From: Bryobacteraceae bacterium
Lineage (GTDB): Bacteria; Acidobacteriota; Terriglobia; Bryobacterales; Bryobacteraceae
Direction: 5' to 3'
NCBI GenBank assembly: GCA_036269625.1
Contig: DATBEF010000140.1
Location: 188-64,187 of the forward strand
Length of the DNA stretch: 64,000 nucleotides
Under the pieces are notes generated by a model. The model was not told the origin of the DNA. It saw nothing but the letters and a program-made list of their open reading frames with translations, and did not search any database. The stretch's first letter is position 1. Each line of letters opens with the position of its first letter. Both the position numbers and the translations under genes were made by a program. This document shows, piece by piece, positions 1 to 64,000 of this stretch.

Positions 1-659
1 CACCTGGCAGTCCGAATGGGCCGCTCGATTCTGCGCAGAGAGCTTCGTCGGCTACCGCGGGGCCAGATCCAAATTGGCAGCCCAAAACCGCTCAAGAATT
101 CCTTGCTCGCGGCTACGCGCGCCTGAATTCTCAGAAGCACCCTCAGGCTGAGGTGGATGCTGAGGACGTGCTGAAATTAGAGCCGGACTCCCCCGCGGCT
201 TGGTTCCTCCACGGGCGCGCTGCTTACGAGTTGAAGCAGTATTCGACGGCGATCAAAGATTTCGACCAGGTGATCCGGCATTGGTCAGATTGGCCAGAGG
301 CGTATCGCTTCCGAGATCTCGCCCTTTCCTATTCTGGCCAGCGGGAACGAGCTTTGGCCGATTACCAGGAGGCGATCGAACTGGCCCCGTATTCGGCGCA
401 TGCCCCCAACGCTCTCGGCTGGGCGTACACAGAGCTGGGTCAATTAGATTTAGCGAGAACAAGTCTCGACAAGGCTATCGAACTCGACCCGAACTTCATG
501 TCGGCGCGCGAAAATCTAGTAAAACTCTTCGCCAAGCAAGGTGACGAAGCGGCGGAGTTGAATGAGCTGAACGTCGTCCTGGGCCTTTCGCCAGACAACA
601 AGTGGGCGAGGGATACGAAAGAAGCGGTGCTCCAGAAGCTAACTGCGATGCGGCGGTGA
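1..659 (+). CDS. TPR-repeat protein, 5-prime partial (frame open to window edge)
   Basis: ORF track gives 153..659, but the same frame has no stop back to nt 3. TPR-like units are present (AAYELKQYSTAIKDFDQVI, ALADYQEAIELAP, ARTSLDKAIELDP). Confidence 0.7.
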   Translation, partial: PGSPNGPLDSAQRASSATAGPDPNWQPKTAQEFLARGYARLNSQKHPQAEVDAEDVLKLEPDSPAAWFLHGRAAYELKQYSTAIKDFDQVIRHWSDWPEAYRFRDLALSYSGQRERALADYQEAIELAPYSAHAPNALGWAYTELGQLDLARTSLDKAIELDPNFMSARENLVKLFAKQGDEAAELNELNVVLGLSPDNKWARDTKEAVLQKLTAMRR

Positions 660-681
660 TCTGAGCGCGGCAGGAGGTTTC

Positions 682-1326
682 TTGCACAATGGAGCCATGG
701 AAACAGAGGACATCGTACTATCCGGCCGGCACATTCGCCTCGAAGCGCTTGACAGCCGGCATGTCGATGGCCTGGTAGCCGCCGCGGCAGTTGACCCCTC
801 CCTTTACCAATGGAGTCTAGTCCCACGCACCAGCGCCGAAACTATCAGCTATGTGGATACAGCACTGGGTTGGCACAGAGCGGGAAGCGCTGTGCCATTC
901 GCAATCGTCCGCGTGGAGGACGGTGTCGTCGTCGGGTCCACCCGCTTCTGGAATCTGGAGCGTTGGTTGTGGCCGCGGGGACATTTGAGGCACGGGCGCC
1001 AGGATCCCGATGCCTGTGAGATCGGCCATACCTGGTTGAGCCGCTCCTCGATTCGAACCGCTACAAATACCGAGGCTAAGCTACTGATGCTTACGCACGC
1101 CTTCGAAACTTGGCAGGTGCTGCGAGTTTGCTTACACACGGATGCGCGTAACCTCCGTTCCAGAGCTGCGATAGAACGTATTGGCGGGAAGTTTGAGGGT
1201 ATACTCCGTGCGCATCGTATGGCCGCCGACTATACCCCGCGGGACTCAATGCGGTTTTCCATTTTGGCGGAGGAGTGGGCGGATGTGAAGCGCCGACTGA
1301 CTGAGTTGTTAGATCGGGCGAGATAG
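682..1326 (+). CDS. GNAT family N-acetyltransferase (RimJ/RimL-like)
   Basis: 214-aa ORF with core CEIGHTWLSRSSIRTATNTEAKLLMLTHAFETWQVLRVCLHTDARNLRSRAAIERIGGKFEGILRAH, typical of Acetyltransf_3. Confidence 0.85.
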   Translation: MHNGAMETEDIVLSGRHIRLEALDSRHVDGLVAAAAVDPSLYQWSLVPRTSAETISYVDTALGWHRAGSAVPFAIVRVEDGVVVGSTRFWNLERWLWPRGHLRHGRQDPDACEIGHTWLSRSSIRTATNTEAKLLMLTHAFETWQVLRVCLHTDARNLRSRAAIERIGGKFEGILRAHRMAADYTPRDSMRFSILAEEWADVKRRLTELLDRAR

Positions 1327-1381
1327 GCTGCGGTCACCCAGGAGGCGTGGGTGCTGAGCGACCGGAATCTCCCGCGGATAT

Positions 1382-2284
1382 ATGACGCGACTTTACCGTC
1401 GTAAGATCTCGACTGTCGTAAGATCTCGGTATCGATCGCGAATGGATACCTTCGACTTCGTTGACGATCCAATCACCGCTGCCCAGGTCGAAACGCTAGC
1501 TTCGCTGCTTGGCGAGGAATGGACCGAGGAAGCGCGCGATGGTTTCCTTGTAATCAGCGGTCGATTTGTCGACTACACCGGAACGGATCGAACAGAGGAA
1601 TTAGAAATGATCTTCAGGACGCATCTTCCTTCGGGAAGAAGGGCCCTGAGACGTAGCTTGGAGAAGCTCTTCAGCTTTGTTGGCAGCCTGCATCAGTTTG
1701 AAGCCGACTATCCCGTCTTGATCAACGATCCGGAGTTTGGATCGATGGCGGTCTTCCCGCAGCTGCCGATTATTGGGATCGAGGAAATCACTTCGGAGCT
1801 TTACCGGGTTCTAGATTCGCACGCAAGCGTACATGGAACACGGGAATCAGTGCGGGACTATATTATGCGAGAGGGCAAGCTGCCGTATCTTAATCCTGGC
1901 GCGGGGCTTATCCTCAGGAAGAAGCCTCGCATCCATTGGTGTTCTTATGAACGTTACGCAAGCCCCTTGGCGACAAGCTCTGCACTGCAAATACTTCCCA
2001 GCTGGAACAGCGACTGCAAGCTTCGAGCGACTCTTCTTACCGGGAGATTGGAAGGGCTTGTATTCGTGGCGTTCAACGGCGACACAGAATATCCGGACAA
2101 GACGCCCGGCGCATTTGCCGGATATCATTTGGAGCTGAAAGCTCAGGATCATGAGGAGCTGCCCGGTGGAGGACTGCAGGTCGGCGTCGTTGGTGGCCCA
2201 GAAGTATTCACACTCGAAGAGTGGATTGATTCTGAGTGCCGCTGGTCCAAGATTTGGAGTCGAGCCGCTAAACCATCTCCGTAA
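1382..2284 (+). CDS. hypothetical protein
   Basis: 300-aa ORF from an alternative start. The more likely start is ATG 1442 (MDTFDFVDD). No family recognised. Confidence 0.5.
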   Translation: MTRLYRRKISTVVRSRYRSRMDTFDFVDDPITAAQVETLASLLGEEWTEEARDGFLVISGRFVDYTGTDRTEELEMIFRTHLPSGRRALRRSLEKLFSFVGSLHQFEADYPVLINDPEFGSMAVFPQLPIIGIEEITSELYRVLDSHASVHGTRESVRDYIMREGKLPYLNPGAGLILRKKPRIHWCSYERYASPLATSSALQILPSWNSDCKLRATLLTGRLEGLVFVAFNGDTEYPDKTPGAFAGYHLELKAQDHEELPGGGLQVGVVGGPEVFTLEEWIDSECRWSKIWSRAAKPSP

Positions 2285-2295
2285 TTCATCCGGCG

Positions 2296-3246
2296 TCAGT
2301 GCCCGCGCCAGCGTAGGAAAGCGCCTATTCCTGCAGGCCAGATCCGCAGAGCCCAAAGTACGGCTGCAATTTTCGCAGAGGGCGCCAACCGCTGCCTGAT
2401 CTCGAATTGCCGGCGCGCCTCCGCAGTATCGCCTTTCGCGAGCGCCTCTTTTGCTGATGCTAAGGCTAATTCGGCCTCGAACTTGCGCCGGCCCCGCAGT
2501 ACGGCTTCACGCTCGGAAACGGTTAAGTCATCCCGGCTCGTGATCTTGTCGGCTACTCGGATGGCCCAGGTTCGCATCCAGATCGCATTCGTTGACAGAC
2601 TGCCTGCCCTACGCCGGTAACGGAACAGGAGGCCGGGGTGACGTGTGATAGCGCCTCCACCCTTGAGAATTCTCAAATGCAGATCGAAATCTTCGCAACT
2701 GCGCAGGTTCTCGTCATAGCAACCCGCGCGCCGCACCGCATTGGTCCGTATAACGCACCCGTAAGCGGGACTGCATGTGTTGTCGGCGATGCGTTCGAAC
2801 GTGAATGGCTCAGGATTGTGGTTGAACTCGGAAAGGCGACGGCCTTCGACTGCCGGATCGCCGAAGAACACCCCGTCGGTGAAGACAGCCGTAACCGCTG
2901 GATCTCGCGTTAATGCGCCTACGGTTTCCTCTAAAAACCGGGTTTCCCATGCGTCGTCGGAATCGAGCATCGCCACTAGCTGGCCGCGCGCCCTCGCCAA
3001 ACCGGCATTACGGGCACTCGATATTCCGCCGTTAGGCTGCTTAATGTATACAAACCGCCCTTCATACCGCGCGAGCACTTTTTCTAACGCAGCGGTATCC
3101 GGGCATCCATCGTTTATTACGATGACCTCGTAATCGGAGAACGTTTGGCGGTAAATGGAATCCAGGGTATCCGCGATATATTCCGTAACGCGATAGGCCG
3201 GAACGATCACGCTCACGGCCGGACCCTGTGCTTCGGGCTCAGTCAC
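2296..3246 (-). CDS. glycosyltransferase family 2
   Basis: VSVIVPAYRVTEYIADTLDSIYRQTFSDYEVIVINDGCPD and MLDSDDAW (DxD) are GT-A fold signatures. Confidence 0.85.
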   Translation of the reverse strand: MTEPEAQGPAVSVIVPAYRVTEYIADTLDSIYRQTFSDYEVIVINDGCPDTAALEKVLARYEGRFVYIKQPNGGISSARNAGLARARGQLVAMLDSDDAWETRFLEETVGALTRDPAVTAVFTDGVFFGDPAVEGRRLSEFNHNPEPFTFERIADNTCSPAYGCVIRTNAVRRAGCYDENLRSCEDFDLHLRILKGGGAITRHPGLLFRYRRRAGSLSTNAIWMRTWAIRVADKITSRDDLTVSEREAVLRGRRKFEAELALASAKEALAKGDTAEARRQFEIRQRLAPSAKIAAVLWALRIWPAGIGAFLRWRGH

Positions 3247-3290
3247 TGTCTCTAGTCAAGCATAATGGGGAAGTTGCCGATGAAGAAGGT

Positions 3291-4247
3291 ATGCCGGAGC
3301 TAGAATCCGACCAGAAGCTGACGCTTGATGTTGTGCTTCCAACGTATAAGCGCCCCGATCTGCTCCAGAGAACGTTGACAAGTCTTGCGGCCGCACCCCG
3401 TCCCGAAGGTTTGGCGGTGCAGGTGTGGGTCGTGGACAACAACTCGCACGATACGACGCCGGAAGTTGTGGCTGAGAACCGAAAAGAGTTCCCTGTTCCC
3501 CTGCATTACGTGGCCGAAACGGTCCAGGGCCTATCGCCCGCAATGAATCGCGGCATTCGCGAGAGCCGTGGGGACCTGATTGGACTGATTAACGATGACG
3601 AGGAAGTCGACAGTCGATGGTATGAAGTCATTCATCGCATTTTTACCTCGACCGACTATAGCTTTCTCGGCGGCCCTTATACTCCTCGCTGGGGCGGTGA
3701 AAAGCCCGAATGGGTTATGCCAGAGTTCGGGTCTGTAGTTGGTTGGGTGGAGGCGGGGGATGTTCCGCGCGAATATGGGCCCGGATTCCATGGGATCTTG
3801 ATGTCAGGCAATGCCATCGTCCGGCGCGCCGTCTACGAGAAAGTTGGCCTTTATGACGTGGCATTGGGGCGCACTAATAAGGGGCTGCTGTCCTGCGAAG
3901 ACGAGGATATGTTCGAACGGCTGCTTAAGGCCGGATTTCGCGGTCTATATTGCCCCGAGTTGATCATTCACCATTACGTGCCGCCGGAACGTCTGACGCG
4001 ACGTTATCACCGGCAATGGTGCTGGGGCCAAGGCATTTCAAAAGGTGTGCTGGCGCGGACACGTCCCAGCGGAGTAGTGGAAATACTAGGCATTCCGCGC
4101 TGGCAAATTCGACAGGCCGCTGGAGGGTTTCTCCGCGCTCTGAAAGGCAAAGTCGGCTTGGCGCCCGCTGCAGCCGCCTTCGAGGGCGAACTGCGCGTCT
4201 GGAGCCTTGCGGGTTACATTAACGGGCGTCACTTCTGGAAGCAGTGA
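3291..4247 (+). CDS. glycosyltransferase family 2
   Basis: ORF track gives 3228..4247; the likely start is ATG 3291 (MPELESDQ). Motifs LDVVLPTYKRPDLLQRTLTSL, VVDNNSHDTT and NDDEEVD are present. Divergent from the preceding GT2. Confidence 0.8.
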   Translation: MPELESDQKLTLDVVLPTYKRPDLLQRTLTSLAAAPRPEGLAVQVWVVDNNSHDTTPEVVAENRKEFPVPLHYVAETVQGLSPAMNRGIRESRGDLIGLINDDEEVDSRWYEVIHRIFTSTDYSFLGGPYTPRWGGEKPEWVMPEFGSVVGWVEAGDVPREYGPGFHGILMSGNAIVRRAVYEKVGLYDVALGRTNKGLLSCEDEDMFERLLKAGFRGLYCPELIIHHYVPPERLTRRYHRQWCWGQGISKGVLARTRPSGVVEILGIPRWQIRQAAGGFLRALKGKVGLAPAAAAFEGELRVWSLAGYINGRHFWKQ

Positions 4248-4350
4248 AAACGCTGTGAAGCGTTGGACGGCCACGCTGGCGACGTTAGATCCGCCAGTTT
4301 CGCCGTTTGCTGCCAGGTTGTGGACTCCACGGCCCGAGGCCCGCTAGCCT

Positions 4351-5436
4351 GTGATCGTGCAAAGAACTGCCGGCAGCATGAGATTCCTGCTGAAACCTGT
4401 AGCCCGGCGCTATCGCCGCTGGATGCACGCATGGGAAAACGAACTGTGCTTCCGCTCCACTGATCGTGTGGTGCGGCCGTTCGAGTATGGGCTCGAATGG
4501 TGCAAGGATTGGCCGTGCGCGCGTGATTTGGCGCTGGATGAAGCTACGCCGCAAGAGTCTCTTCTCGAATTGAACAGGTGGGCGATTGCAAATAGCGACG
4601 AGTTTTTCGGCTACGAGCCGCCGTCTGAGTTTACTCTCGAAGGCGAATGGCTCTCGTTCCGCTCTCCGGTGCAAAACGCGTATAGGGAGAACAACACGGT
4701 TCGCGCCATGTGGTTCCCGGCGCGAAATGCGAATGGCAGAGCCGTAGTCGTTTTGCCGCACTGGAACTCGAAGCTGCCGCAACAGAATGCGCTATGCGCC
4801 GGGCTCGCGCGTCTGGGGATTTCCGCTCTACGCCTGAGCCTTCCCTACCATGACGCGCGTATGCCAGCTGAACTGGGCCGCGCCGATTTCGCCGTTTCCG
4901 CCAACATCGCCCGCACAATCGATACTACACGCCAAGCCGTCATCGATGCCCGCGCCTGCTTCGATTGGCTGCAGCAGCAGCGCTTTGACCGGCTCGGGAT
5001 CGTCGGTACCAGCCTGGGGTCCTGTTATGCGTTTCTCGCGGCCGCACATGATCCGCGAATACGAGTGAACGTCTTCAATCATTGCTCGACCTACTTTGCC
5101 GATCCGGTCTGGGAAGGCTTATCCACACAGCACATCCGGCAGAGCTTTGAAGGGGTCATTAGCCGGGACACGCTTCGCCAACTTTGGATGTGTATCAGCC
5201 CGCCCTGTTATTGGCAACAGTTTACGGCTCGCAAACAGCGGTCCAAATTCATCTATACGCGGTACGACACCACGTTTCCGTTGCACCTCTCGCGCGATGT
5301 GATCCGCGGCGCGCGCAAGATGAATTGGGATCATCGCGCAACCGAGTTGCTTTGTGGGCATTACACGATGGGCGAGTTCCCGTTTAAATACATCACCGGT
5401 TACGAGATCTGCTCGTTCCTGAAGCGGAATCTGTAG
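4351..5436 (+). CDS. alpha/beta-fold hydrolase
   Basis: 361-aa ORF with nucleophile elbow GTSLGS after VVVLPHWNS. Start uncertain (GTG 4351 or ATG 4378). Confidence 0.75.
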   Translation: MIVQRTAGSMRFLLKPVARRYRRWMHAWENELCFRSTDRVVRPFEYGLEWCKDWPCARDLALDEATPQESLLELNRWAIANSDEFFGYEPPSEFTLEGEWLSFRSPVQNAYRENNTVRAMWFPARNANGRAVVVLPHWNSKLPQQNALCAGLARLGISALRLSLPYHDARMPAELGRADFAVSANIARTIDTTRQAVIDARACFDWLQQQRFDRLGIVGTSLGSCYAFLAAAHDPRIRVNVFNHCSTYFADPVWEGLSTQHIRQSFEGVISRDTLRQLWMCISPPCYWQQFTARKQRSKFIYTRYDTTFPLHLSRDVIRGARKMNWDHRATELLCGHYTMGEFPFKYITGYEICSFLKRNL

Positions 5437-5443
5437 AGCGCGG

Positions 5444-8400
5444 TCACTGGACCGTTAAGATGCCCAGCGTGCCGGCCGCGCTCAGCGACTGGCCGCCGGT
5501 TGTATTTTGCAGATAGAACACCGTGCCGGGCGCGATGCCTAGCGCAGCGGCCGATCCGGTTGCGCCGCCTCCGCCGATGAGCGGGCCGTTGAACGAACCC
5601 TGATGAATTTCGACAGTTGTGATACCGGCGGGCGCATTCCACTGGAGCAGGGTAGTTCCGGTTAGCATTCCGCCTCCGAGGATCATGGGATTGGGTGTCG
5701 CGCTGAATACAGGCGCGGTGCGGACATGTACCATCACGGTGTCGAGTGTGTTGGGGAGCGTTAAGGCTTTCCCGTTCGACGTGTCCTGGAGGTAGAAAAT
5801 CGTCCCGTCGGAGACGGACGAGACTGCCACCTCGGCGTTCGATGAGCCGCCTGAAGCGACTAACGGGCCGCTCGGTGAGTTTGTGTGTACTTCGGTTGTG
5901 GTTGCTCCGGGTGCGGTCCAGGATAGGGATGTCGAGCCGGTGGTCGAGCCAGTTGGGACGAGGATCGGGTTGGGCGTGGCGTGGAGGGCGGCTGGGGCGG
6001 AGTTGGCCAAAACGTCAATGGTAAGGCCCTGAGTCGTCGGAGCCCAAACAGAGGTTCCGGAATAGGCTGCGCTGAGGAAATAGCGGCCTGGCGTGAAGAC
6101 GGTTATCGGAATGCTGGCGTAACCGGCACTGTTTACCGGTAACGTTCCAAGCGATGTGTTATTGAACGCTGGGTCGGTCAGGGTGAACGTGATCGACCCG
6201 GAAGACATCGGAAGATCCCCCTGGCCAACAGCGACCGTGTTAACAACGAGAGTTGCGCCAGTGTAGACGGTATTCGGTAGCGGGCCGAAGTATAGGTATG
6301 TATCTATCGGCCTTGGCCATGGCGCAGTAACTGTGTTGGAGGTACTTAGCTGATAATCGCTGTCGCCGCTGTACTCTGCGACGACACTTTGGTTTGGTGC
6401 TGGAAGGGCGATTTTGTCGAGATTTGCAGTGAGCGACAACCCGCCGGGATAAACGACGACCGTGCTGTCAGTCCGGCCCACTTCGAGAAGATCCGGTAAT
6501 CCATCGGAATTGAAATCGCCTATGAGGGCGCCGGTGACAAAGGAAATCGTATTCGTAGAGGTAGGGTTCAAAAAATGGCCAGGATTCGCGGCGTCGTTGA
6601 GCGAGACCCAGCTGGAAGAAGTGTTCCACAAAACCAGATCAACGAGTCCGTCGCCGTTCATGTCATAAGCGGACGCGCTCACGACATTACCGTATATAGT
6701 TGCGCTCAATGGTTTTGCCGCTGCGGGTGCAGGCGGAAGAAAATTCCCAGGATTCGATGGGTCATTTGCGTAGAGCACTAGCTTGGAGTTTTGAATCGAG
6801 AGAACATCGGGCAGACCGTCTTCGTTAAAATCCGCCACGTTCACAGACGAGACACCGCTGCCCAGACTGATGCTGGTGCTTGCCGCAAACTGGCCGGGAT
6901 TCTTGAGGTCGGCGATCATCACAAGAAGATTGAGGCCGGAGGGCTGCGATCCGGATGTCAGAACCAGGTCCGGAAAGCCGTCGTGATTCATATCCGCTAT
7001 CGCTATCTGCTGGTAGCCGCCCGGCAGCGATGTGACGATGCCCGGCAGAAATTGTCCAGGATGGGCTGGATCGGCGAGGGCTACAGTGAGCGCGTGAAAT
7101 GTCGGGTCGAAATAGGCGAGGTCCGGAAGGCCGTCCGCATTGAAGTCGGCGGTGACGAGTTGACCGAATTCGCCGCCCAGCGGCATGGTTATGGGCGATT
7201 GGAATTGTCCGGGATGGGCGGGCTCGCCGAGGAAAACTTGGGTCGTAGCCGACGTTGGGCCAGTAGTCCCTCCCACTGTTCCGATGGCTAAATCGAGCAC
7301 TCCATCTCCGTTGAAATCGGCTGCCACCATTGTGGGCACAGTTATGGATTGGTTGAGGTTGTAGTCGGTCTCGGGCAGGAACTGGCCCGGATGGTTGGGA
7401 TCGCCAAATGCCACTCCCAACACGCCCGGCGGGCTAAGGACTGCGAGGTCGAGTATTCCATCGTTGTTGAAATCGCCGCTAACCCACGCGTGATAGCCGA
7501 TGTTTAGGTTAAAGGGGGAAATCAGCGCTGGCCCACAGGAAAAGGAGGGAGAGCCGCTCAATGGAATCGAACCCATCGTTGCGCTCGCGGTGTTGTTTAC
7601 GAAATTCACTGGGCCCATAGGAGGATTCGGCGCGAAACCTAAAACTGTCGCCTGGAACGCCGAATTGGCATTGTTCGAGGGATCGGGATTTACAGTAAGG
7701 CTAGTTGTTGATGCAACAAGTCCGGTGATGGTGATTGATGCGGGCGCTGATGCTGCGGCCAAGGCCGGGATCGGGCCGCGGAGTGCACCGCCGAAATTAG
7801 CCGTGATCGTGTGTGTTCCCGGTCCAAACGAGGCGGTTCGCAAAGTCGCGGTGCCTTGTGCTGTCCCGGAGATAACAACTTGCGCGGTTCCGAGTGAACG
7901 TGGGCCGTCGAAAAATTCGACCAGCCCGCCGCGAACGTTCTGCGTTGTCTCACTGTCCACCGTCACCGTCGCTATCAGTGTAACGACATTACCCAGCGCT
8001 ACAGTAATTGGATTCGCTGAAAGCGACACAGTCGGCGTACTGGGGAGCACGATTTGAACGATATTCGAGTTGCTCGCGCCCAATGGTGCGGCGAATCGAT
8101 TATTCACCGGACGGAACGCTGCCTGGAGATTGTGATAGCCCGAACCGGGCAGCGCTATGTTGGACAGAACGACGCTGCTCTCAAGACCTGACAGCAGGAC
8201 CTCAACGTTTCCGGCTCGATCTAACGCGACTAGATCGGGAAATCCGTCGCCATTCATGTCGGCGGTGGCGAGGTAAGTCGGACTGGCTGCGGTCGGATAG
8301 ACTACCTGCGGCAGAAACTGCCCGGGATGCGTTCCGTCGTTGGTCAGGACACTGATCGTGGTGTCTGTCGCGTTGGCCACGGCGAGATCGGAATGGCCGT

Positions 8401-11400
8401 CGCGATTGAAATCTCCAGCGACGAGTCCTGTAATGCCATTGCCAGCCGAGTAGGTGACTGCGCTTTGGAAGGTGCCGGGTTGACCGGCTACGGAGAGCAG
8501 CACGGTAACCACGTTGCCTACGTCAGCGTACGCGATGTCTGGTATGCCGTCGCCGTTGAAATCGGCAGTGACGACGAACGATCCAGTCCCGATTTTATTG
8601 GCCGACAGAAAGGCGCCTGGTGAATCGGAATTATTCAGCACAACGTTTACTGAGCCCACGCCCGTAAGAAGGTCCGGCAATCCGTCGTTATTGAGATCCG
8701 CGATCTGCAGTTGCACTTGCCCATAGCCTGAATCGGATGTGTCAAGCCCTCCACCGACCTGACCCGTTTGGACAAACGTTCCCGGTTGGTTTGGATTACC
8801 CTCGAATATAGTCACCTGAAGAAGCGGACTCGTTAGCACGGCAATGTCGGGGATGCCGTCCCGGTTCAAATCGGCTACTCGGATCGCACCACTAACACGG
8901 CCCGAGCTTAACTTGTACTGTGCGGGCGTGGCGAAATGCCCTGGAGAGTTTGGAATTCCGAGAAATATCTCAACCAACCCCGCCAACCCTTGAGGTGCAG
9001 TAGTGCCCTCGCACGTGATCAAATCTGGAACTCCGTCACCGTTGACGTCAGCGATGGCAACACCTGTTGCGGTTTCTGCAGTCGCTATACTGATCTGTCT
9101 TTGGAATTTGCCTGGATTCTGGGGATCGGAGAGGAGGAGTAGCAAGCCACCGTTCGTGACCACCAGATCGGGAACGCTATCTCCGTTCAAATCGCCGGCA
9201 GTGAAGGTGGCGCCGTACAATGATTGCGACACCGGCGTGAGTACAGGCGACGCAAAGCCCCAGGCGCTGGTAGAAGGCAACGGGAGTTCTCCCAATGTCA
9301 CGTGCTGTGCTAAATCTCTAAACGTGACCGATCCGGCCGGTACTGCTTGGTTGAACGTGGAGACCGCTGCCGTCAAGTTGTATTTACCGGGCGATGAACC
9401 AGCGACAGAAAGCCAGGTAGCGGTATTGGGCGTTCCGTTGATCGTGACCGTCACGGGCGCCGAAGAGCTGCCGTTGTCATACTGATTCGAGAGCGGCGCG
9501 CCGGAGTACACCGCGGTCAGGGTGTGGGCGCCCACTCCCAACTTGGTTTCGAAAATCGCCGAACCGCCTTGGCTTCCCGATCCAATAATCTGAGCGGAGC
9601 CCAATATCGACGTTCCATCCCGGAACTGTACAGTGCCCGTCGCTGCGGGATTGCCACTTATGGTCACGGTAGCGGTCAGCGTGATGGTAGTCCCGAGGAG
9701 TGCGCTTAACGGCGAAGCCGAAAGAACAGTTGTGGAACTGACGGGTACGTTGATCGCAATCGCCGGCGAGACGCTGCTTAAATAAATTGAATCTCCAGCA
9801 TAGGAAGCGTTTAGTACGTTCGGGCCGGGAGTTGGGACGGGTGTGTCAGCGAAATAGCCGGACGCAATGTTCGCTGCCAGCGAGATATCGACGGCTATCG
9901 GATTCAAAGTTGCCACGTCGAGAAGACCATCGCCATTGAAATCTGCGATCGCATGCCAACTCAAATCCAAATACGGCAGAACAGGTTGTGCAATAAACTG
10001 GCCTGGGTTCGACGTATCACCTAAGAAGACTTGCAAACCAAATTGAGGCGAAACATAGCCGGGCAGAGAAACATATTCAACACCTACGATCAGATCGATT
10101 ACGCCGTCACCATTCACATCGGCAGCGATCACTTGGGATGGCCGAACTCCGTTAAGGGCCGCGGGTGTATTGGGGATGAACTGGCCCGGATTGGTTGGAC
10201 TGTTCAGCAAAATCTGCAGTAACTGGCCAGATACGGCGACCATGTCTGGTAATCCGTCGCCGTTTATATCGGCGACGGCCTCGATTTCTTCTGAGCTCCC
10301 AAGGTTGAGCGAAACACCGGGCAGAAATTGTCCGGGATTTGCTGGATCGCCGGGCAAATATGTGTTTTCTGTGATGATGTCGCGGACGCCGTCGCCGTTC
10401 AGGTCGGCAATGAAGAGTGATGAATACGATTCCAGGCCCGTTTGCGATGGGGCCAGAAATTGGCCCGGGCTCGCTGGATTGTTCAGAAAGATCGTGATGT
10501 TTGACCCGCCGACGATCAAGTCGGGAAGTCCGTCGCCGTTCAGATCGCCCACAGCCAAGTTGAGTGCCTCCTCGCTAGTCGGGAAGCTATATCCTATAGC
10601 GGGTTTGAACTGTCCTGGATTGGCCGGGTCGCCCAGCAGGATCTGTAATGCGTTAGAAGCGTCAGGCGCCAGAAAGGCTATGTCCGGTATCCCGTCGCCG
10701 TTGAAATCGGCAATTATAAGGTCACCGCCGTACGCGGAATTGGGGGGAAGCGTCACGGACATGCCTTGAATGAACTGACCGGGATGATTCGGGTCACCCA
10801 GAAAGATGTCGAGAACATTGTTTACATAGTCCACGGCGCCGACGTCCGGGATTCCGTCACCATTGAAATCCGCCGTAATCACGGCCCCACCATAGCCAGG
10901 CGAGTTCGGACCCTTGAATGAGACGGCGGGCAAATAGCCAATACCGGCGTTGGAACTCGAAAGTGTTCCGGTTGCGAGCGTTGTGTTAGAAGTAGTGTCC
11001 TGAACGGCGACCGTCCCGGTTGGGGACGTTAGCCCGAAAGCCCCTACAATTGCAGTGAAGTTGTCGTTGACTAGATTCTTGTCACGTGTTGTCGCGGTAA
11101 GAGCAGCGCCCGAACCTGGTTGGCCAGTGATGGTCAATCCAACGGCTGAGGAGACGCTTGGGGCCAAGTTGCCCAGGGCTGCATGCGCCGCGCCTTCGAA
11201 TACGGCGGTAAGGGAATGCGCTCCTGGATTGAACGATGAAGTCTTCAAGAAGGCGATTCCGCTGGAACTGACTTGAGCCGCGCCCAAGAATCTCTTGCCG
11301 TCGAGAAATTTCACCCGGCCGGCTGTAACGGCTTGCCCATTTAGAGCGACTGTTGAAGTCAACGTGATAGCCGTGCCTTTGACGACTATTCCGGGCGACG

Positions 11401-13225
11401 AAATGGCGAGGGTGGTCGTAGTTGGCTCGGCGATGCTGGCGCTAAATGATACTGGCGTGGAACCGGAGAAGTTATTATCGCCGGAATAAGAGGCACCGAG
11501 AGATTGCGCACCGGCGGGCAGGGTGATCCCAGTGAGAGTCGCGGTAGCTGAGCCGCTAAAGCTGGAAAGGATAACACCGGCTCCCGAAGGGTACGGATTC
11601 CCGAGCACTAGGTCGGCAATTTCGTCGCCGTTCAGATCAACTCCCAGAACAGCGCTCAATCCGTACTGGGATGTAAAGCTGAATCCATCTTGAAACTGCC
11701 CTGGTGTAGAAGCCTCATTCAGGAGAATGTAGGCTGCGGACTTCTGGGTGATTATTGCGAGGTCCGGCAACCCATCGTTGTTGAAATCCGCCGTGGTCAA
11801 TGCTGTGACCCCATCAAAATTCAGAACGAATAGATTCGAGACCACGCTGAGAAATTGGCCGGGGTGGGTTGGGTCTCCTGGGAGCAGAGACAGCGCGGTC
11901 GCGGGCCCGTTTTCCAACGAGCTGAAAACAATGTCCTGCACTCCGTCGTGATTGAAATCCGCAACTGCCAACGGACCTGATACTGGGCTGTAACTAACAA
12001 CGCGCGCGGTCAAAAACGTCCCAGGATGGCTCGGGTCGCCGAACAAGACTTCTATCTGGTTATTACTCTGATCGCTTGCGTAAGGGGTCGCGGCTACCAC
12101 GACATCGGGAATAGAATCCCCATTAAAGTCTCCCACCGCGATGGTAGTCGGGTTGCCGGCGATCTTATAGTCCACTTCAGGCATAAAGGTTCCAGGGTTG
12201 GACGGATTACCGAGTAGAACGCCTACAGTGCTCCCGGTGTTGTTCGCAATGGCTAAATCCAACATGCCATCGCCATTAAAATCGGCGAGCACCAGACCGA
12301 TCGGATTGTTGGGCGCGGAAAAAGTCTGCTCCGCGAGAAACTGTCCAGGATGGGATGGATCAGCCAGGAATACACCGACCGTCGATGCATGCAGAACGGC
12401 TAGATCTGTCCAACCATCGTTGTTGAAATCGCCTGCAACAATGGAGGTTGCCGGCGCTGAAGTTTGAAAGGAAATGGCCGTGAGAAATGTGCCCGGATTG
12501 GACGCGTTTCCGGGGAACTCAACTAAGCCGCTTACGTTGTGTAAGATGCCTGCGAGATCGGGAATCCCGTCGTTATTGAAATCCGCTGCGACAAACTGTT
12601 CAATGACATTGGGCGCGGAGTAGAGGGTAGGTGTAGACGCGAACCCCTGGTTTATTTCGGCTGCACCCAGTCTTGCGCTCCCCAACGTTGTGCTTCCGTT
12701 ACTGAAGGTCACGGCGCCTGTGGGCGCGGCCTGTAGGCCCGTTCCGGTCACAATTGTGGTCAAGTCGTAAGTGCCGGGTGTGGCGCGATCAATGCGTTCC
12801 AAGAGGCTGATCGTTGACGGTACTTGCCCTTGCACCGCCAACACGACCGCCGCCGACGTGCTTCCGGCCGCTTTTTGCGATCCATTGGGTGCGCCACCGT
12901 AGACTGCCGTCAGCGAATGTTGGCCCGGCTGGAACGATCGTGTCTTTATAACAGCGGTTCCGGCCGCCGTGCCATTCGCCACCACTTGCGCCGTCCCCAA
13001 GACACGCTTGCCCTCTAGAAAAGTTACGGTCCCGCCGGCAACGGGCGCAAGATTCACCTCCACTGTTGCCGTGAGAGTCGCTACTGCACCTGGCGCGAGC
13101 GGATTGGGGCTGGCGGCCAGTACGTTTGTCGTCGGATTGGTCTGGGCTGTGGCGGTGAAGCTGCCCAGCAAACATCCACCGACTAGATACACAAAGATGG
13201 AACGGAGAGTTCCCCCGAGAGACAT
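5444..13225 (-). CDS. giant secreted Ig-like / FG-GAP (VCBS-type) repeat protein, 4 x seven-bladed propeller architecture
   Basis: Uninterrupted 2593-aa ORF with signal peptide MSLGGTLRSIFVYLVGGCLLGSFTATAQT. It has 28 D-x-N-x-D-G-x-x-D loops (ADFNGDGIPD etc.) in 4 groups of 7. An Ig-like pair (..TLTATV..VTFLEGKRVLGTAQV..HSLTAVYGG..) precedes each group. Confidence 0.9.
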   Translation of the reverse strand: MSLGGTLRSIFVYLVGGCLLGSFTATAQTNPTTNVLAASPNPLAPGAVATLTATVEVNLAPVAGGTVTFLEGKRVLGTAQVVANGTAAGTAVIKTRSFQPGQHSLTAVYGGAPNGSQKAAGSTSAAVVLAVQGQVPSTISLLERIDRATPGTYDLTTIVTGTGLQAAPTGAVTFSNGSTTLGSARLGAAEINQGFASTPTLYSAPNVIEQFVAADFNNDGIPDLAGILHNVSGLVEFPGNASNPGTFLTAISFQTSAPATSIVAGDFNNDGWTDLAVLHASTVGVFLADPSHPGQFLAEQTFSAPNNPIGLVLADFNGDGMLDLAIANNTGSTVGVLLGNPSNPGTFMPEVDYKIAGNPTTIAVGDFNGDSIPDVVVAATPYASDQSNNQIEVLFGDPSHPGTFLTARVVSYSPVSGPLAVADFNHDGVQDIVFSSLENGPATALSLLPGDPTHPGQFLSVVSNLFVLNFDGVTALTTADFNNDGLPDLAIITQKSAAYILLNEASTPGQFQDGFSFTSQYGLSAVLGVDLNGDEIADLVLGNPYPSGAGVILSSFSGSATATLTGITLPAGAQSLGASYSGDNNFSGSTPVSFSASIAEPTTTTLAISSPGIVVKGTAITLTSTVALNGQAVTAGRVKFLDGKRFLGAAQVSSSGIAFLKTSSFNPGAHSLTAVFEGAAHAALGNLAPSVSSAVGLTITGQPGSGAALTATTRDKNLVNDNFTAIVGAFGLTSPTGTVAVQDTTSNTTLATGTLSSSNAGIGYLPAVSFKGPNSPGYGGAVITADFNGDGIPDVGAVDYVNNVLDIFLGDPNHPGQFIQGMSVTLPPNSAYGGDLIIADFNGDGIPDIAFLAPDASNALQILLGDPANPGQFKPAIGYSFPTSEEALNLAVGDLNGDGLPDLIVGGSNITIFLNNPASPGQFLAPSQTGLESYSSLFIADLNGDGVRDIITENTYLPGDPANPGQFLPGVSLNLGSSEEIEAVADINGDGLPDMVAVSGQLLQILLNSPTNPGQFIPNTPAALNGVRPSQVIAADVNGDGVIDLIVGVEYVSLPGYVSPQFGLQVFLGDTSNPGQFIAQPVLPYLDLSWHAIADFNGDGLLDVATLNPIAVDISLAANIASGYFADTPVPTPGPNVLNASYAGDSIYLSSVSPAIAINVPVSSTTVLSASPLSALLGTTITLTATVTISGNPAATGTVQFRDGTSILGSAQIIGSGSQGGSAIFETKLGVGAHTLTAVYSGAPLSNQYDNGSSSAPVTVTINGTPNTATWLSVAGSSPGKYNLTAAVSTFNQAVPAGSVTFRDLAQHVTLGELPLPSTSAWGFASPVLTPVSQSLYGATFTAGDLNGDSVPDLVVTNGGLLLLLSDPQNPGKFQRQISIATAETATGVAIADVNGDGVPDLITCEGTTAPQGLAGLVEIFLGIPNSPGHFATPAQYKLSSGRVSGAIRVADLNRDGIPDIAVLTSPLLQVTIFEGNPNQPGTFVQTGQVGGGLDTSDSGYGQVQLQIADLNNDGLPDLLTGVGSVNVVLNNSDSPGAFLSANKIGTGSFVVTADFNGDGIPDIAYADVGNVVTVLLSVAGQPGTFQSAVTYSAGNGITGLVAGDFNRDGHSDLAVANATDTTISVLTNDGTHPGQFLPQVVYPTAASPTYLATADMNGDGFPDLVALDRAGNVEVLLSGLESSVVLSNIALPGSGYHNLQAAFRPVNNRFAAPLGASNSNIVQIVLPSTPTVSLSANPITVALGNVVTLIATVTVDSETTQNVRGGLVEFFDGPRSLGTAQVVISGTAQGTATLRTASFGPGTHTITANFGGALRGPIPALAAASAPASITITGLVASTTSLTVNPDPSNNANSAFQATVLGFAPNPPMGPVNFVNNTASATMGSIPLSGSPSFSCGPALISPFNLNIGYHAWVSGDFNNDGILDLAVLSPPGVLGVAFGDPNHPGQFLPETDYNLNQSITVPTMVAADFNGDGVLDLAIGTVGGTTGPTSATTQVFLGEPAHPGQFQSPITMPLGGEFGQLVTADFNADGLPDLAYFDPTFHALTVALADPAHPGQFLPGIVTSLPGGYQQIAIADMNHDGFPDLVLTSGSQPSGLNLLVMIADLKNPGQFAASTSISLGSGVSSVNVADFNEDGLPDVLSIQNSKLVLYANDPSNPGNFLPPAPAAAKPLSATIYGNVVSASAYDMNGDGLVDLVLWNTSSSWVSLNDAANPGHFLNPTSTNTISFVTGALIGDFNSDGLPDLLEVGRTDSTVVVYPGGLSLTANLDKIALPAPNQSVVAEYSGDSDYQLSTSNTVTAPWPRPIDTYLYFGPLPNTVYTGATLVVNTVAVGQGDLPMSSGSITFTLTDPAFNNTSLGTLPVNSAGYASIPITVFTPGRYFLSAAYSGTSVWAPTTQGLTIDVLANSAPAALHATPNPILVPTGSTTGSTSLSWTAPGATTTEVHTNSPSGPLVASGGSSNAEVAVSSVSDGTIFYLQDTSNGKALTLPNTLDTVMVHVRTAPVFSATPNPMILGGGMLTGTTLLQWNAPAGITTVEIHQGSFNGPLIGGGGATGSAAALGIAPGTVFYLQNTTGGQSLSAAGTLGILTVQ

Positions 13226-13333
13226 AGCTTCTCAATATAGTGGTTCCTCCGGGGTACCCGCAATTGCCGCAGCGGTATAAGACCAGTAGAGAAGGTGGTG
13301 CTTAAATGAAATTAATCAAAGTAAGCCCCGCAG

Positions 13334-14011
13334 ATGAACCTCGCTCTCATATTCGCGCTCGTCATTCTTGGGCCACTCAGTTCCCGCGCCCAGACTGAAC
13401 CGCTGATCCTCCATATCCCCGGAGCGCCAAATTTGGTGTTTCGCGACGTGCGCATCGGCGCTACTTATCAGGAGATCAACGCCTACACGGCGCGGGTTGA
13501 TGCCTCGCTCTCGCCTGCGGAGAATGTCGCCTGGGTTCACTTGACTCTGCAACTCGAAATGGTGCTCGAAAACGGCACGCGACGGCGACTGGCGATGCAG
13601 TGTTCAGATTGCGCGGGCCCTCTCTCCACGTATTTCGAATCGTCGCCGTGGGAAGCCGAGCACGTGAAGACCTTCGTTTTTCGGGCTGTTTCTGGCGACT
13701 ACCTAACCGAAAAAGAACTGCTCGCATACAGCGGTTGGGTTGCCCGTGATAGTGGCTGCTATGCCCAGGCCGTTGCGAAACGCAATTCTCTCAGCGCTCT
13801 GGCAGCCTCCGGATGCATCGAGACGACGCAAACGGAATTGGCCGCGACTGTCGGGATTAATGAGGCCGGCGCGTCGAATGGGGCGGTAATGGTCGCCCTC
13901 ACAAATAGTCCCGGCGAGCCGTCGGAGACACATCTCGGCCTGGTACCCAAGCGGCTCCTGCGGATGAAACGGATGCGCGTCATGACTCACGTGGAAAGCC
14001 AAGCGCACTAA
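13334..14011 (+). CDS. hypothetical secreted protein
   Basis: 225-aa ORF with signal peptide MNLALIFALVILGPLSSRAQ. No family recognised. Divergent from the giant gene. Confidence 0.55.
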   Translation: MNLALIFALVILGPLSSRAQTEPLILHIPGAPNLVFRDVRIGATYQEINAYTARVDASLSPAENVAWVHLTLQLEMVLENGTRRRLAMQCSDCAGPLSTYFESSPWEAEHVKTFVFRAVSGDYLTEKELLAYSGWVARDSGCYAQAVAKRNSLSALAASGCIETTQTELAATVGINEAGASNGAVMVALTNSPGEPSETHLGLVPKRLLRMKRMRVMTHVESQAH

Positions 14012-14023
14012 GCCTGACGATTC

Positions 14024-14686
14024 TTAGCCGCGCCCCTGGCCGACGCGCTCTTCCAGCATCAGATGGATCAGGGCCTCGAGCTCGCGCATGCGGTCGCCCA
14101 ACTGCTCCATATCGATTTCGGACGACTCCGCCGATGCCGCCACGCGACCATGTTCCAGCGGGCCGATTGCGGCTCCACGGGTCTTGACCACGCGTCCCGG
14201 AATTCCCACCACCGTCGCACCACTGGGAACCGAGTGCACAACCACCGATCCGGCCCCAACCTTTACGCCGTCGCCTAGCATGATGTTTCCAAGTACGGAG
14301 GCTCCAGTGCCCACCACAACGCGGTTGCCCAGAGTGGGATGGCGTTTTCCACGCTCGTTACCGGTACCTCCGATCGTCACGCCCTGATAGAGCAGAACGT
14401 CGTCCCCGATTTCGGCCGTTTCACCGATTACCACGCCCATGCCATGGTCGATGAAGAGGCGGTCACCAATGGTCGCGCCAGGGTGAATCTCGATGCCAGT
14501 AAGGAATCGTGCAAATTGCGAAATGGCCCTTGCCAGGACAAACCACCGGTGTTTGTAGAAGAAATGCGAAACGCGGTGGGCGAGAACCGCGTGTAAGCCT
14601 GGGTAACAGAGAAGGATCTCCCACTCGCTCTTGGCGGCTGGGTCTTCACGGCGAATCGCCCGTATGTGGTCGCGAAGAGCAAACAT
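14024..14686 (-). CDS. cysE: serine O-acetyltransferase
   Basis: [50 protein letters not shown] and hexapeptide repeats ([23 protein letters not shown]) are present. Confidence 0.9.
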
Positions 14687-14775
14687 CGGTTGAACGGTTC
14701 CTCCTTGGTGGGATGCTAAGCCCGAAAAGAAAGGTTCTCCGATAATAGCGTAGGGCGCTTTTGTAACGTGGTTCT

Positions 14776-15960
14776 TTGGTCACCGAACGGCTCTACTACA
14801 CAGACCCTTATTTGCGCGAGTTCCATGCGCGCGTCATGGATGGCGGAGAGGATGGACGGCGAATTTACCTGGATCGCACCGCTTTTTATCCCGCCTCGGG
14901 CGGCCAGCCCCACGATCTCGGGACGATAAACGGCGTGCAAGTGGTTGAGGTAATTGACGAAGGCGAACGGATTGCCCATATTCTGGCCGCAGGCGGAGCA
15001 TCCGGGCTCTCTCGCTCGGAGGAGGCCGACTGCCGGATTGACTGGCCCCGCCGCTACGATCACATGCAGCAGCACACTGGCCAGCATCTGTTATCCGCTG
15101 TTCTGGTGGAGCGGTTTGGCTTCCCAACGTTAAGCTTCCACATGGGCGCAGAGACATCGTCGATTGAGCTGGGTACGCCCGAGTTTACTGAATCGCAAAT
15201 TGAGGAGGCCGAGCGCCGGGCTCAGGAACTGGTCTGGGCGGCGCGCCCGGTCGCGATTGCGTTCGAAGAGGCGGCAGCAGTCCAGGGGCTCCGAAAACCG
15301 AGCGAGCGGACCGGCGCCTTGCGAATTATCGAGATAGAAGGGGTGGACCGAAGCGCTTGCGGCGGGACGCACGTTCGCTCTACTGCGGAATTAGGGCCGA
15401 TTCAGATACGGAAGTCTGAAAAGATCCGCGGGAACGTCCGCATAGAGTTCGTATGCGGGCAGCGCGCCCAACGCCGTGCGCGGCAGGATTATCGCCTTCT
15501 AACCGAGCTAACGCGCCTCACTTCCGTGGCCATCGATTCCTTGCCCGGGCACGTTGCCACGATGCGGGACAGATTGACCGAGGCGGAAAAAGGGCGGCAG
15601 CGGCTGGCTCTCGATCTTGCCGGGCGAGACGCCGAGGCGCTTTACGACTCGACGGCACCGGGTCCCGATGGAGTGCGACGGGCTGTTTGGCTCGTTCCGG
15701 CCATTGGTCCCGAAGAGCGGACAAAAGCGGCAGCATACACCCGGCGCGGTAGAGCTTTAGTCCTCATAGCGGGCACGAATCCCATGGCAGCGCTCGTTGC
15801 CGCTTCAGAGGATGCCGGGGTCGACGCCGGAGCGGTGTTAAAGAAGGTGTTGACGGCTGTTGGCGGTCGCGGCGGCGGCTCGCCCACGCTGGCGCAAGGC
15901 AGTGTGCCCGACGCCCAGGCGCTCGACGCAGTTGTTGCGGCGCTGGGGATACAGAATTGA
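14776..15960 (+). CDS. alaX: alanyl-tRNA editing protein (AlaX-L type, SAD + DHHA1-like)
   Basis: HTGQHLLS and CGGTHV zinc/editing motifs are present. Glycine-rich C-terminal [13 protein letters not shown]. 394 aa. Confidence 0.8.
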
Positions 15961-16044
15961 CCATTACTACTAGCGCCCTTCTGGCCTCCTGAGTTTCCCC
16001 TTCCTTGCAGCGCTTTACCGTACACTCAAAGTTGGAGGTCCAAC

Positions 16045-16422
16045 TTGGATACTCACCGGGCTGAACGGGTTTCCGAAGCGCTCCGCGAGGAACTGGGCGA
16101 GATGATCGCTTATGAACTGTCCGACCCTAGAATTGGGGATGCAACCATTACCGAAGTGCTGGTTTCTCCCGACATGCGGCACGCTCAGGTGCGGCTGCAT
16201 TTGAGTGAGAAACCGAGAGAACAGGAAGATACCATCCGGGCGCTCGACGGCGCGCGCCATTTCCTGCGCCGGCAGCTTGCCGAACGACTGAACCTTTTCC
16301 GGGTGCCGGAACTGCATTTCGAGTCGGACGTGAGCGGCCGGGATAACATCCGACTGGAACAGCTGATGAAGCGTATCCGGCGCGGACGGCCACGCGACCA
16401 GCAAACTTCTTCCGAGGGTTAG
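16045..16422 (+). CDS. rbfA: ribosome-binding factor A
   Basis: RAERVSEALREELGEMIAYELSDPRIGDATITEVLVSPDMRHAQVRL; 125 aa. Confidence 0.9.
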   Translation: MDTHRAERVSEALREELGEMIAYELSDPRIGDATITEVLVSPDMRHAQVRLHLSEKPREQEDTIRALDGARHFLRRQLAERLNLFRVPELHFESDVSGRDNIRLEQLMKRIRRGRPRDQQTSSEG

Positions 16423-16433
16423 GCTGAAAGCGC

Positions 16434-17438
16434 TTGCTTACGCGCGCGCCTCAGAAGCGTTACGTTCGCCGCCTTGCCGCGTTTGTCCTTCCATTCGTGG
16501 CCCTGGCTGCGTTCGCTGGCCAGGACACTATACGGCTCGAGCGCAAGCTGAACGCAATGGGCACCGGCTACACGCTGGACCTCTACGGCTCAAATGCAGG
16601 ACTCCTCGAAGCAGCCGCGGAACAGTCGTTGGAAGAAGTACAGCGATTGGACCAAATGATGTCCAATTACATCCCAGACAGTGAACTCAGTAATGTGAAC
16701 GATCACGCGGCGGACCACCCGGTGAGAGTCTCACGCGAGCTGTTTGACCTGCTCGCGACCTGCATGGATTACAGCCGTAAGAGCGAAGGAACTTTTGATA
16801 TTACGGTTGGGCCATTGATGAAGGTTTGGGGTTTCTATAAAGGAACCGGCCATCTGCCGCACCGAGCTGAAATCAAAACGGTTTTGGAGTTAGTCGGCTA
16901 CCAAAAGGTACAACTCGATCCGGCACACCTAACGGTCCACTTCGCCGAGCATGGAATGAATCTTGATTTGGGCGGGGTAGGAAAAGGGTATGCGGTGGAC
17001 CGCGTGGTGGCTATTCTGCGGCGGCGCGGAATCACTTCGGCCTTGGTCTCCGGGGGCGGCAGCAGCATCTATGGCATCGGAACGCCTCCCAACGACCGGC
17101 GTGGCTGGTACATTCGTATCCGCGATCCAAAAGACGCAAACAAGACCGCTGCGGAAGTGTATTTGAACAATCAATCGTTATCTACGTCTGGCAATTACGA
17201 GAAGTTTTTTTGGGCGGAAGGTAAACTTTATAGTCACATCATGGACCCGCGCACCGGATATCCGTCGGAAGGCATGCTATCGGTCTCAATTGTTTCGCCC
17301 AGGACCTTGGATAGCGAAGTTTGGGCCAAGCCCTATTACATTTTGGGCCGGGCATGGACCATCGCCCACAAGCCGAACGATTTCCGCGTTTTTATGTGTG
17401 AAGACAAGCTGGGGGTTCCATGCGCTTGGCTCCGTTAG
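16434..17438 (+). CDS. apbE: FAD:protein FMN transferase (ApbE family), exported
   Basis: FDITVGPLMKVWGF, GGVGKGYAVDRVV, LSTSGNYEKFF and HIMDPRTGYP motifs are present. N-terminal hydrophobic signal. Confidence 0.85.
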   Translation: MLTRAPQKRYVRRLAAFVLPFVALAAFAGQDTIRLERKLNAMGTGYTLDLYGSNAGLLEAAAEQSLEEVQRLDQMMSNYIPDSELSNVNDHAADHPVRVSRELFDLLATCMDYSRKSEGTFDITVGPLMKVWGFYKGTGHLPHRAEIKTVLELVGYQKVQLDPAHLTVHFAEHGMNLDLGGVGKGYAVDRVVAILRRRGITSALVSGGGSSIYGIGTPPNDRRGWYIRIRDPKDANKTAAEVYLNNQSLSTSGNYEKFFWAEGKLYSHIMDPRTGYPSEGMLSVSIVSPRTLDSEVWAKPYYILGRAWTIAHKPNDFRVFMCEDKLGVPCAWLR

Positions 17439-18460
17439 GCGGGCGCTTTCTGGATGCTTGCCGCCGCCGCACGACCGACGTACGGCCGGTGTGGTTCATG
17501 CGTCAAGCGGGCCGCTATTTGAAGCCGTACCGTGATATTCGCGCGCACCACGGAATTCTCGAAATTTGCAAAAATCCGGAGCTCGCGGCGGCTGTCACTC
17601 TACAACCAATCGACATTCTGGATGTCGATGCGGCCATCATTTTTGCCGACTTGCTATTGCCGGTCGAGCCCATGGGTTTGCGCCTTGAGTTTGTGGCTGG
17701 CGAAGGACCGTCAATCGATAATCCGATCACCGAGCCTGAAGACATCGATGGACTCTCAACGGCCCGCACCGACGATCTCGGGTATGTGGGCGAATCCATA
17801 AAGCTGGTAACAAAGGCGCTGGCCGGCCGCATACCCGTGATTGGCTTCGTCGGCGCACCGTTCACGCTTGCCAGCTATATGATTGAGGGCGGCCCTTCGA
17901 AGACATTTCTCAAGACGAAGAAGCTGATGTATGGCGACGAGGTCATGTGGCGCCGGCTGATGGGCAAGCTGGTAGATGTCTTGGGCGATTTTGGCGGCAT
18001 TCAGGTCGGCGCCGGTGCGCGCGCGATGCAGGTTTTCGATAGCTGGGTGGGCGCACTCAGTCCAGAAGATTACGTCCGCTACGTCCAGCCGTACTCGCGT
18101 GCACTGATTGAGCGCATTCGCGCGGCTGGCGTGCCTGTCATTCATTTCGGGACAGGCACCGGCGGATTTTTTCGCGAACTCCACGCAGCGGGCGGCGATG
18201 TCATAGGCGTCGATTGGCGCATCAATATCGACCAGGCTTGGACCGACATTGGTCATCGGGCCGCTATTCAGGGCAATCTTGACCCAGTGGCTCTATTCGC
18301 GCCGTTGGCCGAATTGAAGACCAAAGTGACCGATCTGTTGCGGCGCACCGGGACGCGTCCTGGCCACATCGTAAATCTTGGCCACGGTCTCCTGCCGGAG
18401 ACCCCTGTCGAAAGCGTAAAGGCGGTGGTCCAGATTGTTCGAGACTTCCGTCCCATATAA
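17420..18460 (+). CDS. hemE: uroporphyrinogen decarboxylase
   Basis: RPVWFMRQAGRYLKPYR signature; 346 aa. Overlaps the apbE 3-prime end by 19 nt. Confidence 0.93.
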   Translation: MRLAPLGGRFLDACRRRTTDVRPVWFMRQAGRYLKPYRDIRAHHGILEICKNPELAAAVTLQPIDILDVDAAIIFADLLLPVEPMGLRLEFVAGEGPSIDNPITEPEDIDGLSTARTDDLGYVGESIKLVTKALAGRIPVIGFVGAPFTLASYMIEGGPSKTFLKTKKLMYGDEVMWRRLMGKLVDVLGDFGGIQVGAGARAMQVFDSWVGALSPEDYVRYVQPYSRALIERIRAAGVPVIHFGTGTGGFFRELHAAGGDVIGVDWRINIDQAWTDIGHRAAIQGNLDPVALFAPLAELKTKVTDLLRRTGTRPGHIVNLGHGLLPETPVESVKAVVQIVRDFRPI

Positions 18461-18465
18461 CGCGA

Positions 18466-19875
18466 GTGGCGAAACCAAATGTAAAGCGCAGTGTACTGAT
18501 CGTGGGAGGCGGCGTTTCCGGCCTTTCCACTGCCTACTTCCTGAGCAAACAGGGCATCCGCACGACCATTGTTGAGAAGGCAGAGCGTCTCGGGGGGCTG
18601 ATCCAAACCGATCGCCTCGAAGGCTGTGATCTCGAAGCCGGGCCCGATAGCTATATTGCCGCCAAGCCGGCGGTTACTGAACTGGCAGAAGAACTCGGCA
18701 TCAAAGATCGCATCATCGGGTCGAACGATGCCGAACGCCGTATCTTCATCGTGCGCCATGGCAACTTGCAGCCGTTCCCGCGCGGCATGGTGATGATGGC
18801 GCCCTCCGAACTCGGGCCTGCCCTGCGCTCTCCACTATTCAGCCTCGGCACGAAGATCGGCTTTGTACGGGAATGGTTCATGCGTCCAAAGGAACGCGCG
18901 GGGGATGTGTCCATTGAGCAATTCGTCTTGGAACATTTCGGACGCGAAGTGTTGGACGTTGTTACTGAGCCGCTGCTCTCCGGCGTTTACGGAGGCGAGG
19001 CCGGACGTCTCAGCGCGCGAAGTGTGCTGCCCAGGTTCGTTAAATATGAGGCAGAGTATGGCAGCCTAATCCGCGGTGTTCGTGGGGAGCGCAAGACTGC
19101 TGCTCAGGGTGGCAGTTTATTCCTTTCGTTCGCCGGAGGCATGCAAACCCTCATAGACACGCTAGAGCGGGCCATTGAGCCCGTCCCCAACATCGTGAAG
19201 GGCGAAGCTTTGGCGATTGAACGTGCAGACGGTGCATGGCGCGTGCGTGTAGGCGACGACTGGATCGTGGCCGATGATGTCGTGCTCGCGTGCCCGGCAT
19301 TCGCTTCCGCGCGCATTCTGGCAAACGCGGCCCCTGCACTGGCCGACCAACTCTCGGCTATCCCTTATTCGTCCGCCATCGCGGTGATGCTACTCTTCGA
19401 CCGCGCTCAATTGGAGCACACGCTCGATGGTTTTGGATTCCTTACTCCACCCTCGGAACGAAGGACCATTGCAGCTGCGACGTATATAAATACGAAGTTC
19501 CCCTCGCGCATTCGTACGGGTCTGGTTGCCCTGCGCGCCTTCCTTGTTGGGCGGCAAGCAGAAGAACGAATGAATGCGTCTGACGATGATCTCCTGCGAC
19601 TAGTACGAGAGGACTTCATACGTCTGCTTGGCATTACTGCAGCGCCGGTGCTTCATACCGTTCACCGCTGGCCCCGGTCCATGCCCCAATATATCGTCGG
19701 CCACGCGGACCGCTGCCGACAAATCCTAAAGCACTTACACGATTTACAAGGCCTCTATGTAACCTCGAATGCTTTCGAAGGCGTGGGCATTCCCGATTGC
19801 GTACGCTTGGCCAAAGAAACCGGGAATAGAGTCGCCCTATCCGCAAACGCCTTGAACATAATGGAAAAATCTTAA
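18466..19875 (+). CDS. hemY: protoporphyrinogen/coproporphyrinogen III oxidase (HemY family, FAD-dependent)
   Basis: VLIVGGGVSGLSTAYFL dinucleotide fold; 469 aa. Lies 5 nt after hemE. Substrate (proto- vs coproporphyrinogen) cannot be decided from the sequence. Confidence 0.85.
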   Translation: MAKPNVKRSVLIVGGGVSGLSTAYFLSKQGIRTTIVEKAERLGGLIQTDRLEGCDLEAGPDSYIAAKPAVTELAEELGIKDRIIGSNDAERRIFIVRHGNLQPFPRGMVMMAPSELGPALRSPLFSLGTKIGFVREWFMRPKERAGDVSIEQFVLEHFGREVLDVVTEPLLSGVYGGEAGRLSARSVLPRFVKYEAEYGSLIRGVRGERKTAAQGGSLFLSFAGGMQTLIDTLERAIEPVPNIVKGEALAIERADGAWRVRVGDDWIVADDVVLACPAFASARILANAAPALADQLSAIPYSSAIAVMLLFDRAQLEHTLDGFGFLTPPSERRTIAAATYINTKFPSRIRTGLVALRAFLVGRQAEERMNASDDDLLRLVREDFIRLLGITAAPVLHTVHRWPRSMPQYIVGHADRCRQILKHLHDLQGLYVTSNAFEGVGIPDCVRLAKETGNRVALSANALNIMEKS

Positions 19876-20003
19876 TGACTCATCCGGCTAAAAATCAACG
19901 TCTCACTCAACGGGGAGAGACGGTTCGTTACGACCAACAGTTCAAGCTGAGCTACAGTTTCTACTGAACACGAGTTTCAAACGAGGAGGAGAGACAGAGA
20001 TTT

Positions 20004-20675
20004 ATGAAAATTCTAATAGGCGCAATCGCGGTAATGTTAGCGGGCGTACCAATGTTCGCCCAAAAAACGGCGGACCGGTTGGCGGCGGCAACGGAAGACC
20101 TGAAAGATGCGATGAATGCCAATGACAAGGGTATTCCGCAGGATCTGTTTGACAAGGCCGCATGTGTAGTCGTGGTTCCGAACCTGAAACAAGGCGGATT
20201 TATCGTAGGCGCCAAGTATGGCCGGGGCTTCTTCACATGCCGCAGGCCGAGCGGTGTTGGCTGGACCGCGCCGGGCGCCATAAAAGTTGAAGGCGGAAAA
20301 TTCGGACTGCTAATTGGAGCGGCGGATACCAATATTGTCATGTTGGTTATGAACAAAGATGGCATGCACCACCTGGTCAGCGACAAATTCACTATCGGTG
20401 GCGATGCATCAGCGGCCGCCGGACCCATTGGCCGCGATTCCTCTGCTGAAACGGATGCAGAAATGCACGCCGAGATCCTGACCTATTCGCGTCAGCGTGG
20501 ACTTTACGGTGGCCTTTCGCTCGATGGTTCGACCATTCACGAGGACAAGGATGCTAACCGGGAGCTATATGGCCACGAGATTAAGAACTCGGCCCTGCTG
20601 ACCGAGCATGTTCAAACGCCTCCCGAGGCCGAAAGCTTCGTCCACGAACTCGATCGTATTTCGGGTCGCAAGTAA
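20004..20675 (+). CDS. SYLF (Ysc84/DUF500) lipid-binding domain protein, secreted
   Basis: Signal peptide MKILIGAIAVMLAGVPMFAQ. Motifs AACVVVVPNLKQGGFIVGAKYGRG, GKFGLLIGAADTNIVMLVMN and FTIGGDASAAAGPIGR are present. Confidence 0.8.
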   Translation: MKILIGAIAVMLAGVPMFAQKTADRLAAATEDLKDAMNANDKGIPQDLFDKAACVVVVPNLKQGGFIVGAKYGRGFFTCRRPSGVGWTAPGAIKVEGGKFGLLIGAADTNIVMLVMNKDGMHHLVSDKFTIGGDASAAAGPIGRDSSAETDAEMHAEILTYSRQRGLYGGLSLDGSTIHEDKDANRELYGHEIKNSALLTEHVQTPPEAESFVHELDRISGRK

Positions 20676-20702
20676 TCGCTCACCCCGCTTGATCGCCTAA
20701 AT

Positions 20703-20751
20703 GCCGCCAAGGCTGGCCCCAAAAAGGCTGGCTTGGCGGCTTTTGTGTTTT
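20703..20751 (+). terminator. candidate intrinsic terminator after the SYLF gene
   Basis: GCCGCCAAG (20703-20711) pairs with CTTGGCGGC (20732-20740) and is followed by TTTTGTGTTTT. The loop is long (20 nt), so this is only moderate. Confidence 0.4.
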
Positions 20752-20772
20752 GGGGCGCGAGACAATGAAAGC

Positions 20773-21765
20773 TTGAACGGAACACAACAGAGAATTGGGG
20801 TTGGACTTATCTTTGGCGGCCGCTCGGGCGAGCATGAAATTTCTTTGCGGTCCGCAGAGTCCGTGAAACGCGCGTTAGACCCCGACCGATACGTCCTGCA
20901 CGAGTTGTTCATCGACAAGGATGGCCGCTGGCATCCCGGTCCGCTAATTCCGGAACCCGGCGGAAACCCCGGTATTGACGTCGCCTTCCCACTGCTCCAC
21001 GGAACGTTTGGCGAAGATGGAACGCTACAGGGGCTGCTAGAACTGGCAGCGTTGCCTTATGTGGGGGCCGGTGTGCTCGCCTCTGCCGTCGCCATGGATA
21101 AGGGCGTTATGAAACGCCTCTGCAAGGAGGCGGGTCTGCCCGTAGTCGAGTACGTTACGCTCTTCCGCGGACAGTTCGATCCCAAGTGTTTGCCCCTTCC
21201 ATTCGATTTCCCTGTTTTCGTAAAGCCAGCGAACCTCGGCTCCTCCGTCGGCATTACGAAGGCCAAAAGCTGTGCGGAACTGGAGCGGGCCTTAGAAACT
21301 GCCGCGCAATACGACCGGAAAATAGTGGTGGAGCGCGGCGTGAAAGGACGTGAGTTTGAGTGTGCTGTTCTCGGCGGCGAGGAACCGCTGGCCTCGATCC
21401 CCTGCGAGATCATCCCGTCACAAGAGTTCTATACCTACGAAGATAAGTATCTGCTCGATCAGGCGCGTATTGAACTCCCAGCCAATTTAAGCGAGGAGCA
21501 GACTCGGACCATGCAGGAGTTAGCTGTCGGTTGTTTTGAAGCAGTGGGTTGCGAAGGTATGGGCCGAGTGGATTTTCTGATGGAGAGCGAAACCGGGCAA
21601 TTTTTTGTAAATGAGATCAACACCATTCCCGGGTTTACGTCGATTAGTATGTTCCCCAAAATGTGGGAGTACTCCGGGCTGTCCTATCCAGCATTGCTGG
21701 ATCGCCTAATACAACTGGCACTTAGCCGAGCGCAGACGCGGTCCGGGATTCGCTACTCACTTTGA
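20773..21765 (+). CDS. ddl: D-alanine--D-alanine ligase
   Basis: RIGVGLIFGGRSGEHEISLRSA N-terminus and ATP-grasp core. ORF track starts at 20701, but that stretch contains the terminator-like hairpin. TTG 20773 gives the canonical N-terminus. Confidence 0.85.
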   Translation: MNGTQQRIGVGLIFGGRSGEHEISLRSAESVKRALDPDRYVLHELFIDKDGRWHPGPLIPEPGGNPGIDVAFPLLHGTFGEDGTLQGLLELAALPYVGAGVLASAVAMDKGVMKRLCKEAGLPVVEYVTLFRGQFDPKCLPLPFDFPVFVKPANLGSSVGITKAKSCAELERALETAAQYDRKIVVERGVKGREFECAVLGGEEPLASIPCEIIPSQEFYTYEDKYLLDQARIELPANLSEEQTRTMQELAVGCFEAVGCEGMGRVDFLMESETGQFFVNEINTIPGFTSISMFPKMWEYSGLSYPALLDRLIQLALSRAQTRSGIRYSL

Positions 21766-23345
21766 ACGCTCTAATCATGAATCAAATTGGAAGAATCCTC
21801 GTTGTCCTGTGCTTGGTGGCCTCGGTACATGCGCAGAGCGGCATACACAATGTCGCAAAACCGCCCGTTCCGTCGGCGGCTCCTCCGGTGAACGCAGCGA
21901 ATCCAGTGAATCACGACCTTCCGCCAAATCCGACGGAGGGCATCGACCACTTAATGAAGCAGTTCGTCGAAACGCTGGCTCTGGTGCAAGATCAGAGCGC
22001 TGAGGCTGTGCCACTCGATAAATTGATTTACGAAGGCGCCATCCCTTCCATGTTGCGCCAACTCGACCCGCATACGCAGTTTTTCGACCCATCGCAGTTC
22101 CAACAGCTCAGACAAATGGAGGACTCCGAGCAGAAGGGATTCGGCAGCGTGGTATCGGTATTGCCGGGCCAGGTGATCTTCCTCCAGACGCTTCCCGGCA
22201 CGCCTTCCAACAAGGCTGGTATCCAGCCTGGAGACGAGTTGGTAGCAATCAACAACGTGGCCATAGCCCGGCTCGAGCCCGAACAGATCGTACAACTCTT
22301 GACGGAGGCACGGCAGCAGCGCGTGACGGCTTACATTCGCCGCCAAGGCTCTGCGCGAGTATTAGCGTTTGTGCTGACCCCAGAGTTGGTGGATGCTCCG
22401 AGCGTGTCTCGCGCCTTCATCCTGGCCCCAGAGATCGGTTACATCCGTATCGAAAGTTGGGATGTGCAGACCGCGGGTCAGTTGAAGGCCGCTATCGAGA
22501 AGCTTGGGGGCGACTCGCTCAAGGGTCTCGTGATCGATCTACGCAACAATCCCGGCGGCGTAGTCAAGGCTTCGCTCGATGCAGCCGCGATGTTTCTTGA
22601 GCCCGGTCAAAAGATTCTCACGGCGAAGGGACGTATCGGAGAAGGCGAAGCCGCTGAGGTACCCAAATACGCTAAACCATACAAGTTCAAAATGGCCGTA
22701 ATCGTGAACGCAAAGACCGCCAGTGCATCCGAGATTTTGGCCGGAGCACTGCAGGATCACGATCGCGCGACGATCGTGGGCGAACCCAGCTATGGGAAAG
22801 GTTTGGTACAGACTGTTCTGCCGCTTTCGAATGGCGCGGGTCTGGCGATCACGACGGCTTTCTATTACACTCCAAGCGGTCGTTCCATTCAACATCCATT
22901 ACAGAATTCGGCGCTCTCCGACACCTTTCAAAAAGTAGCTGACCGCGATCGCCCTAGATATCTGACAGATCATGGCCGGACGGTGCTGGGCGGCGGCGGC
23001 ATACAGCCCGATATAACCGTCGGACTCTATATTCCGAACCGCCTGGAGGAGGTGATCGACAACAGTGCATCGGTCACGAACTTCGCCACACAGTATCTGC
23101 AGGCCCACACGCCGCTGCCTACGAATTTCGAAGTGACTCCCGAAATCGTCGACGAATTCGAGGTCTTCCTCGCATCGCGCAACATCCAGCCAAGCGTGGC
23201 AGAGTGGACGTCCGAGCGAAGCTGGATCATCAGCCGTCTAAAGGAAGAGATCCTGACCCAGGCCCGCGGTGTAGCCGGTGGGGACGAGATCGCAGCCCAG
23301 CGCGACCCACAAACATTAGCTGCTTTGAAAGCGGTTGAGCAGTAG
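21762..23345 (+). CDS. S41 family C-terminal processing peptidase with PDZ domain
   Basis: Signal peptide. PDZ (GIQPGDELVAINNV). Motifs DLRNNPGG and SASASEILAGALQDHDRATIVGEPSYGKG are present. Confidence 0.85.
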   Translation: MNALIMNQIGRILVVLCLVASVHAQSGIHNVAKPPVPSAAPPVNAANPVNHDLPPNPTEGIDHLMKQFVETLALVQDQSAEAVPLDKLIYEGAIPSMLRQLDPHTQFFDPSQFQQLRQMEDSEQKGFGSVVSVLPGQVIFLQTLPGTPSNKAGIQPGDELVAINNVAIARLEPEQIVQLLTEARQQRVTAYIRRQGSARVLAFVLTPELVDAPSVSRAFILAPEIGYIRIESWDVQTAGQLKAAIEKLGGDSLKGLVIDLRNNPGGVVKASLDAAAMFLEPGQKILTAKGRIGEGEAAEVPKYAKPYKFKMAVIVNAKTASASEILAGALQDHDRATIVGEPSYGKGLVQTVLPLSNGAGLAITTAFYYTPSGRSIQHPLQNSALSDTFQKVADRDRPRYLTDHGRTVLGGGGIQPDITVGLYIPNRLEEVIDNSASVTNFATQYLQAHTPLPTNFEVTPEIVDEFEVFLASRNIQPSVAEWTSERSWIISRLKEEILTQARGVAGGDEIAAQRDPQTLAALKAVEQ

Positions 23346-23566
23346 CTGAGCAGGGTTGTTCAGCAGAGGGGTGTGCGACATAAAAGTGGAAGTTAAGCCG
23401 CCCGGCGCGCTTCCCAGTAATCTTCTCGAAGCGGCCGTTGAGGACACAACATCGCAGAGCGATGATCGAGTTGGCGCCGGAATTCGACGATAATATCGCG
23501 GGCTTTTCTTTCTTTCAGAAGTTCGACCGGACGTCTTCACGCAAATTGGCTCGACATCGGTCTTTA

Positions 23567-24472
23567 TCACCAGGAAAGCCGAAGGATTTCTTCAATGGCT
23601 CTGCCGACTTCATCGGGAGCTTCGGCCGGAGGACAATGTCCAACGTTCGGGAGAACTCGGCGCTCGTAATGGCCACTGAACTGGCATTCCTGCCCTTCGG
23701 AAGTCGATGGCGGATTCACGCTGTCGCATTCCCCGTGCAGCACAACCGTGGTGGCCGCGATCTTCGGCATCTGTGCGAGCCGCTCTTCCAGTAAATCCAG
23801 ATCCGGAGCTCCGGCGGCGTTTCCATAACGATGACGATATGACTGGATCACCGTAGCGACAAAATCAGGATTATCGAAGGACTTCGCGGTTGTTTCGAAA
23901 AGGCCGTTTTCAAGCTGCCAGGTAGGCGACCACATTCTCCACATTAACCTGCAGAGTGCGTGCCGATTCTGTTCCAGTCCTGCTCTGCCTCGTTCCGTCT
24001 GAAAATACCACTGATACCAGAATTGGTGTTCCTGCTCCGCAGACTCCGGAGCCGCGGCGGCCTTGGCGATGTCTTGAATCGTATAGCCGCCAACTGAGAC
24101 CAGCGCCCGAACCCGTGCCGGCCACAGTGCAGCCGCCACACAGGCTGCGCGACTGCCCCAATCGTAGCCCACAAGCGTTGCGCGTTCGATCTGCAAGGCG
24201 TCAAGCAGATCAACAACGTCTCTTCCCAGCGCGGCTTGCTGTCCGGAGCGCACGATATCAGCCGAACGATAGCGTGTAGGGCCGAACCCACGCAGGTAAG
24301 GCACGATCACGCGGCAGCCCGCTGAAGAGATGCGATCGCGAACCCCGTCGTACTCGCGTACATCGTAGGGAAACCCGTGGAGAAGCAGGACCGGATCGCC
24401 CGATGCCGGCCCGGTCTCCTCATATACAAGGTGAAGCTCAGGGGTTACGACGGAAAGAACACCGGGCTGCAC
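23567..24472 (-). CDS. alpha/beta hydrolase (epoxide-hydrolase/haloalkane-dehalogenase-like)
   Basis: VLLLHGFPYDVREY and nucleophile motif GYDWGS are present; 301 aa. Confidence 0.8.
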   Translation of the reverse strand: MQPGVLSVVTPELHLVYEETGPASGDPVLLLHGFPYDVREYDGVRDRISSAGCRVIVPYLRGFGPTRYRSADIVRSGQQAALGRDVVDLLDALQIERATLVGYDWGSRAACVAAALWPARVRALVSVGGYTIQDIAKAAAAPESAEQEHQFWYQWYFQTERGRAGLEQNRHALCRLMWRMWSPTWQLENGLFETTAKSFDNPDFVATVIQSYRHRYGNAAGAPDLDLLEERLAQMPKIAATTVVLHGECDSVNPPSTSEGQECQFSGHYERRVLPNVGHCPPAEAPDEVGRAIEEILRLSW

Positions 24473-24478
24473 GCGCCT

Positions 24479-25105
24479 TCACCATTCGCCGGGTGCGATC
24501 TTCGTGTCCGTATACGGCTCGGCCCACAATGCAATTTGCAACTGCAGAGACTTACACCACGCACTGTGCATCTTCTCGACGTCTTCGCTGGAGTGGCCCT
24601 TAGCCGCAAGGAATGGCTTGGTCGTCTGGTTAATAACGGCGGTGAACGCGATGATGTCGCGCAGCGGGACATAAGAAGTTGACTGAACCCCATCCACCTT
24701 GTTTTTCTTCACGCCCGTATGTCGCAGCGCTATTTCCTGCTGATAATTGAGCCAGTCTTGATCGTATGGACGCAGGCACGTATCCAAGATCCATTGTTGA
24801 AATCTCAGCCCGCTATCTTCTGAATAGTGGGCGATCGGCTTTCCGTCAGGGCTGCGCGAGTGTTTTGAGAGGTGAGGCGTTTTTGAGATTACGCCCCGCC
24901 ATGTGTCTACAAGCGCCTTCGTTTGGTCAGCCAGTACATCGCCGGCCATTCTCAGGTACTCCTCATCTTGCTGAGTAAAGCCGACACTGTGCTTCAGCTG
25001 CTCCAACTCTGCTACAGATATCGGCGAGCGCTCTGTGTCGCGTGTGCCGTACGTGTAACCTGGGATTTCTTCAGCGACCATCTTCGGCCCGATCATCGTC
25101 TTCAT
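24479..25105 (-). CDS. single-domain protoglobin
   Basis: IPGYTYGT, SPISVAELEQLKHSVGFTQQDEEYLRMAG, WILDTCLRPYDQDWLNYQQEIALRH and KPFLAAKGHSSEDVEKMHSAWCKSLQLQIALW are near-colinear with archaeal protoglobin as I recall it. Confidence 0.85.
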   Translation of the reverse strand: MKTMIGPKMVAEEIPGYTYGTRDTERSPISVAELEQLKHSVGFTQQDEEYLRMAGDVLADQTKALVDTWRGVISKTPHLSKHSRSPDGKPIAHYSEDSGLRFQQWILDTCLRPYDQDWLNYQQEIALRHTGVKKNKVDGVQSTSYVPLRDIIAFTAVINQTTKPFLAAKGHSSEDVEKMHSAWCKSLQLQIALWAEPYTDTKIAPGEW

Positions 25106-25341
25106 ATTCTGTTCTCCTCTTATAACCGCAAGAACTCACTACGATTTGAGAACAGCGGGTTGTCACCACATCATTGTGCAGACAAATCCGCTTGTCGGGA
25201 CTCTGGCCGTTGTTCAAAGTGAGCGACCCGGAGCCTTCGATTGTTGGACGGCTGCGACCAACGTTTTGCAACGGCGGCTTTCGGTTTTCACAGTGTCTTT
25301 AACGGTGTAATGGCAAGTAGACCCGGGAAACCTGCCATTTC

Positions 25342-25821
25342 GTGCAAATTGAATCCAGAGTGCTGGGCGCTAATGACATGAAGGGGACCGCTTTGCGCTA
25401 CGGATTTTTTTATGGACGAGGGACGTGGTTCGCGAATGACGGCGATGTCGCGAATGATGTTCGTGATCGCAAATGTCCCTTGGTGGATTCGGGAAGAGCC
25501 ATCTGGTCATGGGTCCACGTTGAAGATGCCACGGCCGCTACGGTTGCGGCGCTCGATTGCGCTCCAGGCGTCTACAATATTGTTGATAACGAGCCATCCG
25601 AAATTCGGTTTGGCTCCCGGCATTTGCGAAGGCAATCGGAGCGCCCGAACCGCCGCAGCTTGGCGAGGAGGAAGCACTTCAGCGCTTTGGATCTGATTTC
25701 GTTTACTATGCGACCCAATTGCGGGGCGCATCGAATGCAAAAGCGAAACGCCGAGTTTGGTTTCGCGCCAAGACGATTGGAATGGCTGATGCAAACAGGG
25801 GCTATGACCTCGGGCAGGTAG
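25342..25821 (+). pseudogene. NAD-dependent epimerase/dehydratase (SDR) C-terminal remnant, frameshifted
   Basis: ALRYGFFYGRGTWF..WVHVEDATAATVAAL..GVYNIVDNEPSEI sits in one frame. VWLPAFAKAIGAPEPPQLGEEEALQRFGSDFVYYATQLRGASNAKAKR follows in another, then FGFAPRRLEWL back in the first. There is a stop directly upstream, so the Rossmann half is missing. Confidence 0.7.
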
Positions 25822-25870
25822 CCGCGACACGCTGGGGATTTCGGAGCTCGCTGCGTGCTGACTTCAGGAA

Positions 25871-26395
25871 ATGAGGGTGGCCGTGAGTATTTTCATTGCA
25901 CTGCTGCGTGGGATCAATGTCGGCGGAACGGGCGTGCTACCGATGAAAGAGTTAGCTGGTCTATGCTCAGGGCTCGGCTTTCAAGCGGCCCGCACTTACA
26001 TCCAGAGCGGGAATGTCATCTTTGAAAGCTGTCTGTCTGAAGAAGATGTCCGATCATCTCTGGAGAAAGCACTAGCCACAAGGATGGGAAAGAACATTGA
26101 CGTGATCGTGCGTACACCAGCAGAGATGCGATCCGTCCTAAAAAGCAATCCGTTCCCCGATAAAGAGCCGGCAAAAGTCGCGGTGGCTTTCCTCCGTGGA
26201 CCGCCACCTAAGGATCTGATGAAGAATGCGGCCGCCCCTGGTGGGGAGCAGGTTAAGGCAGGTAAGCGGGAGGTTTACATTTTTTACCCCGACGGAATGG
26301 GGCGCTCAAAGCTGAAGCTTCCATTGAATGGGGCAGCCGCAACTGTCAGGAACATCAACACAGTGACCAAGCTCGTTGCGCTGACAGAAAGTTGA
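25871..26395 (+). CDS. DUF1697 domain protein
   Basis: IALLRGINVGGTGVLPMKELAGLCSGLGFQAARTYIQSGNVIFES. Confidence 0.8.
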   Translation: MRVAVSIFIALLRGINVGGTGVLPMKELAGLCSGLGFQAARTYIQSGNVIFESCLSEEDVRSSLEKALATRMGKNIDVIVRTPAEMRSVLKSNPFPDKEPAKVAVAFLRGPPPKDLMKNAAAPGGEQVKAGKREVYIFYPDGMGRSKLKLPLNGAAATVRNINTVTKLVALTES

Positions 26396-26398
26396 GAT

Positions 26399-26848
26399 GT
26401 GGTTCCCGATTCGATTTCTCCGTCGGCTTCAGCTTGCTTCCTGAGAAGTGCTGACCGGCTATCTCGGCGGCGCGCGTCACAAGGGGGAGCGATTCACTGG
26501 CCCATACATCAATACCTACTTGAACTACGGTGGCAACCACAATCGAAGGAAAGACATCTAAACGGCACCTGGGAGCTGATCTCCGGACAGCCGCTCTCCA
26601 AAGGAGCACGGGAGATCAAGATAATTTCAGGAGGACACTTCATCTTTGTTCCTTACGATAGGGAGAAAGGGAAGCCGCATTATACAGGCGGTGGAACTTA
26701 CATTCTTACGTCTGTGGAATCGAGTCAATCTCGTGCGTCTGGTGGGCGCCGGTATCGCATGGGTCATTGCCGCGCGCCTGCTATCTCGAATGAGAAGTAC
26801 GCGTTAATGATGGGATCGGACGCCGCTTACATAAAACTGGGTGGTTAG
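26399..26848 (+). pseudogene. possible lipocalin-like-domain gene remnant
   Basis: Only the middle (LNGTWELISGQPLSKGAREIKIISGGHFIFVPYDREKGKPHYTGGGTYIL) looks like a lipocalin-like domain. The N- and C-terminal parts of the ORF look non-protein-like. Confidence 0.3.
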
Positions 26849-26908
26849 GGCAACGCGGTTATCAACTCGATAACAGCGGCGTCGCGTGGCCTGGCAAGTA
26901 AGAATCTT

Positions 26909-27715
26909 CTACGAATCGTCGAATGATCCGGGTTCATCAGCCGCTGCGACCGGTGATATGAGATCGATCAGTATCGCGATCACCAGAACGATTAGCGCAG
27001 CCAAAACGGCAAGTAAGCCGTAGCGATTATGCAGGAACGCGCCGCAGAACGCTCCTATGATGTAACTTAGCCAGAGAACAGCGGTCAGAGCTGCATGCCG
27101 CGCATATCTATGCCTCGGTGTGACCTGAAGAGCCTTCCACAGACGTTTCCGGAGCCGCCCTCGGGTGCGGTCGTAGAACCAAAATGCATACTGTGTCGCG
27201 GCCTCGGCGAACTTGGCGAGCGAGCCCGTAAGATATGTCGTGTAAACGCGCAGGCCTGCAACACGCGTGACGGTAACTGTTTGGATTCCCATCGCCGCAG
27301 CGGGTAAGGCGATGAGAGCGTAAAAATTGGAGGCCTGCTTCAATTCTCCATTTACGGAGTAGCGCATGCCGAACCACATGAACGCGGCGAGTAACGCCAG
27401 CTCAGTGAAGAGTGCGATGGAGAATGAGGAATGCCAGCCATGCCGCCGCGCGGCAGCGGTTGTTCCCGCGCTGAAGAGCAGTCCCAAGACAAAAGGTACG
27501 ATCGGCCATGCATGCCGAGAGGCTTGCTCCCAATCGCCGCCGAATAAATTGACTCCCGCGGCGGCCGTGTTCCCGGTCATATGGGCCGCGTAGACGTGAA
27601 GAAGCGCAAGCCAACCTACAGCGTCGATCAGACCTGCGGCCCAACTCATCGCCGCCGTAAGGCAAGCCTTTATGCCTGCTCTAAGCGGCTTCCGTATCTT
27701 CCTGGCAAACGGCAT
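26909..27715 (-). CDS. YoaK/DUF1275 family membrane protein
   Basis: GLIDAVGWLALLHVYAAHMTGNTAAAGV and multiple TM segments are present. Confidence 0.8.
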   Translation of the reverse strand: MPFARKIRKPLRAGIKACLTAAMSWAAGLIDAVGWLALLHVYAAHMTGNTAAAGVNLFGGDWEQASRHAWPIVPFVLGLLFSAGTTAAARRHGWHSSFSIALFTELALLAAFMWFGMRYSVNGELKQASNFYALIALPAAAMGIQTVTVTRVAGLRVYTTYLTGSLAKFAEAATQYAFWFYDRTRGRLRKRLWKALQVTPRHRYARHAALTAVLWLSYIIGAFCGAFLHNRYGLLAVLAALIVLVIAILIDLISPVAAADEPGSFDDS

Positions 27716-27730
27716 CTGACGAGCTACCGC

Positions 27731-30700
27731 TCATTGCGCCGGCATGAATCGTGTCTTTTTCTCTCCTTTGGACAATAACAAAAGACCGCCTGTGACCAGC
27801 AGACCCGCTCCAACGGCTGCAGTGAGAGTGGGATACGAAGGCGTTTCCTGCATCCATCCGGTCTCGACGTAATGCTTTTTGCGAGGTGACGGCGCCTGAT
27901 GCCTCGCCATTTGGAGTACCTCTGCCAGGTGCAAGGCATGCCGTGGCGTCGCGTGCAAGATCTGCTCGCGGCAACTGAATCCGTCGGTGATGACGAGCGT
28001 GTCTCGACCAGCGCTTCGGACGCGCGGCAATAGGACGCGTTCGCCTATCTTCATCGAAATATCGTAATGATTCTCTTCGTATCCGAACGAGCCGGCGAGC
28101 CCACAACAGCCTGAATCGAGCAGTTCGGCTTCCAGCCCCATGCGAGAGAAGATGGCTTGCTCATTCGCTGTCCCGAACAAAGCTTTCTGATGGCAGTGGG
28201 CATGCAGCAGCGCGGTACGTTTTAATGTCGGAGGAGCGTAGTTTATGCGATTGAGAAACTCTCCAAACGTGAGCGTTTGATGCCGTAACCGTTGCGCGTC
28301 TTCGTCGGATGGAAACAGATTCGTCAACTCGTCACGGAATACGGACGCACAACTGGGCTCGAGGACAACCATCGGCGTGCCGGCAATAATCTGTGGACGC
28401 AGGACCTCCAGAATTTCGCGAAGCTGGTGCTTCGCCTGATCGAGTAAACCGTAGTCGAACAGAGGACGGCCGCAGCAGAGAGGGCGTAACGGCACCTGAA
28501 CGCGATAGCCCGCAGATTCCAACACTTCGACTGCAGCCTGAGCGGTGTGCGGAAAGAAATGATTGTTGAAGGTATCGGCCCATAGTGTAACAACTGGCCG
28601 CGTATCGGTTCCCCGACTCGTTTCGGCTGCACGCCTCTCAAACCAAGTCTTGAATGTAGGGTTGGCGAATGAGGGCAGTTTACGGCGTTGCGTGACACCC
28701 GCCATAGCCTTTGCCAGATTCGAGAGTCCGGGGGTCTGCGCGACCAAATTCGCAATGTCCGGAGCGCGTGAAGCGAGGTTCGCCCATTGGAAGATCTGCC
28801 CCATCGCATGAGCGCTTGCAGGGCGAAGCCGGCCCTCATAATAGTGATGAAGAAATTCGGCCTTGTACGTGGCGACATCGACGTTCACTGGGCAATCGCC
28901 TTTGCAACCCTTGCAAGCAAGGCACAGGTCGAGAGCGTCCTTTATGTGTTCGTCGCGCCAGCCGTCCTGGATGACTTCGCCCCGCAGCATCTCGAATAAC
29001 ATGCGAGTTCGGCCACGCGTGCTATGCATTTCTTCACGCGTGGCATGAAAGCTGGGACACATCGTCCCGCCGTTCATACCGCGGCATTTGCCCACTCCGA
29101 AACACCGTTCGGTAGCCTGCGCCAAGCTGCCGTGGTCCCCAGGAAACTGGAATACGGTCAGGACCGGCTTCGGCCGATAGTCGGGCCCTTCACGCAAGTT
29201 GCTGTCCAGAGGATACGGATCCACCACCTTACCCGGATTCATGCGCCACTCGGGATCCCAAGCCGATTTGAATTCGCGAAACGCCTGGATGATCTCGGGG
29301 CCGAACATGATGGGAAGCAACTCCGCTCGAGCCTGACCGTCGCCATGTTCGCCCGAAAGAGATCCTCCGTGGCGAACGACAGTATGGGCCGCTTCCGTCA
29401 TGAACGCGCGGAAGTTCTTTACGCCTTCGGCAGTTTTAGGATTGAAGCTGATCCGGGTATGGATACAGCCGTCACCAAAATGTCCGAAGAGTGTACAAAC
29501 ATACCCGTGCTTGTCAAGAAGTCTATAGAAATCGCGCAGGTAATCGCCAACCTTCTCGGGAGGAACCGCGGCGTCTTCCCAACTGGGCCGGGAGTCTTCT
29601 TCGCCCGGCACTCGGCTGGCGCCCACTCCTGATTCGCGGATCTTTATGACTTGCTGGTAATCGGCAGGCCTGTCAAGCAAATGGATTCCGAGCTGATCAT
29701 GATCTGCATCTCGAATTTTCCTGATGGCAGATCTCGCCTTTCGCGCAGCCTCATCTTGCGTATCACCGCCGAATTCGACTAGCAACCACGTGTCGCCTTG
29801 GGGTAGTAGATGCACTCCTTCGGGCGAGTTGCCTTTGCGAATTTCGTTTTCAATCAGGTGCTTCTGAAATCCTTCCAACGCGATCGGATTCACCAGGCGC
29901 CGGATGGGAGCGGCGTGATCTCCTGCTACGAAAACATTGGGATAACCGATCACGATCCAGGCCCGGTGCGGCGGACTGGGGAGCAGACGCATCTTAGCCC
30001 GCAATACAAGAACGCAAGTGCTCTCGGTTCCGACCAGCGCCTTGGCTACGTTGAAGCCGCGCTCGGGCAGAAGTTCGTCGAGATTGTATCCTGAAACGCG
30101 CCGGGGAATATCGGGATAACGCTCTCGAATGTGGGCGGCATAGCGATCACGAATGCTCTTGAGCTTTGCGTAGATCTCTCCCTTTCGTCCGCCCTTCTTA
30201 ATAACGGCGCTCAGGTCGGACTCGCTGGTGGGACCGACATGCATTCGGAGCCCATCGTATGTCAGAATCTCCAACTCTTCCGTATTCTCGACAGTTTTTC
30301 CGCCCATGACCGTATGGGCGCCACAGGAGTTATTCCCGATCATCCCGCCAAGCGTGCAATACTCGTGCGTTGCGGGATCGGGGGCGAGGGTCAAGTGATA
30401 CTTCTCGGTCGCATTCCGCAGATGGTCGTTGATAAGCCCCGGTTCAACCCACGCATATCTCTTGTGCGGATTGATCTCGACGATGTTGTTGAGGTATTTG
30501 GAAAAATCTATAACGACAGCCACGTTGCAGCATTGGCCGGCGAGACTAGTGCCGCAGCCTCTGGCGAGTATCGGAATTTTCCGTTCATGACAAACCGCAA
30601 CAGTATGTACAACATCTTCGATCGATCTGGGAACCACTACACCGATTGGCACCTGCCGATACATGGATAGATCGGATGCGTACAGCGCCTTCGAACCAGG

Positions 30701-30793
30701 ATCAAAGCGTACTTCCGCGCGTGTACGCCGAGTAAGAACGGAAGCCAGTTCGTCCGCCTCTTTCGCAGAAAGTACGGTTTGCGGCGGAAGCAT
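27731..30793 (-). CDS. FAD-binding (GlcD-like) and Fe-S/CCG-domain (GlcF-like) fusion oxidoreductase, YdiJ-like, with C-terminal TM tail
   Basis: 1020 aa with an FAD PCMH domain. 4Fe-4S motif LCLACKGCKGDCP. CCG motifs PLCCGRP and SGCCGLAGSFG. C-terminal hydrophobic LTAAVGAGLLVTGGLLLL. Confidence 0.88.
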   Translation of the reverse strand: MLPPQTVLSAKEADELASVLTRRTRAEVRFDPGSKALYASDLSMYRQVPIGVVVPRSIEDVVHTVAVCHERKIPILARGCGTSLAGQCCNVAVVIDFSKYLNNIVEINPHKRYAWVEPGLINDHLRNATEKYHLTLAPDPATHEYCTLGGMIGNNSCGAHTVMGGKTVENTEELEILTYDGLRMHVGPTSESDLSAVIKKGGRKGEIYAKLKSIRDRYAAHIRERYPDIPRRVSGYNLDELLPERGFNVAKALVGTESTCVLVLRAKMRLLPSPPHRAWIVIGYPNVFVAGDHAAPIRRLVNPIALEGFQKHLIENEIRKGNSPEGVHLLPQGDTWLLVEFGGDTQDEAARKARSAIRKIRDADHDQLGIHLLDRPADYQQVIKIRESGVGASRVPGEEDSRPSWEDAAVPPEKVGDYLRDFYRLLDKHGYVCTLFGHFGDGCIHTRISFNPKTAEGVKNFRAFMTEAAHTVVRHGGSLSGEHGDGQARAELLPIMFGPEIIQAFREFKSAWDPEWRMNPGKVVDPYPLDSNLREGPDYRPKPVLTVFQFPGDHGSLAQATERCFGVGKCRGMNGGTMCPSFHATREEMHSTRGRTRMLFEMLRGEVIQDGWRDEHIKDALDLCLACKGCKGDCPVNVDVATYKAEFLHHYYEGRLRPASAHAMGQIFQWANLASRAPDIANLVAQTPGLSNLAKAMAGVTQRRKLPSFANPTFKTWFERRAAETSRGTDTRPVVTLWADTFNNHFFPHTAQAAVEVLESAGYRVQVPLRPLCCGRPLFDYGLLDQAKHQLREILEVLRPQIIAGTPMVVLEPSCASVFRDELTNLFPSDEDAQRLRHQTLTFGEFLNRINYAPPTLKRTALLHAHCHQKALFGTANEQAIFSRMGLEAELLDSGCCGLAGSFGYEENHYDISMKIGERVLLPRVRSAGRDTLVITDGFSCREQILHATPRHALHLAEVLQMARHQAPSPRKKHYVETGWMQETPSYPTLTAAVGAGLLVTGGLLLLSKGEKKTRFMPAQ

Positions 30794-30795
30794 AG

Positions 30796-32610
30796 CTAAT
30801 CCTCTTTCTTCGGACCGGTGACAGCATTCTTGAGGTGACCCAAAACACCGTAGTCGCTCGCCGGGAACAATGCTTCATCCATAGCTTGGCGGCCAATCGT
30901 GAGCGATATCCTCGATCGATCACGTTCTCCGCGCGCGAGAGCCGCCGCCAAATGCTTCATCTCTGCTTTGGTCGCTTTGGGCGGCATCGGCGGCTCTAAA
31001 GGATCTGTTACGCACTCGATGACGACCGGCCCATCCATCGCGAGCGCCGCCTCGAGTTGTTGGTGACATTTTTTCGGTTCTTCAATGTGAACGCCGCGAA
31101 TACCGCATCCTTCGGCCACTTTGACAAAATCGATTGGATAGAGATCGACGCCGTACTCCGGGTTGCCCAAATAGATCATCTGCTCCCACTTGATGAGGCC
31201 CAGCGTATTGTTTTTTAGAACGATAATTTTGACCGGCAGCTTGTATTGAGCAAGCGTCGCCAGATCACCCATCGCCATACTCAGCGAGCCATCGCCGGTG
31301 AAGCTGACAACCTGCCGGCCTGGATAGGCGATTTGAGCGCCAATTGCGTAGGGAAGCCCCGCGGCCATGCTGCAGAGTGTTCCGCTAAATGAGAACTGTT
31401 GCTGCGCTCGCAACTTCATCCGCGCTATGTGAGTCGTTACGGTGCCGGAGTCGCCGGTGATTATCGCGTCATCTTCCAGAAGTTGTCCGAGATTCCAGGC
31501 GACGACCTGGGGCTTCATGGGCTTTTCCGTCCGCCGGCCGCGTTCCTCCATCAAATCCCACCATTCATCCATCCCTTCTTGCGCCTGCTGCAGGAATGCG
31601 CGATCCTCATTGCGCGGAAGATACATCAACAACTCACGTAAAGTTGCTTGTGCATCGCCGACAAGCCCGATTTCGACGGGATAGCGCAGACCGATGCGCT
31701 CCGGCTTATCGTCGATTTGTATTCCAACCGCCTGACCGGGCTTTGGAAGAAATTCGATGTAGGGGAAGGAACTTCCGATAATGAGCAACGCGTCGCAATT
31801 CTCGAATACGTCGGAAGAAGGGCGTGTTCCGACGACCCCAGTTCCGCCCGTTGTGTAAGCGCTGTCGTCGGGAAGAACGTCCTTTCCAAGCAAGGCTTTC
31901 ACGACCGGCGCAGATAAGCGCTCTGCGGTTTGAATTACTTCTTCCCGTGCTCCGCGCGCGCCGGCGCCGACGAGAATGGCTATTTTCTTTTTGCCCTGCA
32001 GTAGATGGGCGGCTTTCTCGAGCTGCGAGCGCTCCGGAATGCGCCTGGGGACTGTGAATGCCTCAGACGTGTGTCCCTTCACATTGCGCATATAGCGTTT
32101 TTCCTGCGACATGTCTGCGACCTGGTAATCGATCGGAAGCGCAAGATGTGAAACGCCCCTGGTGCTGAGAGCGGCACGGCATGCGTAATCGACAATATTC
32201 TTGGCGTGTGCCGGCCCCATCAGTCGTTGGTTATAAACAGCCAAATCCTGGTAAAAGTAATCCTGATTCAGGTCTTGCAGATAATTCGTTCCGATCAGGT
32301 CGTGATAGGTCATGCCGGTGATCGCAAGCACAGGCGCCTGATCGATTTTCGCGTCGTAGAGGCCATTCATCAGGTGAATCGCTCCGGGACCCGTTGTCGC
32401 GAAGCACACACCGAGTTTGCCTGTGAATTTTGCGTATCCGCTGGCAGCCATGGCAGCAGTCTCTTCATGACGTACGTGGACGTAGCGGATCTTCTGCCGA
32501 TGCGTGCGGAGGGCCTCTACAAATCCGTTAATTCCATCCCCTGGCAGGCCAAAGATTACCTCTACGCCCCAATCCAGAAGAGTTTCGACCAAAACATCAG
32601 AAGCAGTCAT
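30796..32610 (-). CDS. thiamine-pyrophosphate enzyme, pyruvate oxidase/dehydrogenase (PoxB-like)
   Basis: VEVIFGLPGDGINGFVEAL..HEETAAMAASGYAKFTGKLGVCFATTGPGAIHLMNGLYDA and TPP motif GDGSLSMAMGDL are present. Confidence 0.85.
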   Translation of the reverse strand: MTASDVLVETLLDWGVEVIFGLPGDGINGFVEALRTHRQKIRYVHVRHEETAAMAASGYAKFTGKLGVCFATTGPGAIHLMNGLYDAKIDQAPVLAITGMTYHDLIGTNYLQDLNQDYFYQDLAVYNQRLMGPAHAKNIVDYACRAALSTRGVSHLALPIDYQVADMSQEKRYMRNVKGHTSEAFTVPRRIPERSQLEKAAHLLQGKKKIAILVGAGARGAREEVIQTAERLSAPVVKALLGKDVLPDDSAYTTGGTGVVGTRPSSDVFENCDALLIIGSSFPYIEFLPKPGQAVGIQIDDKPERIGLRYPVEIGLVGDAQATLRELLMYLPRNEDRAFLQQAQEGMDEWWDLMEERGRRTEKPMKPQVVAWNLGQLLEDDAIITGDSGTVTTHIARMKLRAQQQFSFSGTLCSMAAGLPYAIGAQIAYPGRQVVSFTGDGSLSMAMGDLATLAQYKLPVKIIVLKNNTLGLIKWEQMIYLGNPEYGVDLYPIDFVKVAEGCGIRGVHIEEPKKCHQQLEAALAMDGPVVIECVTDPLEPPMPPKATKAEMKHLAAALARGERDRSRISLTIGRQAMDEALFPASDYGVLGHLKNAVTGPKKED

Positions 32611-33100
32611 CCCGATACCGAATCAGCCTTCCCGATAGACAAGTTTTGAGTTAGAGGGCTAATAGCCGTTTTCAATCGATCGTGCGAAGATCCAATGGCT
32701 TCTGTGCTGAGGACGCGAGTGTTTTCACTTCTGTTTCGTGATTGACATAGATAGAAAGACTTCGAGGGAACGCCTTTCGAAAAGTTCAAATAAACACGCG
32801 TTACGGCAACTGTTTTGCGTTATTCAAGGAGGCTGATACAGCGGGAGAGGTGCGCACAAGGGTGGTCGATCTGGGCAAGACGTTTTTTACGCCCTCGTAG
32901 AAATTACACGGCATTGCAACAGACACCGCGTTCGCACCGATTTCGATCCTCTGGCCAAAGATGCCAACAACTGTTGGCCACCATGCAGGCCGTGGGGCTA
33001 AGCCGAATGTTGGTAGTTTCCCTTGATGCGCTCTTCCAAGATTCGGGTATATTGGCGGCGCTACTGCGCCGTACACTGCTGCGCTGCAGGAGAAATAGAT

Positions 33101-34452
33101 ATGACGGATGATGGAAACACTTACGCATCGAAAGAGGAAGTCACCGAGCTGCGCGAGCAGATACGTGGCCTGCGGGAACGTCAGGAGCAAGACAAACAGC
33201 CTGACAGCGCTAACGGCAATAAGGAAGAGAAAGCCGCGGACCAGGGCGAGAAGGAAACGGACGAAGAAAAACAGGAGCCAGAGAAAAAACCTCATCCAGT
33301 CCGGAAAATAGCTCTCATCGCGATTGCTGTACTGGTGCTGGGAGGCGGTGCTCTATTCTGGCTGAGTTCACGACATTACGAAAGCACCGACGATGCATTC
33401 GTCGATGGCCATACCAGCGGAATCGCAGCACGGATTCCCGGCACTGTCACGAGCGTATATGTCGAGGAAAACGAATTCGTGAAAGCGGGCCAGGTGCTGG
33501 TAGATCTCGACCCGCGCGATTACGAATCCACTTTGGAGCAGGCGCAGGCCCAATTATCACAGGCGCATGCACAGACTCAAGCCGAGCGGCCGAATGTCCT
33601 TCTGACCGAAGTTACGAATCGGACCAATATTGCGACGACTGCCGCGGACGTAACTAGCGCCGAAGCGGGAGTAACTGCGGCTGAACAGGAGTATCAGGCT
33701 GCGCTTGCGAAGGTGAACGAATCGGCAGCAAACAGTTCCAAGGCCCAAACGGACGTTGCACGATTCAAGCCGCTGGTGGACAAGGACGAAGTAGCGCGCG
33801 AGCAGTTTGATCAAATTGTGGCCACTGCGAAATCCTTCGCTGCTACGCTCGCTGCGAACCAGACGAGTGCTACTGCCGCCCAGAAGCAATTGGACCAACG
33901 TCGCGCACAACTGATGCAGGCCCAAAAGCGAGCGGAAGAAGTGCTCGATAACGCTCCACCACAATTAGCTGCTCGCCAAGCGACTGTGCTCACTCGCCGA
34001 GCCGGAACAGAAACAGCGCGTGCAGAGCTCAATCAGGCGATTTTGAATCTGTCGTATTGCAAGATCGTTGCACCCGTAAATGGCATTGTGGCCAAGCGGA
34101 TTGCTGAACCTGGCCAGCACCTGGCGCCCGGACAGCAGGTTTTCTTAATCACCCAGCTCGACAATTTGTGGGTCACGGCAAATTAAAGAGAGACGCAATT
34201 GAGGCGCATGCACTCGGGGCAAAGAGTGCGGATACACGTGGATGCGCTGAGCGCCGATTTCGACGGCTATCTCGAAAGCATGCCCGCCGCATCCGGCGCG
34301 GTGACCAGCCTGCTGCCTCCAGAAAACGCAATGGGTAACTTCGTGAAAATTGTCCAGCAGCTGCCGGTGCGCATCCGCTTCAAGAAAAATCAGAACGGCC
34401 TCGACCGGCTGCGCCCGGCATGTCGGTCGAGCCGAAGATGAGGGTCGGCTAA
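33101..34452 (+). pseudogene. HlyD/EmrA-type membrane fusion protein gene, inactivated
   Basis: ATG 33101 with AGGAG upstream. In-frame TAA at 34184-34186 inside VTAN*RETQL. The same frame continues (GQRVRIHVDA..LLPPENAMGNFVKIVQQLPVRIRF). A 1-nt loss near 34418 breaks LRPGMSVEPKMRVG*. Confidence 0.8.
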
Positions 34453-34455
34453 CGC

Positions 34456-34685
34456 ATGCCCACCGAAATAGAAGCGCAAGGCCGGCATCCGGGACATAGC
34501 CCCTGGGCCGTGGCATTGGCCGTGACCGTTGCCACATTCATGGAGGTAATGGATATCTCCATCGCGAATGTAGCGCTGCCGCACATTGCAGGCGGATTGT
34601 CCGCGGGCGTAGACGAGTCCACCTGGATACTCACGAGCTACTTGGTTTCGAATGCGATCATCTTGCCGATCTCCGCCTGGCTAAA
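34456..34685 (+). pseudogene. EmrB/QacA-type (DHA2) MFS transporter gene, only the first ~75 codons
   Basis: ATFMEVMDISIANVALPHIAGGLSAGVDESTWILTSYLVSNAIILPISAWL, after which similarity stops abruptly. Confidence 0.75.
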
Positions 34686-34693
34686 GATTGGTT

Positions 34694-35191
34694 TCATGCA
34701 CGAATCAATCGCCCAATGTTGTTGGGCGGCACACTGTTATGGTTATTCGACGATTCTTGACTCACGGAACGGATGTTGGGAATCGGCGGTCGTCCGGCTG
34801 CGGCTCGGCTTATGCTTTTGGCCAAATTGGCGCTAGTCTCCTTGGGAGGAAACACCGTATATAAGATCTGCAGATTGATGCCCGCGTTCGCCCGCGCCCA
34901 GGAGATCCAATTTCTGTCCATATTGCCGTAGAGGCAATCGAAGAACCAGAGCTCCTTCAAGTTAGTTAGCTTGCTGCTACGGTTGTTTACGATTGTCCAC
35001 ATAGGGAAGCCGCCGCCCGAGTGCGCAGCGATCACGAGGTTACCCAGCGTGGCAGGAGTAACGCGCTTGCCAGTGGGTCCAAAGCCATTCCACTCCTGAT
35101 CGCGATCTACAAGACACTTGCCGGCAGCTTGTTCATTAGTCTGTTCCGCGGCTGCGAGCAGGACTCCGTCAAGGAAGCTGTCAAAGTTCGT
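34694..35191 (-). pseudogene. unassigned hydrolase-like fragment (A-H-S-G-G motif)
   Basis: ..LGNLVIAAHSGGGFPMWTIVNN..LKELWFFDCLYGNMDRNWISWARANAG... There is no proper start and an in-frame TAA at 35192-35194 upstream. Confidence 0.35.
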
Positions 35192-35308
35192 TTAATTGCC
35201 AATCCAGCTGCCAACATCGGGAACGCTCTCCAGGTTGGGCATTACTCCTGCAGCGCGGATTTCGGCGAAGCTTCTGTGATGACTCACCAGTCGTCCAGGA
35301 GAACCGAG

Positions 35309-35503
35309 ATGAGCAAACCGCGCAAGATCCAGAAGGAACCGTCGCCGCCACCGGCCGAGCCGCGCCAGATGAGTATTGTGTTCGAGTCGAACGGCCTTCG
35401 CGGCCTGTCCGCTGCCGAGCGCACAAAGGCCCTGATGGACCTGGCCTATCTGCTTATGCTGGCGGCCGGGGTCGTGGTCGAGGAGAACGACGATGAGCGC
35501 TGA
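35309..35503 (+). CDS. small protein translationally coupled to serine recombinase 1
   Basis: 64 aa (MSKPRKIQKEP..MSIVFESNGLRGLSAAERTKALMDLAYLLMLAAGVVVEENDDER). AGGAG lies 8 nt upstream. Its 3-prime end overlaps the recombinase start (ATG 35493) by 11 nt. Confidence 0.5.
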   Translation: MSKPRKIQKEPSPPPAEPRQMSIVFESNGLRGLSAAERTKALMDLAYLLMLAAGVVVEENDDER

Positions 35504-37560
35504 GATACTGCCCGCGGCGCTCCTGAAGCGCAAGGCCGTGGTCTATGTGCGTCAGTCCACGCAAACACAGGTGCAAACGAACCTGGAGAGTCAGCGTCGG
35601 CAGTACGATCTGGTTGAAGTGGCGCGGCGGCATGGCTTCGTCGACATTGAAGTAATTGACGATGATCTTGGGCGTTCTGCGAGTGGCTCTGTGGACAGAC
35701 CGGGCTTCGAGCGGCTCGTCGCTTCCGTTTGCGCTGGAGATGTCGGCGCAGTGCTGTGCTTCGATGCGTCGCGGTTGTCGCGCAACGGTCGAGACTGGCA
35801 TCATCTGCTCGAGTTGTGTGGCCTGGTCCAAGCGCGAGTGATCGACGCGGAGGGTGTGTATGACCCGTGTCGTCCGAACGATCGCCTGCTGCTCGGTATG
35901 AAGGGCAGCATCAGCGAGTTCGAACTCTTCGTGATCCGTTCGCGCATGCTCGATGCCAAACACGGCAAGGCCCAGCGCGGTGAACTGCGTATGAGCGTGC
36001 CGATCGGCTACATCTGGCATCGCGAGATCGGTCTGGGTTTCGACCCGGACCTGCGTGTGCAAGAAGCAGTCCGCGTGATCTTTGCGCGCTTCCGTCAGCA
36101 CGGTAGCGCACGCCAAGTATTGTTGTCGTTGGCCGCTGAACAGATGCACTTTCCACGCCCCTCCGATGGCAAGAAGTTGGTGAGAGTTGAGTGGACGCCG
36201 ATCTGCTATCGCAGCGTCATCTCGATCTTGAAGAACCCGTTCTACGCCGGTGCCTATGCCTACGGCAAGAGCCAGAAGGACACAGTGCTGATCGAGGGGC
36301 GTGCACGTACGACGTATAAGCACCGCAAGCCTATTGACCAGTGGGAGGTTATCATCAAGAACACCACGAAGACTGCATCGAGTGGAGCGAGTTCGAACGC
36401 AATCAAAAGTTACTCGCGGCGAACGCCTACGGGAAGGCCGACGGAATCAAATCCGGACGCGGTGGTCGCTCCTTGTTACCTGGACTTCTGCTGTGCGGAC
36501 GCTGTGGCCGTCGACTCAAGGTGGTCTACTCAGGTCGGGCTCCCGGTCAGCCGGTGTACCGTTGCGAGCTTCCCAACCAGCTGTTCGGTCGCCCACGATG
36601 TATTATCTTCGGAGCAAAGCGCGTAGATGCTGCCGTTGCACGCGAGTTGCTGCGTGCTGTGGAGCCGATGGCTATTGAGGCGGCACTTGAAGCCGAGCGC
36701 AGGCATATGGACCTACAAGGCGAGCGACGACGCATCGTAGAGTTGGAACTGCAGCAGGCCCACTACGAGGCCTCGCTTGCAGAACGCCGCTACGCCGCCT
36801 GCGATCCTGGTAATCGGCTTATCGCTGCACAGCTTAAAAAAACTGGGAAGCAGCACTGCAGCGTGTACAAGGCTGTGAGGTGCGATTGGCCGCACTTGAG
36901 ACGCCAAGTTCCACCACACCAACACCCAACTTTGTCGGGCTCGCAGACGACCTCGAGGCGGCCTGGAATGCGCCAGGGGTGATCATGCGATCGCGCCAAC
37001 AACTTCTTCGCGCTGATCGCTGAGATCATCGCCGATTACGACCATAGCTTGCGAGAGATCGTCCTCAAGATCCACTGGCGCGGCGGCCAGCATTCTGAAC
37101 TCCGAGTTCCTAAGCCTAAATCCGGAGAACATGGCTGCCGAACTATCGAGGAAGCCGTTGCCGTGATCGGCACCATGGCAACGCGATGGTCGGACGAGGA
37201 CATCGCTGCCACGTTGAACCGCATGGGATTGCCTACCGGCCAGGGTAAAACGTGGACTGCAAACCGAGTCAGCTCTTTACGTCGCGTACGAGGAATAAAA
37301 CGCGTATCGATCGGCCGAGAAGAATGGAGAGTGGCTCACCATGTCGGAAGCCGCCGTGAAACTCGGCGTCTCAAATCATCAGATCCGTCGGCTCATTAAA
37401 ACAAGGCATCCTCGCCGCCGATCAGGTCGTTCCCGATGCTCCGTATCAAATCCTAGCGAACGATCTGCTCGATGAGCGCGTCACTACCGCGATCGCACGA
37501 AAAGGCCGTCCGTATCGGCCGAATTCCGAGAAGCAAACCTCCATGTTTTCAAAGACTTGA
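35493..37560 (+). pseudogene. large serine recombinase gene 1, multiply frameshifted
   Basis: Resolvase N-domain KAVVYVRQSTQTQ..SRLSRNGRDWHHLLELC. Recombinase domain and zinc ribbon LLLCGRCGRRLKVVYSG. Coiled coil. C-terminal HTH-like MSEAAVKLGVSNHQIRRLI. The reading must switch frame about 5 times (near 36350, 36838, 37015, 37300, 37400). Confidence 0.85.
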
Positions 37561-37588
37561 AAATGAGGTGCACAATGAACTCCCTTTT

Positions 37589-38305
37589 GCGACGAGCCGC
37601 CAAGCGTACTTCGTATTGCGCTTGTTCCAGTTCCAGGGAGAGCGCACGATGACGCTGTCGTTGTTGCTCAGCAACACGTGCCGCAACCTCTAAAGCTGCT
37701 TCTATGGCGTGCCTTCCACGGCCTTCAAGATCTCAGTGGCAATCGCACGGTCTGGCCGCAAGCCGCCGAACGAGATCCACCAGTCCCCACCGTGATTAAT
37801 GTGTGCGCCGCGGCAATGATAGCGTGGCACCTCACCGTGTGAGCCGCTATAGGCAACGTGGAGCATCCTGCCGCACCGTCGGCAACGCAATAATCCCGCT
37901 AACAAGCTCCGCCCGCCGCGGCCTGCCTTTGGTTCCCTGCGTGATTTCATATGCGCGTTATCGGTGAGCATCACTTGGTTCCGTTCGAACTGCTCCCAAG
38001 CAATGTAACCGGAATGGTGGTTGCGAATCAAGACCATCCAGGTATCGACCGGTTTGAAGTGTCCATCGCTTTTTCTCGCTCGACCGTCGATTACTTTAAT
38101 TCGTGATTCTGTTTTGCCGAATGCATAAGCGCCGGCATACATCGGATTTCGCACCATGTGCCAGATCGTGTTGTATACCGGTAGCTTCCAAACGATAGTG
38201 TTTCCAGGCGCCTCCGCTACAAGTGAATCACTTGCCCGGGAGAAGATTGCCGAATGTAAACTATGGCCCGCGCTTCAAATGATCCGGTGATACTTTTGGG
38301 TTCAT
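37589..38305 (-). pseudogene. large serine recombinase gene 2, internally deleted and truncated
   Basis: MNPKVSPDHLKRG / AIVYIRQSSPGQV is joined directly to VWKLPVYNTIWHMVRNPMYAGAYAFGK, so the catalytic domain is lost. Zinc ribbon LLRCRRCGRMLHVAYSG. The coiled coil ends at LAARR, 28 nt from the stop of recombinase 1. Confidence 0.75.
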
Positions 38306-38475
38306 CGCCGATCTCCTTCATCGCACTGAGTGGGCTCGACGATTGCCGCCTTCAACAGTAGGTCGGCAAGGGTGATGGCGAGTTCCCGCTGCTTGTCTTC
38401 TGGCAGTAGCATCGGTTCGCTTTTACAAAACTGCAGGTTCATCTGCATCATCGACGGAGGTTCATTGGGTGTCAT
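38302..38475 (-). CDS. small protein translationally coupled to serine recombinase 2
   Basis: 57 aa (MTPNEPPSMMQ..EDKQRELAITLADLLLKAAIVEPTQCDEGDRR). AAGGAG lies upstream. Stop overlaps the recombinase ATG (ATGA). Confidence 0.45.
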   Translation of the reverse strand: MTPNEPPSMMQMNLQFCKSEPMLLPEDKQRELAITLADLLLKAAIVEPTQCDEGDRR

Positions 38476-38772
38476 TCGTGCGCTCCTTTAGCACCGGTTG
38501 CAGTGATGCTTTATCGCTTTTTGCGCTCGAACGCAATCGGTCAAGCAATGTGTGCAGCTCGGCGAGCGCTGCGGCGGAAACTAGTGGTGTGCCACGGCGA
38601 CTTCGGAAGCTTTTGCTGCATCGGCGAACCACGATGGGAATCCGCCGATAGTTCCATCCGGTAACTCGAAGAAAATGTAATCTCCATGAGGAAACTTCAC
38701 CCTTCTCTGAACGACGAGACTCTGTCCATACAGGGGATGAAACTGATAGTGAACCTTGATGATCTCGGTCCA
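38462..38772 (-). pseudogene. DUF5372-like (Y4bD/Y4pK-like) gene remnant
   Basis: [47 protein letters not shown], then a frameshift into ..LVSAAALAELHTLLDRL... The family call is from memory of the HPL-x-G-Q / LPDG / W-x-x-D pattern. Confidence 0.4.
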
Positions 38773-38785
38773 TGGGCATTATGTT

Positions 38786-39421
38786 TCTGACTCGCCCGGG
38801 ACCGGCAAGACGCATCTGGCGACCGGGTTATGTGTAGCCGCTTGCCGGCAGCGACGACGTGCGCGCTTCACCACCGCCACGGCTCTGGTAAACGATCTGG
38901 TGGAAGCCAAACACGGCAATCAGCTGAGTCGCGCGCTGGGCCGCTGGTCGCGTTACGAACTGATTGTGATCGACAAGCTTGGCTACGTCCCGCTGGCAGA
39001 AGTGGGCGCCGAGTTGCTGTTTCAGGTCATTGCGGATCGCGCCGAGAAGGCAGCCGTGATTGTCACGACCAATCTGCCATTTTCCGAATGGCCGCAAGTG
39101 TTCCCCAGCGCGCGTTTGTGCAAAGCCATGCTGGGCCGCCTGACGGACCGGGCACACATATTGGAAACCGGGACTGAATCCTTTCGTTTCCGGCGGACGA
39201 TTGCTTCCAGGCAGAAGAACACTGGTCGGGGCCGGCCGACCGCCGAAGTTTTGGAAGAGCGAGCTTCAGCTTCGCCCTAAACGCGCCGTGTTGTGGGCGA
39301 CGCAAAGCTACGCTCCAGCCCGCCCTTCCAAAACCAGATAAGGAACGAATGTTATTAGCTTTGGGGTGGGGCCAAATGTAGCGATCAAAGTGGGGCCAAA
39401 TCAAGTTGACAAACGCACACA
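38786..39421 (+). mobile_element. istB: IS21-family right-hand remnant (istB 3-prime part plus terminal repeats)
   Basis: IstB from Walker A onward ([55 protein letters not shown]), stop at 39280. Two direct GTGGGGCCAAAT copies (39366-39377, 39390-39401). The element ends ..ACGCACACA. Confidence 0.8.
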
Positions 39422-39959
39422 CCCCCAGTACAGGATCTTGAGCCTATCTTTTCTTCTATTGGCGAACAGGTAAACATGTCCGGCGAATGCGTCCAACTGC
39501 AGATGGTCACCCAGCAGCGCGTGCAGCCCATCGAAGCTCCGCCGCATGTCACACCGGTTCAGGCACAGATACACCCGCACGCTGGCCGGCAGGCGTTCTG
39601 TGCGGAGCGCAGTGGATCATCGCCGCACTGAATCCAGCACCAGGCGCAGCGTCGTCGCGTTCACGCCATTGCCGATTCGCAAGCGCTCACCCGTGCTCAG
39701 CACCAGCTCGATTGCTGGTGCCTCGTCTCTGGTTGCCCGTTCGGTCTCCAGCAGCGCGAATCGCACCGCCCGTCTTCTCGTAGCCGTTTTCGCCAATAGT
39801 AAAACGAAGGCTCTGTGATCCCGCGCGCGCGGCAGAACGGCCGGACCAGTTGCCCGCTCGTCTGCTGCTCGGCTCTCAGCTTGCTCCAACGCTCCCGCCT
39901 AGTTTCCGACACCTCTCAAATATCGGGCTTCCTTACCGCCAACGGAAGAGCGGTTTACA
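39422..39959 (-). mobile_element. IS66-family left-hand remnant (tnpA frameshifted, tnpB truncated)
   Basis: tnpA-like MSETRRERWSKLRAEQQTSGQLVRPFCRARGITEPSFYYWRKRL, then a frame switch to APAIELVLSTGERLRIGNGVNATTLRLVLDSV. ATGA-coupled tnpB-like MI..VRVYLCLNRCDMRRSFDGLHALL..RLKILYWG is cut at the IS21 end. Confidence 0.7.
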
Positions 39960-40478
39960 AGACGATTACAATACCTGCGAAAACAGTGCCTCGAAGCCAC
40001 TGAACATATTTCCGTGAAGATTGAGAACGACATTCACGCCGCCAGCACGCAGACCGGGAGTGAACAAGATTCGGCCGCTGTGGGATGATGAGCCCCTTCG
40101 CTCAGAATCTGAACGCTGCCTTGATCCGTAGTTTGTAGGTTGGTCACGCTGAACGTAAGAAATCTCTGGTAACCTCCTTGCAAGGCATCAGCCAATCGAA
40201 AATTGAACTGTTCCAATTGGAATTCGTCGACTAAAGGGCCAAAGCTTTAGCGAAATCTAATTGCCCAACTGAGCTCTGATACTCGGCAGATCTCAATCAT
40301 TGGATAGGGAGAAGAGAAGAGATAGAATAAGCCCGCGCTTTTGAGAGCAAGGCAAGCATCTCGCCCTGCGAGGGCGGAGACCTGAACCTAAGCCGCTTGG
40401 ACAAGAGCCGATTAACCCTGGTGATATAACGGGAATTCCGCCGGTTGGGAGTCATTCGGATTACATGCCTCGAACAAT

Positions 40479-40874
40479 GTGGATGTCTCGGTGGTAAACG
40501 ACAATTCTACGTTCTGTTACGGCTCGGGTTACATCGCCGGTAGCGATTCGATACCGGCGTCCCTCGCATCGAAGGATAATCGACCTGCACCAAAGGGGCC
40601 GAATGGCCAGGAGACGAAGTCCAAGCCAGGAGGCTTCTCCGACGAAAAAATAAAGCAGGATCTTTCTGCTCTACGGAATGACAAGCCTGCTGAGAAGATG
40701 CCGGCCGGGGTGATCTCTCCCGTTGAGAGATTATTAGCGCAGAACGAGCGGAACCATCCAGTGGCGGGGGTTATGCGTCGGCGAGGTAATGTTCCGGATT
40801 CCACATCCACGAACTTGGTTCTGCACAACCAGCAAAGACCAAGAGTTCAGCCTGCGGCTGTGGAAAAGCCGTAA
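40479..40874 (+). CDS. hypothetical protein (low confidence)
   Basis: 131-aa ORF from GTG with reasonable codon bias but a low-complexity, charged sequence. No family recognised. Confidence 0.3.
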   Translation: MDVSVVNDNSTFCYGSGYIAGSDSIPASLASKDNRPAPKGPNGQETKSKPGGFSDEKIKQDLSALRNDKPAEKMPAGVISPVERLLAQNERNHPVAGVMRRRGNVPDSTSTNLVLHNQQRPRVQPAAVEKP

Positions 40875-40901
40875 CTACTGCCCATACCGGGACTCTCGAT
40901 C

Positions 40902-41147
40902 TTACAGTGCCGCGCGGAAAACCTCTTCAAAGTAGAAGTAATCGCGAGAAGGCTCCGGGCTATCAGTCAGTTGACGTCGAAAGACCACACGAACGCGAGC
41001 TTGATGGCTCCCGCGATTCCTGGCGTATTCGCGATAACGGCCAGTTCGGTTCGTATCCGTCGTACGACGACTGCAGTGATGACTCGAAGCCGTGAACTTT
41101 CGGACGTGAGCAATCGCCCAATGTGCCTGGTACACCCAAAAACTCAT
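40902..41147 (-). CDS. hypothetical 81-aa ORF overlapping the comM stop (TGATG)
   Basis: ATG shares one nt with the comM TGA. Very basic, R/S/T/H-rich sequence with lower third-position GC than neighbours. May be spurious. Confidence 0.25.
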   Translation of the reverse strand: MSFWVYQAHWAIAHVRKFTASSHHCSRRTTDTNRTGRYREYARNRGSHQARVRVVFRRQLTDSPEPSRDYFYFEEVFRAAL

Positions 41148-42667
41148 CAACTCCAATAATTCCGGTCCAGATTCCTGCATTGGACGGCTTCCGCGAGATG
41201 CTTCGATAGAACCGCCGGGGCTTCGTCCAGATCCGCAATCGTCCGGGCCACACGCAGGATGCGGTCGTGAGCGCGAGCCGAAAGATTCATACGGCGCACC
41301 GCCATCTCCAGCGTGCGTTCGGCAGTATCGTCCAGCGCGCACAGGATTCTCAACTGTTTGGGCGGGATCTGCGAGTTGTAGAAGCCGCGGGCGCGTTGTA
41401 CGGCCCGGGCTTGCTCCACTCGTTCGCGAATAGAACCCGAAGTCTCGCCTTCCGCTTTGTTTCGGAGATCCTTGTAAGGCACTGCCGGCACCTCAATATG
41501 CAGATCGATGCGATCGAGCAATGGTCCGCTCACCTTCGCCAGGTACCGCTGAATGATGCCGGGCGTGCAGCGGCATTCGCGAGTAGTATCGCCATAAAAT
41601 CCGCATGGGCACGGATTCATCGCCGCGACCATCAAAATACGCGCCGGGAAGGTCAATGTGCCATTGCTCCGCGCCAGTGTCACCGACCCCTCCTCTAGGG
41701 GTTGCCGTAACTGTTCCAGGACGCCCCGCGGAAACTCAGGCAGCTCGTCGAGGAACAGCACTCCCTGGTGCGCCAGGCTAACTTCTCCCGGCCTGGGCGT
41801 GCCGCTTCCGCCACCGATCAAACCGGCATCCGAAATAGTGTGATGAGGAGACCGAAACGGACGCTGGCGCAGCAGGCCGATCCCGGCGGGCAGCAGCCCG
41901 GCCACGCTGTGAACCTGCGTGGCTTCCAGCGATTCGGAGAACGTCAATTCCGGCAGAATGCCCGCAAAACGCTTCGCCAGCATCGTCTTACCCGATCCCG
42001 GAGGGCCTATCATCAGCACGTTATGATTTCCTGCCGCCGCGACTTCCAGAGCGCGGCGCGCCATTGTCTGCCCACGAACGTCGCTGAAATCCGGCGCGTC
42101 CGAAGAGACGGTTTCCGTCGGTCTAAGCGAAGCCTCAGTTGGGGCCACCGTCTCTGGCTGGTTCAAAAACTGCACGACTTGGGCCAAGTGCCGCAGGCCG
42201 AACACCTGAACTCCTTCGGCCACTGCCGCCTCCGCAGCATTTTCACTCGGAACCAGGAGATTGCGGATGCCCTTGCGCGCCGCACATACCGCAATGGACA
42301 GAGCGCCCCGAACCGGCCGCAAGCTGCCGTCCAGCGACAGCTCGCCCACAATCAAATAGTCGTTAGAGGGCCGCACCGTTCCCATCGCGCCGAGGATCGC
42401 GGTAGCCATTGGCAAGTCAAATCCCGCCCCTTCCTTGCGGATATTGGCCGGTGCCAGATTGATCGTAACCGATTTGCTCGGGTACCCGAACCCCGAGTTC
42501 AGAAGCGCCGATTTGATGCGCTCCCTGCTCTCCTTCACCGCTGCGTCCGGCATGCCCACCGTCACAAAATCGCGGTTCGAGCCCGCCGGGTACATATCCA
42601 CCTCAACATCGACGATATGAGCTTCGATACCCTGGATGGCGGCGCTAAGCGTCCGAAAGAGAGCCAC
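41147..42667 (-). CDS. comM: YifB/ComM family Mg-chelatase-like ATPase
   Basis: AAIQGIEAHIVDVEVD N-terminus. Lon-like domain. Walker A MIGPPGSGKTMLAKR, then GVLFLDELPEF. Zinc-like CPCGFYGD..CRC. ORF track extends to 42793, but GTG 42667 gives the canonical 506-aa protein. Confidence 0.88.
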   Translation of the reverse strand: MALFRTLSAAIQGIEAHIVDVEVDMYPAGSNRDFVTVGMPDAAVKESRERIKSALLNSGFGYPSKSVTINLAPANIRKEGAGFDLPMATAILGAMGTVRPSNDYLIVGELSLDGSLRPVRGALSIAVCAARKGIRNLLVPSENAAEAAVAEGVQVFGLRHLAQVVQFLNQPETVAPTEASLRPTETVSSDAPDFSDVRGQTMARRALEVAAAGNHNVLMIGPPGSGKTMLAKRFAGILPELTFSESLEATQVHSVAGLLPAGIGLLRQRPFRSPHHTISDAGLIGGGSGTPRPGEVSLAHQGVLFLDELPEFPRGVLEQLRQPLEEGSVTLARSNGTLTFPARILMVAAMNPCPCGFYGDTTRECRCTPGIIQRYLAKVSGPLLDRIDLHIEVPAVPYKDLRNKAEGETSGSIRERVEQARAVQRARGFYNSQIPPKQLRILCALDDTAERTLEMAVRRMNLSARAHDRILRVARTIADLDEAPAVLSKHLAEAVQCRNLDRNYWS

Positions 42668-42867
42668 GAGAACTAGTGTGCGTCCCGGTGCGAGGCTCTC
42701 GGAAAGAACGAGGGCTATTTTGCTTCGGCCGCTTCGGCATAAGACGGGTACGTTGGTCCGGAGGCTATATCGAACCGGGAATGTCACTTGCATTTAGGGC
42801 AGCTAAATCATCCCAGTTTGGATTCGGCAGCGATGCAAGTCTATGCGCCTGCCTGATTTGACTCAGC

Positions 42868-43083
42868 TCGAAGATATTTCGCACGCCACGTGCATTGCCA
42901 AACCCTGATCATTTCTCGATAAAGCCTCAACAAACAGAATGCCGTCCATCGCCCGTGTGACGACCTCCTGCGTCTTCAATGCAGTTTGGCCCAGGTACCC
43001 CTACGAGACCAGATCTATCAACCTCAACCAGATGTCGCTTGCTGAGGAGGCCCAGTAACTGATATATGCGGCCTAGGCGTGTC
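42868..43083 (-). pseudogene. AAA ATPase (SpoVK/CbxX-like) gene, distal piece
   Basis: TRLGRIYQLLGLLSKRHLVEVDRSGLVG, then a frameshift into GYLGQTALKTQEVVTRAMDGILFVE... It continues the Walker-A piece found on the other side of the IS1595-type gene. Confidence 0.55.
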
Positions 43084-43124
43084 CTGCTTATCCGGTTGTT
43101 TCAGCAAGCCCCAATAGGTAGTGG

Positions 43125-44070
43125 TCAGCCCACGGCGGCCGGTTCGCCCAAGTCGGCTGCACCCCTTATCTCCTCATATTTAGCGGGCTTACGCCAAGTT
43201 CCGAGTCCGAGCAGCGTCTGGAACCCCGCCATCGGCGTCTTTCGCCGATTGTGACGAAATACGAATTCATTCAGGTAAGCCCGAAGTTGATCACGGCTGA
43301 CACCGTGAAAAGTGCCGAGCAGTCACTGCTGGAGATTGCCTATGGCCCGATCCGCCATCGGCACCACGGACTTTGCGCCCTTTCGCAGGTTAGTTCGCAA
43401 CGGCTGGCCGCGAGGCACATGCCGGAAACCGGCCTCTTTCAGTCCAGTGAAGCTCTTCAGTCCGTCGGTGTACACGGTAGACCTGGCGCCACGTTGTCCT
43501 TCAGGAAAGCCAGCAGGGTCTCACTTCTGAAGTCCGGAATCACAGCCATGCGTGCGCGCCCAGTGGTGTTTCTCCCCGCTTCTCCTCGGCCACCAGAACG
43601 AGCGCCGCTTTCCGCCCCTGGAGCTGGCGGCTTCCCCGCAAGCCGGCCTGGGTGCCTCCCGCCCAGGTTTCGTTCACTTCCACGTCGCCCCGCAGTGGGT
43701 CCCGTTTGAGATTGATCATGGCCCGCCGGAAGTTGTGCAGCATCATCCAAGCTGTCTCGTAGCGGGCAACGCCAGTTGGCGCTGCAGAAGCAAGGCAGAG
43801 AGCCCGCGCTTATCGGTTGTCATCAGGTACGCGGCCCAAAACCAAACCGTCAGTGGCGTTTTCGTATTGTGCAGAATCGTCCCGGCAGTCAGAGACACCT
43901 GGTACCGACAGCCTGCACACTGCCATCGCCTGAGGTTCGCCAATTCATAAGCGTGCCGATTCCCACATTTTGGACACGCAAACTCATCTGGCCAGCGACA
44001 CGCGGCCAGATACTGTCGGCATGCCTCTTCGATGGCAAACTTTGATTGAAACTCCCGCAGCGTCTCGTCT
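43125..44070 (-). pseudogene. IS1595-family (ISXO2-like) transposase gene, degenerate
   Basis: Zinc ribbon ACRQYLAACRWPDEFACPKCGN..WQCAGCRYQVSLTAGTILHNTK. DDE part RARMAVIPDFRSETLLAFLKDNVAPG / VYTDGLKSFTGL..LRAYLNEFVFRHNRR. About 3 frameshifts, one TGA for Trp near 43324, and no start codon. Confidence 0.8.
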
Positions 44071-44074
44071 TACC

Positions 44075-44550
44075 CGTTCCCGAATTGCCAGCGAACACCA
44101 AGTGGCGTGAAATACCCGAGACATGCATCCCGTTCGCTGCGCGAAGTCGCTGAACCCGCATCAGATTAGTAAGGGAGTGCACTCTCGCTTCACCCCTATA
44201 AGCCCGATCAGGTTGTCTAGATCGGAAGGGGCGGACTTTAGGACAAGCGTTTCATTCGCTTCCACAATTTCGGGCGTAGAGTTCTGGGCTTGGTTGTTTG
44301 CGCGTGACGGCGCGATGTGACTGTCCTGAGACTATCTTCGAACGGGTTCGATGTGCGCGAACACACCATCGAGTTTCTTCGGAGAAGCCGCGAGCGCGGT
44401 CAAAACACCGTCGATTGTCGCTGCCTCAGCAGGAGTAATTGGACCATCGCTCTCCGCGACGATATCAAGCAAGCGCCTGAATACAGTAAGTGTTTCCTAG
44501 AACAGGTTTGATCCCCTAGTGCGATCAAATTCAGCCGCGGCCGCCATCAT
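44075..44550 (-). pseudogene. AAA ATPase (SpoVK/CbxX-like) gene, proximal piece with helical N-domain
   Basis: MMAAAAEFDRT..(TAG)..LLDIVAESDGPITPAEAATIDGVLTAL..(TAG)..SDLDNLIGLIGVKRE (frameshift) HSLTNLMRVQRLRAANGMHVSGISRHLVFAGNSGTGKT, ending exactly at the IS1595-type gene. Confidence 0.6.
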
Positions 44551-44934
44551 CCAACAAATTGGGGATGGGGATTCTCTTGGATGAAAGGAACGATTTGACT
44601 GGTGAGGTCGCCTGCAAGCCGCGCTCCCCCAGATGATCTGCCATCGCGTGTGATGAGAGCGTACGCCTCCGCCTCGATAGGGTCAACGTATATCTTCCCC
44701 GCGATCAAGACGTGCCACAGCGATAGCTCCAGTACGAATTGTAATTCTTCTCTGAAGCTGGCGAAGCACCTCGAATTGGCCCTGGGAATATGCCCGAAAC
44801 TCAACTCGCAGATTCTGTGTCAACTCCGGTTGAAAATTCCCCAGCCGTGGGGCAGGTGGTGGTTTACAGTTCCGCTGGTAGAGGGAACATAGAATGCAGC
44901 CGGTGAAGGGGAGGCAGGCACTGCAGGAGTGCAA
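44547..44934 (-). pseudogene. unassigned decayed ORF, ATGA-coupled to the AAA ATPase gene
   Basis: Two overlapping frames (..PELTQNLRVEFRAYSQGQFEVLRQLQ.. and ..EELQFVLELSLWHVLIAGKIYVDPIEAEAYALITRDG..). Stop TGA overlaps the AAA start ATG. Confidence 0.25.
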
Positions 44935-45062
44935 CCTGCCGAGGAATAGCTGGCTGCAAACTCATCAAGGCGATGAGACTCCGGGGGGAGCCGAAAGGGG
45001 GCGTCGCCCCGAATCGTAAAAGCTGAACATCGGATTGATAGATTTGCCCATGCCTCAAAAAC

Positions 45063-45370
45063 TCACGCCGAATGGCTACGTTTGCTGCGATTGTTCGGAG
45101 CGGCAGCAATCGGTTCTGCGGGCTGCGCTTCCGGCGTAGGAAGCAGTCCGGCTTTACGTCGCTGTTTGAGCCGATAACTTTCTCCGCGGATGTTCACCGT
45201 CGTGGAGTGATGCAGCCGGCGATCGAGGATCGCGGTCGCGATGATCGGGTCGCCGAAGATCGAACCCCACTCGCCATAGCTTTTGTTGGAAGTCAGGAGG
45301 ATGCTGCCTCTTTCATAACGGGCGCTGGCTATTTTCCGATTCGTGGGATGAGAGCCGTACTCGTTTACAG
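45063..45370 (-). pseudogene. istB: second IS21-family istB C-terminal remnant
   Basis: ASARYERGSILLTSNKSYGEWGSIFGDPIIATAILDRRLHHSTTVNIRGESYRLKQRRKAG. The sequence differs from the istB at 38786. Confidence 0.8.
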
Positions 45371-45377
45371 CTAAGCA

Positions 45378-46071
45378 TCCACACTGGTTGTAAAGACACC
45401 ACGCCATACCATCCTGATCGATACGGCTACAGGAACGATAAAAAGCGGCTGTTTATTCCGGCGCTTGACCACCTGCACACGCCCTATCTTGAGAGACTGA
45501 AGTGCTTGGGCGTGATGCCGACCAGGTGGATTTTGTCCTATCGACGCATCTGCACGTCGATCATGTTGGATGGAACACACGATGGGTGAACAACCAATGG
45601 ACGCCAACGTTTCCGAATGCCCGACACTTCATGCCGCAACGTGAGCAGAAGTATTTCGCATCGCCGGAGAATCGGAACGACCCGCGATACTGCGTCTATG
45701 AAGACAGTGTCCTGCCCTTCATTGAATCAAGACGGGCAGAGCTTGTGATAGCCGATAGCACTGAGATCATCGAGGGATTGCGCTTTCTCTCGACGCCGGG
45801 ACATAGTCTCGACCACATGTCGATTGTTCTGGAATCGCGTGGTGAGAAAGCTATCTTCGGTGGCGATGTGATGCACCATCCATTACAGGTCTATTTCCCT
45901 CGCCTCAATTCCATCTATTGTGAATCGGCCCATCCGGCGCGTAGCTCGCGCCGCTTCGTGTTGGAGTATGCAGCAGAATATCAGGCAACTTATTTCAGCA
46001 CGCATTTTCCAGAAAGCTCTGTAGGACGGATCAGCCGTTCCGCCAAGGCATTCAAGTGGTCCTATCTCTGA
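45378..46071 (+). pseudogene. MBL-fold metallohydrolase gene, 5-prime truncated and frameshifted
   Basis: STLVVKTPRHTILIDTATG / NDKKRLFIPALDHLHTPYLERLKCLGVMP / DQVDFVLSTHLHVDHVGWN lie in three different frames. The rest (45502..46071) is intact. Confidence 0.75.
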
Positions 46072-46235
46072 AAAAGGAAAACGCGAAAAAGATGAATCTC
46101 AGTGAAATTAGCTAATTGGATCGAACAGCCAGGGTTTACGAATCCTTCAGGCCAAGTTTCCGGATAAGTCCCGACTGACGGGCGATTCGGAAGTTGGCGC
46201 GGACTGACGGACGACGCAGACGATGGTCCGCCACT

Positions 46236-47231
46236 TTAGGCGTTGACAAGCTCCATCATGCCAGGGGAGTAGCGATCGCCAGCTATGGCACCTTTGGGAG
46301 CCACCTCGTCGAGCAGATTGAGCTCCTGCGCCGTCAGCTCGACGTCCACCGAACGCACATTTTCCTGTAATCGTTGGCGGCTGCTGGTGCCGGGGATGGG
46401 AATAATGTCCTCGCGTTGGGCGAGTACCCAGGCGAGAGCGAGCTGCGCGGGAGTAACTCCTTTTTCGCGAGCCAGCTCCGCGATGCGATCCGCAATGGCG
46501 AGATTCCGTTGGAACTGTTCTCCCTGGAAACGTGGATTGGTTCGACGCCAGTCGTTCGGGGCGAGATCATCGATACTGCGAAAGCGGGCGCCGAGAAAGC
46601 CACGGCCGAGCGGACTGTATGCCACGAGCGAGATTCCGAGCTCGCTCAAAGTGGGTAGCAAGTCGGCTTCGGGATCGCGCGTAAACAGAGAGTATTCGGT
46701 TTGTACAGCACTAATTGGATGCACTTGATGCGCGCGGCGGACGGTGGCGGCAGATGCCTCAGATAATCCGATGTACCGCACTTTCCCAGCCCGAACGAGA
46801 TCGGCCATCGCGCCGATGGTCTCTTCAATTGGGTTTCGAGGATCCACGCGGTGCAGGTAATACAGATCGATCACGTCGACTCCGAGGCGCTGCAAGGAGA
46901 GATCGCAACAGTAGCGGGCATTTTCAGGACTACCGTCGACAGTCCGTTCTGGGGCAGATGCGGGACCGGGCACGATTCCGAATTTAGTTGCGAGAACGAC
47001 GCCCTCACGCCGGCCCTGGAGAGCCTTGCCAACCTTTATCTCGGAGTCGCCATAAATGTTCGCGGTATCGAGGAAATTGACACCCAGGTCGAGCGCACGA
47101 TGAACAAGCGCGATCGCATCGGCTTCGCTTTGCGCACTGCTGGTGTACACATCGTCGATGCCAATGCTCATGCAACCGAGTCCAACCGCGGAGATTTTGA
47201 GGCCACTTCGGCCGAGTAAGCGGGTTTTCAT
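46236..47231 (-). CDS. aldo/keto reductase
   Basis: [22 protein letters not shown] start at ATG 47231; [13 protein letters not shown] and [14 protein letters not shown] are present. The ORF-track extension to 47495 is non-homologous. Confidence 0.88.
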
Positions 47232-47448
47232 TTTCGATCCGATTCGATAGATGCGACCGGGACTAGTTCGGTCTCCACTGTTTATTGAGCATAGCCCCAT
47301 GGCTGTGCGCCGTGCACATTGGGTTTTCGCGGTTCTCCCAAATGCCAAAGCCGCATTTTGGTTGTTGGAAATCCACGAACCGCAGTGGGAGTTGATATGC
47401 TTCTTAGCTGAAATTAGCGGCCCATGCGCCGCGAAGGAGAACAAATCG

Positions 47449-48870
47449 ATGTCCAATAAACGAGAAGTACTAGTCGGCAGACGAGGTCTCCTCAAAACAT
47501 CGGCCGCAATGATTGGTGGAGCAATGTTTGGAGGCGCGCTCCTCGGCCGTAAAGCCGACGCCGACCCCGAGCCAAGAGTTCAGAACGTCAATACGAATTC
47601 CAGTCCGTCAAAATTGAAAATTACAGATTTGCGGATTGCCACGGTTCGTAAGCCCGGACCAAGCCCTTGCACGATTGTCCGGATCGATACCAATCAGGGC
47701 GTCTATGGCTTGGGCGAAGTTCGAGACCTTTCCAGCCCAACTTATGCGCTCTTCCTGAAGAGCCGGATTATCGGTGAAAACCCGCTGAATATTACTTTTC
47801 TCTTTGAAAAGATCAAACAATTTGGCGGTGATTCGCGCCAGGCCGGCGGAGTAGTCTCGATCGAAGAAGCGCTTTGGGACATCGCGGGTAAAGTTTATGG
47901 TGTGCCGATTTACCAGATGTTAGGCGGAAAATTTCGCGACCGCGTACGAATCTATGCCGACACAGAAGAGTCGAAAGACATCAAAATCTACGCGCAGCGT
48001 ATGAAGGCCCGCAAGGAAGAAATGGGATTGACCTGGTTGAAGATGGACCTGGGGGTCAACATGGTCTCAGATACTGCTGGCACGCTGACTGCGCCTTCCG
48101 GGCAGAGTAAATGGGAATCCTACAGCCTTCCTCATCCATTCCTGGCGAATGAAGTGACCGACAAAGGTATTGAGATGCTGGTTGCCTACGTCGCCGCAAT
48201 CCGCGAGGCGGTCGGTATGGAGATCCCGCTTTCGATGGATCACCTCGGTCATTTGGGAGTCAATTCGATCATCCGATTAGGCAAAGCGTATGAGCCGTAC
48301 AATCTCTCCTGGATGGAAGATGTCGTTCCGTGGCAGTACACCGAACTGTTACAGCACATAACAAACGAGAGCCCCACGCCTATACTCACGGGCGAAGATA
48401 TATACCTGAAGGAAGGCTTCACGAACTTGTGCAAGAATCACGCGGTGAGCAAAATTCATCCGGATATTTCTACGTCCGGAGGCATCCTGGAGACGCATAA
48501 AATCGGCGACATGGCGATGGAATATGGGGTTCCGATGGCGATGCACTATGCGGGGCTTCCGATTGGCGCCTACGCGAGCGTACACTGCGCCGCCGCTACG
48601 GAGAATTTTCTAGCTTGCGAAAATCACTCGCTGGACGTTCCGTGGTGGCAGGACCTGGTGGAAGGCGTGGACAAACCGATCATCGACAAAGGGTTCATTG
48701 CCGTGCCCGACAAGCCCGGGCTAGGCGTAACGCTGAACGACGAGGCTGTGCGCGCGCACCTGGTTCCAGGCACGGGATTCTTCGAACCGACGCCTCAATG
48801 GGATAAGGAGCATTCGGTGGATCGACTTTGGAGCATGGCGCCGCCGCGGACGCCCCAGCAGGTAGGTTAA
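47449..48870 (+). CDS. enolase-superfamily (mandelate racemase/muconate lactonizing family) protein with Tat-type signal
   Basis: ATG 47449 with AAGGAG upstream. Signal [38 protein letters not shown]. Core [34 protein letters not shown]. Metal-ligand-like SMDHLGH, WMED, TGED. Confidence 0.85.
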
Positions 48871-48889
48871 TGAGCAACGGAGAAATTGG

Positions 48890-49828
48890 ATGAGAAAGTT
48901 TCTTTTGACCGTCTTAGCAGCGAGTATCGCGTTCGCAGCCGCGCCAGCCTTCGCCCAAGTGAAGATGACGAGGGAACAGATGATGTTCTATACGTCGGAT
49001 TGGAAGGGCGACCGTTTTCCCGATGGACGTCCGAAGGTGGCGGACGATTTGCTGAAGCGCGCTCTCGATATCTCAATCGAGGATGCCTGGGATTATCTCC
49101 GCGAAGAAGGCTACAGAAATCAGTTTGAGGGCGGCTGGCAAGCTCTTCACATTGAGAAGCCCTTCGCCGGCCGCGCACTTACCGCGCAGTACATGCCGAT
49201 CCGTCCCGATATGGCTAGGGCGATCGCGGCCGAGGGCAAGGCAGAGGGGCGCGTTAGCGGGAATAATAGTTGGCCGATCAATGAACTCCAGATTGGCGAC
49301 GTCTATGTGGCCGATGGCTTTGGCAAGATCATCGAAGGCACCTTGATCGGGTCTAACCTCGGAAACGGAATTGCCGCGCATACTCATACCGGATTTGTAT
49401 TCGATGCCGGGATCAGAGATCAGGAAGAGAACCGTGAAATCCCGAATTTCAACGGCTTCTATCGCGGTTATGATCCCTCCGCATGGGCCCAGATGGAGTT
49501 AACAGCGATCAACGCGCCTATCCGTATCGGACGCGCTATCGTGCTACCGGGAGATCTAGTGCTGGCGAAGACGGATGGAGTTCTCTTCATACCGGCCATC
49601 CTTGCGGAGGGGGCCGTCAGTTCGGCGGAATTTACGAATCTGAAAGACGCGTTCAACTTTGAATTGAATCGTCAAGGGAAGAACGGCGCTGAATTTGAGG
49701 GCGGCTGGACGGCGGCAAAATACGCGGCGTTCTCGCAATGGATCAACGCTCATCCTGAGATGTTGAAGATGCCCCGCCCTGAATTTGACGCGCTATTGCA
49801 AAACGCGACCAAGCATCCTGACCGGTGA
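48890..49828 (+). CDS. RraA-fold / HMG-CHA aldolase-like protein with Sec signal peptide
   Basis: Signal MRKFLLTVLAASIAFAAAPAFAQ. Core GDVYVADGFGKIIEGTLIGSNLGNGIAAHTHTGFVFDAGIRDQEE..PIRIGRAIVLPGDLVLAKTDGVLFIP. Confidence 0.8.
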   Translation: MRKFLLTVLAASIAFAAAPAFAQVKMTREQMMFYTSDWKGDRFPDGRPKVADDLLKRALDISIEDAWDYLREEGYRNQFEGGWQALHIEKPFAGRALTAQYMPIRPDMARAIAAEGKAEGRVSGNNSWPINELQIGDVYVADGFGKIIEGTLIGSNLGNGIAAHTHTGFVFDAGIRDQEENREIPNFNGFYRGYDPSAWAQMELTAINAPIRIGRAIVLPGDLVLAKTDGVLFIPAILAEGAVSSAEFTNLKDAFNFELNRQGKNGAEFEGGWTAAKYAAFSQWINAHPEMLKMPRPEFDALLQNATKHPDR

Positions 49829-50923
49829 TTATGAGCGCGAATCACTTCCGGTGGTTGCGGCTTGTAGCATGGCCTTTGCGTAACCGGTGTTATACGCGAA
49901 ACCGGCATAGCCGCCTCCACCGGGATAGTACGGCTTGAATCCCGGACGCTCTCTATCTGCGTCCAGCGCTCGCGGATGTTCCGGATAGAGAGTGCGGCTA
50001 TACTTCTGGCGGACGAGTTCTTTCATCACGGCGAACATGTTGATTTGCCCTTCGTCGATGAAAACCTCCGTGTATTCTTCATACGGCACCCGGACCCGGA
50101 CGTTCCGGAAGTGAACGTGGTTGATGCAATCCCGCTCGCCAAAATATCTGCAGACTTCAACCGGATTGTGGCCCATCTCGCGCGTCACACCGCAATCGAA
50201 GGTAATACCGTTGGCCGGACTCTTGACAATATCGACTAAACGCTTCCATCCCTCCACAGTCCCCATGATCTGCCCGGAACCGCGGCTGATGGGCGCAGGA
50301 GGATCATTCGGGTGAAGCGCGAGACGCACGCCGGATTGTTCCGCCACGGGTATCACAGCCTTCAGGAAATAAGTCACGTTTCGCCACATCTCATCGAGCG
50401 AATGGGCGCCTTCGGACTCTAGCGGAGGAAGATTCTTGACTCTCCCGTAGTCGAACGACGTCAAGCCCGCTCCTCCTCTGCCGGTCTCCTCGTAGTAACC
50501 TTCGACAGCCCGATGCGCGTAGAAGTTGTACTCGATGACTGGTAAGCCAGCTCGGCCTGCGGCGCGAATGGAGCTGCAGATTTTATCGATCTCTTCATCC
50601 CTGCCGGGCTGCCCATAAAGCGTCTTCGGGAATCCGCTGATCATCATATTGAACAGAGTCAAGCCGCCGCTCTTCAGTTGGTCGATGTGCGATTTGATTT
50701 CGGCTTCTTCCCACGGAATGCGGGGACTGCCCATGACGACGTAGTCCACGCCCAGTTGTTTCACACGGCGCATTCCGGCTTCGTCGAGAGTTCCCGCCGC
50801 CAGACTGCCCCCGCCAATTTCCAGGCAGATTTTCGGCAGGCCATCACCTTTCTGCGCGTCTGCGGCCCGAAGGGCGAGGACCGAAGCGCCTGCCGCTTGC
50901 ATCAGGGTTCTGCGAGAAATCAT
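49829..50923 (-). CDS. UxuA-family (mannonate dehydratase-like) protein with Tat-type signal
   Basis: ATG 50923. Signal MISRRTLMQAAGASVLALRAADAQ. Core FLKAVIPVAEQSGVRLALHPNDPPAP..NHVHFRNV..LYPEHPR, as in UxuA. Confidence 0.8.
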   Translation of the reverse strand: MISRRTLMQAAGASVLALRAADAQKGDGLPKICLEIGGGSLAAGTLDEAGMRRVKQLGVDYVVMGSPRIPWEEAEIKSHIDQLKSGGLTLFNMMISGFPKTLYGQPGRDEEIDKICSSIRAAGRAGLPVIEYNFYAHRAVEGYYEETGRGGAGLTSFDYGRVKNLPPLESEGAHSLDEMWRNVTYFLKAVIPVAEQSGVRLALHPNDPPAPISRGSGQIMGTVEGWKRLVDIVKSPANGITFDCGVTREMGHNPVEVCRYFGERDCINHVHFRNVRVRVPYEEYTEVFIDEGQINMFAVMKELVRQKYSRTLYPEHPRALDADRERPGFKPYYPGGGGYAGFAYNTGYAKAMLQAATTGSDSRS

Positions 50924-51056
50924 AAGTAATATTATCGAAGCCTTAAGCCAAACATACGGGATCGGAGTCACCTTTCATTCGTGCAAGATGCTGATACCGA
51001 GCGGGAAGCGTAGCGACCGCAGGCTGGACGAGGCAAACTCGCTTAAGTAAACGGCA

Positions 51057-52469
51057 TTGAGCAAACGCCTCTCTCCTTGCCTTCCCGGATTGGACTGTGA
51101 TAATCTCCGTGCCCAGAGCTTGTTAAACAAATCAATCAGTTCCGGGAGGCTCAGCCGCAGAGCCTTTTTCAATTCCGCGGCAGCTCCGCTTTTAGCCGCA
51201 CCTCTACTCACCACGAAGCTGCGAGGCATGGCGATCCCGAAGATCAGGGACGTTTCTGTGATCACGACACAACCGGCAGGCGTTCGGCTGGTGGTCGTGA
51301 AAATTGTCACCGACCAGGATGGTCTTTACGGCTATGGGTGCGCTACCTTCACGCAACGCGCCGACTTAGTCGTCGAAGCGGTGAATCGTTATTTAAAACC
51401 GTTCCTCATCGGCAGACCTACGGACGCCATTGAAGACCTCTGGCAGGCGATGTACAACTCGTCTTACTGGCGCAACGGTCCAGTGTTGAACAACGCGATC
51501 AGCGGCGTTGACCAGGCCTTATGGGACATAAAAGGCCGCCAGGCGGGCATGCCTGTGTACGAATTGCTCGGTGGTAAATGCCGCCGCGGCGCCATGATTT
51601 ACTCGCACGCATCAGGGCGGGAGATTTCCGAAACCATCGATCAGGCCCACAAAATCATGGCCCAGGGGATCAAGGTCGTTCGGTTGCAGGTCGGGGTTCC
51701 TGGCATGGCGGCCTATGGCGCGGGACAGACCGGGCGCCGCCTGTCTTCGGAGTCCGAACCGCAGGACGAGATCTTTGAGCCCGAGCCCTATGTCCGCCGT
51801 ACGCTCGAACTCTTCGAAGCGGGACGCAAGAATCTGGGGCCGGAGATTGGACTGCTGCACGACGTACATGAGCGTGTCCCGCCTCGCCTCGCCGTCCAGT
51901 TCGCAAAGGATATGGAGCAGTTCCGCCTGTTCTATCTGGAGGACGCGCTCTCGCCGGAGAACATCGATTACTTCAAGCAGATTCGCGCCAATTGCACCAC
52001 GCCATTGGCGATGGGAGAACTTTTCAATAATCCCCATGAATGGAACAATCTGATTCGCGAAAGCCTAATCGACTTTATTCGAGTTCATGTTAGCCAGGCG
52101 GGTGGGTTGACTCCATGCCGCAAAATGGCTGCCATTGCGGAAGCTTTCCAGGTACGAACCGCCTGGCACGGTCCAGGTGACGTTTCGCCTATTGGCCACT
52201 GCGCGAACGTCACGCTCGATCTGGTCTGCTACAACTTCGGCATCCAGGAATGGACGTTTCCGAATGAGCGTTTGCAGGAAGTGTTTGATGGCTACCCGGT
52301 CGTGAAAGACGGTTATGCCTACGCCAATGAGAAGCCGGGTTGGGGCGTTGAGATTGATGAAAAAGCCGCCGCCAAATACCCGATCGGTAGCGAAACAGGC
52401 CCCCGCAAAGCCCTGAATGGCGGCTGGGGGGTGGTGCGTCGTGCGGACGGCACCGTAATTAATCAGTGA
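51057..52469 (+). CDS. ManD-type enolase-superfamily dehydratase homologue, possible Tat-type N-extension
   Basis: MAIPKIRDVSVITTQPAGVRLVVVKIVTDQDGLYGYGCATF..YWRNGPVLNNAISGVDQALWDIKGRQAGMPVYELLGG. The upstream in-frame stretch GRLSRRAFFNSAAAPLLAAPLL is reachable only from TTG starts (51057, 51090, 51120), so the start is uncertain. Confidence 0.85.
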   Translation: MSKRLSPCLPGLDCDNLRAQSLLNKSISSGRLSRRAFFNSAAAPLLAAPLLTTKLRGMAIPKIRDVSVITTQPAGVRLVVVKIVTDQDGLYGYGCATFTQRADLVVEAVNRYLKPFLIGRPTDAIEDLWQAMYNSSYWRNGPVLNNAISGVDQALWDIKGRQAGMPVYELLGGKCRRGAMIYSHASGREISETIDQAHKIMAQGIKVVRLQVGVPGMAAYGAGQTGRRLSSESEPQDEIFEPEPYVRRTLELFEAGRKNLGPEIGLLHDVHERVPPRLAVQFAKDMEQFRLFYLEDALSPENIDYFKQIRANCTTPLAMGELFNNPHEWNNLIRESLIDFIRVHVSQAGGLTPCRKMAAIAEAFQVRTAWHGPGDVSPIGHCANVTLDLVCYNFGIQEWTFPNERLQEVFDGYPVVKDGYAYANEKPGWGVEIDEKAAAKYPIGSETGPRKALNGGWGVVRRADGTVINQ

Positions 52470-52518
52470 CGATCATAAGTTACTAACTCTTACTAACAGC
52501 AGTTATCAAGGAGGTTGT

Positions 52519-55500
52519 ATGACCCCGTGGCGGATGCGCGAGTTCCTCAAAGCACCCATCGTTCTAATCATGGCGATGACCCTCGGCAGCGTTGGCTGGG
52601 CACAGTCTGGCCGTGGAAATATCTCGGGCGCCGTTCACGACAGTACCGGCGCCGCGATACCGGGCGCGAAAGTTACCGTCATCAACTCCGCTACAAACGT
52701 GGCGTACGATCTCGCCACCAACGAAACGGGAGACTATACAGCCGCCGATGTGCCTGTCGGTACGTATACGGTTCGTGTGGAGAAACAGGGCTTCAGCCAA
52801 TCGGAAATCAGCGGGATAACCGTAAACTCAGCCGCCAGCGTCCGAGCGGATGTGACCATGCAACTTGGGCAGTCGCGCCAGACGATCGAGGTTCAAGCTG
52901 CTGCTCTGCAGGTGAACTCAGAAGACTCCCAAATGGCCGTGACCGTGAATCAGACCTTAGTGAACGAGCTTCCGTTGGTGGTTGCCGGAACAGTCCGGAG
53001 CCCGTTCGACCTCGCGGCACTTACGCCGGAATCAAAAAACACCGGAAGCGCGGAAGGGTTTGCATTAGGCGGCGGACAAGCGGACAGTTATCAGGCAACG
53101 CTTGACGGTGTTTCTATTGACACCTCCCGAGCGCTTCAAAAAAACTGGGTGACCTCGAACGCGCCATCTGTCGAAGCCATCACCGAGTTCACCGTTGACA
53201 CCAACGGATTCAAAGCCGAGTTCGGCCATGCCGGAGGCGGCGTGATGATGTTCGTCGCCAAATCAGGCACCAATCAGCTCCACGGCTCGGCCTATGAATT
53301 TATGCGTAATACCGATTTCGATGCGAACGACTGGTTCAGCAATAGAGCGGGCAAGGCGCGCCAGATCTATAAGCAGAACGATTTCGGATTCACAGTCGGC
53401 GCTCCGGTTTATATTCCAAAGGTCTACCACGGCAGAAACAAAACCTTCTTCTTTACTTCCTACGAAGGCTTCCGGAATCGCAATGGCGCAACGAACGCAA
53501 CAGCAACTGTGCCTACGCCGGAAATGTATAACGGCGATTTCAGTAAGTGGGTAGGTTCGAACGGAGCCGTAATCCCGATCTACAATCCAACAACGCAGGT
53601 CCAGACTGCCAACCGCCCCACGCGCGTGGTTTTTCCCGGAAACCAAATTCCGGCTTCAATGTTCAACGCGACGTCCGCTCAAGCTCTCAAGCTGTTTCAG
53701 ACCAGCGGAGTTCTGGCGCCGAATAACGGTGCGGCGCCCGGAACTCTCGGGTATGTCAACAATAACTACATCATCAGCAGTGGAACCAACGTTCAGCCGG
53801 TGAACAAGTTTAGCGTCAAGGGCGACCATCTGTTTAACGACAAGCAACGGATCTCAGGGTATTACGGCTACGATCGTGAAGCAACTACCGCTGGTCCGGA
53901 GGGGCCGGCCACGCTTCCAGGCCTCTACTCGAATTACAACGATGTGCACCAGAGCTCAGACGTGCTGCGGTTCAGTTGGGATTGGACGATGAGTCCCACT
54001 AAATTTAATCACTTCTACGCGGGCGGAAATAACTGGCGGCAGGACCACAAACCCTCGCAGGAGTATACCGGTAACTGGCAAAGCAAATTCTGTTTGGGCA
54101 ATGTCCCTAACTGCAATGACAATCTGGTGAATCTTTTCTCCGGCGGTAACGGAGATACTTATTCGACTTGGGGCGGCCAGGCGGATAACGGTTCGGAAAA
54201 CACGGTCTATTCGTACAACGATGACTTTACCTGGATAAGGGGAGCGCACTCGATCAAGTTTGGCGGGCAGTGGCAGATTAATCACTACAACGGGTTTGGA
54301 CGCCAATGCGAAGCCGGATGCGTAGGCTTCAGCTACACGGAGACCGGCGTGCCGGGTCTGACGGACCCAACTCAGGGCGGCAATGCGTTTGCATCGTTCC
54401 TACTGGGGTATGCCGATTCCGGCCAGATTGACACGCCGCGCTTCATCGGCCAGCAGTTCTCGTATTTCGCCGGTTTCGCGCAGGACGATTGGCGTGTAAA
54501 CCAGAAGTTGGTGCTGAATCTGGGCGTGCGATGGGAGACGAACTTGCCGCCGACCGGCTTGGACGATCGGTGGAGCGATTTTTCGCCGACTACTCCAAAC
54601 CCAGCCGCGGGCGGAATTCCGGGAGCCGTGATCTTCGCTGGTTCAGGCCCTGGCCGCGTCGGCTCGAGAAGTCTTGTGAATGGTTATTACCATGCGTTTG
54701 GGCCGCATTTGGGGTTTGCTTACTCGTATGATCAGAAAACCGTAATTCGAGGCTCATACGCGCGTTCGTATGGGCCTCTGATGGCTGTCGGCGGCTCGGC
54801 CCACAATATGGGCTTCACGCTTACGGACAGCATTTCGAACCCCAACAATGGCGTCCAGCCCTTATTTATTCTGAACCAGGGATTTCCCGCTTATAACGTG
54901 CCGCCGTTCATTAATCCGTCGGTCTCGAATGGCACGACCGTTTCATGGTGGCAAGGAGCCGAGACCACGCATCCTCCGACCATGGATAATTTCAACTTCT
55001 CCATTCAACGGCAACTCAGTTCGAACATGCTGGTGGAAATCGCGTATAACGGCGTAATCGGGTCTCACTTACAAGCGCAGTTACTCGATTACAACCAGGA
55101 CAATCCGGCGTTGCTTACCGCTTTCGGAAGCATTCAACAAAGCACCAACGTTTTGAATAGCCAGGTAGGATCTACGTTGGCCAATCAGTACGGGATCGTT
55201 GCTCCGTATCCAGGATTCAAAGGGACGGTGAAACAGGCCCTGCGGCCGTTTCCGCAGTACACGCTTATCGACACTTACGGCGGCCAGGGCGATCACAGCG
55301 GCCATTCCACCTACCACTCGGGGATGGTGCGCTTTGAGAAGCGCTATGGCGCCGGGCTGACGCTACAGACGTCCTATGTGTTCTCTAAGCTGTTGACGAA
55401 TGCCGATAGCTATTGGGGAAATGCGATTGGAAGTAATTTGAATAATTCCGGTGGAGGCGGCGGCTGCTGCCTCGCGGCCGACCAATACAATCGCGGACTC

Positions 55501-56139
55501 GAGAAATCAATCGGCGAATTTGACGTCACCCACGATTTCAAAGCCGGATTTGTGTACGACATTCCAGTCGGAAAGGGCAGACGCTATCTAACCCATGGGC
55601 CGGCGTCGTGGATCCTGGGCAACTGGGGAGTTAATGGCGTGCTGACGTACGCGAGCGGCCTGCCGATCGCACTTACGTCTTCCTACGGTCTTCCGCTGTA
55701 CGGTGCGACGTCAGGCCGCAGCATACCTTACATTACTTCTTACACCGGATGGCAGCCGAATTGGAAAGGGAGTTTCGATCCGACCGTCGATACATTCCTG
55801 GTTCCATATTGCAGTTCGCCATCCACGTCTTGCACCGGACCGTTCCCCAACCAGGGCGGCTCATCGCCAGATGCCGGTTTCGGTAATGCGACGCGCTATA
55901 ACCCCAAGGTCCGCCAGTTTCCAAACTTGAATGAGAACCTTTCCTTGGCTCGCATATTTCCGATCAAAGAATCATTCCGCATGGAATTTCGCGCCGAAGC
56001 GTTCAACGTTTTCAACCGGGTTCGCTTTGGGGCGGGCGACCTCAATCTCCAGGATGCGAATTTCGGGCATCTGACCAGCAGCGCCGATCTATTGAACACG
56101 CCTCGCCAATTGCAACTAGCCTTGAAAGCGTATTTCTAG
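52519..56139 (+). CDS. TonB-dependent receptor with N-terminal carboxypeptidase-regulatory-like domain
   Basis: Signal peptide. GNISGAVHDSTGAAIPGAKVTVINSATNVAYDLATNETGDYTAADVPVGTYTVRVEKQGF. 1206 aa. C-terminal LQLALKAYF. Confidence 0.9.
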   Translation: MTPWRMREFLKAPIVLIMAMTLGSVGWAQSGRGNISGAVHDSTGAAIPGAKVTVINSATNVAYDLATNETGDYTAADVPVGTYTVRVEKQGFSQSEISGITVNSAASVRADVTMQLGQSRQTIEVQAAALQVNSEDSQMAVTVNQTLVNELPLVVAGTVRSPFDLAALTPESKNTGSAEGFALGGGQADSYQATLDGVSIDTSRALQKNWVTSNAPSVEAITEFTVDTNGFKAEFGHAGGGVMMFVAKSGTNQLHGSAYEFMRNTDFDANDWFSNRAGKARQIYKQNDFGFTVGAPVYIPKVYHGRNKTFFFTSYEGFRNRNGATNATATVPTPEMYNGDFSKWVGSNGAVIPIYNPTTQVQTANRPTRVVFPGNQIPASMFNATSAQALKLFQTSGVLAPNNGAAPGTLGYVNNNYIISSGTNVQPVNKFSVKGDHLFNDKQRISGYYGYDREATTAGPEGPATLPGLYSNYNDVHQSSDVLRFSWDWTMSPTKFNHFYAGGNNWRQDHKPSQEYTGNWQSKFCLGNVPNCNDNLVNLFSGGNGDTYSTWGGQADNGSENTVYSYNDDFTWIRGAHSIKFGGQWQINHYNGFGRQCEAGCVGFSYTETGVPGLTDPTQGGNAFASFLLGYADSGQIDTPRFIGQQFSYFAGFAQDDWRVNQKLVLNLGVRWETNLPPTGLDDRWSDFSPTTPNPAAGGIPGAVIFAGSGPGRVGSRSLVNGYYHAFGPHLGFAYSYDQKTVIRGSYARSYGPLMAVGGSAHNMGFTLTDSISNPNNGVQPLFILNQGFPAYNVPPFINPSVSNGTTVSWWQGAETTHPPTMDNFNFSIQRQLSSNMLVEIAYNGVIGSHLQAQLLDYNQDNPALLTAFGSIQQSTNVLNSQVGSTLANQYGIVAPYPGFKGTVKQALRPFPQYTLIDTYGGQGDHSGHSTYHSGMVRFEKRYGAGLTLQTSYVFSKLLTNADSYWGNAIGSNLNNSGGGGGCCLAADQYNRGLEKSIGEFDVTHDFKAGFVYDIPVGKGRRYLTHGPASWILGNWGVNGVLTYASGLPIALTSSYGLPLYGATSGRSIPYITSYTGWQPNWKGSFDPTVDTFLVPYCSSPSTSCTGPFPNQGGSSPDAGFGNATRYNPKVRQFPNLNENLSLARIFPIKESFRMEFRAEAFNVFNRVRFGAGDLNLQDANFGHLTSSADLLNTPRQLQLALKAYF

Positions 56140-57236
56140 GCGCCCGCCTCCCCGATCCACTCCCGGCTCGCCCTACCCAGTTCCGGGCAGCCTACCAGGC
56201 ACATCGTCATCTCCAGTTCCGATCGCAGGATCTCCAGCACCCGCGCGATCCCTAATTCGCCGCCCACGGCCAAACCATACAGGTACGGCCGCCCGATACA
56301 AACCGCCGCCGCGCCCATCGCGATCGCTTTGAACACATCCGTCCCGCGCCGCACTCCTCCATCCAGCAGCAGCGTCGTCCGGCCGCCCACCCGTTCCACG
56401 ATTCGCGGAAAAGCATCCAACGTCGCCGTAACCGTGTCGATCGTCCGCCCTCCATGATTCGACACAATCACGCCATCGCAGCCGCAGGCCACCGCCCGCT
56501 CGGCGTCGGCAGGGTGCAACACGCCCTTCACCAGCAACGGCGTCTTCACAAACGATCGCAGCCATTCTAGATCCGCCCACGTCGCGCTCGATGACCGCAG
56601 CATCGAATAGATGCTCCTCCCAAACGGCCGATCGGGAGAAGCCGCCAGGCCGCCCTCTAAATCCGCCAGGTTTACGCGCTGCACTCCCGGCGGTAGCACG
56701 AATCCCGCCCGCAATTCGCGATCCCGCGGCCCATTCGACGGCACATCGACTGTCACGCAGATCGCCTCGCACCCTGCCCTCTCCGCGCGCTCCACCAGTT
56801 CCCGCGTCACTCCCCGGTCTCGATGAATATAAAGCTGGAACCACATCGGCCGCGTCGCCACCGCCGCCATTTCTTCAATCGAGGTCGTTGCAAACGCAGC
56901 TGCGATCAGCGTGGCTTCTCCCAAATTCGCTCCACGCACGGTCGCCGCTTCTCCATCGTCGTGAAACAGCTTGTGGTACCCGGTGGGCGCGAGCAAGATC
57001 GGGTGAGCATGCCGCCGCCCAAACAGCGTGACGGAAGTATCGGTCCGGCTCACATCCACCAGCACGCGCGGTTCGAGTCTCGTACGCCGGAATGCTGCTC
57101 GATTCTCAGCGGCCGTTACTTCATCGCCCGCTGCGCCCGTCACGAACTCGTACGCCCGATGCGTTAAGTGTGACTTCGCCAAAGCCTCGAAATCATCTAA
57201 AGTTTGCACCGCCTCGAGCTGAGGCTGTTCGAGCAT
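56136..57236 (-). CDS. FMN-dependent alpha-hydroxy-acid dehydrogenase/oxidase (LldD/glycolate-oxidase family)
   Basis: AYEFVTGAAGDEVT, PILLAPTG and VIVSNHGGRTIDT motifs are present; 366 aa. Confidence 0.88.
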   Translation of the reverse strand: MLEQPQLEAVQTLDDFEALAKSHLTHRAYEFVTGAAGDEVTAAENRAAFRRTRLEPRVLVDVSRTDTSVTLFGRRHAHPILLAPTGYHKLFHDDGEAATVRGANLGEATLIAAAFATTSIEEMAAVATRPMWFQLYIHRDRGVTRELVERAERAGCEAICVTVDVPSNGPRDRELRAGFVLPPGVQRVNLADLEGGLAASPDRPFGRSIYSMLRSSSATWADLEWLRSFVKTPLLVKGVLHPADAERAVACGCDGVIVSNHGGRTIDTVTATLDAFPRIVERVGGRTTLLLDGGVRRGTDVFKAIAMGAAAVCIGRPYLYGLAVGGELGIARVLEILRSELEMTMCLVGCPELGRASREWIGEAGA

Positions 57237-57242
57237 CTTACG

Positions 57243-58526
57243 TTACGCCAACACCGGCTCTTCCACACGAGCATAGACATACGGTCCCTCGGGAATCACC
57301 GCCACGTTCGCCCGGGCGGGGAGCCCGTCCAGAAACGCCGCAATCGCTTCCTCCGGCCGGTTATAGGCGCGTCCACCCAATCCGGCGCGTAAGTCCTCGG
57401 GCAGCCCAGGCACATAGAAAAAGACCTGATACTTCTCGCCCGCTAACGCCAGCTTTTCGATCTGCCACTGGTCCACCACCACCGGCGCTCGCCAAATCTG
57501 CTCCAGCAATTGCCGGTAACTGTGAAATTCCCGCAGCTTTTCCGCAAATTCCGGCGCACCCGCGCCTTCCCCGCACTCCGCCACCAACAGAATTCGCCCG
57601 CCCGGCTTCAAAATGTGCTGCGCCGCCGTCACGCCTTTGATCGCTTGATAGAACGTCAAATCCAGCGGATAGCCCGCCGCCGTCGTCAACACCCCGTCGG
57701 CCGGTTCCGGAAGCCGCTCCAAAAGCGCCTCGCTCACAAATCGCACACCCTCCGCGTGCGCCTTCACCGGGTCGCCCGCAAACACGCCCGCAATCGCCCG
57801 CGTCCGTGTTAATGCCGTGTCCAGCATGAAATCATGCCGCGCCATCCGCGCGATTTCAAGCAACTCCTGATGCAGCGGATTATCCGCAACCGAGCCCTCA
57901 ATCGCCTTCGGCTCCCGCATAAACTTCGGGCTGTGCAGCACCTTAATCGTCTCCTGCGCCGCCAAACCCGGAGCAATCAACTTGCGGCCGCCTGAAAATC
58001 CCAGCATCAAATGCTGTTCGATGAATCCAAGCGTGATGTGCAAATCGGCCGCCATAAACCGCTCATCGATATGCACCGGCGTACCTCGGCTCGTTACGCC
58101 CAAATAACGGTGCTCGCTCAACTCCCTCGCGTGATGATTCACGATGCAGTATCGCGACGCGATCTCCGGCCCCACAATCCGTAGAATCTCGTCTTCCGTC
58201 GCAGGCCGATGCAGGCCAGTCGCAATAAGGATCGTCACGTCCTTCGCGGCAATCCCAGCCTCGTGCAGTCGCGCCAGCAATGGCGGAAGCGTAACTGCAT
58301 TGGGAGCCGGTCGCGTAATATCACAAACCGAGATCGCCGCCGTCTTCTTGCCACGCGCCAATTCCCGCAACGGCGCACAGCCGATCGGCCCATCCAGTGC
58401 TTCGCCCAGCGCCTTCGTCTCATCCGCCAGGGGAGCCGCCGACTTCGCCTCCAGCACGCGATACGCGTAACCATCCGGCAAATCCAGCGTCAACCCGTCT
58501 TTGCCAAACGCGACCTTCAGTTCCAT
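57243..58526 (-). CDS. larA: LarA-family nickel-pincer-dependent 2-hydroxyacid racemase/epimerase homologue
   Basis: DITRPAPN, ATGLHRPATEDE, VNHHARE and GFIEQHLMLGFSGGRKLIAPG (DUF2088/LarA core) are present; 427 aa. Lies 6 nt upstream of the FMN dehydrogenase gene. Confidence 0.82.
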   Translation of the reverse strand: MELKVAFGKDGLTLDLPDGYAYRVLEAKSAAPLADETKALGEALDGPIGCAPLRELARGKKTAAISVCDITRPAPNAVTLPPLLARLHEAGIAAKDVTILIATGLHRPATEDEILRIVGPEIASRYCIVNHHARELSEHRYLGVTSRGTPVHIDERFMAADLHITLGFIEQHLMLGFSGGRKLIAPGLAAQETIKVLHSPKFMREPKAIEGSVADNPLHQELLEIARMARHDFMLDTALTRTRAIAGVFAGDPVKAHAEGVRFVSEALLERLPEPADGVLTTAAGYPLDLTFYQAIKGVTAAQHILKPGGRILLVAECGEGAGAPEFAEKLREFHSYRQLLEQIWRAPVVVDQWQIEKLALAGEKYQVFFYVPGLPEDLRAGLGGRAYNRPEEAIAAFLDGLPARANVAVIPEGPYVYARVEEPVLA

Positions 58527-58537
58527 AAACCTGACGC

Positions 58538-59143
58538 CTATTTGAACTCCAGAATCTCTTTCTCTTTCGCCTTCGCTGCCTGGTCCAGCTTGGCAATCTG
58601 CGAATCGGTCAGCTTCTGGATCACGTCCAGCGCCTGCCGCTCGTCGTCCTCGCTGATCGCTTTGTCCTTCAGCATCTTCTTGAAATGTTCATTCGCATCT
58701 CGCCGGATGTTGCGCAAACCCACTCGCCGCTCTTCCGCCACATGACTCAGCTTCTTCGCTAGATCCCGCCGCCGTTCTTCCGTTAAGGGCGGCACCGGCA
58801 CCCGAATCAACTTGCCGTCGTTCCCCGGGTTCAGCCCCAAATCGGCGCTGCGGATGGCCTTCTCAATTGCGCCGATTAGTGACGTATCATATGGCTGCAC
58901 GGTAATCATCGCCGGCTCCGGCACATGCAGCTGCGCCACCTGGTTCAGCGGTGTCGGATTCCCGTAATAGTCCACCCGAACGTTGTCCAGCAACCCGATA
59001 TTCGCCCGCCCCGTGCGGATGTTGCTCATTTCGTGCTGCAATTCCAGCAGAACCTTGTCCATGCGCGCCCGCGCATTCGACTCCACTTCCTTCACGCTCT
59101 TAAAGCCGCTTCCGGCTGGAACCGCTTGCTGTTCTGGTTTCAT
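58538..59143 (-). CDS. frr: ribosome recycling factor
   Basis: IRTGRANIGLLDNVRVDYYGNPTPLNQVAQL..LGLNPGNDGKLIRVPVPPLTEERR. Confidence 0.93.
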   Translation of the reverse strand: MKPEQQAVPAGSGFKSVKEVESNARARMDKVLLELQHEMSNIRTGRANIGLLDNVRVDYYGNPTPLNQVAQLHVPEPAMITVQPYDTSLIGAIEKAIRSADLGLNPGNDGKLIRVPVPPLTEERRRDLAKKLSHVAEERRVGLRNIRRDANEHFKKMLKDKAISEDDERQALDVIQKLTDSQIAKLDQAAKAKEKEILEFK

Positions 59144-59157
59144 AAGCTTGGTTTTTA

Positions 59158-59865
59158 CTAGCGAATCATGGTGCCGATCGTCTCACCCATCGCCATTCGC
59201 ATTATATTGCCGCTCGCTCTCAAGTTGAACACGACAATCGGCATGCTATTGTCGCGGCACATCGCCACCGCCGACGCATCCATAATCGCCAGCGCCTTGG
59301 AAAGAACTTCCGTATAACTCACTTCCGGGTATTTGATCGCGTCCGGGTACTTCTTGGGGTCTTTATCGTAGACGCCATCCACGCTCGTCGCCTTCGCGAT
59401 CACCTGCGCGTGTATTTCCAAGCCGCGCAGTGTCGCCGCGGTATCGGTCGAAAAGTAAGGATTCGACGTGCCGGCTGCGAAAATCACCGCGCGGCCTTTC
59501 TCCATATGACGTATCGCGCGCCGCCGTATGTAGGGCTCGGCTACCTGATGCATCTGTATAGCGGTCATCACGCGCGTCGGCACGCCTTGCCGTTCCAGGG
59601 CATCCTGAAACGCCAGCGCATTAATCACCGTCGCCAACATGCCCATATGATCGCCCGTAACCCGGTCCATGCTCTGTGCTGCCGCTGCTACGCCGCGAAA
59701 AAAATTGCCGCCACCCACCACCAAACCCACCTGCACGCCCGCACGGACCACTTCGGCCACTTCGCACGCGAGTGATCGCACGCGCTCTGGATCCAATCCA
59801 AACGCATGCGCTCCCGCCAGTGCTTCACCGCTGATTTTCAGTAAAATCCGTTGATAAGCTGCCAT
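59158..59865 (-). CDS. pyrH: UMP kinase
   Basis: [58 protein letters not shown]. Confidence 0.95.
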
Positions 59866-59898
59866 TCAGTCTCTTACTGAGGATAAACGAGTAGCGGT

Positions 59899-60300
59899 TC
59901 ACCCGATGTGAATGTTGATGTCTTTTCCTGCGGCCTGCCCGATCTTGTTGTTTGTTCCGGAGGCATTTGCCGTCTGCGTCGCTGTAATACCTGCGCCGGC
60001 CGCCACCGCTTTCACCAATTCGGTCAGTTGTTGCCGAAACTCTCCGTCTTTCTCAGCCATTTCTTCAATCTCCAGTCGCAGAGCTGTTAGCCGCCTCTCG
60101 TTCTCCGGCTCCGCGATAGCCCGATCCAGCGTAGCCTCCGCCGGTTTCCCGCTGAATTGTGACTTGAGCCAATCGAACAGTTTCTCGCCGGACTTACTGA
60201 GGAAACCGTCCGCAACTTTACCCGCTTCCGCCGCCGCAAACGGAATCAGCGGAGCAATCGCTGTCATAGCCTGCTGAGCAAGCTGTGTGATGTCATCCAT
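59899..60300 (-). CDS. hypothetical 133-aa helical protein, overlaps the stop of the TPR-tail ORF
   Basis: Intact ORF with ATG, overlapping the upstream ORF by 8 nt. KLFDWLKSQFSGKP.., an acidic coiled segment, and a G/N/T-rich tail ..ASGTNNKIGQAAGKDINIHIG. Confidence 0.5.
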   Translation of the reverse strand: MDDITQLAQQAMTAIAPLIPFAAAEAGKVADGFLSKSGEKLFDWLKSQFSGKPAEATLDRAIAEPENERRLTALRLEIEEMAEKDGEFRQQLTELVKAVAAGAGITATQTANASGTNNKIGQAAGKDINIHIG

Positions 60301-60733
60301 TCAATTCTCCTGATTCAAATAAGTGGATATACTGGCCCAGCAAATCCCAATCCGGCTCCAATTCTACCTGCCGGCTGACGTTCACATAATCTTTGACCGT
60401 AATCCTCGCGAGCTCATCGAAGACGCCAGCGAAATCGCGGTGGAAGGGAGCAAGCAAACGCAACGACTCCGTCGCCGCATCGCGCGCTTTCGAAATTTGT
60501 TCCGTCGTCTCCAGACAATCGCCAAGCACGCTGAGTGACGTCGTCAGATCTGGGACGAACGCATCCGGATTAGCATCGGCCAGCTTGCGGCGAGTGCTGA
60601 CGGCTTCCTCAATGGAGGCTAGGGCTCTTGTGTGCAGGCCCATCTTGCCCTGTCTGACCGCGGAATTGTTAAGCGATAGGGCAAGCACATGGAGGAAGGT
60701 GTCAGGATTGGCCTCCGCCAACACACGATAATG
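60293..60733 (-). pseudogene. C-terminal tail of a large TPR (TPR_10/12-type, STAND-associated) protein gene
   Basis: ANPDTFLHVLALSLNNSAV..ALASIEEAVSTRRKLADANPDAFVPDLTTSLSVLG..LLAPFHRDFAGVFDEL..ELEPDWDLL. No N-terminal NTPase part; similarity starts at the junction near 60730. Confidence 0.6.
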
Positions 60734-61158
60734 GCGAACGCACGCCCATGCAGTGGAATTCCGAGGCCGACGCAGGGTTTAGCACCACCGCGAAGACGTG
60801 GCTGGCGCCGGTCTCCGACTACAAATCGGTGAACGTGGCGAGGGAAGAACAGAACAAGTCCTCTCTGCTTAACTATTACAAGACCTTGATTCAGATGCGT
60901 AAGCGGAATACCGCGCTTCGCGCCGGCGGCTTCGCTTTTATTGACGAGAACAATCCTTCCGTGCTGTCCTTTGTGCGCAAGGCCACACCGTTCTGGTGTC
61001 GCTGAACTGCACCGCTCAACCGCAGACGGTCGGTCTGAAGCTTGACGGTCACCCGAGGCCACTGCTGGTCTCCTTCTCGCCCGCTTCTGAGGTCCTGAAT
61101 ACGGAGAGCCTGGAACTGGCACCGGTTCGGATCGCTGGTGGCCCAGGTGAATCGCTAG
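60727..61158 (+). pseudogene. GH13 alpha-glucosidase-type gene, C-terminal remnant with frameshifts
   Basis: DNGERTPMQWNSEADAGFST..SLLNYYKTLIQMRKRNTALRAGGFAFIDENNPSVLSFVRK, then a frame switch to VLVSLNCTAQPQTVGL..LELAP, then another switch to FGSLVAQVNR*. Confidence 0.7.
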
Positions 61159-61517
61159 GCCGGGCGTTCACGGACCTTTCGAAACCGCCAAATATACACG
61201 CCCAGATTGATGCCACAGACGGCGAGGCCCATGCCGACAAGCGTTGCTTCCGGAATATCGGGGTACACAAGGCGGTCGAGGAAATGCGATACGAACGCGC
61301 CATGATACGCCGCCGCTCCGGCCTTCTGTTCAAAGAATTGCTCGGCGATGGTCAAAGGACAGGGCAATGGCGATACTTCGACCACAATTCCCCAGAGTAG
61401 TGAAAGAATGTGGAACGCGGCGAGTAGCGGGCGGCCTCGGGTCCAGAACGCTCCGAATATGACCCACAGAATCCAAACCAAATGAATTGTGAGCACCGCG
61501 CTTGCGAGCACATTCAT
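61155..61517 (-). CDS. DUF2784 family membrane protein
   Basis: LTIHLVWILWVIFGAFW..HILSLLWGIVVEVSPLPCPLTIAEQFF..YHGAFVSHFLDRLVYP. Confidence 0.75.
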   Translation of the reverse strand: MNVLASAVLTIHLVWILWVIFGAFWTRGRPLLAAFHILSLLWGIVVEVSPLPCPLTIAEQFFEQKAGAAAYHGAFVSHFLDRLVYPDIPEATLVGMGLAVCGINLGVYIWRFRKVRERPA

Positions 61518-61579
61518 ATGCTACGAATGTTCGGGCTGTCCTTGGTAAATGCGCGGGAGGTCTTGTAGAGTATGGATTT

Positions 61580-62365
61580 ATGATCTTGGTGCGAAACCTG
61601 GTGAAAGAGTTCGGCAAGGTTACCGCCGTCCGTGATATCTCGTTCAATGTGGATCGGGGCGAAATCTTTGCGTTCCTGGGACCCAACGGCGCCGGGAAGA
61701 CAACGACGATCAAGATGCTGACGACACTGCTGAAGCCAACGAGTGGCGAGGTCGAACTGGACGGGCTGAATCCGGCAGTCCACAAGAACGAGGCGCGCAA
61801 GCGGTTTGGCATTGTATTTCAGGACCCAAGTTTGGATGACGAGCTAACGGCCTACGAAAACATGCACCTGCACGGCGCGCTGTACAAAGTGCCAAGCAAG
61901 GTGAGGGCGGAACGCATTGAGGCTCTGCTGCGGCTATTTGAGTTGTGGGAGCGGCGGAACGATCCGGTAAAGCAATTTTCCGGAGGCATGAAACGGCGGC
62001 TAGAGATTGCCCGCGGGTTGTTGCACACACCGAAGATTCTGTTCCTGGATGAGCCTACGCTGGGACTGGATCCGCAAACGCGCAATCAGCTCTGGACGCA
62101 TGTGAAAAAGCTAAACACGGAGGAGCAGGTAACGGTGTTTCTCACGACGCACTATATGGAAGAGGCTGACCGGGTGGCGCATCGCATCGCGATTATCGAT
62201 CATGGCGTAATCGTCGCGCAGGGGACGCCAAAGGAGCTGAAAGAGCAGACGAAGGCGGAGTCGCTGGAGCAGGCATTTCTGGCATTGACGGGCTCGACCA
62301 TTCGCGACGAAGAGGCCGGCGCGATCGACCGTATGCGATCGATGGCGCGCGCGTTCCGAAGGTAG
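61580..62365 (+). CDS. ABC transporter ATP-binding protein (ABC-2/DrrA-like)
   Basis: ATG 61580 (MILVRNLVKEFG). Walker A GPNGAGKTT, signature FSGGMKRRLEIA, Walker B ILFLDEP. Confidence 0.9.
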   Translation: MILVRNLVKEFGKVTAVRDISFNVDRGEIFAFLGPNGAGKTTTIKMLTTLLKPTSGEVELDGLNPAVHKNEARKRFGIVFQDPSLDDELTAYENMHLHGALYKVPSKVRAERIEALLRLFELWERRNDPVKQFSGGMKRRLEIARGLLHTPKILFLDEPTLGLDPQTRNQLWTHVKKLNTEEQVTVFLTTHYMEEADRVAHRIAIIDHGVIVAQGTPKELKEQTKAESLEQAFLALTGSTIRDEEAGAIDRMRSMARAFRR

Positions 62366-62368
62366 AAT

Positions 62369-63112
62369 ATGACGGCGATTTACATTTTGTGGGTGCGGCA
62401 ATTGAAGCGGTATGTGCGTTCAAAGCCGCGGATCATTGCCGCGTTGGGCCAGCCGCTATTGTTTCTGCTGGCGCTGGGATTTGGGTTTGGACCGATTTTT
62501 CAGAAGGCGGGGCAAGGGAACTATATTCAGTTTCTAGCGCCGGGTGTGATCGGGATGAGCGTGTTGTTCACGGCGGTGTTTTCAGGGATCGAACTCATCT
62601 GGGACCGGCAGTTCGGCTTCTTGAAGGAGACGCTTGTGGCGCCGGTGCCGCGGATTCTGATCATCACGGGGCGGACAGCCGGCGGGGCAACGGTAGCGAT
62701 TCTTCAGGGCTGCATAGTGGTGGTGATCTGCCTGATCGCCGGATTTCGACCGCACTTGAGCGCAGCGCCGCTTGGACTGCTTTATATGTGCTTGATCGCG
62801 ATCCTGTTCACGGCGCTGGGTACGACGCTGGCTTGCTTGATGTCGGACTTTCAGGGATTTCAGTTGGTGATGAATTTTTTGGTGATGCCGATTTTCTTCC
62901 TCTCGGGCGCACTGTTTCCGCTGTTAAATGTGCCGAAGGTATTGGCGGTGCTGGCGAGCGTGGATCCACTCTCGTACGGAATCGACGGGCTTCGTGGGGC
63001 GCTAACCGGCGTGTCGTACTTTGGCGCTGTGACCGACGTGGCGGTGCTGAGCCTGATTACGGGTGCACTGCTGGTGCTGGGAACGTACCTGTTTTCGAGG
63101 ATCCAGCTGTAA
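62369..63112 (+). CDS. ABC-2 type transporter permease
   Basis: 247 aa with six hydrophobic segments. Lies 3 nt after the ATPase gene. Confidence 0.85.
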   Translation: MTAIYILWVRQLKRYVRSKPRIIAALGQPLLFLLALGFGFGPIFQKAGQGNYIQFLAPGVIGMSVLFTAVFSGIELIWDRQFGFLKETLVAPVPRILIITGRTAGGATVAILQGCIVVVICLIAGFRPHLSAAPLGLLYMCLIAILFTALGTTLACLMSDFQGFQLVMNFLVMPIFFLSGALFPLLNVPKVLAVLASVDPLSYGIDGLRGALTGVSYFGAVTDVAVLSLITGALLVLGTYLFSRIQL

Positions 63113-63132
63113 GTTTCAATTCCGAATTTTGG

Positions 63133-63576
63133 TTATGATCGGCCTGCGGCTTCGGCGGCGGCGGGGATTTTTAATGTATCGCCGGGATGGATGACGGAAT
63201 GCTCGTCTTTCAGCTTGTCGGGGTTCGCTGAAATTATCGATTTAAACAGATGGCCCTTTCCGTAGAAGTGCTCACTGATTTTCCAAAGGGAATCGCCGGG
63301 CTGCACGGTGTAGGTTTGCTCGGATGGCGCAGACCGCGGTTGGGTGGGCTGCGGCAGACTCGTATCAACATTGATATCGGCGGTTAGATCGGAGTATTGG
63401 GGGTCAACGGCCTTGATCTGGTTCCAGATTTCATTCTTGATGTCTTGGGAGGGCGCCGCGCCCTGCATAAACAGCTTGTTATCCTGCACGTGCAAGTGCG
63501 ACAAGACGACGCCCCTCTGTTTGATTGCGTCCAAAACGGGTTGATATTTATTCTTCAGCTCTTCTAAACGATCCAT
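63133..63576 (-). CDS. BON-LysM protein (Kbp/YgaU-like)
   Basis: N-terminal BON-like VVLSHLHVQDNKLFMQGAAPSQDIKNEIWNQIKAV. C-terminal LysM YTVQPGDSLWKISEHFYG..IHPGDTLKIP. Confidence 0.8.
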   Translation of the reverse strand: MDRLEELKNKYQPVLDAIKQRGVVLSHLHVQDNKLFMQGAAPSQDIKNEIWNQIKAVDPQYSDLTADINVDTSLPQPTQPRSAPSEQTYTVQPGDSLWKISEHFYGKGHLFKSIISANPDKLKDEHSVIHPGDTLKIPAAAEAAGRS

Positions 63577-63590
63577 GTTGTCCTCTCGTA

Positions 63591-64000
63591 TCAGCGCTCA
63601 CGCAGAACCGTGACTACGTCATCGACCGTGATGACCCCGATCAGGCGCTTGTCTTCGTCCACCACCGGCAGACTAAGCAAATTGTATTTATCGAAAAGTT
63701 CAGCAATGCGGTCCTGCGTTTCATCCGGATAGACGAATAAAAGGGGTTCGCTCGCCAAATTTTTTAGCGATTCGTCGCCAGCGGCAAAGAATAGGCGTGC
63801 CAGCGGGACGCGGTGGGATAAGCGCTCTTCGTTATCCCAAAGGTAGAGGTCGTGGATCTCTTCAATGCTTTCCTGGGAACGCAGGGCCTCGATTCCATCG
63901 GCGACTGTGCCGCTTTCGCCGATAGCCACAAAGCGCGTTTCCATTAGGCCTCCGGCGGAGTCATCGCGGAACTCCAGCAATTCTTCGACTTCCTCCTTCT
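63591..64000 (-). CDS. MgtE-N/CBS-pair domain protein, 5-prime partial at window edge, no TM domain
   Basis: DDSAGGLMETRFVAI..DKYNLLSLPVVDEDKRLIGVITVDDVVTVLRER*. The stop comes directly after the CBS pair, and the next gene starts 15 nt later. Confidence 0.7.
   Translation of the reverse strand, partial: KEEVEELLEFRDDSAGGLMETRFVAIGESGTVADGIEALRSQESIEEIHDLYLWDNEERLSHRVPLARLFFAAGDESLKNLASEPLLFVYPDETQDRIAELFDKYNLLSLPVVDEDKRLIGVITVDDVVTVLRER

Follow-up and report, generated by a model that had tools for sequence, protein, structure and literature searches.

Gene content of the locus

The window, a 64-kb stretch of DNA from a Bryobacteraceae metagenome-assembled genome (MAG), contains a run of five genes, here called A to E (Table 1), whose coordinates and N-termini proved on re-reading the sequence to be as given in a preliminary description of the same DNA. 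By Pfam, A and D each carry MR_MLE_N and MR_MLE_C, B is RraA-like, C matches UxuA and AP_endonuc_2, and E combines CarboxypepD_reg with OMP_b-brl_4. The preliminary description held that four enzymes here have N-terminal extensions of export type, and this was borne out: each leader can be read at the position listed in Table 1 and is kept in homologues. Its names 'UxuA-type' and 'ManD-type' hold as family-level labels only and fail as equivalog assignments, because A, B, C and D each fall below every NCBIfam equivalog cut-off.

Table 1. Positions of genes, leaders and other features in the window
Feature	Position	Strand	Description
Genes A-E	47449-56139		Five-gene stretch of the Bryobacteraceae MAG window
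Gene A	47449..48870	+	MR/MLE dehydratase-like, 473 aa; ATG start, AAGGAG 8 nt upstream; Pfam MR_MLE_N + MR_MLE_C
A leader	47449..47562	+	Residues 1-38, then DPEP; predicted twin-arginine signal, A-D-A cleavage site (TIGR01409, RR conservation)
Gene B	48890..49828	+	RraA-like, 312 aa; 19 nt after A (A-B operon); Pfam RraA-like 59.5 bits
B leader	48890..48955	+	Residues 1-22, MRKFLLTVLAASIAFAAAPAFA, then QVKM; predicted Sec-type (conserved hydrophobic leader)
Gene C	49829..50923	-	UxuA-like TIM-barrel, 364 aa; convergent with B, abutting; Pfam UxuA 148 bits + AP_endonuc_2
C leader	50855..50923	-	Residues 1-23, MISRRTLMQAAGASVLALRAADA, then QKGD; predicted twin-arginine signal (RR conservation)
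C/D divergent intergenic region	50924..51119	.	One promoter-like site, 51077-51104, + strand (consensus scan only)
Gene D	51120..52469	+	ManD-subgroup enolase-superfamily dehydratase; start uncertain: TTG 51120 (or 51090/51057) with leader, or ATG 51228 without
D leader	51120..51227	+	(L)LNKSISSGRLSRRAFFNSAAAPLLAAPLLTTKLRG, then MAIPKIRD; RR motif, short proline-containing hydrophobic run, L-R-G junction
Gene E	52519..56139	+	TonB-dependent-receptor-type outer-membrane protein, 1206 aa; 50 nt after D (D-E operon)
E leader	52519-52602	+	Residues 1-28, ends GWA, then Q; Sec; maximum 10-residue hydropathy 2.5

The structure nearest to A is 2qq6 (E 4e-61), a protein of uncharacterised function, and its best NCBIfam equivalog is galactonate dehydratase, at 184 against a cut-off of 311. 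The K-x-D and D/E/E ligands expected of its MR_MLE domains are present, and K198-x-D200, D264/H265, E290, E316, D339 and H366 are invariant in 46 homologues of 54-92% identity. Gene D matches PDB entries 3tw9, 4ihc and 3t6c at E 1e-128, with about 60% identity to 3tw9, and has the Asp/Glu/Glu metal ligands and the His of the HDVHER motif (D269, H271, E295, E321 and H371 are invariant across homologues). It reaches 418.8 on the ManD model NF043051 (cut-off 550) and 408.9 on NF011654, a GalD-family subfamily (cut-off 430); by similarity it is a member of the ManD subgroup rather than an assured D-mannonate dehydratase. The sequence P0271, from a Bryobacteraceae MAG, is 100% identical to D.

The likeness of C to UxuA lies mostly in its C-terminal half, where it matches 3ban at E 1e-26. 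The Pfam UxuA match exceeds the Pfam cut-off, and the NCBIfam uxuA models give 94.6 (TIGR00695, cut-off 199.55) and 120.6 (NF003027, cut-off 191), with a match that spans residues 177-355 only. Residues of the HP(D/N)DPP, C-G, H-x-R-N and (D/E)-H motifs align to 3ban, 1tz9 and 4eac; H204, C244, H271, R273-N274 and E315-H316 are invariant in 104 homologues, and presumably have the roles assigned to them in UxuA structures. For B, the nearest solved relative is 5x15 (4e-16), an RraA-type protein and not a proven aldolase, followed by the HMG/CHA aldolase 3noj (4e-7); the corresponding equivalog, TIGR02798 (ligK/PcmE), gives 45 bits, far below its cut-off of 304.5, and a structure model of B (pLDDT 41.7) was too poor for use. 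The segment G-I-R176-D177-Q-E-E180 aligns to G-V-R-D of 3noj, and among 91 homologues R176-D177 is invariant and E180 is 94% conserved. It includes the R-D-x-x-E/D motif, which we take to mark an RraA-fold class II pyruvate aldolase or oxaloacetate decarboxylase, and B may be an aldolase or decarboxylase acting on acid-sugar products.

Gene E has a clear barrel (PF25183, OMP_b-brl_4, 622 bits). Pfam finds no Plug domain in it; a profile built from 14 E-like proteins does align with the plug of three known receptors, YncD, PqqU and Cir (E 9e-12 to 3e-10). The earlier observation that the D operon runs on into a TonB-type receptor extends to orthologues: the D-E pair is kept in five loci, one of which reads D-TBDR-MFS, and E orthologues of 82-86% identity sit after D orthologues in L162-L166. 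In the divergent region between C and D, promoter-like matches are no more numerous than in shuffled sequence.

Conserved leaders on A, B and C

The leader of A contains the motif GRRGLLK and scores 18.8 bits on TIGR01409 (TAT_signal_seq), above the 16.7 cut-off. Its Arg-Arg pair recurs in 114 of the 120 closest homologues and in all 38 A-type genes from metagenome loci, and is spelled by 14 different codon pairs. The leader of C (SRRTLMQ, with an A-D-A end) reaches 16.5 bits on Pfam TAT_signal, below the 22.7 cut-off; its Arg-Arg is present in every C gene that we collected (81/81 in 80 species-representative genomes, 27/27 metagenome copies), written with 22 different codon pairs. Retention of Arg-Arg through so many synonymous spellings indicates that these leaders are translated and under selection. 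In A, C and D alike the Arg-Arg motif, of S/T-R-R-x-F-L-K type, lies close to the N-terminus and follows a positively charged n-region. The leader of B has no Arg-Arg and consists of MRK, FLLTVLAASIAFAAAP and AFA before a Gln, that is, the basic n-region, hydrophobic h-region and A-x-A end of a Sec signal; a hydrophobic leader of this type with an A-x-A/S junction before QVKM occurs in 81 of 82 metagenome loci and 10 of 10 genome loci. Conservation and reading frame in orthologues, proposed beforehand as a check, thus came out in favour of the leaders of A, B and C.

Maximum 10-residue hydropathy is 2.5 in B and E and 1.4-1.9 in the Arg-Arg leaders (1.4-1.5 in A and C); compared with the two Sec leaders, the lower values of A, C and D are what one expects of Tat signals. 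A small-x-small cleavage site is present in A and C as A-D-A, and D has only its L-R-G junction. The solved cytoplasmic homologues of A and D start at the catalytic core, without a leader: residue 5 of 2qq6 aligns to residue 55 of A and residue 3 of 2qjj to residue 63 of D (numbered from TTG 51057), which makes both extensions additional with respect to the solved homologues.

To our knowledge, all characterised UxuA, ManD and RraA-fold enzymes are cytoplasmic, which fits the solved homologues and might suggest that the N-terminal segments here are gene-calling extensions, membrane anchors or regulatory peptides on enzymes that stay in the cytoplasm. We consider this hardly credible, given that the tripartite signal architecture and the A-x-A junctions are kept across hundreds of sequences while the leader sequence otherwise drifts, that Arg-Arg survives synonymous codon replacement, that A exceeds the TIGR01409 cut-off, and that adjacent genes also code for exported or membrane proteins. 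The N-terminal extensions are conserved far beyond chance. Each database search returned thousands of proteins, mainly from soil and peat metagenomes, and as judged from their N-termini, large and sequence-diverse clades of the UxuA, ManD-type and RraA-fold families carry conserved predicted export signals. Across these putatively exported clades the metal-ligand and catalytic motifs are 100% conserved.

The start of gene D

Gene D requires separate consideration. Of 120 homologues with 80-89% identity, at least 87 have a homologous in-frame leader (xSRRxFL..AAAPLA..PLLttKLRGM) that begins with ATG. The RR motif is found in 15 of 16 D-type genes in metagenome loci, six different Arg-Arg codon pairs are used, and relatives of 59-66% identity have typical Tat leaders. 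The orthologue alignment that the preliminary description had proposed is therefore favourable to the leader (SRRAFFN in this copy) at family level; this genome offers TTG codons alone as starts.

It may be that D is cytoplasmic in this genome, with translation from ATG 51228 (MAIPKIRD) and the upstream Arg-Arg segment persisting as an untranslated relic of an ancestral leader. The only in-frame starts 5' of the leader are the TTG codons at 51057, 51090 and 51120 (no ATG or GTG), none has a visible Shine-Dalgarno sequence, and the leader has no match to the Tat HMMs (TIGR01409, Pfam TAT_signal). Public annotation also starts downstream, JGI at ATG 51228, for a product of 413 aa, and NCBI at a still later GTG, for one of 403 aa; in a 91% orthologue from L024 the leader is one nucleotide out of frame, so leader loss may occur. 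However, 57 upstream codons are open and the leader follows the orthologue consensus SRRxFL..AAAPL..PLLTTKLRGM almost residue for residue, in a family where most close homologues start such a leader with ATG; the GAGG one nucleotide before ATG 51228 is too close to serve as a ribosome-binding site; and the L024 frameshift falls within a GC-rich run, where that MAG may be misassembled. On balance we regard a cytoplasmic D as rather unlikely. Export of D in this genome would nevertheless hang on a TTG start and an atypical leader, and is less certain than that of A, B and C.

Related loci and recurrent neighbours

Among B-anchored loci with at least 3 kb of flank, 57 of 65 contain one or more A-, C- or D-type genes, and nine contain all three. 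Across soil metagenomes the gene order varies ('D B MFS C A DUF362', 'A B MFS', 'D B C PQQ'), L024 encodes all four families as divergent paralogues, and an Isosphaeraceae MAG (L046) has a C-A-B trio. Retention of the A-D families despite this shuffling argues for selection on co-location, and the four enzyme families are functionally linked. C is also found largely on its own, with no A, B or D within 10 kb in the 80 species genomes.

The gene directly following B is often an MFS permease, with a best match to the D-galactonate transporter subfamily TIGR00893 (ACS family). Other recurrent neighbours, assigned to families by Pfam/NCBIfam and with export leaders read from their N-termini, are a quinoprotein homologue, a DUF1080 3-keto-disaccharide hydrolase, an HpcH/HpaI aldolase and DUF362 proteins; neither a kinase nor a KDPG-aldolase family recurs beside the cluster. 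The window holds the receptor and enzymes only, and sister loci add the ACS-family permease and in some cases a LytTR response regulator. The preliminary description noted the absence of an inner-membrane transporter, which is correct for the window and does not extend to the system as a whole, because related loci place such a permease directly after B. No TatA-like motif was found in the 64-kb window.

A proposed periplasmic module

The sequence comparisons show leaders conserved under selection, intact catalytic motifs, and genes that repeatedly occur together; from this we infer where the proteins act, on which substrates, what B does and in which order the steps occur. We hypothesize that the locus represents one form of a module, widespread in Acidobacteria, that places upper acid-sugar catabolism in the periplasm, a reading to which we assign a probability of roughly 0.6. 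In this soil acidobacterium, as in many uncultured relatives with such leaders, part of sugar-acid breakdown would then probably take place in the periplasm, beside an outer-membrane importer. E would carry the substrate over the outer membrane. This would probably be an aldonate or an acid sugar of uronate origin, or else a sugar that periplasmic oxidation turns into one. The metal-dependent dehydratases A, C and D, from different lineages, would fold and oligomerise in the cytoplasm, leave by Tat and each turn their own acid sugar into a 2-keto-3-deoxy acid. B, exported by Sec and keeping the Arg-Asp-x-x-Glu motif, would cleave or decarboxylate this common product. An ACS-family permease of the galactonate/glucarate-transporter type, encoded right after B in many sister loci, would finally move the product into the cytoplasm; in this genome its gene would have to lie elsewhere. 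As a counterpoint, such a permease could import small acid sugars directly, without periplasmic processing.

Exported and active enzymes need not serve sugar-acid carbon. They may instead destroy carboxylate chelators, for instance complexes of the metal-gluconate or 2-ketogluconate type imported by the TonB receptor, and so release the metal in the periplasm, or act on other hydroxy-acids, in which case B would be no KDG-type aldolase. Metal chelates are classic cargo of TonB-dependent receptors, the plug region of E is nearest in profile to YncD, PqqU and Cir, quinoprotein homologues recur beside the cluster, and all four enzymes miss equivalog cut-offs, the nearest structure to A being one without known function. 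D, on the other hand, is about 60% identical to structures of ManD/gluconate-dehydratase type with identical active-site motifs, the permease is of the galactonate/glucarate type, and there are no metal-homeostasis genes among the recurrent neighbours, all of which makes such a non-catabolic role improbable. Still less probable, in our estimation, is that the enzymes only cross the periplasm on their way to the cell surface, outer-membrane vesicles or the medium, and act there on acid sugars before receptor uptake. Type II secretion can receive both Tat and Sec substrates, and the receptor would then import the products; yet neither the window nor the recurrent neighbours contain secretion-system genes or sorting domains, and the coupling of the enzymes with an inner-membrane permease better fits products formed in the periplasm.

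Returning to periplasmic catabolism, it is possible to go further and propose, tentatively and with well under even odds, that soil Acidobacteria and some Planctomycetota have a complete non-phosphorylative sugar-acid pathway in the periplasm. This would comprise TonB-type uptake, quinoprotein oxidation where present, Tat-exported dehydratases, exported aldolases of RraA or HpaI fold, and an ACS permease importing only small carboxylates.

Comparison with known systems

C and D share folds and aligned metal-binding and catalytic motifs with cytoplasmic UxuA (Escherichia coli, Streptococcus suis; 4eac, 3ban) and the ManD subgroup (Novosphingobium 2qjj, Salmonella 3tw9), and A, C and D differ from these enzymes in their Arg-Arg leaders and sub-cut-off equivalog scores. 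Similarly, B has the RraA-like domain and G-I-R-D-x-x-E segment in common with HMG/CHA aldolase and catalytically active members of the RraA family (Pseudomonas putida 3noj, Thermus 1j3l), and differs from them by its Sec leader and by further sequence at both termini.

Glucarate and galactarate catabolism in E. coli (GudD, GarD, the GarL aldolase and the GudP/GarP permeases), the Weimberg and Dahms pathways and the L-rhamnonate route with the YfaU aldolase are cytoplasmic and follow uptake. The E. coli and other non-phosphorylative routes resemble the proposed logic, in that several dehydratases feed one 2-keto-3-deoxy acid to a metal-dependent class II aldolase, with an ACS-family MFS permease encoded in the cluster and no need for a kinase. 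Here, by contrast, the dehydratases and the aldolase-like protein have export signals, and in the predicted sequence of steps the permease would come after these enzymes. The candidate for the aldolase is also of RraA rather than HpcH/HpaI fold, although exported HpcH/HpaI homologues occur in sister loci.

Sugar oxidation in the periplasm is well known from the PQQ glucose dehydrogenase and gluconate dehydrogenase of Pseudomonas and Gluconobacter and from the Tat-exported glucose-fructose oxidoreductase of Zymomonas. These systems provide examples of sugar conversion before uptake and of Tat export of a folded sugar enzyme, both predicted here, and the quinoprotein homologues adjoining sister clusters recall the periplasmic oxidations of Pseudomonas and Gluconobacter. 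The known periplasmic steps are oxidoreductions, however, whereas dehydration or C-C cleavage is predicted for the present enzymes; the preliminary description knew of no characterised precedent, and our literature search likewise found no published report of acid-sugar dehydration or C-C cleavage in the periplasm. In TonB-receptor-linked carbohydrate loci, such as the CUT loci of Xanthomonas and Caulobacter and the PULs of Bacteroidota, a TonB-type receptor is co-encoded with periplasmic enzymes, as appears to be the case here, with an inner-membrane MFS permease in sister loci. The enzymes of the present locus are instead dehydratases of central-pathway type and an aldolase-like protein, not glycoside hydrolases or lyases, and the window contains no SusD and no regulator.

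Implications

Cytoplasmic sugar-acid metabolism is typically illustrated by UxuA, ManD-type and RraA-fold enzymes, and the Enzyme Function Initiative reportedly assumed soluble cytoplasmic enzymes in its work on the enolase superfamily. If correct, the predicted export would give these three families a so far undescribed location and add a class of non-redox, Mg/Mn-dependent oligomeric proteins to the substrates of Tat. Acidobacteria dominate many soils and are hard to culture; the module would represent a possibly major carbon-scavenging route in one of the most abundant soil phyla, give a concrete function to part of the orphan TonB-type receptors, which number in the hundreds in acidobacterial genomes, and require that pathway reconstruction for Acidobacteria include a periplasmic compartment for acid-sugar breakdown. 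In some of these genes the leader is lost to automatic start-site calling, and public annotation therefore conceals the feature.

Organization of the locus and family assignment

The locus (47449-56139) encodes an enolase-superfamily protein (A), an RraA-like protein (B), a UxuA-like protein (C), a ManD-subgroup protein (D) and a TonB-receptor-type protein (E), arranged as listed in the table. It is also present on a JGI metagenome contig, and a Bryobacteraceae MAG encodes a protein 100% identical to D on a contig of 66.5 kb. None of A, B, C or D reaches an NCBIfam equivalog cut-off, so their names denote families and not proven activities. The nearest solved structures are the uncharacterised 2qq6 for A (E 4e-61), 3tw9/4ihc/3t6c for D (E 1e-128), UxuA 3ban for the C-terminal half of C (E 1e-26), and 5x15 (E 4e-16) and the HMG/CHA aldolase 3noj (E 4e-7) for B. 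Scans for promoters and terminators gave no useful signal, their matches being no more frequent than expected from shuffles.

Features of the locus and of its surroundings in the window
Feature	Position	Strand	Description
Secreted protein	5444-13225		2593 aa; dozens of 'ADFNGDGxPD'-type repeats
Recombinase-like ORF	35493-36626		Serine-recombinase-like N-terminus (VVYVRQSTQTQ...); long antisense ORF over it
Upstream region	43000-46100		Short doubtful ORFs only, then the IstB fragment and the truncated ORF
IstB fragment	45063-45407		IS21 type
Truncated ORF	45502-46071		Metallo-beta-lactamase fold
Aldo-keto reductase	46236-47240		Flanking gene
A	47449-48870	+	MR_MLE_N and MR_MLE_C domains, enolase superfamily; leader GRRGLLK, mildly hydrophobic run, ADA/DPEP
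Segment of mature A	47563-47610		Past the predicted cleavage site
B	48890-49828	+	RraA-like; begins 19 nt past A; leader MRKFLL...AFA/QVKM
C	49829-50923	-	UxuA-like; abuts B, convergent with it; leader MISRRTLMQ...ADA/QK
D	ends 52469	+	ManD-subgroup enolase-superfamily protein
E	52519-56139	+	1206 aa; CarboxypepD_reg and OMP_b-brl_4 domains; begins 50 nt past D
FMN-dependent 2-hydroxyacid dehydrogenase	56136-57236		Flanking gene
LarA-like nickel-pincer racemase	57243-58526		Flanking gene

The barrel of E is found by Pfam. Its plug is detected with a family profile only: the Pfam Plug model was not found on residues 100-300 and a single-sequence PDB search with E alone returned no relative, while a profile of 14 E-like proteins matched the plug domains of YncD, PqqU and Cir (E 9e-12 to 3e-10). 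Judged by these matches, E is a predicted receptor of the TonB type. Receptors 82-86% identical to E lie 3' of D orthologues in five loci, one of which reads D, receptor, MFS permease, and two of which have a divergent RraA-like lipoprotein. The latter, a 244-aa paralogue transcribed divergently from the D-receptor operon (L165:7188-7922 and L166:1166-1900), has a leader of the lipoprotein type, LLAVFSAAILAG/C; together with B-type proteins it indicates that putatively exported RraA-fold proteins occur in at least two forms.

Predicted export leaders of A, B and C

Solved homologues lack sequence ahead of the catalytic core (2qq6 residue 5 aligns with residue 55 of A, and 2qjj residue 3 with residue 63 of D), and so the N-terminal segments of these genes are additions. 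The preliminary description had read those of A, B and C as export signals, and this reading is supported by their retention in orthologues. The Arg-Arg motif of A is present in 114 of its 120 closest database homologues, the remaining six being truncated gene calls, in all 38 A-type genes of metagenome loci, as low as 58% identity, and in seven of eight genes in genomes, the eighth being cut by a contig end. That of C is found in 81/81 genes from 80 species-representative genomes and 27/27 in metagenome loci. The leader architecture of B, including the QVKM junction, is common to 81 of 82 metagenome loci and 10 of 10 genome loci. The arginine pair is written with 14 different codon pairs in A, 22 in C and 6 in D, switches between CGN and AGR among them, a pattern to be expected only of a translated leader in which both arginines are under selection. 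Tat leaders are known to be less hydrophobic than Sec leaders, and the same difference is seen here (hydropathy 1.4-1.9 for the Arg-Arg type versus 2.5 for B and E). Among curated Tat models, A scores above the TIGR01409 cut-off and C falls under that of Pfam TAT_signal. We conclude from this conservation that the predicted leaders of A, B and C are real features. A motif search found no TatA-like motif in the 64-kb window. The tabulated segment of mature A is highly conserved and is without counterpart in solved cytoplasmic homologues.

The start codon and leader of D

D is the weak point of the export case. An export-like segment, SGRLSRRAFFNSAAAPLLAAPLLTTKLRG, does lie in frame directly ahead of MAIPKIRD, as the preliminary description had it; the starts upstream of it are TTG only (51057, 51090 and 51120), none of these codons has a Shine-Dalgarno sequence, and no Tat model matches the leader. 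The segment might be a relic. Against this, at least 87 of 120 D homologues of 80-89% identity have a near-identical leader with an ATG start (for example MKRYSSPGSSRRHFLASAAAPLALTPLLTTKLRGM/SIPKIKD). More distant members of the D clade (39-66% identity) have textbook Tat leaders, such as MKRRELLKSIGGAGLLGLASPLLRSQ. In a D orthologue 91% identical that had seemed leaderless (L024:6750-6900, minus strand), a Tat-like leader, MLSPIKRRQFLAVAAAPLLKPRA, lies 1 nt out of frame with MSIPKIKD, the offset falling in a GC-rich run; this is either a MAG assembly indel or a genuine leader loss. Taking these orthologues together with the local start codons, we regard export of D in the window's genome as probable. 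A crude neighbor-joining tree of ManD representatives, which is not reliable, suggests at least two Tat-bearing groups.

Public gene calls conflict with the orthologue-supported starts, so that leaders are hidden or distorted in databases: D starts at ATG 51228 in the JGI annotation (413 aa) and at a GTG within the conserved core in that of NCBI (403 aa), and JGI moves the start of A upstream (523 aa, 47299-48870).

Co-location in other genomes and metagenomes

In neighborhoods anchored on C from 80 species genomes, C stands mostly alone; B-like genes occur in 10 loci, no other neighbor is conserved, and the A-B-C order is repeated only in the closest relatives. L024 reads D-A'-B'-C, with divergent paralogues, and L046, from an Isosphaeraceae MAG, reads C-A'-B'. 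The linkage became clear only with B as anchor in metagenome contigs: of 65 B-anchored loci flanked by 3 kb or more, 57 contain one or more genes of type A, C or D (A in 41, C in 29, D in 18 and all three in 9). On the strength of this co-occurrence, the genes of the putative module belong together. In L007, the window's closest relative, A-B-C and E are present and D is absent, which makes D a variable member.

Gene order varies between B-anchored metagenome loci, the recurrent arrangements including D B MFS C A DUF362 (seven loci), A B MFS (at least five), D B C PQQ (four) and HpaI DUF1080 B TBDR C PQQ (four), where TBDR is a TonB-type receptor. The MFS permease is found in 17 loci, mostly immediately 3' of B; its best match is to the D-galactonate transporter subfamily within the anion:cation symporter (ACS) family. 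Export leaders can also be read at the N-termini of other recurrent neighbors, namely PQQ-dehydrogenase homologues ('acido-empty-quinoprotein group A'), DUF1080 3-keto-disaccharide hydrolases, HpcH/HpaI aldolase homologues (Sec-type) and DUF362 proteins (Arg-Arg); sister loci with such enzymes are L122, L113, L146 and L156, and L112, L134, L152, L107 and L129.

One Bryobacterales genome has three tandem C-type genes 61-70% identical to C (L053:7636-11095), a sign of paralogue expansion; both N-termini checked among the three copies have an Arg-Arg leader. MAGs placed in other phyla (L045, L046 and L065, Isosphaeraceae; L027, labelled Alphaproteobacteria) also have C-type genes, 71-73% identical to acidobacterial ones, and L046 has the C-A-B trio; these occurrences reflect either horizontal transfer or binning error.

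Apparent catalytic competence and proposed working

Metal ligands and catalytic motifs are retained across the clades predicted to be exported. Invariant residues are K198-x-D200, D264/H265, E290, E316, D339 and H366 in A; D269, H271, E295, E321 and H371 in D; H204, C244, H271, R273-N274 and E315-H316 in C; and R176-D177 in B, where E180 is at 94%. By these motifs the four putative enzymes look competent. An AlphaFold model of B, built from 25 sequences of 81-92% identity, was unusable (mean pLDDT 41.7, pTM 0.35).

From this anatomy, the most likely working order is E, then A, C and D, then B, then the permease. E would let the substrate in; A, C and D, exported pre-folded by the Tat pathway, would each turn an acid sugar of its own into a 2-keto-3-deoxy acid by dehydration; Sec-exported B would cleave or decarboxylate that acid; and the ACS-family permease would take in the product. 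Pre-folded export would suit Mg- or Mn-binding proteins that are obligate oligomers, and neither a kinase nor a KDPG aldolase is among the recurrent neighbors of B-anchored loci, which fits a non-phosphorylative route. Alternatively, the module may destroy carboxylate metal chelators imported by the receptor. Several dehydratases ahead of one aldolase are familiar from the glucarate/galactarate system and the UxuA/UxaA pair of E. coli; the predicted acid-sugar module would share that arrangement but place it outside the inner membrane, in the periplasm. A full-text literature search yielded nothing on acid-sugar dehydratases that are exported or periplasmic, and a large comparative-genomics paper on Acidobacteria makes no mention of Tat, TonB or dehydratases. 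The enzyme families, export pathways and receptor-linked loci have all been described before; no precedent is known for combining them or for the predicted location.

Surroundings of the locus

The flanking aldo-keto reductase, FMN-dependent dehydrogenase and LarA-like genes were excluded as module members, being found beside the module nowhere else. The latter two are convergent with E and have no leaders, and the dehydrogenase gene, at its stop codon, shares 4 nt with the end of E. Just upstream of the locus, the IstB fragment and truncated ORF resemble insertion-sequence remnants at the cluster edge, as does a second IstB fragment that the JGI contig carries farther upstream. Elsewhere in the window, the repeats of the 2593-aa protein look FG-GAP/VCBS-like by eye, and the recombinase-like ORF may mark a mobile element.
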